64,000 nucleotides of DNA, taken from contig NC_087251.1 in the NCBI RefSeq assembly GCF_037042905.1, forward strand, positions 3,226,001 through 3,290,000. The letters are read 5' to 3'. The position numbers and the translations under genes are program-made. A model generated the notes under the pieces. It did no database searches. It saw only the letters and a program-made list of their open reading frames with translations, and had not been told where the DNA came from. This stretch comes from Lytechinus pictus. Its lineage: Eukaryota. Shown here one piece after another: positions 1 to 64,000 of the stretch (position 1 is the first letter of the stretch; every line of letters begins with the position of its first letter).

Positions 1-1474
1 TAAGTTAATTCACAAAATTTATCCTGCAAAACATATTTTCCATTTTATTTATGTGAAGCAGATGATTTTACCAAGTTGTTGCAAACAGGATAGTAGCATT
101 CAGAGGAGAAGTTGCCAATTATTGATCAACCAATTCATGACCATGAAAAACATTTCCTAATCCTCTTTGTTTGAATACATGCATGGATTATCAGTTTCAC
201 ATAAAACCATTTTCGTTTTCAATGCCAACACAAAAACACTAGCCATACAGCTTTACTAGATTAAGGAACTACTGATCCTCACTTAGAAGTAGGTCATGTG
301 AACAATTTAATATTGATTTATTTTGCTTATGAGCAGTGTGTAGTGCTCTAAATGCTCTTTCAGTTTTACAGGGTGTGGCAAACTTCTTTTTTAATCCTGA
401 GGTTCTCCATTCATAATAAATTACATGTAGTTTCAAATTAAGAAGAGATTAATTGAGGAAAAGAGATTTTTCAAGACACAAGAATAGCTTAAAAACTCTA
501 GACTAAAAGTATGTACATGTATTAAGTTTGATTCAGGTCATTGTTTTTTTGTTTAATGTGTATTCCGGGATTATCCATTCATGTAATGTTGGAAGTATTC
601 TTCCTTTTAGGGAGGGGGGGGGGGTGGAAGTAATTTGTGTAGCAGTGGGTTGCTCTAGACTCAGTTTACAATGTTTGCAAAGTTCAATGGATTTTTGTGA
701 TATTTTATTTATTTTGGTCATTGGGTGCTGAAAGAAATGCTTCTTGAATGCTTCATTTGGTTTATATTTCCAATGAACCTGTTCAAAAGAGAGTATCAGT
801 TATACATGGTTCATATCAAGTGCTGTGATCAAGCTTACCATGATGAAATCCTTCTCTGTGCATTTGCTGGAGTTGTTTAAATGTCATCTGTCAGTCATAC
901 TCAGTGTACATTATACATTGCCCTTTTGCCACAGGAGGTTTGATGATAAGGACTGAGGGGAGCGTGTCATTCATATTTAGGTCTTCAATTGGTTGCTTAT
1001 TGTTGCTAAACATAGTAACAGTTGATTTCTTGATTGCTACATGCATATGAGGAAGAAGAAAAAAAATCAAATATTTAATCACTTGAATTTAATATTTTTG
1101 GGTGTGGGGCTTGAGTTTTTAAAAAAATAATAAAATGAAAATGTCATGAAAACAAAGATATTATTTGATTACATGTATTTATTTCACATTATATGAGGCA
1201 ATTATGTGATGATGGTATATTTTTTAATTAGTGAAAACTGGGAGTACATGAAAAAAAGCAGGTTTTATGTGTCATGAATTCAGTTTATTGAAAATTTGAT
1301 GATTTCTTTTGCAATTGTCGCAAATACCTTCGCGAACACTGTACAAACAATTTTATACATAGCAATAAATGGTATGAAATAGGTTTGTATGGTATTCGTA
1401 AAGGTATTTGTGACGATAGCCAACCATATTCATTTTATTCAGTCTGTTGACAATTTGTAGGATTTTCTACAATT

Positions 1475-1703
1475 GTGTTTTTGGTGACTCGTAGGACTGA
1501 ATTTTATTTCAAGTTAATTATTTGAAAAAGAATTTGGTTTTGAATTACGAAGAAGCTAGAGAAAAGCATATCAGAAAAAAGACTTGCACAGTGTTTTTGG
1601 TGACTCGTAGGACTGAATTTTATTTTAAGTTAATTGTTTGAAAAAGAATTTGGTTTTGAACTATGATGAAGAGAAAAGCATATAAGAAATAAGACTTGCA
1701 CAG
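1475..1703. repeat. Imperfect tandem duplication, about 115-bp unit x2
   Basis: gtgtttttggtgactcgtaggactgaattttattt ... aagacttgcacag occurs twice in tandem. Confidence 0.85.
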
Positions 1704-3183
1704 CAATCAAATATAACATGGATGTAGTACATGTATGGGCCTTTATAAAAAAGTTCTCTTTAAAAAACTTGACAAAAAAAAAAAGGAAGTGGAGCAAAGA
1801 CAATTTGAATCCCAAGGCTTTTAGAAATTTGTGATTTTCTTATTTTTTACTTGATTTGTCCAAACTTTCATTTTACATGGTTCTCTGAGCTCCATGCTAT
1901 GATTTCCATTTCATTAAAAAAAAAAACACTTTGTTTCCATGCTGTTCAGACTGCATTTTCTAAACCCCCATATGGATACTATTTTTTTGTTTTTTTGTTT
2001 CAGGATATTTTTTTTAACTCAACACTATTTGCTTAGCTATGGTTAAGAAGTTTATCATGATTCACTCTGCATGCCATCTGGACTATTGCAAGTTCATGAA
2101 TTCAACGTTTTTACCAAAGTGCGTGCGCCTTCTGACTCAAAACCATGAGAAGTTCTACATGGCAAACCACACAGTGTCCGTTTAACAAACTTTTAACTTT
2201 CAGTTATATTTTCTGTAATTGGCTAGGCTAATGCTTAGCCCTGCTTTTCAAGGTTAGCGCACCACAGTCAGCCTATTAACCCTGGGCTAATAGTGCTGTA
2301 TTGTTTGTGTGCTAGCCCAATTTTGTAAAATGTAGTCTGAAATTGGAATGGGCTAACAAGTGGAGCTAAAACCCTTCAAGCTCCACATATATTTGTAAGA
2401 GAACTGGTAGCTTCTCAATATCTCAAACCTACAGTACATGTACAGAGTAACAGATCAGTCAGTTCAATGTGTACCTTTGTCATTGTTATCATCAATGCTC
2501 TCTTAAAAAAAAGAAGAAGGAAAAAACAACCTTTTTTGCAAGTTCTGCATAGTTGAAGGTGAATTCCAGCCTTTTGTAATATTTTCAAACTAATGGAAGC
2601 GTGAATATTCTTTATGTCTCCATTGATAATCGTTAAATTTAATTCCTCATGCCTAACAAGAAAAAAATCCCTGTAAACTTCATTTTATGGGATTAAAAAA
2701 ATCATTCTGTCTGCCCTGTGTTGCTCAAGAATACATAATACTCTTTTTCCATACCCCTGCATTGCTATCTTGTCTCTGACGTCATACGATTAATCTGTAA
2801 ACAGGTATATTTTATTGATGCTAATGGCAACGTACCAATGGGTAATTGAAGATGCCCACCCAACTTTGCAGTGATTTATTCCAAGAGCCAAACTCTCTTC
2901 CCCCGCACTCCCCCATCTTGTAGTAACACTCAGGTCTGCATGACAGATCAAATAATTTCTTCATTCACTGAGTGATGTGCAATGATTCTCCATTCTTATA
3001 TGAGATCTGCTTTTAGCTAGTGCCTCTAATGAGAAGTGCATTTGATTAAAAGTCACCGGAAATTAGCTGCCAGTAGATCCGAGATAAGTGGTAGGATAGG
3101 GCTTTTAATAATAAATTATGTCTCATTAATCTGTTGATTGGTAGGAGAGATAGGGTGATGACCAATGATTGCATGGTCTGTGT

Positions 3184-3411
3184 CATAGTCATAGTAGTAG
3201 CAGAAGCAGCAGTAGTAGTAACAATGTAGTCATAGTAGTAGTAGAAGTAGCAGTAGTACAATGAAGTAGTAGTAGCAGAAGCAGCAGTAGTAGTAACGAT
3301 GAAGTAGTAGTACAATGTAGTAGTAGTAGTAGCAGAAGCAGCAGTAGTAGTAACGATGAAGTAGTAGTACAATGTAGTAGTAGTAGTAGCAGCAGGAGTA
3401 GTAGTAGTAGC
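3184..3411. repeat. Compound (TAG/CAG)n microsatellite with higher-order duplication
   Basis: agtagtagcagaagcagcagtagtagtaac repeated. Confidence 0.95.
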
Positions 3412-3416
3412 ATGTG

Positions 3417-6400
3417 CATTGTGCTTTAATCAAACCAGATCGAAATTGATCTGAAAGGAAAATCATGACGCGATCAACGTAAAATAAATCTTGCTTTCAT
3501 TAACAATATTTCTTATTATGGCCATAGAACAATAATTTGCAAATAATAGTTATTAATATGAATTTAGAGCTTGATGTGAAACATTTGTATTTCGTTTCCA
3601 TTTTTAATGATGGACATCACAAATTCCTTAATAACAAGTGATGGATGCACTTGTCTATAAAAATTATATCATGTCAGGATTGATTTTCAAACATCGTTGT
3701 TGCAGAAACTCTTCTCACGATTGTAATATCAATAATGCTGCCACCAAACGGATATCCGAACGGTTTCCGCCCGCGTGGACGGATAGCGGTTTTCATTTTT
3801 CGGGTTCAGGTATCCGTGGATACTGATTCACCACTTTCCTGTCACAAAAACTCATTAAATTTAGTAAGACTCACCAACAAAATTTATAAGTTTTAGTCGC
3901 CAATATAATCACCAATATCAATTAATTTTCTTTGGTAAAGTATTCCCGCCGAAAACCATCGTTTTTATATCAGTTTTGAAACATGACCTTATATCAGTTT
4001 TGGAGCATGACCGTCCGTGAACGGAGTTAAGTTCTGACAACAATGGCGATTTTACTGTGGTGTCGCTTCAGATCGTTTTCTTTCCCGTCTTATGTTTTGA
4101 TGATTTCAAATGCATAACTCATTGTATATTCAACTTTAAACGATAGTTGTTAGAATGAAGGGATTAAATCATTAAAGTAGATTAAACATTTAAACAGCGT
4201 TATTTTAAAGTTAAAAGTGTGGAGGAAAACTTGAGAACGTATTTCCCTCCTATCAAAATATCCTTGACTGGCAAGAAGTTGACCTAGAAATAAATTTAAA
4301 AATGCCTGTTAATCGAGGCATCTGTTCAGCTCACCAACTCAATTTCATTTCGACTTCTGTTTTAATGTGTACTGTCAATTATTATGATACTGATTTACTG
4401 GTGATTATGATAATGGCGGACTTTGTGATAAATGATAATGAGAGAAAAACTGAAATGAATGACGATGATGATGAGTGATGGCTAGTGAAAATGATTTTAA
4501 ATGATTATCAAGATTGGTGAAGATGATAGCGATGAATGATGATGAGAATTATGAAAGAATGATAATTGTCATTTGAAAATCTCTTTCATGAATTAATATT
4601 TAATATGTAAATTACAAAACACACATTTTCCTTTATTTCAGTTTAAATGGCATATCCGCTATAAATTTTGATATCCATCATCACGTAAACAACAATACTT
4701 AAAAGGTGGTATTGCGCCAGAAAGGTTTATGATGTGCGCCCGCCGAGTATGTGGTCGGTTGTGAATCTACGTGTTTTGCAGTAAAACTTACTGGTGATGA
4801 ATGAAAGTGATTAGTTACTGTTACTGTGATTAAATCTTGTCTTGAATCTTTGTTAGAAGTGTGATTATGTTTCAGAAGTTGAGAAATGAGAAGCTTGGCT
4901 ATAATTTGGGGAATGGGGAGAAACCTGGCATGAAAATGAAAATTGTCCAAGTAAGATCCCATTTGAAGGTGTAGCGAGTGTAATGTGACCAAATATATAA
5001 CGGACGATTCACTCCAGACACGTCCAGACAGGACAGCACGTGCGTGAGCTGAATGATATAGGCCTGTCTGGTTTTAGACTTTTAGTAATAGTAGACTCGC
5101 ACTTACACTCGCCTCGGTCAAATTCATTGCATCTTATTTCTTTCGATCGGAACTAAAAAATAAACACACATACTCTCGCAACCATTAAATGGGATCGTAA
5201 CTAGGCCCGACTTGTATAACTCAAATAATAGTCATTTACTAATAGCTTACACAGTCATACGATCTACATTTGTAGCCTCACGCTAACTCACATTAGTCAA
5301 ATCCGATTGCAAAACAGATTCAACCCAAAATATTCAGCTTCTCGTAATTTCGTGGTTTTCAGAAATATTTTAATTAGCGCACGCTGACTCTCGCCATCAT
5401 CGGATAGGTTCAAAACTCAAATATAACTGAAAATCTTAGATATAACTCAAATAAGTGCAAATGGATATTATTTTTTATATTTCAGGGTAAAATTTCGGAT
5501 ACCCGTCTGCCGTCCAGTTTTCAGTGTCGGGTATCCGAATATTGAAATATTCGTTTCAAGTCAGGCCTAAATATCACCATAGAATATAAGTTCACATGAC
5601 AAAGCAGAGAAAATTTTGTTTGATATTTATTCCCATCAATTTGAAGCTTGTTTGTGCCCAACTCCGCATTAGAATTCATAAATAAAAATTATGTCATCAA
5701 TCGTGCATGCGCAATGTGCTTCTTTATCTCGGAGCGATATTCCAACATAACTTTGCTGACATTACCAATATTTTTAGTATGGTCATATAATGTTATTAAA
5801 TCGTAATAATTTATCAATGATTTAATCCAATGATCATTCATATAAATTTATAGCTCTATTTGAGACATTCGTATTTATTTCAATCAAGTCAGTGCCCTGC
5901 AACTCTCCTGTGTCTAAAAATGGATTATCCATCATATCATCAGGATTAATTCTAGAACGTCGTCATATTAATTCCACAAACTTTTCTCACAATCTTTATA
6001 TCAGCATAGAATACCAATTCAAATGACCATTCTGAGAAAATTACGTATGATATTTACTACCATCAATTTGGAGATCAATTTGGATCCAACTACATGACAG
6101 GCAAGGTGGTCTCCGCTAGTATAGCACTTGATGGGCAGCAAGCACGCCTGTCATTTCAGGAGAGTGAGTGTAGTAAGGGGCTGTAGTGTGTGCGAGTCTG
6201 GACTGTGACTGAGTTGACCGAGAATCGTTTGGATCGACTCTGCGTGATTCTGTCTTCCATATTATTTTATTTCAAAGGTATATGTTGTCATCTACAAATA
6301 TTGTTTTAGATATTTTTGGTAGAATTCTGCTTGGATACCTTTTGTTTTTTTTTTAGTTGTTTTGTGATCATGGAAAATACAGACGATCTTTATTGCTCTG

Positions 6401-6574
6401 CATCCGGCCTCTTGTGCAACGCTTACCCTGGCCCCAAGCGCATTTTGGCGCAGTCATGACAAAGCAAAAAAAATTTGCTTGATATTCAGGCCAAGTTTTC
6501 CCGCCTTTTAATTTTGATGCATGGATGTTCGATCGAATTAAACCTGCTTACAAAATCGATATGACTTAGGCCCA
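3417..6574 (+). mobile_element. 5'-truncated, diverged copy of the hAT-like element at 50271-52086, interrupted by a nested insertion
   Basis: tgacgcgatcaacgtaaaataaatcttgctttca and downstream blocks are colinear with 50620-52086; right end is gatatgacttaggccca. Confidence 0.8.
3733..5569. mobile_element. Nested hAT-like non-autonomous element (about 1.84 kb)
   Basis: Ends taatgctg... / ...caggccta, subterminal cggata/tatccg motifs at both ends, 8-bp TSD aatatcaa/aatatcac that splits the host element. Confidence 0.7.
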
Positions 6575-6695
6575 ATGCAAGTTATCATATTACGTAACAA
6601 AGTCTGGCTCTCAGTGTTTTTCAACGTGTACACATGCATCAAAAATGGACTTTCAAAACAGGCCTAATGTTGATCTTCATCTATTTCTTTTGCAG

Positions 6696-6798
6696 GGAGG
6701 AAACAATGCTGGTCACACTGTTGTTGTAGGTGACAAGGAATATGACTTTCATCTTTTACCAAGTGGTATTATCCATCCATTCTGTACATCAGTCATAG
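6696..6798 (+). CDS. ADSS: ADSS exon ([35 protein letters not shown])
   Basis: ttgcag| ... |gtatgt, 103 nt. Confidence 0.95.
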
Positions 6799-9700
6799 GT
6801 ATGTGACAAAATTGGGATTTCTTTGTTCCGGGCTCTGTAAACAGAATACAGATTTAGTTTTTAAAATTGATTGTAACTTTTTGCATGTAATTTTCATTAG
6901 ACTCTATTCAGCTATTGGCATGAAATTTCAAGTAATTCATGAAAAAATTTATAACGGAAAACTACTTCATAGTAATATTTATTAATTAATAGAGATCATA
7001 ATTTGTTGTAGGATTATGTACTACCATCTTCATGAAGAAATTTTGAAGATATAAAGATGGTAGATGATATGCTTAAAGATAGAATTTGTTGATCTTTTGA
7101 TAGTAAGCATCTAGGGTATGTATTTCTCCAATGTCTCATCCACATCCCTGTCCATCACCCCCCCCCCCCTGCTGTACCTCTTCCCACTTCCCCCTTGTCT
7201 TTGACTAATATCTGCTTTACAATGTCATCTTGTAGGTAATGGCTTAGTGGTTCACTTACCAGGGCTTTTTGAAGAGGCTGAGAAGGCTAAACTAAAAGGA
7301 CTAAACGGCTGGAATGAGAGACTACGGATCTCGGATAGAGCGCATTTAGGTGAGTAGATACAAACTAGATGATACATAAAAATCAACAAAATGTATCCTT
7401 GAACATTAAGGCAAACATTTTCTTTGGGAAATATCTGGTAATTCAATTTTTGTTTTGTTTTTGTGCATTTATATTATTCATGGACTCCTTGAATATTAGT
7501 TGATTTATCTTTGGAACACCAAGTCCATATTGATGTAACAGTACCAGCAATTTATGAATACAAATAAAATCACACAATAGCACACCACAAACCAAATGAC
7601 ATTCGCATTTTGTCCTCACTTCATCAAAATGGATTTTCTATTTTATTTTTTTAGTTTTTGATCTTCATCAGCAAGTCGATGGCTTACAAGAATTGGAAAA
7701 GTCCAAGAACAAGACAAGGTAAGGCCCTTAAGATCAAAATTGTACAGAAGTATGATATATCACAACTATATAGTCATCTCTATTAAAGATATTAACAGTT
7801 TCAGATAGCCTGAATGTCTCTGATTGCAGCGATTACAAATTACAAGTACAAATCTAAGAGGTTGTCGGCCCAGTGCAGGGATTTTTATTATACACCTGTC
7901 CTAGGACAGGACGTATTATGGTATCACGCTCGGTGTCTGTCCGTCCGTTAACTTTGATAACATTGTTGATTTAAAGATAATCTATTTGAAGTTAAAGAAG
8001 TAGACTTTCAAATAAATTGGATTGGAATGTATGAGTGAAGAACAAAACAAAGCATTTTAATCATGTATAATACTCACCACCCAGCTTTCCACATTTACCA
8101 CAGTCATGCATACTGGTACTGGATTGCTCCTGTAAGCTCACAGGTTGTTTCTTTGTGTGAATAATATATCAGATCACCCATTCTTATATATTTTACACAT
8201 TGTTCATGTATGTACACTACATGTACATGCCTGAACATGTTCTATTTTACATGTAGATTTCATTATTTGTCTATAAATTATTAATAAAGTTTATTTATGG
8301 TACACAGAGTGATTTTAGCAATGTCTTTGATAATAATATTGATATAGGCCTACATTTAAATTCAAGTGTGTAATTTTCCAGAGTTGTAAACAGATGTTCG
8401 TCATATACATTTCCGCACATTGTACTTTGCAATACAGGTATAGAATAGCATATTAAAGAAAAATATATGTAAATACTTAAATGTACAAATCCATATCTAT
8501 TTTATAAGTTGCAAGATAAGATAAGACTTGATCATGATAAAAGTTTTTAATGGCACAGAGATAAAAGATTATTCTGAAAAGATAAAAGAAAGGTATACTA
8601 TATAAGTTATTATTTTGCGGGGGTTTTCTTTTCGTGGATATCGCAAATTATGATATAATGATAATGGTATATTTACCCAGGGTAGCCACTTCAGTTCTTT
8701 TCGTGGATATCGCAAATTATGATATAATGATAATGGTATATTTACCCAGGGTAGCCACTTCAGTTCTGAAAACTGTTCTCCCAGCAGGCCGTGCTATTAT
8801 TACCTGGCTAAGCTAGGCTACCGATTCAGGTGCACACAGCTTTTTGCAGAATTGCCGATCGGCCGTTAAATTAACAACGCACAAAAAACTTGACACATTA
8901 ATCAGTGCCAATGTCCCCAACAGCAAAGCTTTGCTATTGCAAACATCCTGTGTGGTGAAAACATTGAGATATGCGCCTATATATGAAGAGCTCAGTTGCA
9001 AAAGGGGTTAGGTCCATTTTTCATCAAATTTGATTTTTTTTTGTCTCAATGTATAGATTTTTAGTAGCTCTATAAGATGATACCAAAGAAAAGTTGAAAT
9101 TCCCATTAAAAAGTGAACAAAAATGGCAAAGAAAAATCACTTTTTTTTTCATAAGGGGTTAGGTCCACATAGAAATTTTGTGGAAAAGAATAATAAAAAA
9201 AATATGAAGACAGCTAGATTTTTTTTATATCAAATTTTATGTTCAGATGGTAGGGTACCATTAAAAGTTAGTTTCGCAAATAAATATTGCAATATGGCAG
9301 TAAAAAAAATGATTTTCTTGGAGTGGACCTAACCCCTTTTGCAACCAAACTCTTCCGAAGAGCTCATTTGTCAAAAGGGGTTAGGTCCATTTTTCATAAA
9401 TTTTATTGTTTTCTGTCTCAAAACTTTTAGATTTTTAGTCGCTCTGATGATACCAAAGAAAATTTGAAATTCACATTAAAACGTGAATAAAAGTGGCAAA
9501 GAAAAATTCCTTTTTTTATTCAAAAGAGATTGGATTCATTTCAGCTTGCTAGCAAAAGAGGTTAGGTCGATCCACAATGATAATTTTTAAAAAATATATG
9601 GAAAAAAATTGAAGACAGGTAGATTTCTTTTATACCCAATTTTATGTTCGCATGATAGGGTAGTACATCATGACAATTTAGTTTCTCAAAAGAATATTGC

Positions 9701-12700
9701 AATAAGTGAGAATAAAAAAAATGTGATTTTTCATGGAAATGTCCAAAGTGGACCTAACCCCTTTTGCAACCAAACTCTTCCTATGTACAAGACATAAGGT
9801 TGAAAAACTACAGTTAGTAAATCAAAAAGTAAGCTAGAATTTCTCAAACAAAATCAGAGCCTAAATTATCTCCTAATATATGTTTATCAATATTTATTCA
9901 CTCACTGTAGTATTGCAATGTATTTTCCATAAATAATTTGGTTTTATTGTCATCTGATTGACTCTATACACAGGTATATTGGCAGCTATTTGCATACTCA
10001 TTAATATTCATACGTCACATGACCAGAGGTTTTAGAGCTGTAAGATTCTGTTCACAAAATTCAAAATTTTTACACTTAAACCAGCTTTTCCAAAAATAAA
10101 TCTAATTAACACAACTTCCAAAGATTACTTTTACAGATCAAACTGACATGATGAACTTTCAGATTTAAAGGTACAGAAAAGTGAAATTTAAGCCATTTTT
10201 AACATTTTGTAACTGCTTTTTATAGGAACATATTTATGTACAAAAGACACGTCAGCATTGGGGACTGAGAGGAACATATTTTTTGCACATGTTTTGCACT
10301 ATTTTTGATTCTCTGAAATGCTGTGGAAGTGTTTGGTACATCTTCCGATCACAAATTCAACAACCCACGAAAATGTTGGGACCCCAGTTCAGTGATTCGC
10401 GAAAAATTCTGTACGTGAAAATAATAGCTTACACAGTATTCACAGTGAAAAGATGAGAATCTAAGGTGATAATTAATTCAATGATCAAAGAATGAGAAAA
10501 AAAATCATTTAGTTTGATAAACAACATCTGGCTTGTACATGAAATGTTTTAGATTTGTCCATTGCAGGTTTTTTCTAAAAAAAACCCACAACAGATCCCT
10601 GATCAAATTAAAGATGATATGTTTATTTAAAAGGTTTAGGATCTTATGATACACATGTATGTTGTTAAAAAGTGATCAGGCATTGTCCTCCAGCAAGCGA
10701 ACAGTTACAAGCCTCAATATAGAAAATAGATTACCCAAGGAACATTTGCAAGTACATGTACACAGATAGTTTTATGCCAATTCATTTGTGAAGGCTGTCT
10801 TGTTGTGTGCACGTGTGGAAACAACAAATATTGTAGTGGGGCAGGTGAGATGAAAACATCAAGTTTCTCAGGAAAGGTCACTCTCTTCATAGAGCTCATT
10901 TACTCAATCAATCAGGGTGTGTACAAATACATAGTGAAGTTGATATCCTGTATTAATATCATCACAAGTGTTGTATTAACTACACACCAATGGCTTGCAG
11001 TCTCTAGTATTAAAGGGAAAATCTGTGAAAAGGATTTTCTTTCATTTAATTTTTAATCTAAAATAAAGTAGACCAAATAAAGAAGTCATGACAGTTTAAA
11101 TAGATCAATATTCCTTGAAAAAATATAGTGTTCAACTTGCTCTTGCATTTACAATGTATATACCCTAGAACAATAATGCAAGACCAATCTCTGATGCTAT
11201 GAATACACGATCCCATTCACCCATTTCTGTTTCAAAATCTTATTGGTCAAAAGCAATTAAGAGAGTTTAAATGTGCTTTGCATATGATTTTATTATATCA
11301 TAATTTACAATTTATTTTGAAATGTTTGCAATTATAGAATGAACATGACTGAAGAATGGTTAGACCAAATTATTCACATAAAGATCCTGTAGTCGCACTG
11401 CTCACCACTGTTTTTCATGCTTGCGTGACTTCAATTGATTATTGATTTATGAATAGGAATATGACGTCAGGCAGTTATTGAGATCTCCATTATGGAATCT
11501 GCCTTGACAGTAATTAAAGTGATAAACATACGTAATCTATTAAAGCACCAGGACCAGACACAGCTTCTGCTAAAAATAAAGAGCCAGGAGTATATTAATA
11601 CCTTTGTTCAAAGATGGTATCAGAGGAAGAGAAAGAAAGTGATAAAGTTGTATTAAAGGATAGTATTAAAACTCGGAAAGTAGATAGAAAAAGAGAGAGG
11701 GGAAGAAAAGCTAAAATTTTCATTATAAAAAAAAACTGAAGACTATATTTCAGTCTTTTTCTTGGTAAATCTTATCTGAAAAGTGCTACAGTAATATCAG
11801 TAGATGTATGACACAATCAACTATTTCATTATTTTGGGAAATGATAAAAAAAAAATTATTTGTTCAGTGAACCTTCTATAATCATATAAGGGCCGTCTGC
11901 ACCATCCCGAGTTTTCAAATTAGCGCGCTATTTCTGATCCGGCAAATTATCCCGATCTGAAAAATCTCGAGATAGTTGGCGGTGGAGACGCAATTATCGC
12001 GCTAGTTTGTAGGATTAATCTCGAGATTGCAATCCCAAGTCAACTCGGGTTTATTTGCAAAATAGCGCGCTATTTTACGAATTATCCCGCTAATTCGTTG
12101 GTGCAGACGCACTCGAGATTGGACTCGGGGTAATTTATTCATGACGTCAGTCCATAATGCAATTCGCGTTCCACTTCCGCCTTGGTCAAAACATAAACAC
12201 GTGCGAAAGTCAACTTTATACATGCGAATAGCGTTCATCAATTGCCTAATAAGCAACGATGGTGTCCCACCAGTGAATGGATTTTGGGAGAGACGAGACC
12301 GAAGGGGGAGGCGCTCATCGACGATGGTCATATTCAATAACAACACTGACAGCAGTGTTGTCTTATTCCTTCGCAAAATGTGAACAAATAGCATTTCTTT
12401 CCTCCTTCTCTCCCTCTCTCTCTCTCTCTCTGTCGTTGCCTCCTACTCCGCCATCATATTTAACGAAGAATACATCACTTCTTCACTCGCTGAGCTGAGA
12501 GGATTGTTGCATAACACCGGTCGAATTCGGCGAAAGTGCTAGTGAAAGGAGTACATTGCTTGCATATCGCGGGAAGTTATTCAAAAGCGCGGGCCATTGA
12601 AACTCCAAGATCCGAAAGTGCGCATGCTCTGAATATCGGGTTTGTTGCCTCGCTCGAGCAGGAATCGCTGTCTTGCGATGGTGCAGACGGGGTTTCTTGA

Positions 12701-15700
12701 ATCGCGAAGTGGGCCGATCGGGCTAAAATCTCGAGATTGAGCAAACTCGGGATGGTGCAGCACCGCCTAGTGAGTTAAGAACCTCTTGATCTATTGTTTT
12801 TTTCAGTCATGAAATTCAACTAATCAATCAAAGTTAATGTTGCTGTGGCAAGCTAGTTGCCACAGATTCAGATTAGGGAAAGCCGACACTGTCTGGAAAT
12901 AAAGTTTGTTCGTTATCTTTTTCTTGATATTTTTGTACCATGTTTGAATCTAAAGAACCTCTATTTTAGATAATCTGCTTTTCATGGAGAACAAGACGCC
13001 ATGTGTATAGAGGTCTTTAAATAGGACCTGTGATGTGTTTGGCAGATGGCTTTCAATGGTTGTTTTGCCATCCATTTTGAAGGCCAAAACTATGAATACC
13101 AAGTCTAATAATTGGTACAAAGGACAACAAGTTTAAACTTACATGTAGGTTAGTTTTATGAAATATAAATGATTTGCTGCTGCTTGGAAACTGATATTAA
13201 TACACGCTGTTTGTGACGTATTTTCATTCTCCTGAGTTGGGTAACAGTGTGATATTTGTAGACCTATTGATTACAGTCATTTGATTACACCTGAGATGAC
13301 TGACCCCATTTCTATTAATGAAAGCAGGTGCATTCTTTAATCAATATAATGCAAAATGGATTCATAAAACTTTTGATATGAAATGTATAATCTTGTTCTG
13401 AAGAGACGGTCAGTAAACGAGGCACATTTTCTTCTCTCTCTCTCTCTCTCTTTCTTGTTGCTTAAATATTGCAGTATGATTATAAAATCAGTTTGACTTG
13501 CAGCTGTCAGTGTTGATGCTCTTTACCTGTGAATTATTCATTGAAATTTTATTCATAAGCTCCATCATTCGAACCCAAATGAATTTGAAAATAAACAGAA
13601 AAATAAACAAGATGGAACAAATATTACACTGAAGTTTTTTTTTATAGTTGGATGTAAATTTGTTTTTATATTCATTAGTTGCACAAAGCAGTTTTGTACG
13701 CAACATGGGTGATATATGCTTTTTTATTAGTTTTATTTTTATTTTTAGTTTTATGAAATATTTCCTGGTTTGTAGATTTGATATTTAATACTATAGGCAT
13801 TGTAATATTTGATAAGAGTTGTTGATTTCACATATTCACGGAGAGCCAATCATTACAATTATTGAAGGAAAATAAAAAAATCAATATTTAATATAATGAA
13901 AACTGTGTAAAAACAGTATACGTGTCATCATCCACTCTGTCTTTAACCAAGTAGGATCCATGCTTTAACAAACTGCATGTAATGTAGTTGTATCAAGTGC
14001 TGTTTAAGCAAAAATTGAACTTCTTATTTCACATTAAAGTTGTAATGAAATTTCTAGCGTTGTATTTGTACAAGTCAGCTAAATCAACTATCCCCCCCCC
14101 CCCCCGCTTCCTGACTAAACCCTGTTTTACCACCAAACTTCTCAATACTGTAGCTTTGGTTTGGATCATTATTTGAAATGCTGATTCATGATTATGTTGT
14201 TTTTTTCATGATGAACAGTGCCTGACCTTTCACTTTAAGAGACAACTGACACATTGAGATACATGATGCCAGGCTGTGTTCAATTGGAGATTTATTAACT
14301 AGTTGTTTTGTCTTGCCTTTATTTATTAATTCAGGACTCTGTAGTATGTCTATAAAACTTTCCGAGAAAATTAAAAGATCAAAGTTGTTACAAGCAGATA
14401 AAGCTTCATTTATGGAATGATTTGCCAGATAGATTTTACATAATAGAAATTTCAAAATTTGTTTCCTTACAAGTGATATATCAGGCTTCTTTCCTTTTCA
14501 GAATGATAATTGCGGGTATTCAGTTGTAACAAACCAGACTTATTAAAGGACAAGTCCACCCCAACAAAAATATGATTTCAATAAAAAGAGAAAAATCCAA
14601 CAAGCGTAACACTGAAAATTTCATCAAAATCGGATGTAAAATAAGAAAGCTATGACATTTTAAATTTTCACCTAATTCACAAAACAGTTATATGCACATC
14701 CTGGTCGGTAGCAAATGAGGAGACTGATGACATCATCCACTTACTATTTATTTTGTATTTTATTATATGAAATATGAAATATTCTAATTTTCTCCTCATT
14801 GTCAAAGGAAACTACGATTTAATTCCTCCCTGAACATATGGAATTAACATTGTTTAATACTATATGGTTCAGTCAAGTTGGTCCTTATTGTTGAATATGT
14901 AAAAAATGAAATATTGTATATTTCAAACAATAAAAAACAAAAGAAATAGTGATTTTAATGAAATTTTCAGCGTTATGTTCGTTTGATTTTTCTCTATTTA
15001 TTCAAATCAACATTTGTCTAGGGTGGACTTGACCTTTAAAGCAAAGGTCACAGCCTTAATTCATAATCCCAGGTCTAGTCTGGTGATGATTTCCTTGTAT
15101 TTTGACTGGCCTTTATAGAGCTTACATGTAATTTACTGAACTAGATCATTAATCCACGGTATCTCCCAGGTCTCTGTCTATTGATCTGACTCACCACACA
15201 TGTTTTTGCGATCAGGGCCCTGTCTTACAAAGAGTTACGATTGATCTGATCAATGTCAACTATTGAAAGTGGGTAACATCAACATATAAAATGCATGTTC
15301 AAAATATTTTCTAGATGTGATGTATAATCATACATTCATTGTTTTCTTGAAAATTCAGTGCAACTCTCTGTTTACAAATACAAAGGACATCATGCTATTT
15401 TTTTGTAGGAAATAATTATGACATTGATGGATTAATTTCCATATATTTGAGATTGATCAGATTAGTCTTTGTAAGATGGGGCCCAGATCACAATGTCCAT
15501 AGACAAACATCTATTCATACAGTGTACATCTGAGCTCTTCTTGTTTAGATCCATTTAGCCAACATAATTTTCATTTTTGTATGTATTTGTTTGTCAGATT
15601 TGTTCACTTCTATTCATATATTTGTTTAATTTGTTAATTAATAAGGTTGTGAGGGGAATTAGTAGTGGGTACATACCAAAATTGTGGTTTGGTATAACTT

Positions 15701-18700
15701 TAAATGAATCATTCTGCACTCATGTGAAAACACTCTTCAATGAGAAAGCTTCATGAGTAAATTGAAAGTAAGATTTTTTTTGTTAAATGGAGTGTTAGTC
15801 ACATGGCTGTCACATGGTGATTTGTATTGTTCATTCTCTTTTGGTTTTGATATTGTAGCATAATGAGTTATACCTTTAAGATGTATTTCATAGTTTAATC
15901 GTAGAGGGCGATATTTTAGTTGTGATATGCTTTGCGATTATTGGAGAAGTACGTCAGTTCGCTGGGAGCTGCGGTGGCGTGCACGTTGGTGAATAGCACC
16001 TGGAGTGTGTGTGTTGGCGACAGCGTGGATAGCGCCGAGGAAGGGGAGCCTGGAGAGAGACAAGAAGAGAGCGCCTACGCACGTTGGTGAATAGCGCCCT
16101 GGATGTGTGTGGCGGAGATAGTGCCTACACACGTTGGTGAATAGCGCCCTGGATGTGTGTGGCGGAGATAGTGCCTACACACGTTGGTGAATATATAGCG
16201 CCCTGGATGTGTGTGGCGGAGATAGTGCCTACACACGTTGGTGAATAGCGCCCTGGATGTGTGTGGCGGAGATAGTGCCTACACACGTTGGTGAATAGCG
16301 CCCTGGATGTGTGTGGCGGAGATAGTGCCTACACACGTTGGTGAATAGCGCCCTGGATGTGTGTGGCGGAGATAGTGCCTACACACGTTGGTGAATTATA
16401 GCGCCCTGGATGTGTGTGGCGGAGATAGTGCCTACACACGTTGGTGAATAGCGCCCTGGGGGTGCGTGGCGGAGATAGTGCCTACACACGTTGGTGAATA
16501 GCGCCCTGGGTGTGTGTGGCGGAGATAGTGCCTACACACGTTGGTGAATAGCGCCCTGGGTGTGTGTGGCGGAGATAGTGCCTACACACGTTGGTGAATA
16601 GCGCCCTGAGTGTGCGTGGCGGAGGTAGCTCCTACACACGTTGGTGAATGGCGTATTGAGTGTGTGTGGCGGAGGTAGTGCCTATGCACGTTGGTGAATG
16701 GCGCCTTGGGTGTGTGTGGCGGAGGTAGCGCCTATGCACGTTGGTGAAGAGCGCCTTGAGTTTGTGTGGCGGAGATGGCGCCTTGAGTGTGTGTGGCGGA
16801 GATAGCGCCTATACACGTGGGTGAATAGCGCCTATTGAGTCGGTGTGTAGACGACAGCGTAGATAGCGCCTATACATGTAAATGTATAGCGCCTACGACG
16901 AGTGGCTATGAAGAATGGATCTGAAATTCCTTGCAGGATAAGTGCAGCATGGAGATGGGGATCTCTGAACGTCGAAGAGAAGTACTTGTTGGATATGCAG
17001 ATACTAGCAACGAGGGAACTGGAGCTGTCCTATGTTGGGAAGGAGCAAGTCATATCCTATGCTAGTGGGGTACTGCATTCAGAAAGCAGAGAAAAATCTA
17101 CTATGGGGCTCAAAAGGAGTCATGGGCCATGGTAGTATTTCGGAGCTGCAACAGAACTTCTATGGGCGGAGATCAGGACGGATCATCGGGCACTTGGTTG
17201 GATCTTTGCAGAGGCAAGGGTGGTTGCCGTGGAACTTGACATCAGCAATGAGCAGATACCAACAGAAAGAACCTTCGATCAGGAAGATCTTGGAAGCAGA
17301 GCATCAGTCAGTCGACCGGCCCGATTGGTCAACGGTGGCTTCAAAGTCTAGTGTGGAGAAGTCCTATATTGGAGGATGCACAGCTGGAGATGAAGCAAGA
17401 CATACTCTTCAGGAAGTAGGAGTGTGACCAAGGTCGGAATGTAACCTGGCATGTGATGTTGTTCTTCAGATAGATAGTTCGAAGGAATTGCGTTGGATGC
17501 ACATCCGCTGATTGTTATGACAGGGTAACGCCTTGGCCTCCAAAGAAGTCTTTGTAGAGAGAGATCGAGATGACGAAAAGTAGTTCTAGACATGCGCCTT
17601 GAAGAAACCCCCCAAGAAGGAATCGTCTAGCACTATAATAGAAATCCGCAGAATAGATATTGGACAGAACTTTCGCTATATATTACTTTGTGCCAGAAAC
17701 AGTCAGACTCTGACGCATTTGAATTTTGTATTCAACATGTTGTTTTATGCCTTGATGTATGCTTTATATTTTTGCTTCCATGTTTTCCTTTTCCTCTTTT
17801 CTAACCTTTCTTATGTCATTCTCATCTTGACATTTTCTGATCTCAATACAACTCTGTATGCTCTTTCTATCTATTTCTGTATATAGATTATTTTGGTTGT
17901 TAAGAACGGTACTTCCTTTATGTACTATGCCAATGTATATACCTGCATACTTTTAACGATGTTTTAATGTTTTATTTTCTTCTTTGGAAGAGCGAGATAA
18001 CATTTAAAGAAATTCATTTTTATGTTTTGTTGTTAATATACCTGGTCCGAGGACAGCCCAGACTTGGGGAGGGGCTGTGTAGCATAATGAGTTATACCTT
18101 TAAGATGTATTTCATAGTTTAATCGTAGAGGGAGATATTTTAGTTGTGATATGCTTTGCGATTATTGGAGAAGTACGTCAGTTCGCTGGGAGCTGCGGTG
18201 GCGTGCGGTTGTAAGATGTAAGCTCCGAATAAATCAAGTTGAACTGTATACTGGATATCTCCCAGGTTGCTTCATTTGCATGATTTAGGGTGAGTGAGCG
18301 GGTGATCTGGTGTATTTCAGAGGAGCGAGAGAGTGTACCACGTTGCACAATATACTTTTGTGAGCGAACCTGCCCCAAAAGAGATATAAAAGTGAGGAGA
18401 AGCGTGGACCGGGTTCTGGAGACTGCGAGACGGCAGAACGCTACCCCGACAGAGCCCGGTTACGCCACAATATTCCAACTCCCCAAAGAAATACAAATTT
18501 AAAGGACAATTCCATCTCAAGAAAAAGTTAAATATAGTAAAAAGAGAAAAATCCAGCTAGCATAATGCTGAAAAATTCATTAAATTTGGATGTAAAATAA
18601 AAAAGTTATGACATTTTAAAGTTTTGCTTAATTTTACAAAACAATTATATGCCCATCCTGGTAGGTATGTAAATGAGGGGACTGATGACATTAATATTTA

Positions 18701-21700
18701 TTTTGTATTTCATTATATGAAATGTGAAATATTTGAATTTTCTCCTCATGTTCATGTGAAATTAAGATTTATTCCTCCCTGAACATGTGGAACTACCCTT
18801 GTTTTAACATTTTATTGTTCAGTCAAGTTGGTCCTTATTAAATCTGTAAAAATTATTGAAATATTTTATAATGTAATTCAAACAATAACAAACAAAAGAA
18901 ATAGTGAGTGAGGGACATCATTGACTCATTTACATATCACTGAGTTGTGCATCTAGGCCTACAACTGTTTTGTGAAAAATAAGTTAAACTTAAAAGTGTC
19001 AACTTTCTTATTTTATATCCAATTTTGATAATATTTTCAGCGTTATGCTTGTTTGATTTTTCTCCATTGATTCAAATCAACATTTTTCTGGGGTGGACTT
19101 GACCTTTAAGGTAAGAAAGTCAGCAATCAAGTTTATTATTTTATTTCTCATCCCAGACCCCCAATAAGGTATATTTCACAGGATGAGTTATTTACTAAAT
19201 CCCTCTTTATTTTTCTTTTAAACTGATAGAGCTATTTACAATACTTATTTAATAAAGCATGGTTTAAGCTGAAAATTTTAGGATGTAGTTTTTATTTGTA
19301 GCTCCCTAATATGCGGTCATTGTACTTTTGATACTTGTAAGTTTAAAATTCATATTTTCACAAGGAGTGAATGGATAAAATGTGATTCAATGGTCTATCA
19401 GTGACTACACGTTTTACAGACTGTAATGTCATAGATGTAGATGATAGTCCAGTTGAACTCTCATTACTGAATCTACCAAAACTTCAGAGGGATTTAAAAA
19501 GACAACCTTGGTAGAATAATGACGTAGAATAAGAACTTTAACTTTATGAAACTCAAGTATATGTTTATTAATTTTAGCTAGAGAAATGTCAATGAGCAAA
19601 AAATATTGGGTTATTACTTATTTCAACCAATGAAACCTTACAAAGAATGATGAAATGATTCATTGACATTCGCCAAGCTTACATTTGCTGCCTTGTTTCT
19701 GCTCTGCTCATGAAGTCAAACACCAAGCCTGATATTTAGAATTCTTCACGCTCACATTGTTCTGAGCATAAAACCAGACCTCTGATCCTAACCTTATGTC
19801 TTTCAAGAAATGAAGTAACAAGTGATTTTTGTAGAAGCAAATATAAATGCTACTCATCAAATTGATAATGATGCACCATACTGAATAAGTATAGCAATTA
19901 ATTGGATGCTGATTTTAGATAATGATTAATGCCTTGACCTTTCACAAAAGTTATCTGTACCAGCTTACGTTGAGATATCAAGAGAATGAAGAGATGCTGT
20001 GTCTAGAGGTGTATCTCCCTTCTCATTTGTTTGGTTGGTTGATTGTGTTCTACATGACTGTACATTCAATAACATGATACAAAACAATATAATATCACAG
20101 AAAATGCATACAAACACATTTTCATTATACATGCATGAACACTTTGTCTTTTCTTTGATATGGAAAAATAACTTTTTAAAACACAATTACCATAGGCAGG
20201 AGACAGTCATGAGGGGGCTGTTTGATATTAATGGAGACTTTAAGTGTGTATCCTTATGTACATATATGAAAAGGATCACTTCATTATATCACTCAAATTA
20301 ATCCATTCTTTCACTGTTAGATTTTTTTTCTACATGTAATAAAACAAAATATTTGTAAGCTCACTATATTTTTGTCAATCAAATAACTATTTAAATTGAA
20401 TGTAGTAGATTTGTTTTCAATTACTGGTAGTATTATCAAATTAATTATTTTTGTATATATTTTTGTTTTCTTCTACAGTCTTGGCACAACAAAGAAAGGA
20501 ATTGGCCCGACGTATTCTTCTAAAGCCAGCAGGACTGGCATTCGTGTCTGTGATTTGATGGGGGATTTCAAAGTCTTTGAAGAGAAGTAAGTTGGATCAT
20601 CTAAAAGTAATAATCTGTAATCACTACTGGCCCGTATTCTGAACTCTGTTTAACTATGGGTAGTCAATTGAAACACAAATCTTTAACAATACTGGGTAGA
20701 TATATAAGTGCATGTCTTACTCAGGTCATTGATAAATGTTGGCGAATAATAACAATAAGTTTTCCTTGCCATTGTATGACAAAAAAGCATAGTGAACCTA
20801 AGAAACATCTACAATGTTCATAAAATTTTGATATTTTCAGCTTCTCATAATTTTAGCACAGAGTTTAGAACATGGCCTATAAACTGTGCTTCAGATTACA
20901 GGCTACTGTGCTTTAGATGCTCTGTGAATAATGCAATCATGTCTTATTAGTATTGCTGAATATCCACATGCCTGTTCATCTATATTTTATTACTTTGATG
21001 TTTGTTCATATAAACAGAACTGATGAAGATATTACAGAAGTTGTACAAATGTCTACGAAACGAGTATGCTGAAACTACTATCATTGAAGAAAATTATTTT
21101 TTGTTTTATTTCATGCATAAGCAGGAAAAGTAATTTACATCTGTGGTTACTTTCTCACTTGCAGTGCAATAGAATATGTAGAAATTGTTTTTGCACTATA
21201 TAAATGCATATATCATCATCATTATTATTATCATCACAAACATGCAGCTTTTAGCTTACAACTTTGTTGTAACAATGGTGGTGGCAAGGTGCTTTTAATG
21301 CACTTGTGTACATGCCTAACTTTGCCAAACTGATATTTATAGTGGATTTGCAAGGGCATGCACAACTCCTTTCATGATGCAAGCACTAGGTCATTTTATT
21401 TGAACTTGATTTTATGAAATAATAAACTGAGGTGCAGTAGAAAGGTAGTTTTATGTTGAAATAAATATTTAAAAATTTTCTGTAAAATTTTGTGACTTCA
21501 GAGAATCTTATTAACGACTTGATGTTTTCTCTCATAGGTTTCGAGCACTGGTCAATATTCATCAGAAACTGTTTCCTCAACTTGAAGTCGATGTGGAGTC
21601 TGAACTACAGAGATATAAGGTGAAGACCTTCAGTTTGAAATGATAGTGAAATAGGAAGTGGAATGTTATGATAGTGATCTTTCTTGGAAATGAGTGTGGT

Positions 21701-24700
21701 CATGAACAGGATCATCACATTCTTGACTTGTTGAATTAATCTCAGTTGGTCATGAAATTTGCCCTCTACTCTTAATCATGTTCTTAATACATGTTTCTAA
21801 AGAGGGTAAAAGGGAATTGATTTATTAACAATTACTGGTGTACACACTTAACCTAGTTTCCGGTGGCTAAGTGGATTTTGACCATTTGCCTAGTATTTCA
21901 TTTTGATTAATACAAATTATGATCGGTGATCAATAGTTATGGTTTTGAGGTTGAGGTGATTTGTCAAATAACAAGGATTCTTATTTATAAAATCAGTCTT
22001 ATTTGAGGATTATAATTGCTGATACTAGTACCCTTTGAGACAACAACACAAAACTTCTAAATTTCCACTTTGTTTATAATATCTTCAATTATCAGCCATT
22101 GAATTCATTTTACTTTTGAAATGGAATTGAAGTAAATTGAATGCTGGAATAAAGATTTACTTGGAAGCATTTTAGTGTGATAAAATTGAATTATATTGCC
22201 TATTTGAAACACCATGATACAGAATTATGCTGAAGAGATCAAGCCTATGGTGTGTGATACAGTCTTTCTAATGGATTCACTACTCAAAGAACCTGGTAAA
22301 CGGATCTTGGTGGAGGGTGCCAATGCTACCATGCTTGACATCGACTTTGGTGAGAAGTTTGCTCTGTCACTCAATACATTATTTTTTAAGATTAAGCAGA
22401 CTAATGTCTGATTTTGATCAAAGCAGGTCATTCACTGCTCATGAAAATAGAGTTTGGCTTTTGCTGGATCTTTACATGAAATTTTGAATGTTGAATATCT
22501 TCAAGCTCTTGCAGGTGTTTGGTTTCTTTATGATAGTATGTGTACTAAAAAAATATTTTGATTACCTGATATAGACAAATTAACATTTTTCTGTGTGGAA
22601 AGTTGAGTTTTTTTCAATGTATTTGTTAAAAAGTTTCCATGTGTCTAATGGACCAAGATTCTTTTCTGAAGTATTTCTAAACCAAAAATTATTTTTTTAT
22701 GTATACTGTCATTTTGCATTGCAATTATATCTGTGAATAAGCTTATGTAGCCTTCCTTCATTCTCTAACATGATATATATTTTTCTATATATTCTCTATT
22801 CTAGGAACGTATCCATACGTTACATCCTCAAATTGTTCAATAGGTGGTGTTTGTACAGGGTTAGGTGTTCCACCTAGGAGTATCGGTGAAGTATACGGTG
22901 TAGTGAAAGCTTATACTACCAGGGTAGGAGATGGTGCCTTTCCAACAGAGCAGCTGAATGTAAGTAGGATTTGGGTTTATGAGTGATTCCTATATCTCAA
23001 TAATATTCAGAGTATCATGAAGCAAAGATTCGTCTCTGTTTTAGATATTTATGTGTGCCATTTCACAAAATCACACTGTATATGTTATTTTACCTTTAAA
23101 TATTACCATCAATTGAAGGGGTTTCAGGCTTTGTTTAAGGTAGCTGTTAGGTTCTTTTCAGTTTTGCTTGTAGAAGCTCATTGTTTAGATATGTTGTTGT
23201 TTTTCAGTGTTGTCTATGAAGCTAGAGTATATGTTTCCTCTTTTCATGAGATATTTGTTACAGGATTTCTGTAAATAATAAAGAGATTTATAAAAATTGC
23301 CCAATGAATATTGAGACAATAGAAAAAATTCCATTTCACCATGAAAATTGAAGCATGTTTTAACTACCCAACCAATTAATTTGAATGTATTTATTAAGGC
23401 TTGTAATGAGAAGAAATGCAGAGTATCCTTCAGTATGTAGACAATACAGATATTATGAATCGTTTGACTTCTTTGATTGAGTAATGTGCACTAGGATAAT
23501 AATGCCTTTACCATTCTCTCCCTTTCTTTCTTTTTAAATTATTTATTTTAACAGGAAATTGGAGATCTGTTACAGAGCACAGGCCAAGAGTTTGGTGTAA
23601 CGACAAAGAGAAGACGACGATGTGGTTGGTTAGATGTGGTTCTTCTTAAATACGTCCATATGATCAATGGATTTAGTGCGTAAGTACATGTAAAAAAATC
23701 ATTAGAGATTCAGCATTGCATTATGCTTGGTTTGAATGGTATTAAAAGATTGTAGAAGGGGTTCAAAACATCACTTGAGAGAAATTGAATTTGTTATGAG
23801 ACAGACAAATTAATCTAGTTTTTGTGAAGACCTATTTAAGTGCAATTCCATGATATTGTTTATATCCCCCCTATATGTGGGATTTTTAACATAAATTTCG
23901 TGATTCATCACTGCTTTCAAATTATATGATATTTTTTCTCTTCATGATATATTTTTTTGTGTTTCTATTGCACTGATTTAAATCTAATAAAAAAAAGTAT
24001 CCTTTTGATTATGAGTGGGGGAGCATCTCTTGAAGAATTATAATCTGCACATCAACTGTAGTTTGAAAATATTTAATTGTTGCTTTCCATGGTTCACTCA
24101 TACATGACTAACAGTTTTAGGAAACATTCTAAGAATTGAACATCTTGAAAGCAGATGCAAACGTTCGTATATAATAGAAGTACTTTGAATAATATGTTCT
24201 TGTTTGTTTTTATAATCCCTGACAGACTTGCTATGACCAAGCTGGATATTCTAGATATCTTTGATGAGATTAAGATTGGAGTCAAATACCTTGTCAATGG
24301 AGAACCTCTCGCTTCATTTCCAGGTAAAAACAAAATGAAGGATTCCGCTGTCCATAATCATGAATTGTTACTAATTTTATAACTCATTCTCTCATTACAT
24401 AGATGTAGTGTCAAATACAGGGAAAATAACAATATCCTTAAAAAAAGACCAGTTTTCCAATAAACACTCAAGAACTTTCAGTTTGGTTCTTTGTGGCCAA
24501 TCATGACTCGTAGGTTGCCAGATGATTTTTCCTTGCAAGGTATACTTATTTTGTGTCAACTCTATTATTTTATTGTTTGTATAATCTGGGATGTCCAACA
24601 TATATGCAAAATACCAAGAAGTTTGTGATTTTATCTGGTCTACCAATTAGAAAACAAAAAGAAATGGATCTGTAACACACAGGTCATTGGTTGACGATAC

Positions 24701-25554
24701 TTCTTTTATTTCTCTACAGCCCATCAAGATGTGTTGAAGGAGGTTGAGGTTGAATATGTAACTATGCCTGGATGGAAGACTAGCACTATACATGCTAGGA
24801 AGTTTGATGAGCTTCCAGTTAATGCACAGAAATACGTCCTCAAAGCACAAGAACTCATTGGTATCCCAAGTAAGTAATTCTATTTGTTACCGACACATGT
24901 CAAGATACTTGTATGTCCTGTCACAGGTGCAAGCTTAATAAGTAAATTGAAAATTTATTGATTTCAGGTTATTATTAACAAGATGCTATTTCTTTCAGTT
25001 GTGCGAGCTACTTCCAAAATCTTAGGTTTAGGAGAGCGTACCTTTTTTTAAAGTAGAATTCTATCTGCAAACAATATCAATTTAAAGTTAATTTCATTTG
25101 TTGTAGCAATAATAATCATTTCTTTTATTTACAATGAGTAGCCATATCAATAAGTTTCTCCCAGCATACCTTGCATAGTATAATATGTTATTATCTTTTT
25201 TTCAATATAAAAGCTTACCAAGGCTAGAAGGCAAAAGGTCTTCATGTTTGCTACCATGATGCAAAATGTTCTCTTTCTTTCTTTGTCTTGTTCTGCACTG
25301 AGCTCCTGATGTCTTAGGAATGTTTTCTGATGGTTTATGATCCCCATTCAATCAATGTTCCCCTTATCTATATTTTCATAAGAAATTGCATTGATCCTAT
25401 TATTTTATCTCTTCTCTTCTTATGCAGAAATTATAGATTCTTCAAGACTTCATAATAAACATTGTATTTTTCTCTTTTATTTGCCATTTTTTGTTTTACA
25501 GTTAAATGGGTTGGAGTTGGCAAGAGCCGTGATTCAATCATCAAGCTTTTCTAA
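6696..25554 (+). CDS. ADSS: Adenylosuccinate synthetase, 5'-partial multi-exon gene (11 exons in window, 392 aa + stop)
   Basis: Exons 6696-6798, 7236-7349, 7655-7718, 20479-20586, 21538-21619, 22223-22349, 22805-22959, 23555-23679, 24226-24323, 24720-24869, 25502-25554. All introns are GT-AG and phases are consistent. Motifs: [67 protein letters not shown]. The exon with the GAQWGDEGKGK P-loop was not found and presumably lies upstream. Confidence 0.97.
7236..7349 (+). CDS. ADSS: ADSS exon ([16 protein letters not shown]...RISDRAHL)
   Basis: tgtag| ... |gtgagt, 114 nt. Confidence 0.95.
7655..7718 (+). CDS. ADSS: ADSS exon ([22 protein letters not shown])
   Basis: ttttag| ... |gtaagg, 64 nt. 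Confidence 0.93.
8628..8768. repeat. Perfect 69-bp tandem duplication
   Basis: tcttttcgtggatatcgcaaattatgatataatgataatggtatatttacccagggtagccacttcagt x2. Confidence 0.92.
8985..9780. mobile_element. Two head-to-tail MITE copies (8985-9355 and 9357-9780)
   Basis: Each copy is bounded by an approx. 32-bp TIR gaagag..gttgcaaaaggggttaggtcca / tggacctaaccccttttgcaaccaaactcttc. Confidence 0.8.
11890..12767. mobile_element. Non-autonomous TIR element, PIF/Harbinger-like
   Basis: TIR core ctgcaccatcccgagttt / aaactcgggatggtgcag; flanks taa / tag; CpG-rich, with repeated tggtgcagacg and ctcgagatt motifs. Confidence 0.7.
14547..15035. mobile_element. TTAA-flanked MITE (Kolobok/piggyBac-type ends)
   Basis: ttaa|aggacaagtccacccc ... 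gggtggacttgacct|ttaa; related copy at 18503-19105. Confidence 0.85.
15216..15483. mobile_element. MITE with CAG-type 3-bp flanks
   Basis: ggccctgtcttacaaagag ... tctttgtaagatggggcc; related copies at 61752-62020 and, degenerate, near 59470-59752. Confidence 0.75.
15854..18469 (+). mobile_element. Internally deleted LTR retroelement (Gypsy-like), no intact gag/pol
   Basis: 4-bp TSD ATAT. 5' LTR remnant 15854-15982 matches 18078-18206 with one mismatch. Full 3' LTR 18078-18469 (TGT...ACA, internal AATAAA). Polypurine tract ggggagggg just before the 3' LTR. Confidence 0.88.
16070..16835. repeat. 50-bp minisatellite, about 14 copies, inside the LTR element
   Basis: Unit acacgttggtgaatagcgccctggatgtgtgtggcggagatagtgcctac, period 50 with two small indels. 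Confidence 0.95.
18503..19105. mobile_element. TTAA-flanked MITE, same family as 14547-15035
   Basis: ttaa|aggacaattcca ... ggggtggacttgacct|ttaa, colinear body. Confidence 0.85.
20479..20586 (+). CDS. ADSS: ADSS exon ([36 protein letters not shown])
   Basis: ctacag| ... |gtaagt, 108 nt. Confidence 0.96.
21538..21619 (+). CDS. ADSS: ADSS exon ([27 protein letters not shown])
   Basis: ctcatag| ... |gtgaag, 82 nt. Confidence 0.93.
22223..22349 (+). CDS. ADSS: ADSS exon ([10 protein letters not shown]...[13 protein letters not shown])
   Basis: atacag| ... |gtgaga, 127 nt. Confidence 0.94.
22805..22959 (+). CDS. ADSS: ADSS exon ([20 protein letters not shown]...[18 protein letters not shown])
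   Basis: ttctag| ... |gtaagt, 155 nt. Confidence 0.96.
23555..23679 (+). CDS. ADSS: ADSS exon ([27 protein letters not shown]...INGFSA)
   Basis: taacag| ... |gtaagt, 125 nt. Confidence 0.96.
24226..24323 (+). CDS. ADSS: ADSS exon ([32 protein letters not shown])
   Basis: tgacag| ... |gtaaaa, 98 nt. Confidence 0.95.
24720..24869 (+). CDS. ADSS: ADSS exon ([18 protein letters not shown]...LPVNAQKYV...IGIP)
   Basis: ctacag| ... |gtaagt, 150 nt. Confidence 0.95.
25502..25554 (+). CDS. ADSS: ADSS last coding exon ([17 protein letters not shown])
   Basis: ttacag|, TAA at 25552-25554. Confidence 0.95.
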
Positions 25555-28500
25555 ATTGCTACGCTTATGATGGAAGATTGTGCTGATCTTATCTGTTGAA
25601 GTTAGAGTAGACTCAGATGAACCTGCTTCACAAACTAGGATCAGGTTATCCAAGGGTTCATGAATGTAGCTAATGATGCTGTAAATGATAACTACTGTTT
25701 ATTCTACAACCTCTGAGAGTGTTCAGATAAATATATATATATCTCAGTAATTGATTATGAGTGACTTGTTGGGTAATAAGTCACCCATCATTAATCTGAA
25801 CTGTACTAGGGTTTTACTGTCACAAGGTCATTGATACATTGTATCTCAAGCAAGGGGAACATTTTTACTGACTTGATGATTTATCAAATGTCCTCTCCAG
25901 TCCCCAAATAATTGATGCCATCTCATTCAATACAATACGAAGGTAGCAATGTTCTCTCCCCCCCCCCCTGAATTTTTTTTTTTTTTTTCTAGATTCAAAT
26001 TTTGTTCATCATGCAGTTCAAACACTTAAATAATTATGATCTTTTTAAGGGATTCACTTGTAAATGACTGTCTTTGATCTTCATAAATAAGTTGCCTATA
26101 TATATATTTTTTTGGTATGGGATTATTGACTTGCTTTGTAGATTAGCAGTGATAATATTTGCTCAGGTGGGATATCATATTCATTTCTTCTTATCTTAAT
26201 CAATTGTTTATTTTTATTCACTGTGATATATCAGTATAGATGAGACAGTGCCAATGTTTTTGTAGAGACTAAATTAAGCATTCAACTATCAAAAACAAGT
26301 TTCAAATAAATTTTCTCAATTTTGTCACATGTAGCATGTACACTTTGCAGTTGAGATGTTCAAGACTTGTTTGTTTTTATTCACTATCAATGCTCTTTCT
26401 ACCATATCCATTTTCCTGATTGCTACCTCGGTATTTGAATGGTTTCTTGTAATGTATGTTTTCTCCAAGCTTTTAAAAGAAAGAAAAAACAAATATTTTC
26501 TGGTTAAAATTTTGTTGCATATTTCTTTTTTGTTTAACTACATGATGTGCAGATAATACTAAAACCCTGTGCTACTATCCTACACTTTAGTTCTATAGAC
26601 TTCTGATATTGATACAGAGCTTGAGCAGCCCCTGAACATGTTAGCATTACAACCTGAATTAAGAAGGGAAATTTAGTTGTTAGGAAGACCTCTTTATTTG
26701 TATCCTCTAGTGTGCTGTTGTGTAACTTCATTTTTATGTTGGTGCTTATGAAGATAACTGCCGGTAAATTGTTTTCTCTATAAAGGGGGCTTTTTCCATG
26801 TAAAGTTATGTTTGGCTTTCAGGAATTAAAATAAAAAGTAAATGAAATGTATGACCTCAACTGCTTAAGTCTAAAGATATGTTTCTCTTATTTCAATATC
26901 CAATTGCTGTTCTAGCCAATTTAAATTTAACATTAGTTTGAAGGTTCAAATTAAACTTTGTTGATTTTAAAGTCTGGATGAAACCTTTACCTAATAATAG
27001 GAGAATGTGAGGATATGTGCATGTGTATTCAGTTCACTCCAAATTACAGACATGTTTTTGTTCTTTCAAGCTCTATCATTATTAAAGAACTATAAGGCAC
27101 AAAGTTTTAAATATTAGTATTCAAACTGCTACTCATCATTTTTTTTTCTTTTTTAAAATATTACTATTTACTATATATTTTTTGTATCTTTTTCAGTTAT
27201 TTCGCTATTTTGCTTTCAATATCTTAACTAGAGGTTGCTGTTATTAGATGTAATAGGTTTTCCCTGAAATGTTTTATATCCTTTTATATTAATTTAAATT
27301 GAGCTTTACTAGTCCATAATTTCTTGGTTTTTTTTTTGTTGTTGCTTATTTAATACTGTAATCAACATAGCATCCATTGTATTATACATATGTTAGTTTA
27401 AGAGAGAGCTGAATTCATTTGGAACAATATTTAAAGTAGATTAATGAAATTTAACAGTTATTTCACCTTCAAGGTTACAAAAGCTTGTGCGGAAGAATGC
27501 ATTGGGAATCACTTGACATTTTAATTTAATGTTGGATTGTAGAAAGGATAAATATTTTTATGAAAGAACTTTATTACATGAATGATTAATGAAAATGTCA
27601 ATGTTATTGTACCATGTGGTTCAAAATGTGAAAAAGTAATGTCAAATACTTGATTGCCTAATCAAAGATTTCTTTTTATTGAAGGTATGCATTAGTTAAA
27701 TGTCTATTTAATGTTGGTCTATAGTGTATTACATAACATTTTAAGAGAAAATAACACTTTTTTAAGTAGAAGTATAATATTCACAACATTCATTATCATA
27801 AGAGATTGTTACACTGAATCTAACGATTCTACACTCCATACTTTTTAAGATTTCATAAATGTTTTGTCAGGACACTGTTTTTTTTAGCTGAAACGTAACT
27901 GCTTTAATAAAATCATTTTCTTCAAGTAAACAATACAATCACCTTGCCTTTTTAGAAAAATTGCAATGTTATGCCAAGAGAAAAACTTGAACTGGTTCAA
28001 GAAAAATTTATTGATAATGTGTAGTTTTTATTTTTTCCATCAAAGATCATTATTACAGGTTATGTCTTGATACATTCTAACTTTTATTAAATTTTTTTTT
28101 ATACAGGTGATATGCAGAGAGTCAAATTTAGTTAATACAGACATGATCTACAGTGCAACGTTAAGAAGAATAATATACCTAAATACTCTTACAAGTACCC
28201 CTTTATTTGAAAGTCACATAAAATTTGATTTACATATTGTTATTGGATGTCTTTTTCATGTCTGGCATACATTTAGTTTGTGAACCTTTTTCTTAACCTT
28301 GTACTATGGTCTCACCAAAAGTCACCGTATGTCAAGATTTTCCCTTGATATTCTGTTTTCTGATGAGAATGATTAAAGGTTTTATATGTCTAATTTAAGA
28401 CTTGTGGAGGAGCAATGGTAACTTCATGTTCTAGTGCTAAACGAAAGTTGTTTTTTAATGTAGAAAGTCACATTTATGTCAAAATTATTTTGTATTAGAA

Positions 28501-31500
28501 AAATTATTAAAATAATAGAAATTATCAAATAAGCATAATTGGGAAAAAATAGTGATATTAAGAATCACACGTTCAATGACAGGAAGATAACAACCTCTAC
28601 ATGTAGATTTCAATTTTGTCTTCCTTCATGATTTTATTGTCTAAATTTTGGGTGTGTGATTTTTAAATTGTACGATTGAAAATTATATATATATGCTGAG
28701 AGGAAAATTGAGATGAAACAAGTGTTTCTTGATCTCCATTGTAATTATTCATCAGATTCATTGTAAAGCTAATTTTTTTTCTGCTGGTGTGACTTGTTTC
28801 AAATAAAGTATGGGATGTGGTGAAGAATAAAATTGATTCCAGTGTTTTATCATCTATAAGTGTATTTCTTTGTTGCAATAATATTTTGTCATTAATATGC
28901 AGCATTCAATCATGGTGAATTCAGTTATGCCCAACACTAATTTCCATTCAAGTTTAACAATCAGCAAAGTTAGTGACCCCTCTTGTTATCAAATCATATC
29001 AAAATGAAATTAATCCAAATCTAGAAAGCCATTAGTCAAAGATTATTGCATATTAACATTAAAATTAGCTAGAATATGAAAGAACTTCTCAGCTTTTCAT
29101 CAATACCTTACTTATACAATTGACACGATGCATGACGATTTAACCTGTAAGACTATTACAGGTATAAATTCCATTTTGTCCAAGTTTGTCAAATAATGCC
29201 CAGTTTACACTACTGTGGTCATCAGATGGATGAGTGTAAATCCCTTGATATGTAAACTCATGTATTGACAGCATTGAGAGGCGAAAGGCAAAGCTATACA
29301 AGGATTAGTAATATATACACTGAAATTATTCAAAGATGATATTTACTAATCTTATGATTTTGTAAAATTGAATAATTCCTCAATAAATTATAGAGGCTAC
29401 AGAGACCATGAACCTGTATGAATATCATATTCTCCATCACATGCTGCCCCAGGGAGATATTATGTTCTGTTTATACTCTCCCTAAAATGATCATAGACCA
29501 ATGTAAATGGGGCATAAAGCCAACATGATACTTTATTTGATCCCTGGATTCCAAAGTCGAGAGACGGTCATCTTCAAAAGCCTTTTTTGTTAAGGCTGAG
29601 GTCATTAATGACTGATCAGTTTCATGCACTCCACCTATTGTACCAAAACTTGGAAAAATTGAATTTGTCATCCACATTAATTTTTTTTTAAGATGTGCAT
29701 GGTGTTAGGTATTAGTAAGGTATGAATATAAAGATGAGTTGCTTTTACATTATCTGGTAAATCTACATTGTCGTATTTGATACCCAGTGAAAAACAGCTC
29801 TCTTAATTATGATTCCCCTTACCAGTTAACCTATTTAATTTACTGTAACATAATTGTTACCTTATCTTGTCCCCCCAAAACACACACATTCCTCTGCATT
29901 ATTATTATCACTTGGTGTATTCAGACCGTTTTAGAATACCTTATCTGATCAGGATGTTAAACCTAATCTACCCTTTTCAGAAAATATTTTTAGCATTGTA
30001 AAAGCTAATTACTTGTAATATTCCAGAAAAAAATACCGTTACAAAGTGTGCGTCAACATTATGAGAACTTTCAGTGGGATTTTTCCAGGGTAGCAGGTAT
30101 TTCTGCAATGTAGAAGTAAATAACGAGAATGTTCTCAATCCAGTGAGTAGATGGGCATGGCCTGTTGAGCTAGGGATTTTTAATCGCACACCTTGCCTGC
30201 TAATCAGACCATAACGTGCATCTTGGGCATAAAAAATTCTTGTAATTTAACAGGTATTCTGGTGATCAGTCAGTCTGAATATGGTCTACTTATTCTGTTT
30301 ATAATTCTCACATTGCTCCTATTTCCTCTTTCATGCTTTAGATTTAGATCTCTATTTGCTTTCTAAGTTCCCATCAATTTTCTCATTCTTATCACTTACA
30401 CTTTCAATTAAAATGGCATAAATGAGAAATTACAAAGTTTATTTATTGGCAAGGTGTTAGTAAAATTTAATCATTCCCACTTTTTTTTTCATCTGGACAC
30501 TGAACACATTTCAAATCATTGATAACAAATGAACTTTGGTACTTTTTTTTATCTTTCCAGTATATTGGGTTGTTATTGCTCACTTTAAAATAAATGTGAA
30601 TAGCTTTAAAAATGATAACATAATAAATCAATCCATGAACTCATTCCACCTGCAATCATCTTAACATGTCATAATTAAATCATATTATCATAACTTTCCC
30701 TGATAAAAAAACATCTCTCATAATAGATCTCAATGTATCATAAAAAATATCACAAATATGTGCTTAAAAGGTTTCATAGCATACTTATCTGATTCATTTT
30801 CAATTAATCAGCATTAGAACAAAAATTACACATAAATGATTAATAATAGAGTACTGCCTCTCTGATTATGGAAACAAACTTTTTTTTCATCTTATGTTCA
30901 ACACACACAAAAAATGAACTATGCAATCTAACTTTATTTAAAAATAATCACTATAATTACCACCACAAACTTTCTCTTATCCGAATTAAATGATTAAGAA
31001 CATGAAATGTATGGTGTCCTTTACACTGCATCTTGAACTGATTTCTATCTAAGGATAGTGTGTGTGCAATATAAACAAACATACCTTTGGGGGCTATGTA
31101 ATACCCAAAAGGATCAGTTTAAATTACATTGTAACATTAAAACACCTTTATAAAACATACTTTGCATGTTTCCTTTGAATATCATTTACACCAATTTGGC
31201 ACACTACACTACCATTCTTACATCTTACAAATGCTATATACATACACATGATTCTATTGAGAACCAAACCTTACAGTAATTTCTAAACTTAATTCTGAAA
31301 TAAGAACACTTGTCTTTTTGTCTCTTGCACCAAAATACAATTTCCAACATGCATAAAAAAGAAAAGTATATAGATATGTACATCTAAAAGTTAATAATTA
31401 CAAAAGGTTCATTACTATTACAAAAACATTTACCAATTGCCCAACTTGGGTATCTAAACAAAAACTATTTCATATGAACAATTTGAAACTAGAAAGAAAG

Positions 31501-32104
31501 AAAAAAAGAGCTAAAATTGGCTACATGTTTCATTGGTTTATAAAGTGGTGATATAAACCCTAGATAATGGAGTCTGGGGGATGAGAATTCATAGCTAAGA
31601 AAGAAGAATGGATGGCGAGAGGAGAATCTTTACATTCAAATCAGGATACAGGAAAGAGGGTAATTACTCAAATGGACGGTGCCCATTCATTAAACAACCT
31701 TACAAGACAGATAGGTGGAAAACATTGAGTCTAACAGCAACGTGTAGGAAAAGGTACATAACCTCACCAAGAAGTTTGTCCTGATCAACAGATTAGTTTG
31801 AAGGAACTCAAGTACATGTTTCTCAAGGGATTCCATCAAAATAACACAATGACCAGGCTAAAACACAAAACACACATCAAACTTAGAAGTGGATTACAAT
31901 TTCCCTTCAATTTTAACCCTTAAAAAGAGGGAAGAGAAAATTAATATATATATTTATGTGTTTTGATGTGACGCTCTATCCTATTGTTAGGCATGCCACA
32001 TCATAAATGATTTCTCTATGCAACAAAGGCTATAAATATTTATGAGGATGACATTTTAAAGTTCTAGAATGGGAATTATTTGAACTATCTGAGGGGATGG
32101 AATC

Positions 32105-32537
32105 AGAGACACCAATCTTATCACCTTCCTAAAACTAGTTTACTGGAAACTAGTTTAACATGTAATGAGAACGGTCGAAGCGATCTTCCAAGTCGGTTCA
32201 TAAAACCACCTCGCATGTACTTTTCAAGATCGCTTTGCCTCATTAAACTGGTTTTAGCACGAGGACACAACCGTTCTTCGGGAAGCGATCTTAGCACATT
32301 TTGAGCGGGCTACTCCACACATGTGTAGAATGCCTATGCTACAGTTTTGAATTTCGCATGAAACCTGTCACCCCACTGAGAGTGTTCCCATAGCAACAAG
32401 ATTGCTTTACATGAAGTGATTTTGAAAACCACTTTTGGGTGATCAAATGGGAACGCTAGCAAAACGATCTTCCTAACTGGTTTCCTGAATCGGTTTCCAG
32501 TAAACTAGTTTTAGAAAGTGTAATGAGAACGGGGTCC
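32105..32537. mobile_element. MITE with degenerate left TIR
   Basis: ctaaaactagtttactggaaac / gtttccagtaaactagttttag inverted pair. Confidence 0.65.
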
Positions 32538-32719
32538 TAGAATCCTGATCTTCATGAAGCATATCACAGAATATAAAGCCCTCTCTAAATCAGCATGAGC
32601 AGGGGGGTATTCTGTTTCATCTAACAGTTACCATAGCAACGATCAGACACCTGTGCTCCCTGGCCAATCACAATCAGGGTCAGATCTGACGACTTGTCAG
32701 ATGACACATGTTGATGTTG

Positions 32720-32874
32720 ACCTCGGTCACATATCTATGGTGTACGGCGAGTCGAAAACAGCCGTTTCATTCTTTCTCATTTAAACCACCTATATGTAGC
32801 TGGTACAAAAAAATGTTTAAGACGGCTGTTTTCGACTCGGCATATGGCCGTCATAGAGCAAATGTGACCGAGGT
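32720..32874. mobile_element. Short palindromic MITE
   Basis: acctcggtcacat...cgagtcgaaaacagccgt / acggctgttttcgactcg...atgtgaccgaggt. Confidence 0.75.
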
Positions 32875-35399
32875 ATAAAATTTCAAGTATGTGATTGCAT
32901 CTCTGCTCCCATGTCTGTAATGACCTGATCCAAACAGGAAGTAGGGTAGTATGATACTCTTCCTTTTCAAAGAAGCCCCACCACTGCGCACCATGTATAG
33001 GATTAATAGGAACTACAGAACAGAAAACCATGAATGTAGGTACAATTCAGGAACCTTATTTTGTTATCAAATATAAAAAAGGAGAATGCCAACTGACGAT
33101 CTGCTCCAGGTTTTATTTCTTGACTGCTCAGACCAATCCATTTATCAACCCTGTTGAATGGAACAACTTTGATTTTTTTTTTAATGAAAATGGGAGCAAA
33201 TAAACTTCCCAAAGAGAATTCAAAAGAATACCTGGTAGGTACTTGCTAGTAAAAAGGTACAAGGTGGCATTCCTGTTTGGTATCTTGTAAATCAACTTAC
33301 ATAATGTATAGTGCAGACAAAGCAACATGTCTCGTCTTTAATTAACAATACAAAAAATACAACTTTCAATATATTTTCTTAGTCAAGTGAAACTGTAAAA
33401 GACACAAACAGCCTTGTTGAGAATTGCCAATGTAACAACAAGTCACAATCACAAATTGATCAATATCTTATAGAAGTGAAATAACCATCGGATAGAATAC
33501 CATCTAAGTATGTACAGCTTTCTGCAACAGAAGCAGTGAAAACGTAGTATAGGAAAGTAAGCTAAGAAAGCGACATACAGTTATGTTCAGTCAAAAGTAA
33601 ATGTTTCAATATCATCTGTGCAGATTACAACACACAACATACACACAAAATATTACATCATGTGACTCGGAATACATATCATATATGATCATGTGACTAA
33701 GGGTGCATTATCACCATGCATTATATACAGTGAAAATACAGTTACAGACGGGCGAGTCTACAGCTACAGACAGCTGAGTCATATGACCACAGGCTACCAC
33801 ATAATGGGATGCAGCAAACTTTTCCAATATAATTTTTGTTTCACTTAGTCTGGGAAATCATTGTGTGTATGGCATAGACCCGCTTGATGATAAAAAAATG
33901 CAAGTCTTATTCCCCTACAGTTTCTCAGAGATAGAAGTATCACAGGATTATGAAGACTACCTTTTGAAAAACACATGAAGACTTTATCAGTATGCATTGT
34001 GAAGAGAAAATAAATAGGAAATCCCTCTATAAGACTAAACATCCATCAATTCTGAATGTGAATCTGATAGCTCTACCTTGAATAAAAGCTTGTACAGGTC
34101 AAGTTATTTTTCAATCAAGCATATCTGAGTTTAGTTAATAAAGAGGCTTTAATAGGAGAAATCATAATTTGTAAACAAATTTTCGGCATTACTCCTATGT
34201 GCTTAAGATCGCATGCTCGATCTGACTTCAATGTCAACATTCTATAGCTCTGTCTTAATCCTGAATGTCATACCAATCAGATGTCAATCATTAGTCATTC
34301 CATCAAAAACAAAACATGTAGTGGGATAAATGGGGAGAAGATTGAGAGGTCAATAAATGGTACCAGAAAGCAAAATAACTAAAAATACATGTTCACTGTA
34401 TATCACACATTGTGTTCATAACATGTGCACTCTAGTTGAAAATAATACCTAAGTATATTGCTTTAATATTACTACATGATTTGAAATGAAATTTTCAAAT
34501 GTCTGCCGAGCAAAAACTATAATAATGGTTTTAATTTTGAAATTCATGTAATTTGTATAATTGTAATTCTCTTTGATTTCTTATTCAGAAACACAATACA
34601 ATTAGCTGTACAGGGATTTCTAGCAAAGTGATTGCCAATCAAGTCAATAAAAAATCATAAACAAGCTACTGACAAAATAAGTTTTTTTTTTTTTTTAATT
34701 CTTTACAGAATGGGATCTGATGCAATTCAAACATTTCCAAATTTAAAAAAACTTGTGATTTCAAATCAAATGATTCACTTTAGTTCAATAAGAACTTCCT
34801 GAGATTAAAAACAGGTACAACTCAATCTTTTGCAAGAACAATTCATAATTGTGAAATTATATTTATACATCTTTTGAAATTTACATATCTTGTACCTGTG
34901 ATGATTACTAAATAAATACACTGAAAAAAAAACATTCACATTAAAAATCAGTGGTCTAAAAATATAAAACATGCTTTATATGGAGAGCATTTATTAGTCT
35001 ACCTATTTTGCTCTAATACTTATTGTCAATTTACATTTTAATGTATGTCATTAAAAATATAATGCCAGGTATTGCAAAGAAGCCTCTAGATTATGCACAT
35101 TTCCTTTCATATTTGTTCTGAATGTCACTAATAACACATATTTTCACATTTCAGTTTTTCCCCAGCAACAAACACAATCTTCGCAATTTAACAAGACTTA
35201 AACAGAGTCACTCACAAAACAGTGTAGATAAATACTGAAGGCATATTTCCCAATTTTATCCATATTTCTCGTGCATAAACTTATGAATTAATGATGTTTG
35301 GATACATGTCAATACAGGATTTCAAACACCCCATTTCATATTAAAAACACACAGAACAAAATCAAATAGCAGTAACACAATTTACAGTGACTACATCCA

Positions 35400-35441
35400 T
35401 CACGCTTGCTTGAATGCTTCTGGTGGAATCTTCCCTTCACT
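35400..35441 (-). CDS. NXF1: NXF1 last coding exon ([13 protein letters not shown])
   Basis: ttttag|, TGA at 35402-35400. Confidence 0.93.
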   Translation of the reverse strand, partial: SEGKIPPEAFKQA

Positions 35442-38400
35442 CTAAAATACAAACAGAAAAGAGAACAGAAATATATTTTTTTAAAGTTGATACAGAAATT
35501 ATTACAACCCATAACAATATATACATTTGTAAGTTCATGTACAAAATGTTCATATACACTGTATCTAACAATCATAATGTATGTATTAGTGACAGAATCA
35601 AAGATTGTATGGTAATTAACTAGCATCACTTTCAAAAACATGATATCAAAATGCAATCTGCTATTCATACTGTTTTTATAATTTACATTACCTTCTTGAT
35701 ATTAAATGTATAAGAATATTTGGTCATGATTTTGTTTATTGCCTAAGCAGTAATGACATTATTGATTGGCTTGTTTGTGGGGGAAACATTAGAAGTATTG
35801 ACAGCGCTAAAACTGCACATTTATTTGACTCATGTAATATGATCTTTACAACTTGGTGAATAAATCTATGTAACCCTCAAGTCCAGTCAATGATATTCCC
35901 ATAAATAGTGCAGATATGATCTTAGCTCATAGGGTGACAATGACAGTGTGAATTGGTTGTTATCTATGTAAACAATCAATGACTAACCTGTAAACTTGTG
36001 AAAACTGTCCCAGATTGTTCATAATTCCAGTTATTCTCTTCTAGACACCTGTGTGTAAAGTAATCGTAAGTAACAAGAAACATGAATAGATGATGACACA
36101 GAGATTACACTCCTAATGAAGAAAATATTCTTAACCATGGGATATAAGAGAACAACATATAATCATGTTTCCTGTGCTATTAACATTCCTCATTATCAAT
36201 TGGCTACACTCTTTCAACATGCCTTTGTTTCTGCTATAGCTATATATCATTTAGTAGGACCAAAACTTTCAAATAGCATTGTAAACAAATACAACACATT
36301 GATATTAATCAACTAGCATAAATGATGTCTTTCAGAAACAAAACCATATGTTACCAATGATAAATCTTATGTTGCACCCAGATGCATCTACCCCTATACA
36401 GCCAAGCAATGCAGAGCAAAATATAATACTAATAATCCATCCCCATCCCTTTAAGAAAACTTACTTCATAGACCAATCAGCATTCATACCAGAGACTCTC
36501 ATGAATTCAGCAAGCATCTGTTGCTGTGTTGGGCCAAGTCCTTGTGGTATTGGTGCTGGCATTGATTGAGGAACGTTGACAGGACTAGTAGATGGTGTAG
36601 GACCAGGGCTAGCAAATGAGCTCTTAAGGTTGGGAAATAAGGATTGGTACAGTGATTAGTCTTGGGAAAGGTAACAATATTGTAAAATATACTGATTTCT
36701 TGAATTACATTCATAATCAATATACAAACTTGCTAATAAAACAAGTGGAGCGCCTCTGGCAGTCTCACCTGCATCGCGCGAAATTCAATAAAGCAGCCGT
36801 GCTGGCTTTGAAAACTACTATAAATAATTATTCACAAAAAACACCATTCATATAATGATACAATACTACGTTCATTGACAATAAATGACATTTGACCTTG
36901 ATCATGCGACCTAAGACTTGTCAGTAATACTTGATTACCCCTATATCCACATTTTACAAACTATATCGATAATCTTTGAAAGTTATAACAGCAATCTAAT
37001 AATAACCTCCAAAATGGCCAAAGTTCAATGACCTTTAATGACCTTTGACTTTGGTCATGTGACCTGAAACTCAAATGGGATGTTCAGTGATACTTGATTA
37101 CTCTTATGTCTAAGTTTCATGAATCAGATCCATAAACTTTCAAAGTTATGATGGTTATTCAACAAATACCCCCAACATGGCCAAAGTTCATTGACCTTAA
37201 ATAACCTTTTACGTTATTCATGTGACCTGAAACTCGGGCAGAATGTTCAGTAATACATGATTAACCATATATCCAAGTTTCATCAACTAGGTCCATATTC
37301 TTTCTAAGTTTTGCTGTCATTTCAAAAACTTAACCTCAGGTTAAGATTTTGATGTTGATTCCCCCAACATGGTCAAAGTTCATTGACCCTAAATGACCTT
37401 TGACCTTGGTCATGTGACCTGAAACTCAGGCAGGATGTTTAGTAATACTTGATTAACCCTATGGCCAAGTTTCATGAACTGGGTCCATAAACTTTCTTAG
37501 TTATGCTGTCATTTCAAAAACTTAACCTTTGGTTAAGATTTGGTGTTGACGCCGCCACCGCCGTCAGAAAAGCGGCGCCTATCGTCTCACTCTGCTTTGC
37601 AGGTGAGACAAAAACTAAGGATAATGCAACTATGTAACTATATAATACAAATTAGAACGATATAACAAAATTATTTCTTAATAGAGGTATGATAATTTCT
37701 TTATTTTGTACTCACATTACTGCATTTATCTAATTTCAATGTACGATTGAAAATAAGGCTCATTAGTATCAAAGTAGAGATTGGCATGAAAATGATTGAC
37801 AACCATTAAAATATCATTATTCCATTCCATTCATGAATGCTGGATATTTTTAGTGTACAATACAAATTACTGCATTAGAAACAGTTGCTTTCTACACTCA
37901 CACTAGGATTTCCCCATGTAGTGATACCCAGCATGCTGTATACATGTCACATAAACATAAATCTCATTGGTTCTATCATTGAGCAATATCACGCAAACTT
38001 AATATCTTTATTTAGCCAATTCACCAAATTTGTTCGAATTAACATCACTTATGTTTGAAATTTATAATTTAAAATCAGTATATGTAATAATGTTCATTCC
38101 AGCAGACCAATGTACTAACTCTCCCATCACATTTACCTTTTGTTGGTTAGTAGCTGGTCTTAGGCAGAGTTGATCATTGATAATACATAGGCCAGTAGTA
38201 GGGTGATGTGAAGCTAAGAATACTCTACTGAATGCAATTACTACCTCGTCGTTGGACTTGCTGGTAACTAAAGACAAATTATACAAATAACATAACTTTG
38301 GAATTCATTCTGTTTTGGGATATCTTCAGTATACTTGAATACAGATATCAGCTCAAATATGAATATATCTATCGTCCAGAATGTTTACATATACCTGGGA

Positions 38401-41400
38401 AAAGAAAATGAATTCCTGTTTTCACAACTTCTGTCACGAGAAACAATAATATAGAATTAAAGATGTATCTAAAGTGATGAGATGTATTTAATGCATACAT
38501 ATTGTATTTATCATATCAGAAACCAACTAGTCATTGCATCATGCTTATTTTTCTACCAGGTGCATATCAACCGTGAGCCTACCTTTAGATACTTTGCCAA
38601 TATTGTTGAAATAAAGAGTATGAGGGACCTAATAATAATACATAAAGTTAAATCGAATGACAGAATGCATCACTGCATCACTAATGAGTTGGTTTTTTTT
38701 TTTTTGGGGGGGGGGTATAAGCAGTGTTCAATAAGGAAAAACGATGAGAAAGATATGGTCATGCATCAATTCTTACCTTCTTTGAAAGTACCACTGACTG
38801 TGAAACATAGTAGATTTCCCTGTAAATGGGAAGAAAATATATATATCTTTAAATAATATGAATTCCTCAGTCTTATATAACACACTGTGTTTTACATGAC
38901 ACCTATATAGATCCTTATTATTTGATTGGTTGTTTGATATCGATCATTCGGCCCATTTTAAAATAACATCATTACCCATGCAATTTTGGATCCAATCATC
39001 GGGCAATTATGGACCCATACGATTTTGTCCATTGCACGCTCGCACCACGACTGCAGGCACCATAAGTAAAACCACTCATGTTCGCAGCGTCAGGGTATGT
39101 ACGCGATAATCAACTCGCACTACATGAGCATATTTTGCATCAACATTCATAATTTTCATATGAAAAAAAAAGAATCTATTGTAGGTGTGATGTAAACCAA
39201 ATAATGAATGTTCTTTTCATTTGTGCCATGGACGCAATACTTCATTCGATGAAGATGAAATGATTGATCATTTCGTCTTGCACCTCATGAAGTATTCTGT
39301 CCATTGCACAAATGAAAAGAACATTCATTATTTGGATAACATTTACAAGTTATTTATACAAGTTTCATTCACATTTGTCCCTAATATATTCTAACTTCAT
39401 GGCTAAACAATTCACTCAGCTTTCAGAATATCTATATTGAAGCCTGATAAACACATGAGTTACTCTCTCATCTCCCTTCAGCATTCAACTTCTATGTTGA
39501 TGAAATCTACCAGGGTCACAAAAATAGCAGTTTAAATGCAACAACAACAAAAATCAAGCGCATGTCCCAAATACACATTTGTAATGATTGAAAATTAAGT
39601 TCTGGTTAATTTTTGGAGTTGCATTTGATTGAAACTCTTTCTGCAATAGCCCCCTGAGGAGATTAGCAAGAAAAATAGTTTATGGAATGGCACTGCTTCA
39701 AGATTGTAAAAGCATAAAAATGGTGTGCCCTGGGAAATAGATCAAGTCTACCGAAAGGAGCACATTTTTTTCAGCTGTTTTCCGAAGAATTCTACATATT
39801 TTGAGAGAGGCAAATAGAAGCTAAAAAAACGGGCCATCAAAGCTGAACTATGCTATACAACATTATAATAGAGTGCCCACCTCCCAAGATTGTGCTATTC
39901 CACAGCAATAAGTATACAGTACCTGTGCCATTGATACATCAATCCTAAGGGAATTCATATCATGTTGAGTGGCTGGTAGATCATGAAGGTAGGCTATGAT
40001 AGGTACTTTCTTCTGCTTTATCAGCTTGTTCCTTTGAGCTAAACAACAATTAACACAGAATATGAAGAATCAAACTTTCATCCCATGCTCTTAGATTAAA
40101 TATGGAAAACTAAAGGCAACCATTATCAAAATAGAATTTAAGCATATGAAAACCATATATTCATCATCAGGTAAAGAAGGTCAAACAAATTAATAATGAA
40201 TCACAAAATACCAAAGGTAAGGACACATCAATGATCCAAGGCATGTTGCACACAAGTTGTGATCAAATGCAATTTGAAGAAATCAAACTCGTATAAAGAA
40301 TGTGAACTTGTCAATGCATGCACTGAATCATCTGTAACAGATCACTAGGATATGATTTAAAGTCATCATTCCTCACTTGTTTCATTACAAATTTCATGCT
40401 TTCTTAGCAGTTGGGTAAAACAAATATATGTACACACTATGATATCACAAATTTTAATTCAAGTCTGACTTTACTTACACAGCCAGATCAGATGAGTACC
40501 CATCAATTTAAGGGATATAGATAGACAAAAGAGTAACATAGTGGAACAACCTTTCTATGAAAATTTATAGGGTGGAGAGGTCTAAGGTTATGAGACTTTC
40601 AGGCACGTTGAACAAATATGTGGGAAGCTGACTGGCCAGATCACATGGCCAACTGATTAAGGTCAGACTGTAATCTCTAGAAATGAAACAGGCACTAACC
40701 TGGGTCCTTTGTAACAAGTAGATTACGGCTTTGATGTTCTCTCAAATAGCGGCTAAGACGTGTCTTCCCTTGGCCAGGCTCCATGTTCAAAGGTATTGAT
40801 AGTGAGAAACTTGACTGTACATAGGGAAAAAATGGAAATCACATAACAGTCATCAATCTAGTAAGTTGCAATATAAGCACAATAGAACTAGTATATATTG
40901 ATATTCATATGGCAAGTTTAAAATTGAAATGAATAAACCGGAAATAATTAGATTTACTAATAAATAGGTTTCATACGAATATAGTGCATATACTGTCCAT
41001 AGCAGTATTACTTGCACTCTAAGACATGGCATTTAAACATGAACTAAAATCTGGAGATGGGCTTCTACAACCTTCTGTAATGATGATGTATGTATGAAAG
41101 TAAAATCTACAAACCTAAATTTCATTAAACCTAACTTTGTGAAAAGCATAGCAAAGAATGTTAGATTTATCTTTAGGGGTCAATCAATTATTATGCTGTC
41201 CCACCAGGCATTCATTGACCTGCTTCTGATATTTTTTGACGAAACGGGTGATGACTCAACACTTTGATGTGATGTTTACAAGCATTACATAACTGCTATC
41301 GGTTATATAACTAGAAGCAATAATGAACAGTCTAATAGTCTCAAATTCCCCATGAAGTCAGACAAAAGAGAATTTTTAACGCACAAATAATTAAAGTTGA

Positions 41401-44400
41401 TAATAATAGGCCACATGGTCTTATTTTACCTGATCATGATAGATTTCAAGTAGTGGTTGTCTGTCCCGGGAATCATATACTTTGAAGAACCTTTGAGATA
41501 CACAAACATAAAGAATAGCCTAGATAATACAATATACTTCATCAAAACAAATTCATAGCAATAAGAAATATATGCTGTTCTTGTAAAGCACATACATAAC
41601 ACATTACGGGTTAATATATTTTTGCAATTCCTTAGAACTTTTGGATGATATAACTCTCACTTCAGCTTGGGTAACCTTAGATATAAGAAGGCTCCAAATG
41701 TTTTAATGACTCTTACTACACTCTAAAATCACTAAAACACTAGAATTTATATATTAAAACCTGAATAAAAAACAGGAATAAAACAAGAATACTTAATTAC
41801 AGAAAATAGTTAATATTTTGCATTTTAGAATAAAATATTGAATACCTTTCCAAGAATGGAACCAAGATTGCTTTGACTTTGTCCCCTGCAAAGAAGTTTG
41901 GTTGCATAGTGGGTAATGGAGCAGTGTCTTCCAGGTCAAAGTTGATAGGAGGGGGTAGTGTGCTTCCATCCTGTTTACAAACAAAGAATAGGAATGGTTT
42001 GAAATCATTCTCCTTTACACTGTATACTTCAAAACCTATACACTGAAATAGCACCCCCCCCCCCTTTACTACATGAACTGAATAAATGCATATGTAAATA
42101 ATTAAATAAATAATTAAATAAATAAATAAATGAATAAATAAATAAGTAAACAAATAAATAAATATATAAATAAATGAAAATGAATAAATTGACAAATAAA
42201 CAGAAATAAACAATTCACTAATCAATAAACAAAGTAACAACGAATGCTACTAAATGACCAACTAACAGAATTAATCTCATTAGATTTCATTCAATGGTGT
42301 GTACAAACTTTAAGTTTGGAGTATTAATACATGTTCTCATTATTCAAGAAAGTTTCATAAGATATGAAGCTAAACTCCATGAGTTGACCAGAAACAGAAA
42401 AAAATACTGTTGGGTCTATTGTATTTACATAAGTCTCCATATCAAAATTTATTTAAATACCATTTACCTTTGACCATGAAATCAACATATAAGAGGTTCA
42501 CCCTCTTCTCATGAAGTAAAAATGACATTGATAACAATCTACTCACCAAGATCTCTACCTTGGGAAATCTTGATCGAACAGCGCTGAAAAAAAAGAAAAA
42601 AATTAGGATCAGCTTCTGCAATAGCAACTAGATAGTATACTAAAGTACCCTTTGCAAATTCGAGTAATTTTTTATTAGAATTTGAACATTACCATATAAC
42701 ACACACTCTTGAGCAGATTTAATAAAGTTGCGATTGGGATGGAAACGGGTGATTTCAAGTTCAGTGTTGGTGGCGACGTTCACAATTCAGATTGCCTTCC
42801 CTAGCTCCATTAACTAATGTGAGTTTACCAAGATGATCCAAATCACACTGATAGCTCAACAATCACTAAGAAGAGTCCTAGAACCAGCTTCAATTGAAGC
42901 TTTGTGTTGTGTTTATATAAAAATTTGACCCAACAACGAACTTGAAATCACTCAATAACTGATTTACTTGATATTTACCCAGTCTGCTAAAACACAAAAC
43001 TTTATGCCTAGTGATTGATTTGAATGAGATAAAAGTATGTTACGATACATTTTGTACCATGTAAGACTGATATAAAGAAAGCAATATGATCAGTATTTCT
43101 ATTATTGTGAAAGAGAGACAGAAGAAACAAGAAACCTCATGAAAGTTGCAGAATATTATCAAACAGGTTGTAACAAGTAAAGATTCTGAATGATTCTCCA
43201 CAAACAATTCCATTCCTCAAATATTTAAGAAAATCACAGGACTACTGCAGCTCATATGAAAAGTACACTCTATATGAACTTGAAAGCAAAGCAGCAAAGT
43301 GATGTTGACTGTAGGTGGTATGTCCAGTGATCAAAAGGGCTCAATGATGGCAATAAAGAAACTTACCTCCATACTCACTGAATGGTTGTAGATAACACAA
43401 ACTCAGATCTAAATGTTTATGTTAAAATTTAGTTTCCCTTTTTTTCTACCAGGTTATTAAACTTCATATTGTTGACACTTAGAATTCCCAGAGCAGAAAA
43501 ATATATGAGGGACTTGCTAAATGGAGTGCCATGTATTCAAGGCCAGCTTGAGCATGAATTCATATATTAACGAAAAAATTGGCGCAAATTCTCGGACTGT
43601 CCCAGACGCTTTGCTTCTGGAGAAAGTATTTCCAATTTATCTTTCCAGAGAGTCTATGAATTGAACAAATTTGTACAAACCCTGATTTATACTTATTTTC
43701 TTTAACATTAATTTTATATTATATACCAACAAACAGAGATGAATGAAATGGAAAGGACTGGGTTACAAAAGCAGACATAACATAAGAGCAAATAGGTATG
43801 AAGTGAGCACATCAAATACCAGTGAAATGAAAAATCAAGGATGAAAATAGTGTCAAATTTTCATGACCTTTTCCAGTTGATACAAAGCATACCGAGTACA
43901 ACAATGCCAAACATGCCCTATCCAAAGCTTAGACTTGAATGGATATGATGTGAAGTGCCCATTTTGGGCTATTTGCTCTCATAATTTCTTTTTTTTTCTT
44001 CAGAGCAATGGGTTTGGAAACCTTATACTGTAGATATTTCTCATACTTCAGGTACAAAGATCAAGATGATGTTTAATTCATCTGTGTAGTCGTGCGTGTT
44101 TGAGCTACTTCTTCAGTGAGGAGCAGAGGTGTAACGATGGCAAGCCCCCGTTTGAGCATCTGTCTTAGGTTGCCCTCTTACAATGAGGATCTTACCCGTC
44201 ATGGACGCTCTAAACAGTCGGGACCCGCAGTGACTATTGTCACATGATGAGGTGGTTCCTGGATCTTCATCTGTTGGTTCTCTTTAAGTTGTGCCTTTGA
44301 TGCATTCCAAGAATCTTGAAGATACCAGTAGAGTGACTTCTGTTGTAATGATAATAACTTCACACTCATACTTGCATCAGGTTGATATATCAGGAAAACT

Positions 44401-47400
44401 TGTGCCAACATCTTCTCAAGACATGGAGAAATGCATCCATTGCATAGATGAATCACCAAATTTGTAAGGTAATAACTGAAAGCAGCTTCTTTTCATCTTT
44501 ACATTCCTTCAACTTGTTTTTGCTGATTTTCATCTGTATCTCAACAGAAGACTTACAGAATCATTATGAATATGAGCAAAGTTTGGCAATGTATACTAAA
44601 TAGCAAATATACTCCTGGTTTTCTATTTATTTCATTGGGAAGATTATCATAGCCTGGTATTTGAAAGAGTTCACTCCATTCTAAAACAGATTTTACAAAG
44701 GAGTTGGAAGGAAGAAATGATAACATAAATAGGATAAAGAAAGAAGAAAAAACACAGCACTACATATACCACAGGATGAAATAGTGCTAGATGATATGCA
44801 ATTTCCAAATCAAAATCCTTTGAAGATCATTGAGCAAATAGTTTAATGGTCTCTTTATGTTTGTATATGACATGAAAATTATATTTATCATGAGGGGAAA
44901 AAAATGAAAACCAATTAGATAAATAAAGCCCTGTTTTCATTCTCTGATTTTCACAGATACCCTACCTCTCAGAAATGGTAATTCTTCAAAGGGAAGATGA
45001 AAAAAAAGAAGATATTTTCATCAAGTGACAGAACATTCAATGGAAAGAGAAGATACAATGTAGGTAGGTAATGTCAGCTGGAATCAATTATCTATTCACC
45101 AAAAGAGAAAAAGGAAAACAAAATGACCATAGACTAGCAAGTAGTCAGTAGGGAGCTTTACTACACTTAGAGCAGATAGGCACTAAAACACACTGTACGT
45201 GCAAGGGATACATTTTGTCAAAGCAAACAATGTATACACTGTAAATTCACCAAGACATGCCAGTATCTTATGTGAAAGAGAAGAGAACATTAGAATACAT
45301 TGAGGATTAAACAACTTTGATTGGCTCAAATGAATGGCATGGTGCAAGGTACAAAGGACTCGAAACCAACAACATTCCTATTTCTCTTAGGATGAAAACC
45401 AAGGGCACTGCCATATCAAGCAAACCCTATTGGTAGCATCTCAGGACCAGATGACATCTTGTTGCTTGGTAACAAGATGCTATCCTCCTGGAACCAACCT
45501 CCAGCTTGGAACCCTCTGGAATCATTCAGCCATACCTGATATATGTTGATTGTTCTCTGAAGTTATCACATAGAGGGTTACCATCGAGAGTCAACTCCTT
45601 TAGCTTGAGTCCTTTCAGATTGTCTAGCTCTCCTTCAGATCTCAACTATTATACACATACAAATTACAAACATATACAAAAAAATATGGTTTGATTGTAT
45701 TCCTTTCTGGCAATTTCTCATTCGTGTATTTGATTGTACATGTCTAGTTACAACACTTGATACTTTTGTACAACATTGCACCCCCCCCCCCTCTCAAATT
45801 TTCCTGCAGTGCTCTGATTTCTATTCATATGATCAAAACATAAGAGTTTCCATGATCAAGAATAGGATTTGAAAATGATCAAAAAACCAAGAAATTTGAT
45901 TTTGATTTGATTTTATAGCATTTACTCCATTCATCATAAAAAACAGAACAAAACATGATACATTCACCTTTACAAAAACTACACAATTACGTAATAACTC
46001 TTTTTAACATTCACTCCAATGGAGTATATGTATAAATGATATATGAAAATATAAAAATGTACTTACATTGTTACGTGCCAGGCTGAGTGTTGTGATATTT
46101 GGCATCTTTAGCGGTAGATCAGACATGCTCTTTAGATTGTATAGTTTGTTAGCATCAAGTTGAAGCATTGTCATCTAGAAAATAAATTTAAAAGATAACT
46201 TAGTCATTTTAGTCCAAACTGCAGTATAATGGTATCTAAATATAAATACTCAATTTAATGCTTTTTTTGAAAGGGCAGAATAGTTAAGTCAAGCAAAAAA
46301 AAGATACCTATTATAGGAATGTATTGTATTTTATACATAACAGATAAGAGCTAATGAAATGTGAAAAAGTATTCTGCCAAGAACTGTCAAAAGAAGAAAC
46401 TCTGTGGAATGAGTGTCTTAGTGGGAAAATGTGGCACTGTTTTATTTGGAAATATATATATTTCTATATTTTAGAAATTGGGGGTTATGGGACTCCAATT
46501 CCTTTATCATCAAGTAGAACGAGGAGAATAAATCGAAAATCAATTTTGAAAAGAATCACTTGCTTCCTTTTGTAAGTGGACAGAAGTATTATCATTAGTT
46601 ATAAATCTATTACAAAATACCACACAACAGTAATGATACTGCTTCCTTGACCTACATGAGAAAAGATTCTGCCAAAAAAAATTGGTAAATATGTTTTCAA
46701 AAAAGATAAACATCTTACTAGGCCTGGGACTTTCGGGTATTTTTGTTTTCGGGTACCCGTGGCAATTTTCGGGCGGGTACCCGAAATTCATGTCGCATGA
46801 AATATGACTGGTGGAAAAATCCCACAGGTGACGTCATCCAGCCACTGCGCCGCAAGCAAACTTATGAATGAAAATATAGTAAGCATGCGCAGTGCAAGCC
46901 TCCCGTGCCCCACGCAGTATTCCATCAAAACAAGTCTGCAATACTCTGTCACCTCGTACCAAAATCGACCTAGAATTCCACTTTCCTTTATTTGATATTA
47001 ATTATGAAAGGTATTCTCAGAGGATCTGTTTTCTTACCGATATCACACAGGTAAGCAAATTTTGATTACTTCTTGCTTTCCCGTCAAAATCTTACGAAGT
47101 AGCGTCGATATTACATCGTGTTCGTGAGTTTGTAGAATCTATCACTACATGCACAAAGTCAATTGATTTCCGGGTAGTTTCGGAGCGCCGAATGCGCCAG
47201 CAAATCACGATCGGGTTACCATAAGGTATATCGCTAATCAGAACCGCAATGCATCACGGGATCGAAAGGGGGGCCGTTAGCTAGCTCTGCACGTGCGCAG
47301 AGCTAGCTAACGGCCCCGTTTTCGATCCCATGATGCATTGCGATTCTGATTAGCGATAAACCTTATTTTCGGTTTATGATGAACTGAAAATGGTAACACG

Positions 47401-50400
47401 AACGTGGTTGGCTGGCACTTCGTATGCTAAAGCTGCAATTAAGAAACATGGCGACGATCGAACGATCTCAGTCACATCATCACTTGAAAAACTTGTATAC
47501 TTTTGTGGGCAATGAGTTACAATCATGTCTTACACTATGCACTACGCAAATACGTTATTGGTAAGCAATTTTCGGGTATCGGGTATTGATTTTTCTACCC
47601 GGGTACCAAAGGCTTCCGGGCGGGACCCGGGTTTTAGTCCCAGCCCTACATCTTACAACTATTTCAAGAACACAAATGAAGAACAGTAAGAGGAAATTTT
47701 TTTTTTTTTTAATTACCTCTGGAATGTTTTCAGTAATTATTTTAAGGATTGCAGCAAAGTGGGCTGGTCTTTCTACAATGAGGAACAGCTTTCCTTTCAA
47801 ATCTGTTTAAAAAAAAAATAATGCAGTATATCAATTATCTTTTTACAACATTCAGATTAACTAGAAGCAGAGAATTCAATGTCAAATAAATTTACTTGAA
47901 AAAAAAACCCTCCACAAACATCCAAATTTGGTGAAAGAGGGAGCTCTATACAGCTCTGCTACGTCTCATTGACTTGAGCATTTTTCTTTTACCTCATGCA
48001 AAATCTCATACCATTGCACTCATGTCTTTTCGCTATTTGTATACCATCTGGACCCAGGAACATAACAGATAACAATCAACTGCTCAACATATTATAAATC
48101 AACTGCAAATTACAACTGTATCTCTTCATATTACATAGTCCTGGATGGGGATTAACATTACTACTCACCAGCATCATTTGTCAGATTCCCAAGGTCTAGT
48201 GATTTGGCAGAAGGATCATAACGTCTGCTCATAACTTGTTTGAGTAGATCAAGATCTTTATCATTAAACACTGATTTCATGGGTGGTCTGCATGGACGAG
48301 TCTGAATGATGATCTGTGGGGAATTACACAGAATGTTACACTTTGTGTGATTGTCTTTTTTTTTCATAAAAGAAATCAAGTAAACAATTTAAGTGATTAC
48401 AAGATGAATTTCTTAGAACTGATGATGAATATTGATCATCTATTTACTTCACTCCTTCTTTTCACTTCATAGCAACAAGATCATGTTGATTTTACAGCTC
48501 AAAGAAAGGGAGACCAGACTTCAATTCTGATCTATTCATGGCATATCACTTATCAAATATAACCCTTTTGAAGAACTTTTAACAAAGAGCTAAACCTGAT
48601 TTAAGATCATGCCTTAGAGCCATCATGGACATGTTATTTAAGCACACAATCTCACTGCTGACTTGTCAATAGTGGAAAGCCCTAAGCTGAATCTGGTTAA
48701 TGTGATGTGTTTTATCCTGCAAGCAATTCACCCTGTACTCTTTATAAAACACCCCAAGAGCTTGTTAAAATTGAACTCAAGAATCATCTTTCCAAAATAA
48801 TATAATTAATTCAGGGAAATCTGCTTAAGACACTGCTTCTACTGGGCACAAATGAAACTTCTTCTCTAAAAATAGGTTTCAGAATTACACTCTCTATAGT
48901 CCAGACCCATTCACGACTTCTCTGAGAAAGATGGTTTTGTGACATTTTACACAGACTAAATACTTTGTGTTGCATTTTTTACATATATACACACCAACAG
49001 GTGGGGGTTAATATTTTTTGTATTACCACTGTTTATTCTTTTTCTTTAACTCTGACTGATTCTGTTATTTCAAAATTACATATTTTTAGAATCAAATGAC
49101 AATTTAGAGGGTCAAATTTGCAACTTTTTGAAAGTCACTTGTATTTTATACAGTTAGAGGGTAAATTTGCCCTTTGTCCCACTGTCTTTTAAAGAGTTTT
49201 AGGAGCTTCCAATCCATGTTCCCAAGAAAGAAAGCATACTGCATAATAGGTGATTTCAAGGTTGGTATTGACATTGGAAGCACAATTCAGATTGCCTGCT
49301 TGCAATACCTACAAGTAGTCTGAGCTTACAAATAATTATTATTAATGACTCAAAACCTAGTGAGATTGGTCCCAGGACCAACTTCTTTTAAACTTTGGTA
49401 AAAATGTAAAAATCAAGCTCACGCAACACCAAAATGTCAACAACAAGCTTGAAATCACCAAATCTTCACAGACATTTGAAGCAGTACTTATTACATAAAC
49501 ATTCTATTCTCTAGATTACCTTGTATCCACTTGGTGTTGTTATTCTGGTGCTAACATCTTTCAAAGCTTCACCAGTAGCTAAATCGTCCACATAAAAGAT
49601 TGCATTCTGATTATCATAAGTAAACTAAAATAGGAGTAAAAATACAGAAAATAATGAAAGAATGAGATTGTTTTCAAATCAATTTAACATATAATAATAA
49701 TAATAATACAGGGTGTTTATATATTGTGCACATATTCAGCTTGCTCAAGGCGCTCCTTTATGTTGACAGAATACACAATATGTTAATACCTCTTATAATA
49801 ACATGCTTCAGCATTATGAGATAAATTAGGTACTAAACTAATGTTAAGTAAATAAGGCTGTCAAATTTTTTTCATCTGCAATTTTATGAAACATCATCAT
49901 AAAAGTGAGTAGATTGCCATGATTGAAAGACAACGAGTCATAACAAGTCATGACAAAGTAATCATAGGGGAAAATACTTAATTCAATAAGTTAAAACTTT
50001 AATTTCAAAAACAAAAATGAAAGAAACCATACCTATCATTTGTATAGACCATTTACCAGTATAGCAAAAAAGAAAGTAAGAAAAAGCATTTGGATACAGC
50101 ATATAACGGCCTGAGGTATAGATAAACATGAAAATCCTTTATTCTTGACTGTTGATTAGCATTACCTCTTGTGGTATAAAAGGTTCTTTACAAGCACCTT
50201 GGATAGTCTTGATGAGCCATTCCTTTTCACTCTTCTTCCCATATGGTATCTGGTAAGAAAATGAAACAATTAAGCCTGAGTCGAATCGATTTTAAAATCG
50301 GTGTTCGATCGATGTCATCGAACGCCGGTGCAGATTTTGCAAAATCGGTGGATAGAAAAAAAATAAAAATACGTCGGCCGGCCGATTCATTTGGTTAACA

Positions 50401-53400
50401 CAATCAAACATCAAAATAAACAGTAATATCCAACTTGACTACTACTTACTTAATTTATATTGCCCCCAAAATGAAACCGATTGTGTGTAAATATGATGCC
50501 TATTCCCCATTAATTTGAAGTTTTTTTCGGTCATAGTTCGAGTCTTACTCGTCTACCCGGCTCGTCTGCTCGTGCTGAGATAAATTTAGGCACGATGAAT
50601 TTATGAATGGAAGTCGCCATTGATCGTGCTTTAATCAAATCAGAAAATGGCCGGAAAATTGACGCGATCAACGTAAAATAAATCTTGCTTTCATGAACAA
50701 TATTAATATGACAATAGAACATGATTTAATCGTAATATTTAACAATAGGCCTAATTAGCATATGATAATCATTCATATGAATTTAGAGCTTGATGTGAAA
50801 CGTTTGTATTTCGTTTCAATTTTCAATGGCGGACATCACATGACGATCGACTTGAGCGAGTGCACTTGTCTAAAAAATAATTATCACGTCAGGATCGATT
50901 CTCGAACATTTTCAACATGTAGAAACTCTTTTGAAGATTGTAATATCACCATATAATAACATTTTACATGACAAAACAGAGAAAAATTGCGTTTGATATT
51001 TTTTCCCATCAATTTGAAGCTAGTTTGTGCCAATTTTTGGGCTCTGATTTCATGAACGGAAAATATGTCAGACGTCATCGACCGCGCATGCGCATTGTGC
51101 TTCTTTTCTCGGAGCTCGGAGACGTCCAGAGATGGAATAAAAATAAAAATAATGCCAGTATAATACTATTAATTCTTCTAATGAACATAACATATACTTT
51201 GCTGACATCGTCAATATTTTTAGTATGGCCATAAAAATCTTATCGTAATTATTTAACATCCAATAATAATTTATATGAATTTAGAGCTCGATCCGAGACA
51301 TTCGTATTTATTTCGATCACAAGCTCTTGTGTCTAAAATAAAAAATGGATTATCATTATCAGGAATAATTTTCGAACATCGTCATAACTCATATTCCACA
51401 ATCTTTCCTCACAATCGTTATGTCAGCATTGAATACCAATTCAAATGATCATCCAGAGAAAATTACATATTTATTCCCATCTATTTATTTGGAGCTATTT
51501 TTTTTTCCAACTACTCCGCCAACTACACAATCTCAGGCAAGTTACAGGGCTCTCCCCGCTGTTTGCACTTGTTAGATGGCGCTGGCAAGCGTGCATGTCG
51601 TTTCGGGAGAGTGAGTGTACGGGGCGCGCCGCGTACGGGGCTAGCTGCGGACGGGGCTGGTGTGTGCGAGGCTGGACTGCGAATGCTAGCTGACCGAAAA
51701 TCATTCGGATCGACTCTGCGTGATTCATGTCTTTAATATTGTTTCATTTTAAACTTATATTTTATCATCTGCAAATAACATTGTTGAGGATATTTTGGGA
51801 AGAATCCTGCATTGCTCCCCTGCATTGCTCCCCGGCCTTTTTCGTGTTTTGTGATCATGGAAAATATGAACGAACTTTGCTCTGTCATCTGCTTTTGCAA
51901 CGCTCACCCGGCCATCCAGAGCAGACCGTCAGGGCGTCAGTGCATGTAGTGCATGCATAGTGCATCGACGGCCGGCCGGCCGGAGCAAAAAAATTTCCAC
52001 GCCTTAAACATTCGATGCATCGATGTTCGATCGAATTAAAGCTGTCGAACACCGGTTTTCAAAATAATCGATATGACTCAGGCTTAGAAACAATGATTCT
52101 AAATATAATTTTGATACTTAAATAATAAAATGCATATAACTATAAGATTCCAAGCCATTGGGTAACATGTTGTGATTAGCACTGACCTACCTACATAAAT
52201 GTATTGATCATAAAAAAGCAACAAAAAAAGAACCCAAAAAATTGTATTAAAGAGCACCACTATTTGTCTAAAAACAAAGAAATAAATGAGAAAGGAAACT
52301 AGAATTTTTCTGACAAAGTTGTTAGAAATATTGCTGATTATCTAGGATTCTTTCAAGTCTTGGCCTTGAACATCATTTATCCATGACCATGTTCTTTTAT
52401 TGACTGGCTGCATCTCCTAATTATCTTTCCTTTTGTGTTTTTCAACCAGTAATTTATTCATGTCAATTTTTGTTCCACTTCATTTCATTTTCATCTTATA
52501 CAAAGAGTTATTATTCATATAGAAAAAAAATTACAATATATAGACCCCTAGACATGAATTTTCAAAGAATGCGTTATTTCCATATTCAGAAACATCAATT
52601 TAATATGGGAGCCCCTCTAAAAACAGCCAGATTATCTCATTATGTCCAACAGAGTACAAAAAGCATACTTACAGTAATTTTACACCATGTTTCGTCATCC
52701 CTTCCACTATGCCTAGAACCATCCTTAAATGGTAAACCTAGTCTTGACATAGAGCTTTGTGATGAACCTCCTCTTCTATCATTGTTCTGTGATCTCCTCT
52801 GGTTTGCTCCAGATTTACGGTTTCCATATGGATTACTGAAGGAGGTAAATATCACATTTAATATTCAGATAAATAACTCACTATCACAATATACATTTAT
52901 TTTCTTCCAACGATTCAGTTTGGAAGGATAACATTCTCTGAATATTTCTGCTACTGATGTACAAAAATTATCAAGAAGGTAAAGGAAGACACAAACAAAC
53001 AAATATTTTAATTAGTTACCAACTTTCTAAAGATGCTGAAACTAAGATTTAATTTATTATTGTCACTCTTTAACGTCATTGATTTTTCTCTTCAAAAATT
53101 AAACACAGTAATTAAGAGACAGAGGTATATTTTAGTTTCAAAATATTTAAAATAAATAGAACTTACAATCTCGAATTTGCTTTTGGATTGTCTCCATCAT
53201 CCATCGATACATCATCATCTTCTAATCTTGACCTTGGATGAACTTGGTCTGAATCCCTATTATTCATTCCTCCTCCAGCTCCATCCCCTCGATGACCTCC
53301 TCCTCCTCCTCCTCCTCTCCTTTTATCTCTTCTACCACCTCCACGACCTCCTCTCCATTTTCCTCCACCACCACTTCCTCCACCTCCACTGTTACCACTT

Positions 53401-56400
53401 GTTTGTCCACCACCTCTACCCCTTCCCCTTCCTCTATAACCACCATCTCTGTCATTATATCTGTCATAGTCATTGCGTCCTTGTCCTCTGAAGTTATCAT
53501 TTCGGTCATATCTGTCACTCTGATCCCAGTCATTTCTGTTTCCTCCTCCTCGTCCCCCGCCTCTTCCTCCTCCTCCTCCTCCTCCTCCTCCTCTTCCTCC
53601 ACCTCCCCCTCCTCTTCCTCCACCTCGCCAGTGGCCACTTGGTGTTTCTCGAGTGCGATCATCATGTCCTGCAAGTATTCATTGAAAACAAGTGATAAAA
53701 AGGTCAGAGCTAATTCATGATCATATTCCAAACAATGTTTCAATTCACCAAGTCTTTGGAATTTTTTTTCCGGAGAAAAGAAACACCCCAAAACATGAAC
53801 TAGTTCAAAATCAATTACTCTACAGCTTATTCTTGGATTATCCCTTGGCACAAAATACATACCGTAAGAATGAAAAATTATGGTTAGTCTCTGCCATCTC
53901 AACATAATCTACCATAAAAAATGATTAAAAACTCCTCCAAACAGACTAATTTCTGCTGTCTAAGTTAACCCGCTGCATAGTTCGGAAATAAGACACAGAT
54001 TCATCACTTAATTTTAATGACAAAATTTTGCTTTTTGGAGGGTGTTTTGGAGTTTGGGCTTTTCTGTGCATTGGACTGTCATGTGAGTAGATTTTCTTGT
54101 GTTCGGTGTATGTCGTATATTTGACCATGTGACTGCAATCCACTCTTGAGTAAACATATCAAAAAGTCTTCAGCAGAGTGGGAAATCCATGCAGCACTAA
54201 ATCCACCCCCTGTACCAACCACACATTCCTAGCCAGGAGGCTTCTTGAGAGTAAAAATCATTTACTAACGTATGTTTACTCTCAATGAAGCCAGGGATTC
54301 CTTCTTATTCATCTGCGTGTACTGCCAAAAAACCTGAAACTTTCGCCCCCGAGATTTCTACTTTCCTAGTTCTAAAACATCTAGCCATAAATCATGTACA
54401 TGGGATAAAACTTTATTTCCGACATTTCTACGCTCTCGGTTTTATTTTTAAACAAGAATTCATTTTAAAAATGAGAAAAATATTGTGAAAAGACGGAAGA
54501 GACTTGCCCGATGTTTACGCCGCCATCTTGTTTCCTATTGTACTTCCCCAACGTTGAATTCTTGTTTAAAAATAAAACCGAGAGCGTAGAAATGTCGGAA
54601 ATGAAGTTTTATCCCATGTAAGCTACGCACTTTGTTTACAAACGATAAAAACTATGCCAATTTTAATATTCTAACAAATCATCTTTCACAAATTTGTGTT
54701 AAATATTGTAAAGATTCATAACCAAAAAGAAAATATCACAAAACTCACTAATACGAAAATCCCGCTGTGTTTTCCGAACACCTCTTGATTTCGCCGCCCG
54801 ACATAGAAGGGGTCCTTAAGCTACGCACTCAATTTATCATGCAAAGAAAAATAATTTCCTGTACCTAAACTTCTAAATAATGTTCATATTCTTATAGAAA
54901 AATATGAAATCAAAGTGAATATAACTCAAAAATTCCAAACAGTTGCTGGTTTTCTCTGTATTTAGCGATTTATTGCAGCCTCTGTAGAAAAAAAGTGAAA
55001 GGAATCGTCCGTCACACTGCAGAGTGCGCATTTTGCAATTGAAATTGCATGCGCATTGGAGTGGTGCGTAGCTTTAGGACCCCCTACCATACATGATTTA
55101 TGGCTAGATGTTTTAGAAGGAAAGTAGAAATCTCAGGGGCGAAAGTTTCAGGTTTTTTGGCGGTACATGCAGATGAATAGGAAGGAATCCCTGGCTTCAT
55201 TGAGAGTAAGCATACGTTAGTAAATGATTTTTACTCTCAAGAAGCCTCCTGGCTACACATTCCCTAGCCGGTTAATAGTTTCGGTTGATAGTTTTAAGAA
55301 AAGTTTAAGCAAAATTCAAATGTCTACTTTCATCCGGGGGGGGGGGGGGGGGGGGCACATCATCATGAATTCAAAATCAAATTCATCACTAGCCACACAT
55401 GCCTGCAGCAATCATATCCCAATTGAGGAGTTTGTCCGCAGTAACAGGAAGAAGCAGAAGAAGCCCTCCATTTTACATACCGTAAGAGCACTAGTATTCA
55501 ACCCGTTTGGAGAGTTTCCTCAAATATATAGACAAGGCTCGACATTAGCGGTGGCCCGGTGGCCCAGGGCCACCAAAAATTCACCTCGGGCAACCATTAT
55601 TGATAAAATGTTAAGTTTTGGTGGCCCGAATCGGGCAACCAATAATTTTCAAAGTAGCGCAATTTTTCTCCCAATTTTGCACGCATTTATCAACTTTCTA
55701 CAGCTCAAGTTGCAAGCCAGTTCGTCATGCGCCCTTTTTGTTGATCTACACACAAATACACACACACAAAGTTTGCATATTAGGCCTACAGCTACAGCAT
55801 AGAGTAGCTATTATCCAGCCAGACGCGCCGGCCGGCTGGCATGAGCTTTGCATGAAGCCACTGCATACAGCTGTGCTCTAGATCTAGCTCAGCCTATTCA
55901 GACTCGGGGAGCTGCGATAAAAAATGTTGCTGCTGAGAAATCTTCCACAGAACTTTGAAAATCTAAGTCAAAGTCACATTTTACACCAATGAAATGCAAT
56001 TCTACAGTCTATATTACGAAAATCTGGTGTACCCTGATTATTTGCAAGTATTAAGAAGAGGAATTATGACCTCTCTTTTGACTAAAAAAGACCGATTTCC
56101 ACATGAATTAATACACATAAAAACACATAGGCAAGTACATCACAGTCCCACGTGTGCATTTGTATGTATGTTGATACTTGGTTTCTTTCGAAGCTGTGTA
56201 TTTTCTAGCCAAAAACAAACAGACAGTTTCTTTCTTTCTTGTTTATAAATGACTTCTTAAACCACTCTTGAGAAAGTAAATACTTTGGGAAGGCATTTCA
56301 TTGATATGAAATGTGATTTTTTTTCCAACATTTTGGCAAACATAGGGAAGGACTTTTCTCACACTTTTTTCCAGATATAATTTTTGCCGTTTTCTTATTT

Positions 56401-58557
56401 TTTTTCCTTTGATTTTTTTTGACAGTGGTTAAACCATTTATACCCCTTCCCAGTGAATATGCCTGATTAAAAAATATGTTTCTACTGAAAATAAAATAAT
56501 ACAAACTAAAGGATATACAAATAAAAATGTGCCATTCCCAAAAAGTGAAAATTATTTGCTTGGCTTTTAATTATATTCCAGTCAGAATAGACTGTTGCCA
56601 CAGCTGTTAAAAATATATGTAATGGCTTCTTAATTTTCTCCTTTTCCCCATTTTTTTATTAACTTTGTTTTATTAATTTTTCTTTCATTTTCTTTTCTTT
56701 TTTCTCTCTAATTTTTTTCTTTTCTTTTTTTCCCTGTTCTTTGTTTTTTTCTTTCTATGATTTTCTTTCTTTTTATTTTATTTCACTAATTTCTTTTATT
56801 TTTGTTTTCTTTTTGTAATATACTTTTTGAAAATTATTTTCGTTTGTTTCCCCCTTTTATTCATTGTTTTAATTTTGCAGCATATTTTTCTGTGATTTTC
56901 TCCTTCTATAATATGCTGCAAAAGAGAAAACAGAAATAAACTGGATTTGGGGCATGCATAATCTAGGTTTTAGGATTCAAAGAGGAAGGAAGGAAAAACC
57001 ATTGTTTTGTACATCTATCTGAATTTGCTATGCACTATTTATTTACTTTACCATTATCTCTATACAGAGATTTTTAAAAAAGTCCACACAACCTGCGAAC
57101 AATACAATTCATTTATTCTCTTTCAATCATTTCATTTTTACAACGATAGAAACATTTATCAATTAGCAAAGTAAAATAACAGCAAACAAGGTTTACATAC
57201 AAGATGTATAAAGTAAAAGTAACATAGTGGTATTGGCTGCAGAATTAATATTTCAGAAGTTTGTTTTATTCATTTTTAATGTTTTTCTTTATATTTTTCG
57301 GGCCACCAAACTTTAATATCGGGCCACCAAAAAAAATTATTTGATGGTTTTGGTGGCCCAAACGGGCCACCACCAAAAAAAGTTAATGTGGAGCCTTGAT
57401 ATAGAAATTTGGAATTTACCTTAATTTCAGACCTGTCTTACTTCCAAGAGCAAATGCTGGTTATTCTTTTTGCGTTATTTTTTTCTTCAACCCGTCGACT
57501 GTGTGCGCGGGCGATCGAATTATACGGCGATGGTTTTTGGCACTAGTATTCAATCCGTCAGCACTAGTATTCAACCTAGCGATTATAAGATGGCCCTGTC
57601 TCTCAATCTGCCCTTGTCCCATCTGCCTATGGACTAGACCATTTGAGATGAGACCAAGAAACGGAATTAGTCAAAGCCAGAGACTTGCATAGATCTATCT
57701 AGTTTAGCAATTTAAACCATTTTGAAATTCGCTTATCATCACTAGGTTGAATACTAGTGCAATTCAGTGCAAAAGTGCTAAATATTTGGGGGAATTTGTC
57801 AAAATCTTTGAATTATGCCGGGTTGAATACTACTAACTAGTGCCCTTACGGTACTAATTGAAAATATTGTGGAATTGTGATTACACATACACTGATACAG
57901 CACACACTGACACCGGTAATCGTATCTGAGATTTTCGGCACACTTACTCAGAAGAATATAAGGAACTTTATCAACAGAAAATGTTTGTGAAATAAAAAGA
58001 AATTCATGAATTCATGTTAAATTTTAACTTTAAAAAATAGTTAGGCGAGCAGAGGCCACCCCCCCCCCCCCCCCTTTCATAATCAATGGCAATGCCAATG
58101 GTCTCTCACATTCAAAAGCGGTAGGATGGGGGGGTCGGGTGTCCGGACACTTTATCTTTTTGACGCCTTCTTTTTTGTCTTTGTATTACACTAAAAATAT
58201 AAATTCAATACTTGTAATCATCTTCTGTTTTGTTCTTTATAATATTTCCTAACGTTTTGTACTAAAAATTGATGAAACTTCGCTTGTATTTTTTTCCAAA
58301 TGACTTTCTAAAATTGATCGTCCGGACACACAACCTGTCCGGACAAACAACAACTGGGTACCGGAACCGTACGGTACAAAAACTACAAACTTTTCAACAT
58401 TCACACGCAGTATGATTGAGAAAACCGGCAAATATTTTCTTACACTTATCATGCAAAACAGAAAGAACATCTTTTTATATTTACCGTAGTAATTTCTACC
58501 ACCTCCTTTAGTAGATTTTGTCACTGTGAAATCTCCATGACGCTGAAAACTCGACAT
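35400..58557 (-). CDS. NXF1: Nuclear RNA export factor 1 (TAP), complete 19-exon CDS, 754 aa
   Basis: Exons (5' to 3'): 58557-58485, 53668-53167, 52835-52673, 50249-50166, 49624-49520, 48313-48169, 47802-47717, 46174-46067, 45645-45536, 42583-42547, 41970-41846, 41490-41430, 40814-40700, 40038-39923, 38819-38777, 38267-38137, 36622-36465, 36048-35988, 35441-35400. Total 2265 nt, in frame, all GT-AG. Domain order: RGG N-terminus, R-F-N-PY NLS, pseudo-RRM (WCKITIPYG), LRR ([17 protein letters not shown]), NTF2-like ([29 protein letters not shown]), TAP-C/UBA ([27 protein letters not shown]). Confidence 0.96.
35988..36048 (-). CDS. NXF1: NXF1 exon 18 ([20 protein letters not shown])
   Basis: acacag| ... 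|gttagt, 61 nt. Confidence 0.94.
36465..36622 (-). CDS. NXF1: NXF1 exon 17 ([14 protein letters not shown]...[21 protein letters not shown])
   Basis: cttaag| ... |gtaagt, 158 nt. Confidence 0.92.
36741..37614. mobile_element. Non-autonomous element with subterminal inverted repeats, internal tandem repeats and a terminal hairpin (DINE-1/Helentron-like layout)
   Basis: gtctcacctgca (36762) / tgcaggtgagac (37598); terminal hairpin gtctcac..gtgagac; 3-4 internal TGACCT-rich repeats. Confidence 0.7.
38137..38267 (-). CDS. NXF1: NXF1 exon 16 ([29 protein letters not shown])
   Basis: ctttag| ... |gtaaat, 131 nt. Confidence 0.93.
38777..38819 (-). CDS. NXF1: NXF1 exon 15 ([14 protein letters not shown])
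   Basis: ttacag| ... |gtaaga, 43 nt. Confidence 0.93.
38860..39337. repeat. Interspersed repeat with internal inverted repeat
   Basis: aaataatgaatgttcttttcatttgtgc / gcacaaatgaaaagaacattcattattt; CpG-richer body. Confidence 0.5.
39923..40038 (-). CDS. NXF1: NXF1 exon 14 ([10 protein letters not shown]...[15 protein letters not shown])
   Basis: gtttag| ... |gtactg, 116 nt. Confidence 0.93.
40700..40814 (-). CDS. NXF1: NXF1 exon 13 (SSFSLSIP...[11 protein letters not shown])
   Basis: gtacag| ... |gttagt, 115 nt. Confidence 0.92.
41430..41490 (-). CDS. NXF1: NXF1 exon 12 ([20 protein letters not shown])
   Basis: tcaaag| ... |gtaaaa, 61 nt. Confidence 0.93.
41846..41970 (-). CDS. NXF1: NXF1 exon 11 ([14 protein letters not shown]...LVPFLER)
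   Basis: aaacag| ... |gtattc, 125 nt. Confidence 0.94.
42097..42240. repeat. Degenerate (TAAA)n microsatellite
   Basis: aataaataaataaatg... Confidence 0.85.
42547..42583 (-). CDS. NXF1: NXF1 exon 10, the conserved 37-nt cassette exon ([13 protein letters not shown])
   Basis: tttttcag| ... |gtgagt, exactly 37 nt. Confidence 0.95.
42747..42953. mobile_element. About 205-bp MITE; related copy at 49249-49460
   Basis: TIR gtgatttcaag / cttgaaatcac and a shared cacaattcagattgcc block in both copies. Confidence 0.7.
44131..44243 (-). promoter_or_regulatory. Constitutive transport element (CTE)-like RNA stem-loop in the NXF1 cassette intron
   Basis: Sense RNA GAGCGUC-C-AUGACGGGUAAGA-UCCUC-AUUGUAA-GAGGG-CAACCUAAGACA-GAUGCUC. 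Both CTE signature motifs are present in the right order and orientation, closed by complementary stems, and lie in the intron orthologous to vertebrate NXF1 intron 10. Confidence 0.88.
45536..45645 (-). CDS. NXF1: NXF1 exon 9, the conserved 110-nt cassette exon ([36 protein letters not shown])
   Basis: taatag| ... AG|gtatgg, exactly 110 nt. Confidence 0.96.
46067..46174 (-). CDS. NXF1: NXF1 exon 8 ([20 protein letters not shown]...TLSLARNN)
   Basis: ttctag| ... |gtaagt, 108 nt. Confidence 0.94.
46719..47648. mobile_element. hAT-like non-autonomous element (930 bp)
   Basis: TIR taggcctgggact / agtcccagcccta, perfect 8-bp TSD CATCTTAC, subterminal cgggta repeats. Confidence 0.9.
47717..47802 (-). 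CDS. NXF1: NXF1 exon 7 ([28 protein letters not shown])
   Basis: aaacag| ... |gtaatt, 86 nt. Confidence 0.94.
48169..48313 (-). CDS. NXF1: NXF1 exon 6 ([11 protein letters not shown]...[17 protein letters not shown])
   Basis: ccacag| ... |gtgagt, 145 nt. Confidence 0.94.
49520..49624 (-). CDS. NXF1: NXF1 exon 5 ([14 protein letters not shown]...PSGYK)
   Basis: ttttag| ... |gtaatc, 105 nt. Confidence 0.94.
50166..50249 (-). CDS. NXF1: NXF1 exon 4 ([28 protein letters not shown])
   Basis: taccag| ... |gtaatg, 84 nt. Confidence 0.94.
50271..52086. mobile_element. hAT-like non-autonomous element (1816 bp)
   Basis: TIR taagcctgagtc / gactcaggctta, perfect 8-bp TSD GAAACAAT. Confidence 0.92.
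52673..52835 (-). CDS. NXF1: NXF1 exon 3 (NPYGNRK...WCKIT)
   Basis: cttcag| ... |gtaagt, 163 nt. Confidence 0.93.
53167..53668 (-). CDS. NXF1: NXF1 exon 2 (HDD, long RGG/Gly tract, [11 protein letters not shown])
   Basis: ttgcag| ... |gtaagt, 502 nt open in frame. Confidence 0.92.
54230..55255. mobile_element. Palindromic (foldback) element with a nested insertion in its right arm
   Basis: tagccaggaggcttcttgagag / ctctcaagaagcctcctggcta, TSD CACATTCC. Arms of about 230 bp. Insert at about 54621-55088 with TIR ggggtccttaagctacgcac / gtgcgtagctttaggacccc. Confidence 0.85.
55480..57851. mobile_element. Tc1/mariner (pogo/Tigger-like) MITE containing a nested element
   Basis: ta|ccgtaagagcactagtattcaacccg ... 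cgggttgaatacta...ctagtgcccttacgg|ta. Confidence 0.8.
55533..57398. mobile_element. TIR element with 7-bp TSD (possibly P superfamily)
   Basis: TIR caaggctcgacatta / taatgtggagccttg, TSD ATATAGA, subterminal ggtggccc repeats. Confidence 0.82.
58485..58557 (-). CDS. NXF1: NXF1 exon 1 ([24 protein letters not shown])
   Basis: Start context aacatcATG; donor G|gtaaat; phase 1 matches the next exon to give G-HDD (cf. EHDD of vertebrate NXF1). Confidence 0.75.
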
Positions 58558-58559
58558 GA

Positions 58560-58740
58560 TGTTCCGTTTTCCGACTTGTATTTCGGCCTCGCCGCCAGAC
58601 TCGTCATATGGCATACCGGTATGGGCGCGCGCACGTACAATTTACGTACGTACAGGGTCGACGTCTCGTACACCGTTGAAGTCGTCGATTTTAGTGGTCT
58701 TGCGCCACCTCACGTCTGACAAGTACAAGGCCTCGTCTCC
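58560..58740 (-). promoter_or_regulatory. Probable NXF1 promoter / 5' UTR (CpG-rich patch)
   Basis: Locally CpG-dense (gggcgcgcgcacgtac, tacgtacgta, gtcgacgtc) immediately upstream of the start codon, in an otherwise CpG-poor window. Confidence 0.55.
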
Positions 58741-60094
58741 AGCGTTGAGAAAGGGATTAAAACATATATATAACAAAGCATTTTTGGAAAATTTTAAAAA
58801 GCCATCCCATAGTCAAAACGGAAAACAGATTACACTTTCTATGGCACTACAATTCTTCGCAGCATTGGGAGGAGGAGGGGGCGGGGGGGCTTTTTTGGAG
58901 CTCCCTTTTCGGCCCAGCCTTTTGTTTTTTTACATAATTATAAGGTTCAATCTGGCAGGATCTTCTGTCCAGCTCCTGGTGGTATATAGTGGCATCTGAA
59001 AGGTTGACGGGGGAGGGACCAATTATCAACTTTACTTAGGCCCTACATGCATTACGCCACCAAAAATAATCCTCTTTTCTGAATTGTAATACAAAATTGT
59101 AAAACAAAAAAGGAATTACTATGCATACCGTATACAATGGCCCAACTACCATAGAATGCCATTCACCCTGGGCCTATATATCCCTGGAATATAAAAGTTC
59201 TCTTGATTGGTGACATAAACCCGGGACATAAACAAACATTTCCTTGAAAAGGGCACTTATAACAAATCTCCTTCCATAACAACTTTTTTGATATAGTGGA
59301 ATTACTGTGATTGCCATATTGTACCATAATTAATTTTTGTATCTCTATGCTCTCTTCAAATATCCTATATCCGGGTCCTATATGCAGCAATCCATGCTGA
59401 AACAGCCAATGGAATTAAAGCCTATTGATAAACAGCACTTTTAAGTTTATTATTTATAATATTCAGACCTGGGCCCCGTCTAAACTAAAGAGGTGCAATT
59501 TATCTGATCAACCTTAACTGTATGGAAATCCATCAATGTCATATTTTTTCTACAAGAAATTTGCACAATAAAGCCTTTGTAAACAAAAAGAAGCATGCAG
59601 AACTTTTTCAAGAAAGCAATGAATGTATGAATATACAACATGTAGGAAATATTTTGAACAAAGATGCATTTTAGATGTTGACGTTGTTGCTGGCCTTCCA
59701 TAGTTGCATTGATCAGATCAATATAGCAACTCTTTGTGAGACAGGAGGACCCTGATACTTTACCCTGAAATAACAGAAAAAATGGGGAATGTTTTCAGAA
59801 ATTTATCACTTTCCAGGAGGAAGGAGTCACCCCATGCTAAGCTTCCATATCCTATCCAATCTCAAATCACTTATTTCTCTTTATCTATCTCCTTTACCTA
59901 TTCTATCATGATCATGTACCTAATTTAATTGAAGTAAACACAACAAATTTGTATTTTATAAAATACATCATATTTTTCAAGCTGGCTTAAAATGGAAGTA
60001 ATGAATCTCTCATGTATTTAATCAATAAATATGCAACAGGTCCTGTCTAATGGTAGGTATCTTAGGTCAAATATGTATGTACTTGTATCACTAA

Positions 60095-61545
60095 CAGGCG
60101 CGTAGCCAGGGGGGCGGTGGGGGCGGTCGCCCCCCCCAAAACGTCCCCAAAAAGAAGGAAAAAAAGAGAGGAGAAAAGGAAAAGGGAAGGGAGGAAAGGG
60201 AAAAAAGGTAGCTTTGTGTTTTTTTTTTCTTTTTATTCTTTTTTTTTTCTCAAAAGAGAAACTCCTTCACTCTTGCTCTAAATTTATGGTTATGAATTTT
60301 GCTTCCGCGCTGCGCGCGGTTAAATGAAAATATTGAAGATCTCCAATTGTTTCCCCCACCCTTTCTCTAACCCTGTTTTTCTACCTCAGCTATATGTGTT
60401 TATTGCCAGTTAAAGTTCAAATGTATACATTAGGGCATGGAATTAGAGTAAGGTCAGGCCGAAGTATATGAAGTTATCTTTTTTTTAAATTGATCGCGCA
60501 ACTTCTGGTCGGGTCGGCTCCGGGCGGGTAAAATCTTTATATCAATTTCTGCCGTCACCTCCATAAAGTCAACTTCTCCCGCTTTTCAGCTCATTACTAA
60601 ACAACCATAATTTTTGGGGCAAACAGGTTCCTAATCCAAAAAGAGGAAGGTATAAAATTCGTATCGTATAAGGGTATTAAATAAAAAAGTACAATATTTT
60701 TTATCAAATTCTATTCAACTTCATGTCATTTCCCTGTACATTCATCTCCTGTCCTGTTTTTCGCCCTCAGTTTGAAATTTCGAATGACTCTTAAGTTTAT
60801 TTATAATTCAAAATGAAGCGCTTCAGGATAAGTCAAAGAAATTAGGCATCCTTTTTATATAATTTCAATAAATCACAGAAGTTTCAACTTTTTGCGCACT
60901 ATTTTCCTTTAAATGAAGTTCAATAATCTTAGAAAATTAATTGAATTAGAGCCGATGGGGTATTGGAGGTATCTGCATTATTTTGATGAAACATCCGCCC
61001 TTTGAAATTTCAGAGTTTCGTTGCTCTGCGCGGGGAGGAATTTCTTCCTCCATGCATATACACTTCTTCTCCTCTGTTTTGCGAGTTAAAGATATGCACT
61101 GTCGCTAAATTGTTTGTAATCAAATCTGATCTTTCCAAGGGAAGTATTCAATATATGTTTGAGAATATCCTTTTCTCGGGACCCTTTTCATGGCAAAAAA
61201 TTGATAAAACGCTTTAGCTGCCGCACTTCGCGCGGGGTTATTATCATTTTAATTTCCTCCATTGTATTCCTTTTTTGTGCGTTCACAATCTTTTTTTAAA
61301 ACAAGGTTCATGAAAACCAGGTTCAAAATCACAATATAGTCAACTGAATTCGAGCTGATATAGATACTAGAGACAAGAGAGACAACTCCTTTTCATTTTA
61401 ATTTATGAAACACCAAAAGCTTCGCGCGGGAGGGGGAAACTCCCCCTCCCTGCACCCACCCCCTAGGGAACGCGCTCTGTAAGCGTTGGCACGCTTCGCG
61501 TGCATTTACCACCCCCTCCAAAATGAAATCCTGGCTACGCGGTTG
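60095..61545. mobile_element. hAT-like non-autonomous element (1451 bp)
   Basis: TIR caggcgcgtagccagg / cctggctacgcggttg, perfect 8-bp TSD ATCACTAA. Confidence 0.9.
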
Positions 61546-61751
61546 ATCACTAAGTAATCTCTTTCATATCTTCCTCTTCCAGGCTCTCATCCATGTCTTT
61601 CCCCCTCCCTTTCATTTGTGTTCCACTTTGTCTCCTCCTATGCTATCCTGTTAAACCATGTGGTTTATCAAATTGCCTGTTATCACTATACTGTACCTGT
61701 TTTAGGTTACTGAAGACTTGTATTGTATGACCTTTTCTATTGCTAGATCAA

Positions 61752-62020
61752 GTCCCCGTCTTACAAAGAGTTACGATTGATCCAATCAATCGTAACTCTA
61801 TGGAGATCCATCAGTGTCATAATTTTTTTACAGGAAATTTGCAAACTGTCCTTTGTAAACAAAGGAGAACACACCAAATTGTCAAGAAATCAATGAATTT
61901 ATGGATGCATTCATATCTAGAATTTTTTTTTGAATAATCGTGCATTTTATATGTTGACTTTGCTGGCTTTCCATATTTACGATTGATCGGATCAATCGCA
62001 ACTCTTTGTAAGACGGGCCC
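61752..62020. mobile_element. MITE, same family as 15216-15483
   Basis: cccgtcttacaaagagttacgattgatcc / ggatcaatcgcaactctttgtaagacggg. Confidence 0.8.
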
Positions 62021-62225
62021 CAGGATTAGTTTCTCCATTATCACTGACAGGGAACGTGGGTACATGTCTCTATTTCATCATAAATATAGATGACTTATAT
62101 AAATAATGTAGCTAATTGAAATTATATACAAGTGGAAAATAATTTTGCTAAAAATCCTGTCATAAAAATATAAAATAACAAAAATTTAGTTAACTCACCT
62201 TTTTGCAAATAACATTACTTCTTAA

Positions 62226-62807
62226 AGGAGAATGAAACTCTTGGAGCAAGTTAGCTTTTGTGAAAGCAGAAAAATCAAAGAATAAGATCAACAAAAGTTT
62301 GAGTAAAATAGGACTAGCAATAGAAGAGTTGTGAGCATTTGAATGTCGAGATCACTAATGCTATGGAGATCCTCCTATTGGCAATGCGACCAAGATCTAT
62401 GATGTCACAGATGAACAACTCTCCCCTTTTGGACACTGAAAATATACCCCAAAACATCTCTTTTTGCTCATTCTAATCATATGACAAACGATTCATCAAT
62501 GATATAATGTTGTGAAACCTCTGTACTTGTCCTCTCATAAAAAGAACACCTCACCTTGTGATAGACTCTATAAAAGTGAGAATATAAGTGAAATAAGTAC
62601 TAAAGTAATGAGGGAGTTGTACGTGTGACATCACAGATCTTGGTCGCATTGCCAATTGGAGGATCTACATGGCATTAGTGATCTCAATATTCAAATGCTC
62701 ATAACTTTCTTATTATTCATTCAATCTTCCTCAAACTTTCAACAATATGTTTCTTTGATTTTTCTCTTTGATATGGATTCAGCTGGTTTCAAGGGTTTCA
62801 TTCTCCT
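62226..62807. mobile_element. TTAA-flanked MITE with long imperfect TIRs
   Basis: ttaa|aggagaatgaaac ... gtttcattctcct|ctaa; inverted internal blocks ttggcaatgcgaccaagatct / agatcttggtcgcattgccaa. Confidence 0.85.
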
Positions 62808-62986
62808 CTAATGAATGTGCTTTGCTTAAATTAATTTGACAGGATATTTTTTTCACTCATTGACAAATTTTTATCAGTTGTGTGAAAATGAGATTTATCC
62901 ATTAAAATGACTCATGAATGTACAAAAGCCAAAAGAATGAGGTCAAGGTTACACAATGTGAATAAAGCAAAACATTGTTATTTACT

Positions 62987-63219
62987 CAAGGTTCCACACT
63001 AACTTTTCTCGGTGGCCCGATCAGTCAACCAAAATCATCAATTTCATATTTTTGGTGACTCGTAAAGCAAATTAAGTGGCCCTAAAAACAATAGAAAATA
63101 TTACAATTTATCAAAACTTTGGTAGCCCAACCAGGCCACCAAGTATTGACTTTTACAGAATTTTGGTGGCCCAACTCTCATTTTTGGTTGCCCTAGGCAA
63201 CAGCTAATGTCAAGCCCTG
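62987..63219. mobile_element. Short member of the 7-bp-TSD family
   Basis: caaggttccacactaa ... taatgtcaagccctg, TSD ATTTACT on both sides, ggtggccc repeats. Confidence 0.78.
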
Positions 63220-64000
63220 ATTTACTGTTATTTTGGCAGAAAACAAAATGTTGAATATTGACAATTTTGGGCTCTTATGTGTGCTCAAGACTTGCTTATG
63301 CATGACTTGACAGATCACTATCATTTCACATAGAAGTTAAACGAGGAAGACTCCTTTCAAATATTTTGATAAAAACTTTATGCACTTTTGAAAAAGGGGT
63401 GTTATTTTTTCAACGTAAAACAGAGTTAAAATGAAATTGCCATGAATCAATAGGATACACCAAGACCAGCATACTTTTTTCTTCACCTTTCTTTATTGTA
63501 AAACTACCACTTACACACAATTTGTTCATGTATGAAGGAAATATAGATGACAGGCCAGTTGATTTACTTGCTTTACTTACAGTTGGAAACTATATATTCT
63601 TTTGCTTGAATGGATATTTAATATAATACTTGTGGATATTTGTCTGCATATTTGAAAGACTCCACTTTCTATTATATCATTATGCAGCAGAGAAGTTCAT
63701 AGAGGTAGTGAAGAATGAGAGGTGGGTAAAAATTCACCCCCTAAATCAATTTACACACATTTCAAATATGACCTGACCAAACTTGCATACATGAATGGTA
63801 TATACTTAAACATCAGCATTAAATCATTTGGTCCTTTGTGAGTACATTTTATCTGGAATTGGTCATACATGAAGTACCAAGGGGAGTCAAAATATAACTG
63901 CCATGGGTGCAAGTTCTCTATTAGTCTAGTTCTAGACTCTTTTTTTATTATTTGTAATTAGCCATATAGCACCAACTATAAATGTAAAGCCAACTGGTGG

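Follow-up and report, generated by a model that had tools for sequence, protein, structure and literature searches.

A probable cellular CTE in an intron of the sea urchin NXF1 gene

Mammalian NXF1 reportedly harbours a cellular constitutive transport element (CTE) in its intron 10, a finding attributed to Li et al. in 2006. The mammalian element forms one internal loop, lies in sense orientation, closer to the 5' splice site than to the 3' one, and carries a 5'-splice-site-like GGUAAG beside the loop; retention of the intron leads to an early stop, so that a short protein is made which stops behind the LRR domain. The human form of this protein, sNxf1, comprises 356 amino acids, 18 of them coded by the intron (PMC5170612). 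Wang, Rekosh and Hammarskjold (2015, PMC4338338) report cellular CTEs from mammals, zebrafish and coelacanth only, and note that vertebrate CTEs lie nearer the 5' splice site than the 3' and that a conserved 5'-splice-site-like sequence adjoins their loop (Discussion). By the text of that paper, the zebrafish and coelacanth elements, the most distant cellular CTEs in the papers we found, occupy the same NXF1 intron with the same predicted core structure, and the zebrafish one is functional with zebrafish Nxf1/Nxt. BLAST searches for the CTE were negative in birds and reptiles, which makes the vertebrate distribution patchy, as well as in C. elegans and Drosophila (PMC4338338). The Drosophila orthologue sbr (Dm nxf1) nevertheless produces an abundant intron-retaining transcript (PMC8151460); an earlier note on the present DNA had cited Drosophila nxf1 as intron-containing without a recognised CTE. 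Monkey retroviruses of the MPMV/SRV type, like vertebrate NXF1, employ the CTE for the export of unspliced RNA. The retroviral CTEs, found downstream of env near the 3' end of the contig, differ in having two loops, formed by long-range pairing of tandem units.

The element described here is a candidate recognised from sequence in the NXF1 gene of a sea urchin. It resembles the mammalian CTE in gene, intron position, number of internal loops, orientation, placement nearer the 5' splice site, the adjoining GGUAAG and the predicted outcome of retention. The host, however, is an echinoderm, and the likeness is one of position and architecture rather than of alignment with the human CTE sequence. 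With the MPMV/SRV-type elements it shares identical 13-mers on both loop strands and the same motif of loop, 4-bp helix and bulge, but it forms one loop in a local hairpin within a cellular intron. It also sets the urchin apart from Drosophila and C. elegans, where BLAST found no CTE homology (PMC4338338), since the urchin carries the canonical motif.

The NXF1 gene and its element-bearing intron

The window, that is, the whole 64-kb stretch of DNA analysed, contains the following parts of the gene.

35403..58557, (-) strand: NXF1 gene, 19 coding exons, located by tblastn with P0001 (nr: nuclear RNA export factor 1-like, Lytechinus pictus)
45536..45645, (-) strand: coding exon 9, end of the LRR domain (...QSTYI and two bases of the next codon), with 5' splice site CAG|GTATGG
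42584..45535, (-) strand: element-bearing intron of 2952 nt, with GT..AG ends, confirmed by spliced reads
45526..45528, (-) strand: in-frame TGA met on intron retention, from translation
42547..42583, (-) strand: 37-nt microexon 3' of the element-bearing intron, from tblastn, with joints seen in RNA
41844..41969, (-) strand: coding exon 11 (DGSTLPPP...FLER), where the NTF2-like part begins, from tblastn, translation and RNA joints

The earlier note had assigned the gene to NXF1 and the DNA to an apparent invertebrate, and both assignments are borne out. In addition to the tblastn result, a PDB search with the urchin protein matched human NXF1 at E 8.5e-140, and its RRM-LRR region, roughly residues 236-482, aligns with the TAP fragment crystallised with the CTE (3rw6_A, E 1.3e-67). 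The spliced translation of exons 9-11 is identical to the L. pictus NXF1-like protein in nr, which identifies the source as a sea urchin; the mismatches in the remaining exons fall at HSP ends overrunning splice sites. NXF1 appears to be single-copy at the sensitivity used, all 14 genome matches being exons of one gene.

The joint that removes the intron (42583->45536) is supported by 15 spliced reads in dataset X21 and by one contig in dataset X1. The last residue before the intron, I458, is matched in the alignment to chain residue 227 of 6e5u_A; this corresponds to human I338 if the chain end, 508, is taken as residue 619. Because it begins after this residue, the intron is orthologous to human NXF1 intron 10, as the earlier note had proposed. 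Translation of a transcript retaining it gives residues 1-458 followed by R-Y-G, with a stop after three intron codons, against 18 intron-coded residues in human sNxf1. The urchin gene also departs from the mammalian one downstream, where the exon is split by an extra intron that leaves the microexon. The element itself is in sense orientation and starts 1334 nt into the intron.

Sequence and fold of the element

Within the intron we distinguish the following features.

44131..44243, (-) strand: extended stem-loop, in the limits of the earlier note; MFE fold -42.6 kcal/mol, z -3.72
44154..44210, (-) strand: CTE core, consisting of lower stem, internal loop, GGGU/ACCU helix, AAGA bulge and apical hairpin, from sequence, fold and covariance model
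44198..44203, (-) strand: internal loop, 5' strand CAUGAC, from sequence and fold
44161..44166, (-) strand: internal loop, 3' strand AAGACA, from sequence and fold; invariant in 19/19 comparison elements
44190..44197, (-) strand: GGGUAAGA, the 5' arm of the 4-bp helix and the bulge, resembling a 5' splice site (GGUAAG)
44173..44189, (-) strand: apical hairpin UCCUC-AUUGUAA-GAGGG, from the fold; its letters differ from those of two metagenome elements (L015, L020) and of the viral units, with pairing kept

The sequence, pairings and 6x6 internal loop described in the earlier note were all recovered. On the (-) strand, the two 13-mers are ATGACGGGTAAGA (44202-44190) and CAACCTAAGACAG (44172-44160). 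The lower stem pairs GAGCGUC (44210-44204) with GAUGCUC (44160-44154), the 4-bp helix GGGU (44197-44194) with ACCU (44170-44167), and the apical stem UCCUC (44189-44185) with GAGGG (44177-44173). CAUGAC and AAGACA are left unpaired, so that the CTE feature of an AAGACA strand opposite an xAUGAC strand in an internal loop is present. The MFE fold of 44131-44243 gives this structure, and none of 200 shuffles folded as well; the 68-nt core folded alone is weaker (z -2.03), 8 of 200 shuffles being equally good.

A covariance model (R1) built from 19 CTE-type elements, with the window excluded, recognised the element from these other members alone. Scanning both strands of the 64 kb, it gave a sole match at 44147-44214 (-), with 49.6 bits (rough E 9.5e-15) and 13 of 13 model pairs standard; this score falls inside the range of the members (44-73 bits). 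Rfam 15 gave no match in the window at gathering thresholds, and only chance-level matches in 43800-44600 with E up to 10.

The splice-site-like letters beside the loop suggest a different role, in which the element would be mainly a splicing device: GGGUAAGA would act as a decoy or regulated 5' splice site recruiting U1 snRNP, splicing would be held back or the intron-containing RNA stabilised, and NXF1 binding would be secondary or absent in urchins. GGUAAG does lie within the invariant part, being invariant or nearly so in 19 of 19 comparison elements, and U1 binding is raised as a possibility for the vertebrate CTE by Wang et al. (PMC4338338). However, a splicing role leaves unexplained the invariant AAGACA strand, the ACCU arm and the maintained hairpin architecture; GGGU is moreover base-paired in the fold, and none of the RNA joints listed uses the GGUAAG site. 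We consider this explanation unlikely.

Relatives of the element and its singularity in the genome

The earlier note had matched the 13-mers to the repeat unit of a retroviral CTE. Both indeed occur exactly in contig L003, the 5' half in unit A and the 3' half in unit B. This is one of three contigs (L002-L004, 8.1-8.6 kb) in which the tandem element, matched exactly by the two 13-mers, sits between env and the 3' end, and which are retroviral, since the ORF upstream of the element matches Env and syncytin chains in PDB (4jf3_A, E 2.8e-58). When L003 is folded, the two halves are opposed in the outer internal loop, with the same dot-bracket motif as in the window. Elements of the two-unit type were also found in 10 metagenome contigs.

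Two further metagenome contigs, L015 and L020, hold single-unit elements that fold independently to the architecture of the urchin element. Their loop and bulge letters equal those of the window, while the lower and apical stems differ; the GGGU/ACCU helix, the AAGA bulge (GGUAAG) and the closing helix are common to the window, L015, L020 and the outer loop of L003. L015 and L020 may represent additional lineages of this element; when urchin NXF1 served as tblastn query, neither showed an exon match in the surrounding 600 nt. A scan of prokaryote genome contigs returned two candidates. L022 is a contig of 45.6% GC with flanks common to endogenous-retrovirus-like loci, and L023, located in a 92-kb bacterial contig, has the lowest R1 score (26.9 bits) and no CTE fold, and was taken as a chance match.

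Counting pairs over 23 distinct elements, we found 69.2% of cells paired against 69.1% when shuffled, that is, no covariation beyond shuffles, and covariation of the 4-bp helix was never seen across the 23. Such a null result is expected if the retroviral units pair across units, and it means that covariation rests on the three single-unit sequences (window, L015 and L020), whose stems differ in letters yet pair.

Genome-wide searches in the 812-Mb assembly used mismatch patterns, the covariance-model scan covering the 64-kb window. A pattern of 24 bases with up to three mismatches gave 7 matches, as against 7 for the control, and the NXF1 site was the only genome match with fewer than three mismatches; a looser 18-base pattern gave one match against none for the reversed control. 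The 1.6 kb surrounding the element is single-copy in the genome, and a Pfam search of the 34 intron ORFs of at least 40 aa found no match. The uniqueness of the element, its single-copy flanks and the Pfam result together indicate that it is neither a repeat nor a visible retroelement remnant.

These observations bear on whether the urchin lineage could have acquired the element independently, by retroelement insertion or by convergence on an NXF1 binding site, instead of inheriting it from a deuterostome ancestor. CTE-type elements do travel with retroviruses, endogenous ones included, as the three viral contigs, the 10 two-unit-type metagenome contigs and L022 illustrate, and the patchy vertebrate distribution (PMC4338338) would fit such a history. 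Against it, the intron, orientation and one-loop form are all as in vertebrate NXF1, and a random sense insertion into a 3-kb intron of an 812-Mb genome would be expected in only about 2 of every million events. The flanks hold no repeat, LTR or retroelement ORF, the genome has no second copy, and 26 of 26 letters of the two 13-mers equal the retroviral ones. Independent acquisition thus appears very improbable to us. Chance resemblance without function, for which only the modest z of the core fold speaks, is effectively refuted, the earlier note having judged it very unlikely: the two 13-mers at their own spacing, even with up to three mismatches allowed, have a single match in the window, whereas none of 100 shuffles contains one, R1 gives an E of about 1e-14, and the single site in 812 Mb is located in NXF1 and in the orthologous intron.

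The intron in RNA, and a proposed function

RNA evidence on retention of the intron is mixed. X1, from the same species, has contigs over the intron at a depth of 15.8-28 in 10 of 12 full bins; 43595-44351, where the element lies, is among the regions covered. X1 also contains spliced contigs, and for the two short introns nearby the depths are 0, 0 and 3.2, 0.9. The intron contigs extend just 28 letters into the flanking exons, the bridging threshold being 31 letters, and the start of intron 7 (46254-46667, unique-looking) is likewise covered at a depth of 9-18, so that coverage in X1 is not exclusive to the element-bearing intron. X15 comes from a related urchin (organism B). One of its contigs, 2467 nt long, has the downstream intron spliced out (skipping 576) and then includes some 880 nt from the 3' part of the element-bearing intron; a further contig covers 43993-44333. 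Organism B shared 8 of 20 sampled words, which is compatible with evenly spread differences. X1 and X15 are guessed to be RNA datasets, on the strength of their spliced contigs. X21, a raw rRNA-depleted RNA dataset from the same species (about 6% of the run), has no reads in intron bins 42942-45425 against 15 spliced, at exon depths of about 2-10, which implies that this sample has little or no retention. When the 56-aa frame spanning the element was compared with a protein database, in order to find transcripts of other species, there was no match.

The earlier note's reading of the element as a cellular CTE holds as regards the urchin host, the NXF1 gene, the intron position, the one-loop architecture and recognition by the model. 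We think it likely that this is a cellular one-loop CTE, homologous to the vertebrate intron-10 CTE and to the loops of MPMV/SRV-type elements, and propose that it serves a self-export mechanism. Some NXF1 transcripts would keep the 2952-nt intron, in which the fold would expose the AAGACA/CAUGAC loop, together with the GGGUAAGA bulge, to the NXF1 RRM-LRR module (with NXT1). NXF1 would then export the intron-containing mRNA without an adaptor, and its translation in the cytoplasm would yield a short NXF1 of residues 1-458 plus three intron-coded residues. The predicted protein has the N-terminal RGG region, the RRM and the LRR, and lacks both the NTF2-like domain and the UBA domain. The export receptor would thereby control an isoform of itself. 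That NXF1 binds and exports the RNA, that the short form is translated and that autoregulation results is inferred here from the vertebrate and retroviral systems.

As to origin, a self-regulating intron device in NXF1 probably predates the vertebrates. It seems likely to us that the NXF1-CTE loop goes back to the deuterostome ancestor and possibly further, that its 26-letter contact surface has been kept letter-perfect since the echinoderm-chordate split while the stems drifted and compensated, and that retroviral CTEs are captures from hosts. We found no report of an invertebrate CTE in the literature searched, subscription journals and papers of the Mamon group outside PMC excepted; since the cellular CTEs in the papers found are from vertebrates only, an urchin CTE would extend the documented range.

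With an orthologous urchin element, the origin of direct, adaptor-free RNA recognition by the general receptor for mRNA export would antedate the echinoderm-chordate split, and so would that of the control by NXF1 of its own intron-retaining isoform. The element would separate the constrained letters, found in the loops, 4-bp helix and bulge, from those of the lower and apical stems, which are free to covary, and it would strengthen the case for a host origin of the retroviral CTE. The sea urchin also offers a genetically tractable invertebrate embryo, in which deletion of the element could probe the purpose of the short NXF1 isoform.

The host gene and its element-bearing intron

One minus-strand exon matches, at 98%, the nr entry 'nuclear RNA export factor 1-like [Lytechinus pictus]' and, at 77%, NXF1 of S. 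purpuratus. Human NXF1 structures can be aligned to the urchin protein across its RRM, LRR, NTF2-like and UBA domains (6e5u_A, E 8.5e-140). These matches bear out the earlier note's choice of NXF1 as host gene. By tblastn, 19 coding exons of the L. pictus NXF1-like protein run from 58557 to 35403 on the minus strand. Judged by sequence, the source is L. pictus or a very close relative, because the spliced translation of exons 9-11 equals the L. pictus protein and tblastn mismatches sit at alignment ends overrunning splice sites; what had been called an apparent invertebrate is a sea urchin, an invertebrate deuterostome. No NXF1 paralogue was seen genome-wide at E 1e-5, since all 14 protein matches are exons of this single gene. 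The urchin protein has 754 residues versus 619 in human, the extra length being accounted for by a long glycine/arginine-rich (RGG-type) N-terminal region in exon 2 (53170-53669, minus). Spliced reads and translation define the features around the element:

ends at 45536, minus: exon 9, ending ...QSTYI plus two bases, donor CAG/GTATGG
45535-42584, minus: element-bearing intron, 2952 nt
42583-42547, minus: microexon, 37 nt
downstream of the microexon, minus: next intron (urchin intron 10), 576 nt

Is this intron the counterpart of the one that carries the vertebrate CTE, as had been claimed? Urchin I458 falls opposite residue 227 of the 6e5u_A chain, which ends at 508; if chain residue 508 equals residue 619, the stated human Nxf1 length, as we assumed, I458 would be human I338. 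According to PMC5170612, human sNxf1 has 356 residues, 18 of them intron-coded, and human exon 10 therefore ends at residue 338. The claim thus holds on this alignment, by which the urchin intron is positionally orthologous to human NXF1 intron 10. The element begins 1334 nt into the 2952 nt, closer to the 5' splice site, and vertebrate CTEs are likewise described as closer to the 5' than to the 3' splice site (PMC4338338). A retained intron would read R-Y-G, then stop at 45528-45526.

Intron 7 of the same gene holds a very high-copy repeat (46668-47702; summed DNA-contig depth up to 60,549 versus about 20 in the flanks) that includes an inverted repeat of 70 nt (47221-47290 and 47297-47366) with 93% complementarity. 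Two overlapping ORFs scanned in it gave no Pfam match, and the repeat probably belongs to the MITE-like or foldback elements.

Sequence, fold and copy number of the element

Read 5' to 3' on the minus strand, the core (44210-44154) consists of:

5' end of 44210-44154, minus: lower stem, 5' arm GAGCGUC
after GAGCGUC, minus: loop strand CAUGAC
after CAUGAC, minus: helix arm GGGU
after GGGU, minus: bulge AAGA
after the AAGA bulge, minus: apical hairpin UCCUC-AUUGUAA-GAGGG, then CA
after CA, minus: helix arm ACCU
after ACCU, minus: loop strand AAGACA
3' end of 44210-44154, minus: lower stem, 3' arm GAUGCUC

The two 13-mers that the earlier note placed at 44202-44190 and 44172-44160 are exact in the sequence, and its proposed structure was recovered, with an even longer lower stem, by folding 44131-44243 (-42.6 kcal/mol, z -3.72; none of 200 shuffles as stable). 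Folded alone, the 68-nt core scored z -2.03, and 8 of 200 shuffles did equally well. With up to three mismatches allowed, both 13-mers at element spacing have a single match in the window, and 100 shuffles gave none. In the species' own 812-Mb assembly, an 18-base version matched once (reversed control, none) and a 24-base version with up to three mismatches seven times versus seven in the control, the NXF1 site alone having fewer than three. The observation is genuine, and chance is ruled out by a wide margin.

The element's 113 nt and the surrounding 1.6 kb are single-copy in the genome. The element is not a visible retroelement remnant, because none of the 34 intron ORFs of at least 40 amino acids had a Pfam match and no second copy was found in the 812-Mb assembly.

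Retroviral and metagenome relatives

A window-derived pattern matched three viral contigs, 8126-8557 nt long, all of which have two tandem units near the 3' end (in L004, only the first unit matches exactly). The ORF immediately upstream in the retroviral locus L008 is an Env (4jf3_A, E 2.8e-58; also syncytins), and from contig size, layout and this match we infer that the contigs are MPMV/SRV. The earlier note's match of the 13-mers to a retroviral CTE unit is supported: in retroviral contig L003, unit A contains the 5' 13-mer without a mismatch, and unit B likewise the 3' 13-mer. The fold of L003:366-536 pairs the 5' half of unit A with the 3' half of unit B, forming an outer internal loop with the same dot-bracket motif as the window (stem, six unpaired, four base pairs, two unpaired, one base pair, one unpaired, stem). 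The urchin element thus shares exact 13-mers and loop motif with the MPMV/SRV-type CTE, whereas the latter has two tandem units and a loop paired across them.

One metagenome scan gave 12 loci, ten with a two-unit retroviral or endogenous-retrovirus layout and two with single units. The ten contigs with this retrovirus-like layout (L010-L014, L016-L019, L021), together with L022 (1488-1554 of a 2.2-kb contig, 45.6% GC, filed under a Pseudomonas-type genome, with flanks common to L011, L012 and L017), are probably animal endogenous-retrovirus DNA carried in microbial data. The single units, L015:557-626 (-) and L020:588-655 (+), lie on contigs of 40-42% GC, with no NXF1 exon within 600 nt of either. 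Each has its own closing hairpin and folds independently to the window architecture, with the loop, helix and bulge letters of the urchin element and different stems. Because they differ mutually by more than seven changes, the figure given for human versus zebrafish CTE cores in PMC4338338, one or both may represent an unsampled lineage or a paralogue.

With the window left out, a covariance model of 19 viral and metagenome elements has a single match in the 64 kb, at 44147-44214 (-), with 49.6 bits (rough E 9.5e-15) and all model pairs standard; CTE family members score 44-73 bits. Local-structure pairing over 23 distinct elements showed no statistical covariation (69.2% of cells paired versus 69.1% in shuffles). 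The 4-bp helix is invariant, and local pairing is 62.5% in the lower and 50% in the apical helix, low values that are consistent with pairing between retroviral units. Among the three single-unit elements (window, L015, L020), the 26 letters of the 13-mers are identical except for the first loop-strand letter, C in the window and A in the other two. Their stems differ with pairing kept: at the second position of the lower stem, for instance, the urchin has U-A where L015 and L020 have C-G, and the apical stems read UCCUC/GAGGG (urchin), CUGCUU/GGAGCAG-type (L015) and UUUUCC/GGAGAA (L020). Such changes lend support of a qualitative kind.

Mixed evidence on intron retention, and a CTE family member in an echinoderm

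Runs were aligned to 41700-47900. Own-species, raw rRNA-depleted RNA (X21, about 6% of the run read) gave 15 reads across the spliced joint 42583->45536 and exon depths of about 2-10, versus no reads in intron bins 42942-45425. A further 11-13 reads match only the 35-nt intron piece 42738-42772, are loose at both ends and carry a fixed C>T (position 42746). This pattern suggests a short stretch in common with a transcript of other origin rather than intron retention. Depth in own-species contigs (X1), taken as RNA because of their spliced joints, is 15.8-25.6 in the element-bearing intron, where the contigs also span the element (43595-44351), and 88 at the spliced joint. The overlap of contigs 44586-45565 and 42558-43030 with the flanking exon is 28 letters in each case, short of the 31-letter bridging rule. 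Depth is 0 in both full bins of urchin intron 10 and 3.2 and 0.9 in intron 8; the start of intron 7 stands at 9-18, so that coverage is not exclusive to the element-bearing intron. In a related urchin, a 2467-nt contig (X15) is spliced at urchin intron 10 and runs through the microexon about 880 nt into the element-bearing intron, and 43993-44333 and 45064-45397 are covered by further contigs. Some samples therefore support retention, whereas in one (X21) it is absent or rare. DNA of this related urchin (X18) covers 43895-44606, where 40 letters are different and 30 are gaps. Of 20 words sampled from 44060-44320, the related urchin has 8, which alone is no proof of a conserved block.

P0002, a predicted 310-residue Logan-derived protein from another urchin-like transcript contig, begins MCFFF, followed by 11 residues not given here (compared with window 42547-42627). 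Its first residues correspond to the pyrimidine tract of the CTE intron, directly upstream of the microexon, and its RNA contig therefore starts inside the element-bearing intron and is spliced downstream.

Wang, Rekosh and Hammarskjold (2015; PMC4338338) reported CTEs from over 30 mammalian species as well as from zebrafish and coelacanth, with negative BLAST results for birds, reptiles, C. elegans and Drosophila. The paper favours a host origin for the viral CTE and points out a conserved 5'-splice-site-like sequence. A Drosophila paper of 2021 (PMC8151460) still presents the NXF1-intron transcript interaction as something established in vertebrates. The literature searched, with most subscription journals outside its coverage, contained nothing relevant on a CTE in sea urchins or other invertebrates.

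Its sequence, fold, profile score, host gene, intron and orientation all mark the element as an echinoderm member of the NXF1/MPMV CTE family. By analogy, the vertebrate mechanism most likely applies: NXF1/NXT1 would bind the element's loop and export the intron-retaining NXF1 mRNA, from which a short NXF1 would be translated.

Follow-up and report, generated by a model that had tools for sequence, protein, structure and literature searches.

What becomes of the 2952-nt intron that interrupts the LRR coding region of the NXF1 gene in the sea urchin Lytechinus pictus, and does it carry a regulatory element known from vertebrates? In human, mouse, zebrafish and coelacanth, the retained intron 10 of NXF1 contains a constitutive transport element (CTE) (PMC4338338; PMC5170612). 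PMC4338338 places CTEs in mammals and two fishes (zebrafish and coelacanth) only, and reports none in birds, reptiles, fly or worm. We analysed a 64,000-nt stretch of L. pictus DNA (the window) that contains the NXF1 gene of this echinoderm. We document here its gene structure, the orthologous position of the intron, sample-dependent retention, and the sequence and predicted fold of a CTE. Our favored explanation, which we consider probable, is that this intron corresponds, in the urchin, to vertebrate NXF1 intron 10. In some samples a share of the transcripts keep it, and its single-loop CTE is likely to bind NXF1:NXT1 and would carry the RNA that still contains the intron out of the nucleus, with feedback as the likely outcome.

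The spliced gene model of 19 exons and 754 aa is identical to P0001, an NXF1-like protein. Exon 1 extends from 58557 to 58485 and opens with the start codon ATG 58557; the NCBI model P0034 starts 19 codons earlier, at the in-frame ATG 58614, a start that is absent from the three other urchin orthologues compared. Comparison with P0001 ruled out a start at ATG 53905 (451 aa) as well as exons at 38628 and 37614. The features of the gene that bear on the question are as follows.

35400..58557, minus strand: entire coding region of NXF1, 754 aa in 19 exons (an RGG region plus RRM, LRR, NTF2-like domain and UBA domain)
45536..45645, minus strand: 110-nt exon, exon 9 of 19, coding for LRR-model positions 92-127 of 142
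42584..45535, minus strand: 2952-nt phase-2 intron, GT..AG, orthologue of human NXF1 intron 10
42547..42583, minus strand: 37-nt exon, exon 10, coding for the end of the LRR
45526..45528, minus strand: in-frame TGA, the third codon past the exon-intron codon
45390..45500, minus strand: stable predicted hairpins just past the stop codon, z -3.2

The first-pass annotation of this DNA had described a cassette in which a 2952-nt intron separates exons of 110 and 37 nt, with read-through ending in ...QSTYIRYG before TGA 45528-45526 and an open reading frame of 461 aa. Our analysis reproduced the sizes and coordinates on the minus strand, the read-through and its stop, and the length of 461 aa when counted from ATG 58557 (a start at ATG 58614 would give 480 aa). 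The same annotation considered the donor of this intron to be non-consensus, and here we disagree: the site matches seven of nine consensus positions and, scored with a leave-one-out matrix, ranks ninth among the gene's 18 donors, which is median strength; the donor of the cassette intron is not notably weak. Decoy donors are not enriched within the intron (1 site in 2952 nt), and the exon 10 acceptor has the highest pyrimidine content in the gene (16 of 17).

Of the 356 aa of human short NXF1, 18 are intron-coded (PMC5170612), and human intron 10 must therefore follow residue 338. In an alignment to PDB 4wyk, numbered by and checked on the position of R128, the last whole exon-coded residue before the urchin intron, I458, pairs with human I338. 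The cassette intron is thus the orthologue of the retained vertebrate intron, as had been suggested. In the basic patch of the RRM, human R128 and K129 are both represented by Lys in urchin NXF1. To our knowledge, flanking exons of 110 and 37 nt are a general rule for the nxf1 cassette of animals; the 110-nt size is also found in L039, a metagenome locus described below.

Is the urchin intron retained? Four of 21 listed sequencing runs (X1, X5, X19 and X21) were mapped on 40600-47900; runs X2-X4, X15-X18 and X20, together with the small-share rows other than X5, lay outside the retention comparison. X1 consists of contigs with the same species label as X19 and X21, X5 consists of contigs from a related organism, and X19 and X21 are raw rRNA-depleted reads from one study, about 6% of each run having been read. 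The spliced joint 45536/42583 is present in all four. In X1 and X5 the cassette intron is also covered over nearly its entire length: across ten bins from 43040 to 45479, depth is 15.4-21.4 in X1, against 50.7-59.2 for contigs of the shared exons and 62.5 for the spliced joint, and 17-48 in X5, where the spliced joint stands at 18.9. The comparison with neighbouring introns that the first-pass annotation had proposed came out in its favor in these two runs, in which depth is 0 in all four bins that lie wholly inside introns 10-12, and the bin in intron 8 has a depth of 1.3 (X1) and 5.2 (X5). In intron 7 a dispersed repeat overwhelms the depth signal. We infer, rather than take from the record, that X1 and X5 are RNA, since they contain spliced joints and their neighbouring introns are empty.

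In X19 and X21, by comparison, all nine bins between 43040 and 45235 have a depth of 0; the spliced joint is crossed by 15 and 13 reads, respectively, and almost all other intron bins of these runs are without reads as well. Retention thus singles out this intron and differs from sample to sample: it is real, but it affects part of the transcripts in some samples. Contig depth gives a rough retained fraction of about one-fifth to one-third in X1 and about 60% in X5, values that are approximate because contig depth reflects expression poorly. Intronic polyadenylation is not favored as the main event, since X1 depth does not drop toward the 3′ end and a contig enters exon 10; X1 intron contigs extend into both flanking exons.

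Retention of this kind could also mark a nuclear detained intron, that is, a reservoir of RNA to be spliced later, in which CTE-bound NXF1 slows splicing or holds the RNA and no export takes place. That the two contig sets show high retention and the two raw-read runs none agrees with such a reservoir, and the lack of reads from almost all other intron bins in the raw runs would fit nucleus-poor material. Indeed, the steady-state level of retention in X1 and X5 fits nuclear detention as well as it fits export. Against a purely nuclear role, the same element drives RNA export in human and zebrafish tests (PMC4338338), and we regard detention without export as rather unlikely.

What could set this one intron apart? 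On the sense strand, GC-richer than its surroundings, lies a hairpin with the properties of a CTE.

44143..44225, minus strand: single-loop CTE hairpin (predicted fold, z -2.3)
44202-44160, minus strand: CTE core
44203-44198 and 44166-44161, minus strand: the two strands of the CTE loop
44197-44194 with 44170-44167, minus strand: four-pair helix of the CTE
44195, minus strand: 5′-splice-site-like GT in the CTE core

Earlier reports describe a CTE with an inner loop of 6+6 nt (PMC4338338) and AAGACA as conserved in CTEs (PMC4330393). The urchin hairpin has each of these hallmarks: the conserved loop and helix sequence, a predicted 6x6 internal loop with AAGACA as its 3′ strand, and an adjacent splice-site-like motif. 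In the predicted fold the core helix has a probability of 0.79 and the loop is unpaired with a probability of 0.84. Among the joints listed for the mapped runs, none reflects splicing at the donor-like motif (44195). The element lies 1333 nt from the 5′ splice site and 1576 nt from the 3′ splice site. Vertebrate NXF1 CTEs share with it the intron position, retention, the early stop, one 6x6 loop, the splice-site-like motif beside that loop and a location nearer the 5′ splice site. The urchin element differs in its invertebrate host and in the intron-coded tail (three residues versus 18 in human), and its export and protein product are predicted.

The resemblance extends to the two-loop CTE of the type-D retroviruses MPMV and SRV-1. 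Compared by eye with the retroviral sequence printed in bioRxiv 10.1101/2020.03.20.000869, both core strands of the urchin CTE (13 + 12 nt) match the retroviral element's first half at every position, and the loop is the same. Between the identical strands are unrelated hairpins of 18 nt (urchin) and 17 nt (retroviral). The urchin element is unlike the retroviral one in having a single copy in the window and one loop rather than two symmetric loops, in its other flanking-stem sequences, and in its cellular, intronic site.

Could the hairpin match by chance, or be a functionless remnant of an inserted retroelement, with retention unrelated to it? A 23-nt CTE pattern has one match in the window and none in 100 shuffles, and its one match in 596 Gb of prokaryotic genomes is regarded as chance. 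A looser 19-nt pattern is less discriminating. It matched three loci in a viral collection (L001-L003), all of the retroviral CTE type and aligned with the urchin core, and 38 loci in 16 clusters in a metagenome scan. One cluster of 15 metagenome loci is retrovirus-like, with tandem halves in L011 and L022 and a YMDD stretch in L037, and 12 of the 16 clusters look like chance, having zero to four of seven extra flanking matches and a core-helix probability of at most 0.35. The metagenome also yielded a CTE-like match, L009, and a well-folding single CTE, L018, which has no exon within 2.4 kb. Folding of single halves is an insensitive measure, as core-helix probability is at least 0.6 in just five of 34 distinct matches and in none of the retrovirus-like metagenome halves. 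Chance matches to the looser pattern notwithstanding, the rarity of the stricter one argues against coincidence, as does the presence of the element in sense orientation, in the one orthologous retained intron, in two distant animals (L. pictus and the source of L039); the intron (42584-45535), moreover, contains no ORF of at least 100 codons. We therefore consider a chance or relic origin highly improbable. When 35000-55000 was searched against Rfam, no hit reached the gathering score of its family; the best, DLG2-AS1_2, was dismissed as chance (27.9 bits against a cut-off of 70), and Rfam found nothing in L039, L018 or L009.

The second animal is represented by L039, the one metagenome locus of the 38 that contains NXF exons. 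It has eight of them, the last being 110 nt long; the intron that follows has a stop after one codon and, 908 nt in, a CTE. Its protein falls outside the jawed vertebrates with support of 100/99 in an alignment of 32 rows and 99/98 in one of 17 rows (15 having been dropped for speed), and the AU test rejects a position with teleosts (p-AU 0.016) or with mammals (p-AU 0.001). L039 is a long branch, and is placed outside both the jawed vertebrates and the sampled bivalve-arthropod group. Comparison of the CTEs of the window, L039 and L018 shows that the loop is common and the stems differ, both sides having changed in 10 of 21 predicted pairs across these three sequences. In a set of 10 rows that includes retroviral halves, covariation is weak, the paired fraction being attained in 28 of 500 shuffles.

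We propose that NXF1:NXT1 would bind the CTE loop in the retained intron and, once bound, would export the intron-retaining NXF1 RNA with its premature stop, as happens in human and zebrafish. Each retained transcript, carrying a stop, would be lost to full-length NXF1, and negative feedback on NXF1 output would follow. As nine exon junctions lie downstream of TGA 45528-45526, the retained RNA is a predicted substrate of nonsense-mediated decay (NMD). Most of the exported RNA may be degraded by NMD, or may yield a short protein in some cells only. The high steady-state retention sits awkwardly with efficient NMD.

This raises the question of whether the main purpose of retention is instead a stable short NXF1 of 461 aa, with RGG region, RRM and truncated LRR, that would partner full-length NXF1, the CTE serving to deliver its mRNA. 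There is precedent in mammals, where a short form is reported to partner full-length NXF1 in rodent neurons (PMC5170612); the retained fraction in X5 is high; and a stop right past the junction is common to urchin, L039 and zebrafish. The predicted short ORF would retain the RGG region, the RRM and most of the LRR, as had been annotated. Yet the read-through cut drops the last 15 of 142 LRR-model positions, the nine junctions downstream of the stop predict decay, and the clusters of P0001, P0003 and P0004, five proteins in all, contain no short isoform, which is a weak test. The intron-coded tail points the same way. The annotation had it shorter than the mammalian tail, which is correct, but L. 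pictus is not alone in having a very short tail: the tail comprises 18 residues in human, "a few" in zebrafish (PMC4338338), three in the urchin and one in L039. Since tail length is not conserved, the tail is unlikely to matter in itself, and we infer that the three urchin residues have no function of their own. Overall, we think it unlikely that a stable short protein is the main purpose.

The cassette, its retention, the short isoform and the CTE mechanism were already known; the invertebrate range is new. No invertebrate NXF1 CTE turned up in our literature search, although most subscription papers were outside its reach and absence from print is unproven, and the consulted text of PMC4338338 does not mention urchins, amphioxus or lamprey. 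Among invertebrates, Drosophila sbr/nxf1 likewise produces an intron-containing transcript with a tissue bias (PMC8151460), but no CTE homology was found there (PMC4338338). Returning to CTE-mediated feedback, it is likely that NXF1 controls its own RNA in the sea urchin by a switch so far reported in vertebrates only. An echinoderm CTE moves the element from the bony vertebrates back to the deuterostome ancestor, and the element would consequently predate the mammalian retroviruses that use it, which lends weight to the case for a cellular origin put forward in PMC4338338. On balance we are inclined to view the CTE as an ancient animal autoregulatory switch, kept almost letter for letter in the retained intron of NXF1 since at least the echinoderm-vertebrate ancestor, and possibly since early animals, given that L039 falls outside both of the groups sampled. 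Flies and worms would have lost it, and type-D retroviruses would later have acquired and duplicated it; in sea urchins, stage or tissue would set the switch, with retention ranging from none detectable to about 60%.

L. pictus is an embryo system open to experiment. The strong differences in retention between its samples make the role of the CTE, whether in feedback, storage or production of a short protein, testable. The hairpins just past the stop codon (45390-45500) have no clear counterpart in L039; within the urchin intron they are the strongest of the 58 windows scanned, with a z of -3.7.

What does the retained NXF1 intron hold besides its constitutive transport element (CTE)? Three features concern its 5′ portion, its donor-like sites and those of L039, a metagenome locus with NXF exons and a CTE in the same intron:
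45390-45500 (−), predicted hairpin structure directly 3′ of the stop codon
43366 (−), strong cryptic donor
L039 3450-3560, a cluster of three donor-like CAGGTAA motifs within ~80 nt where the CTE intron begins

The hairpin structure is the most stable fold predicted within the intron (z −3.2 to −3.7). Possible effects are occlusion of the donor region or an influence on nonsense-mediated decay; no clear counterpart was found in L039. The cryptic donor, the sole strong one in the intron, has a possible acceptor ~45 nt upstream and is unused by any splice joint listed for sequencing runs X1, X5, X19 and X21. The L039 trio comprises the true donor and two extra copies.

Two related elements of ~210 nt carry 22-36-nt terminal inverted repeats:
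42745-42960, in the retained intron
49245-49465, in intron 5

Because reads from the runs compared with the window have loose ends at these elements, on both strands, the pair is suggestive of a MITE-like repeat with dispersed copies. In one X1 contig the 159 nt that separate the arms are skipped. Further inverted repeats are:
54230-55280, in intron 1, a nested set of long inverted repeats with 98% complementary arms of 66 nt, probably a transposon
47221-47366, palindromic element
39190-39342, palindromic element

A second metagenome locus, L018, contains an orphan CTE:
L018 550-636 (−), single-loop CTE with a strong predicted fold

Its 2.4-kb contig is AT-rich, lacks NXF exons, and is possibly an NXF1 intron of another animal.

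Finally, we note that position 40802 (+), in NXF1 exon 13, is G in the window versus A in all four runs; this synonymous change is either an allele or an assembly difference.
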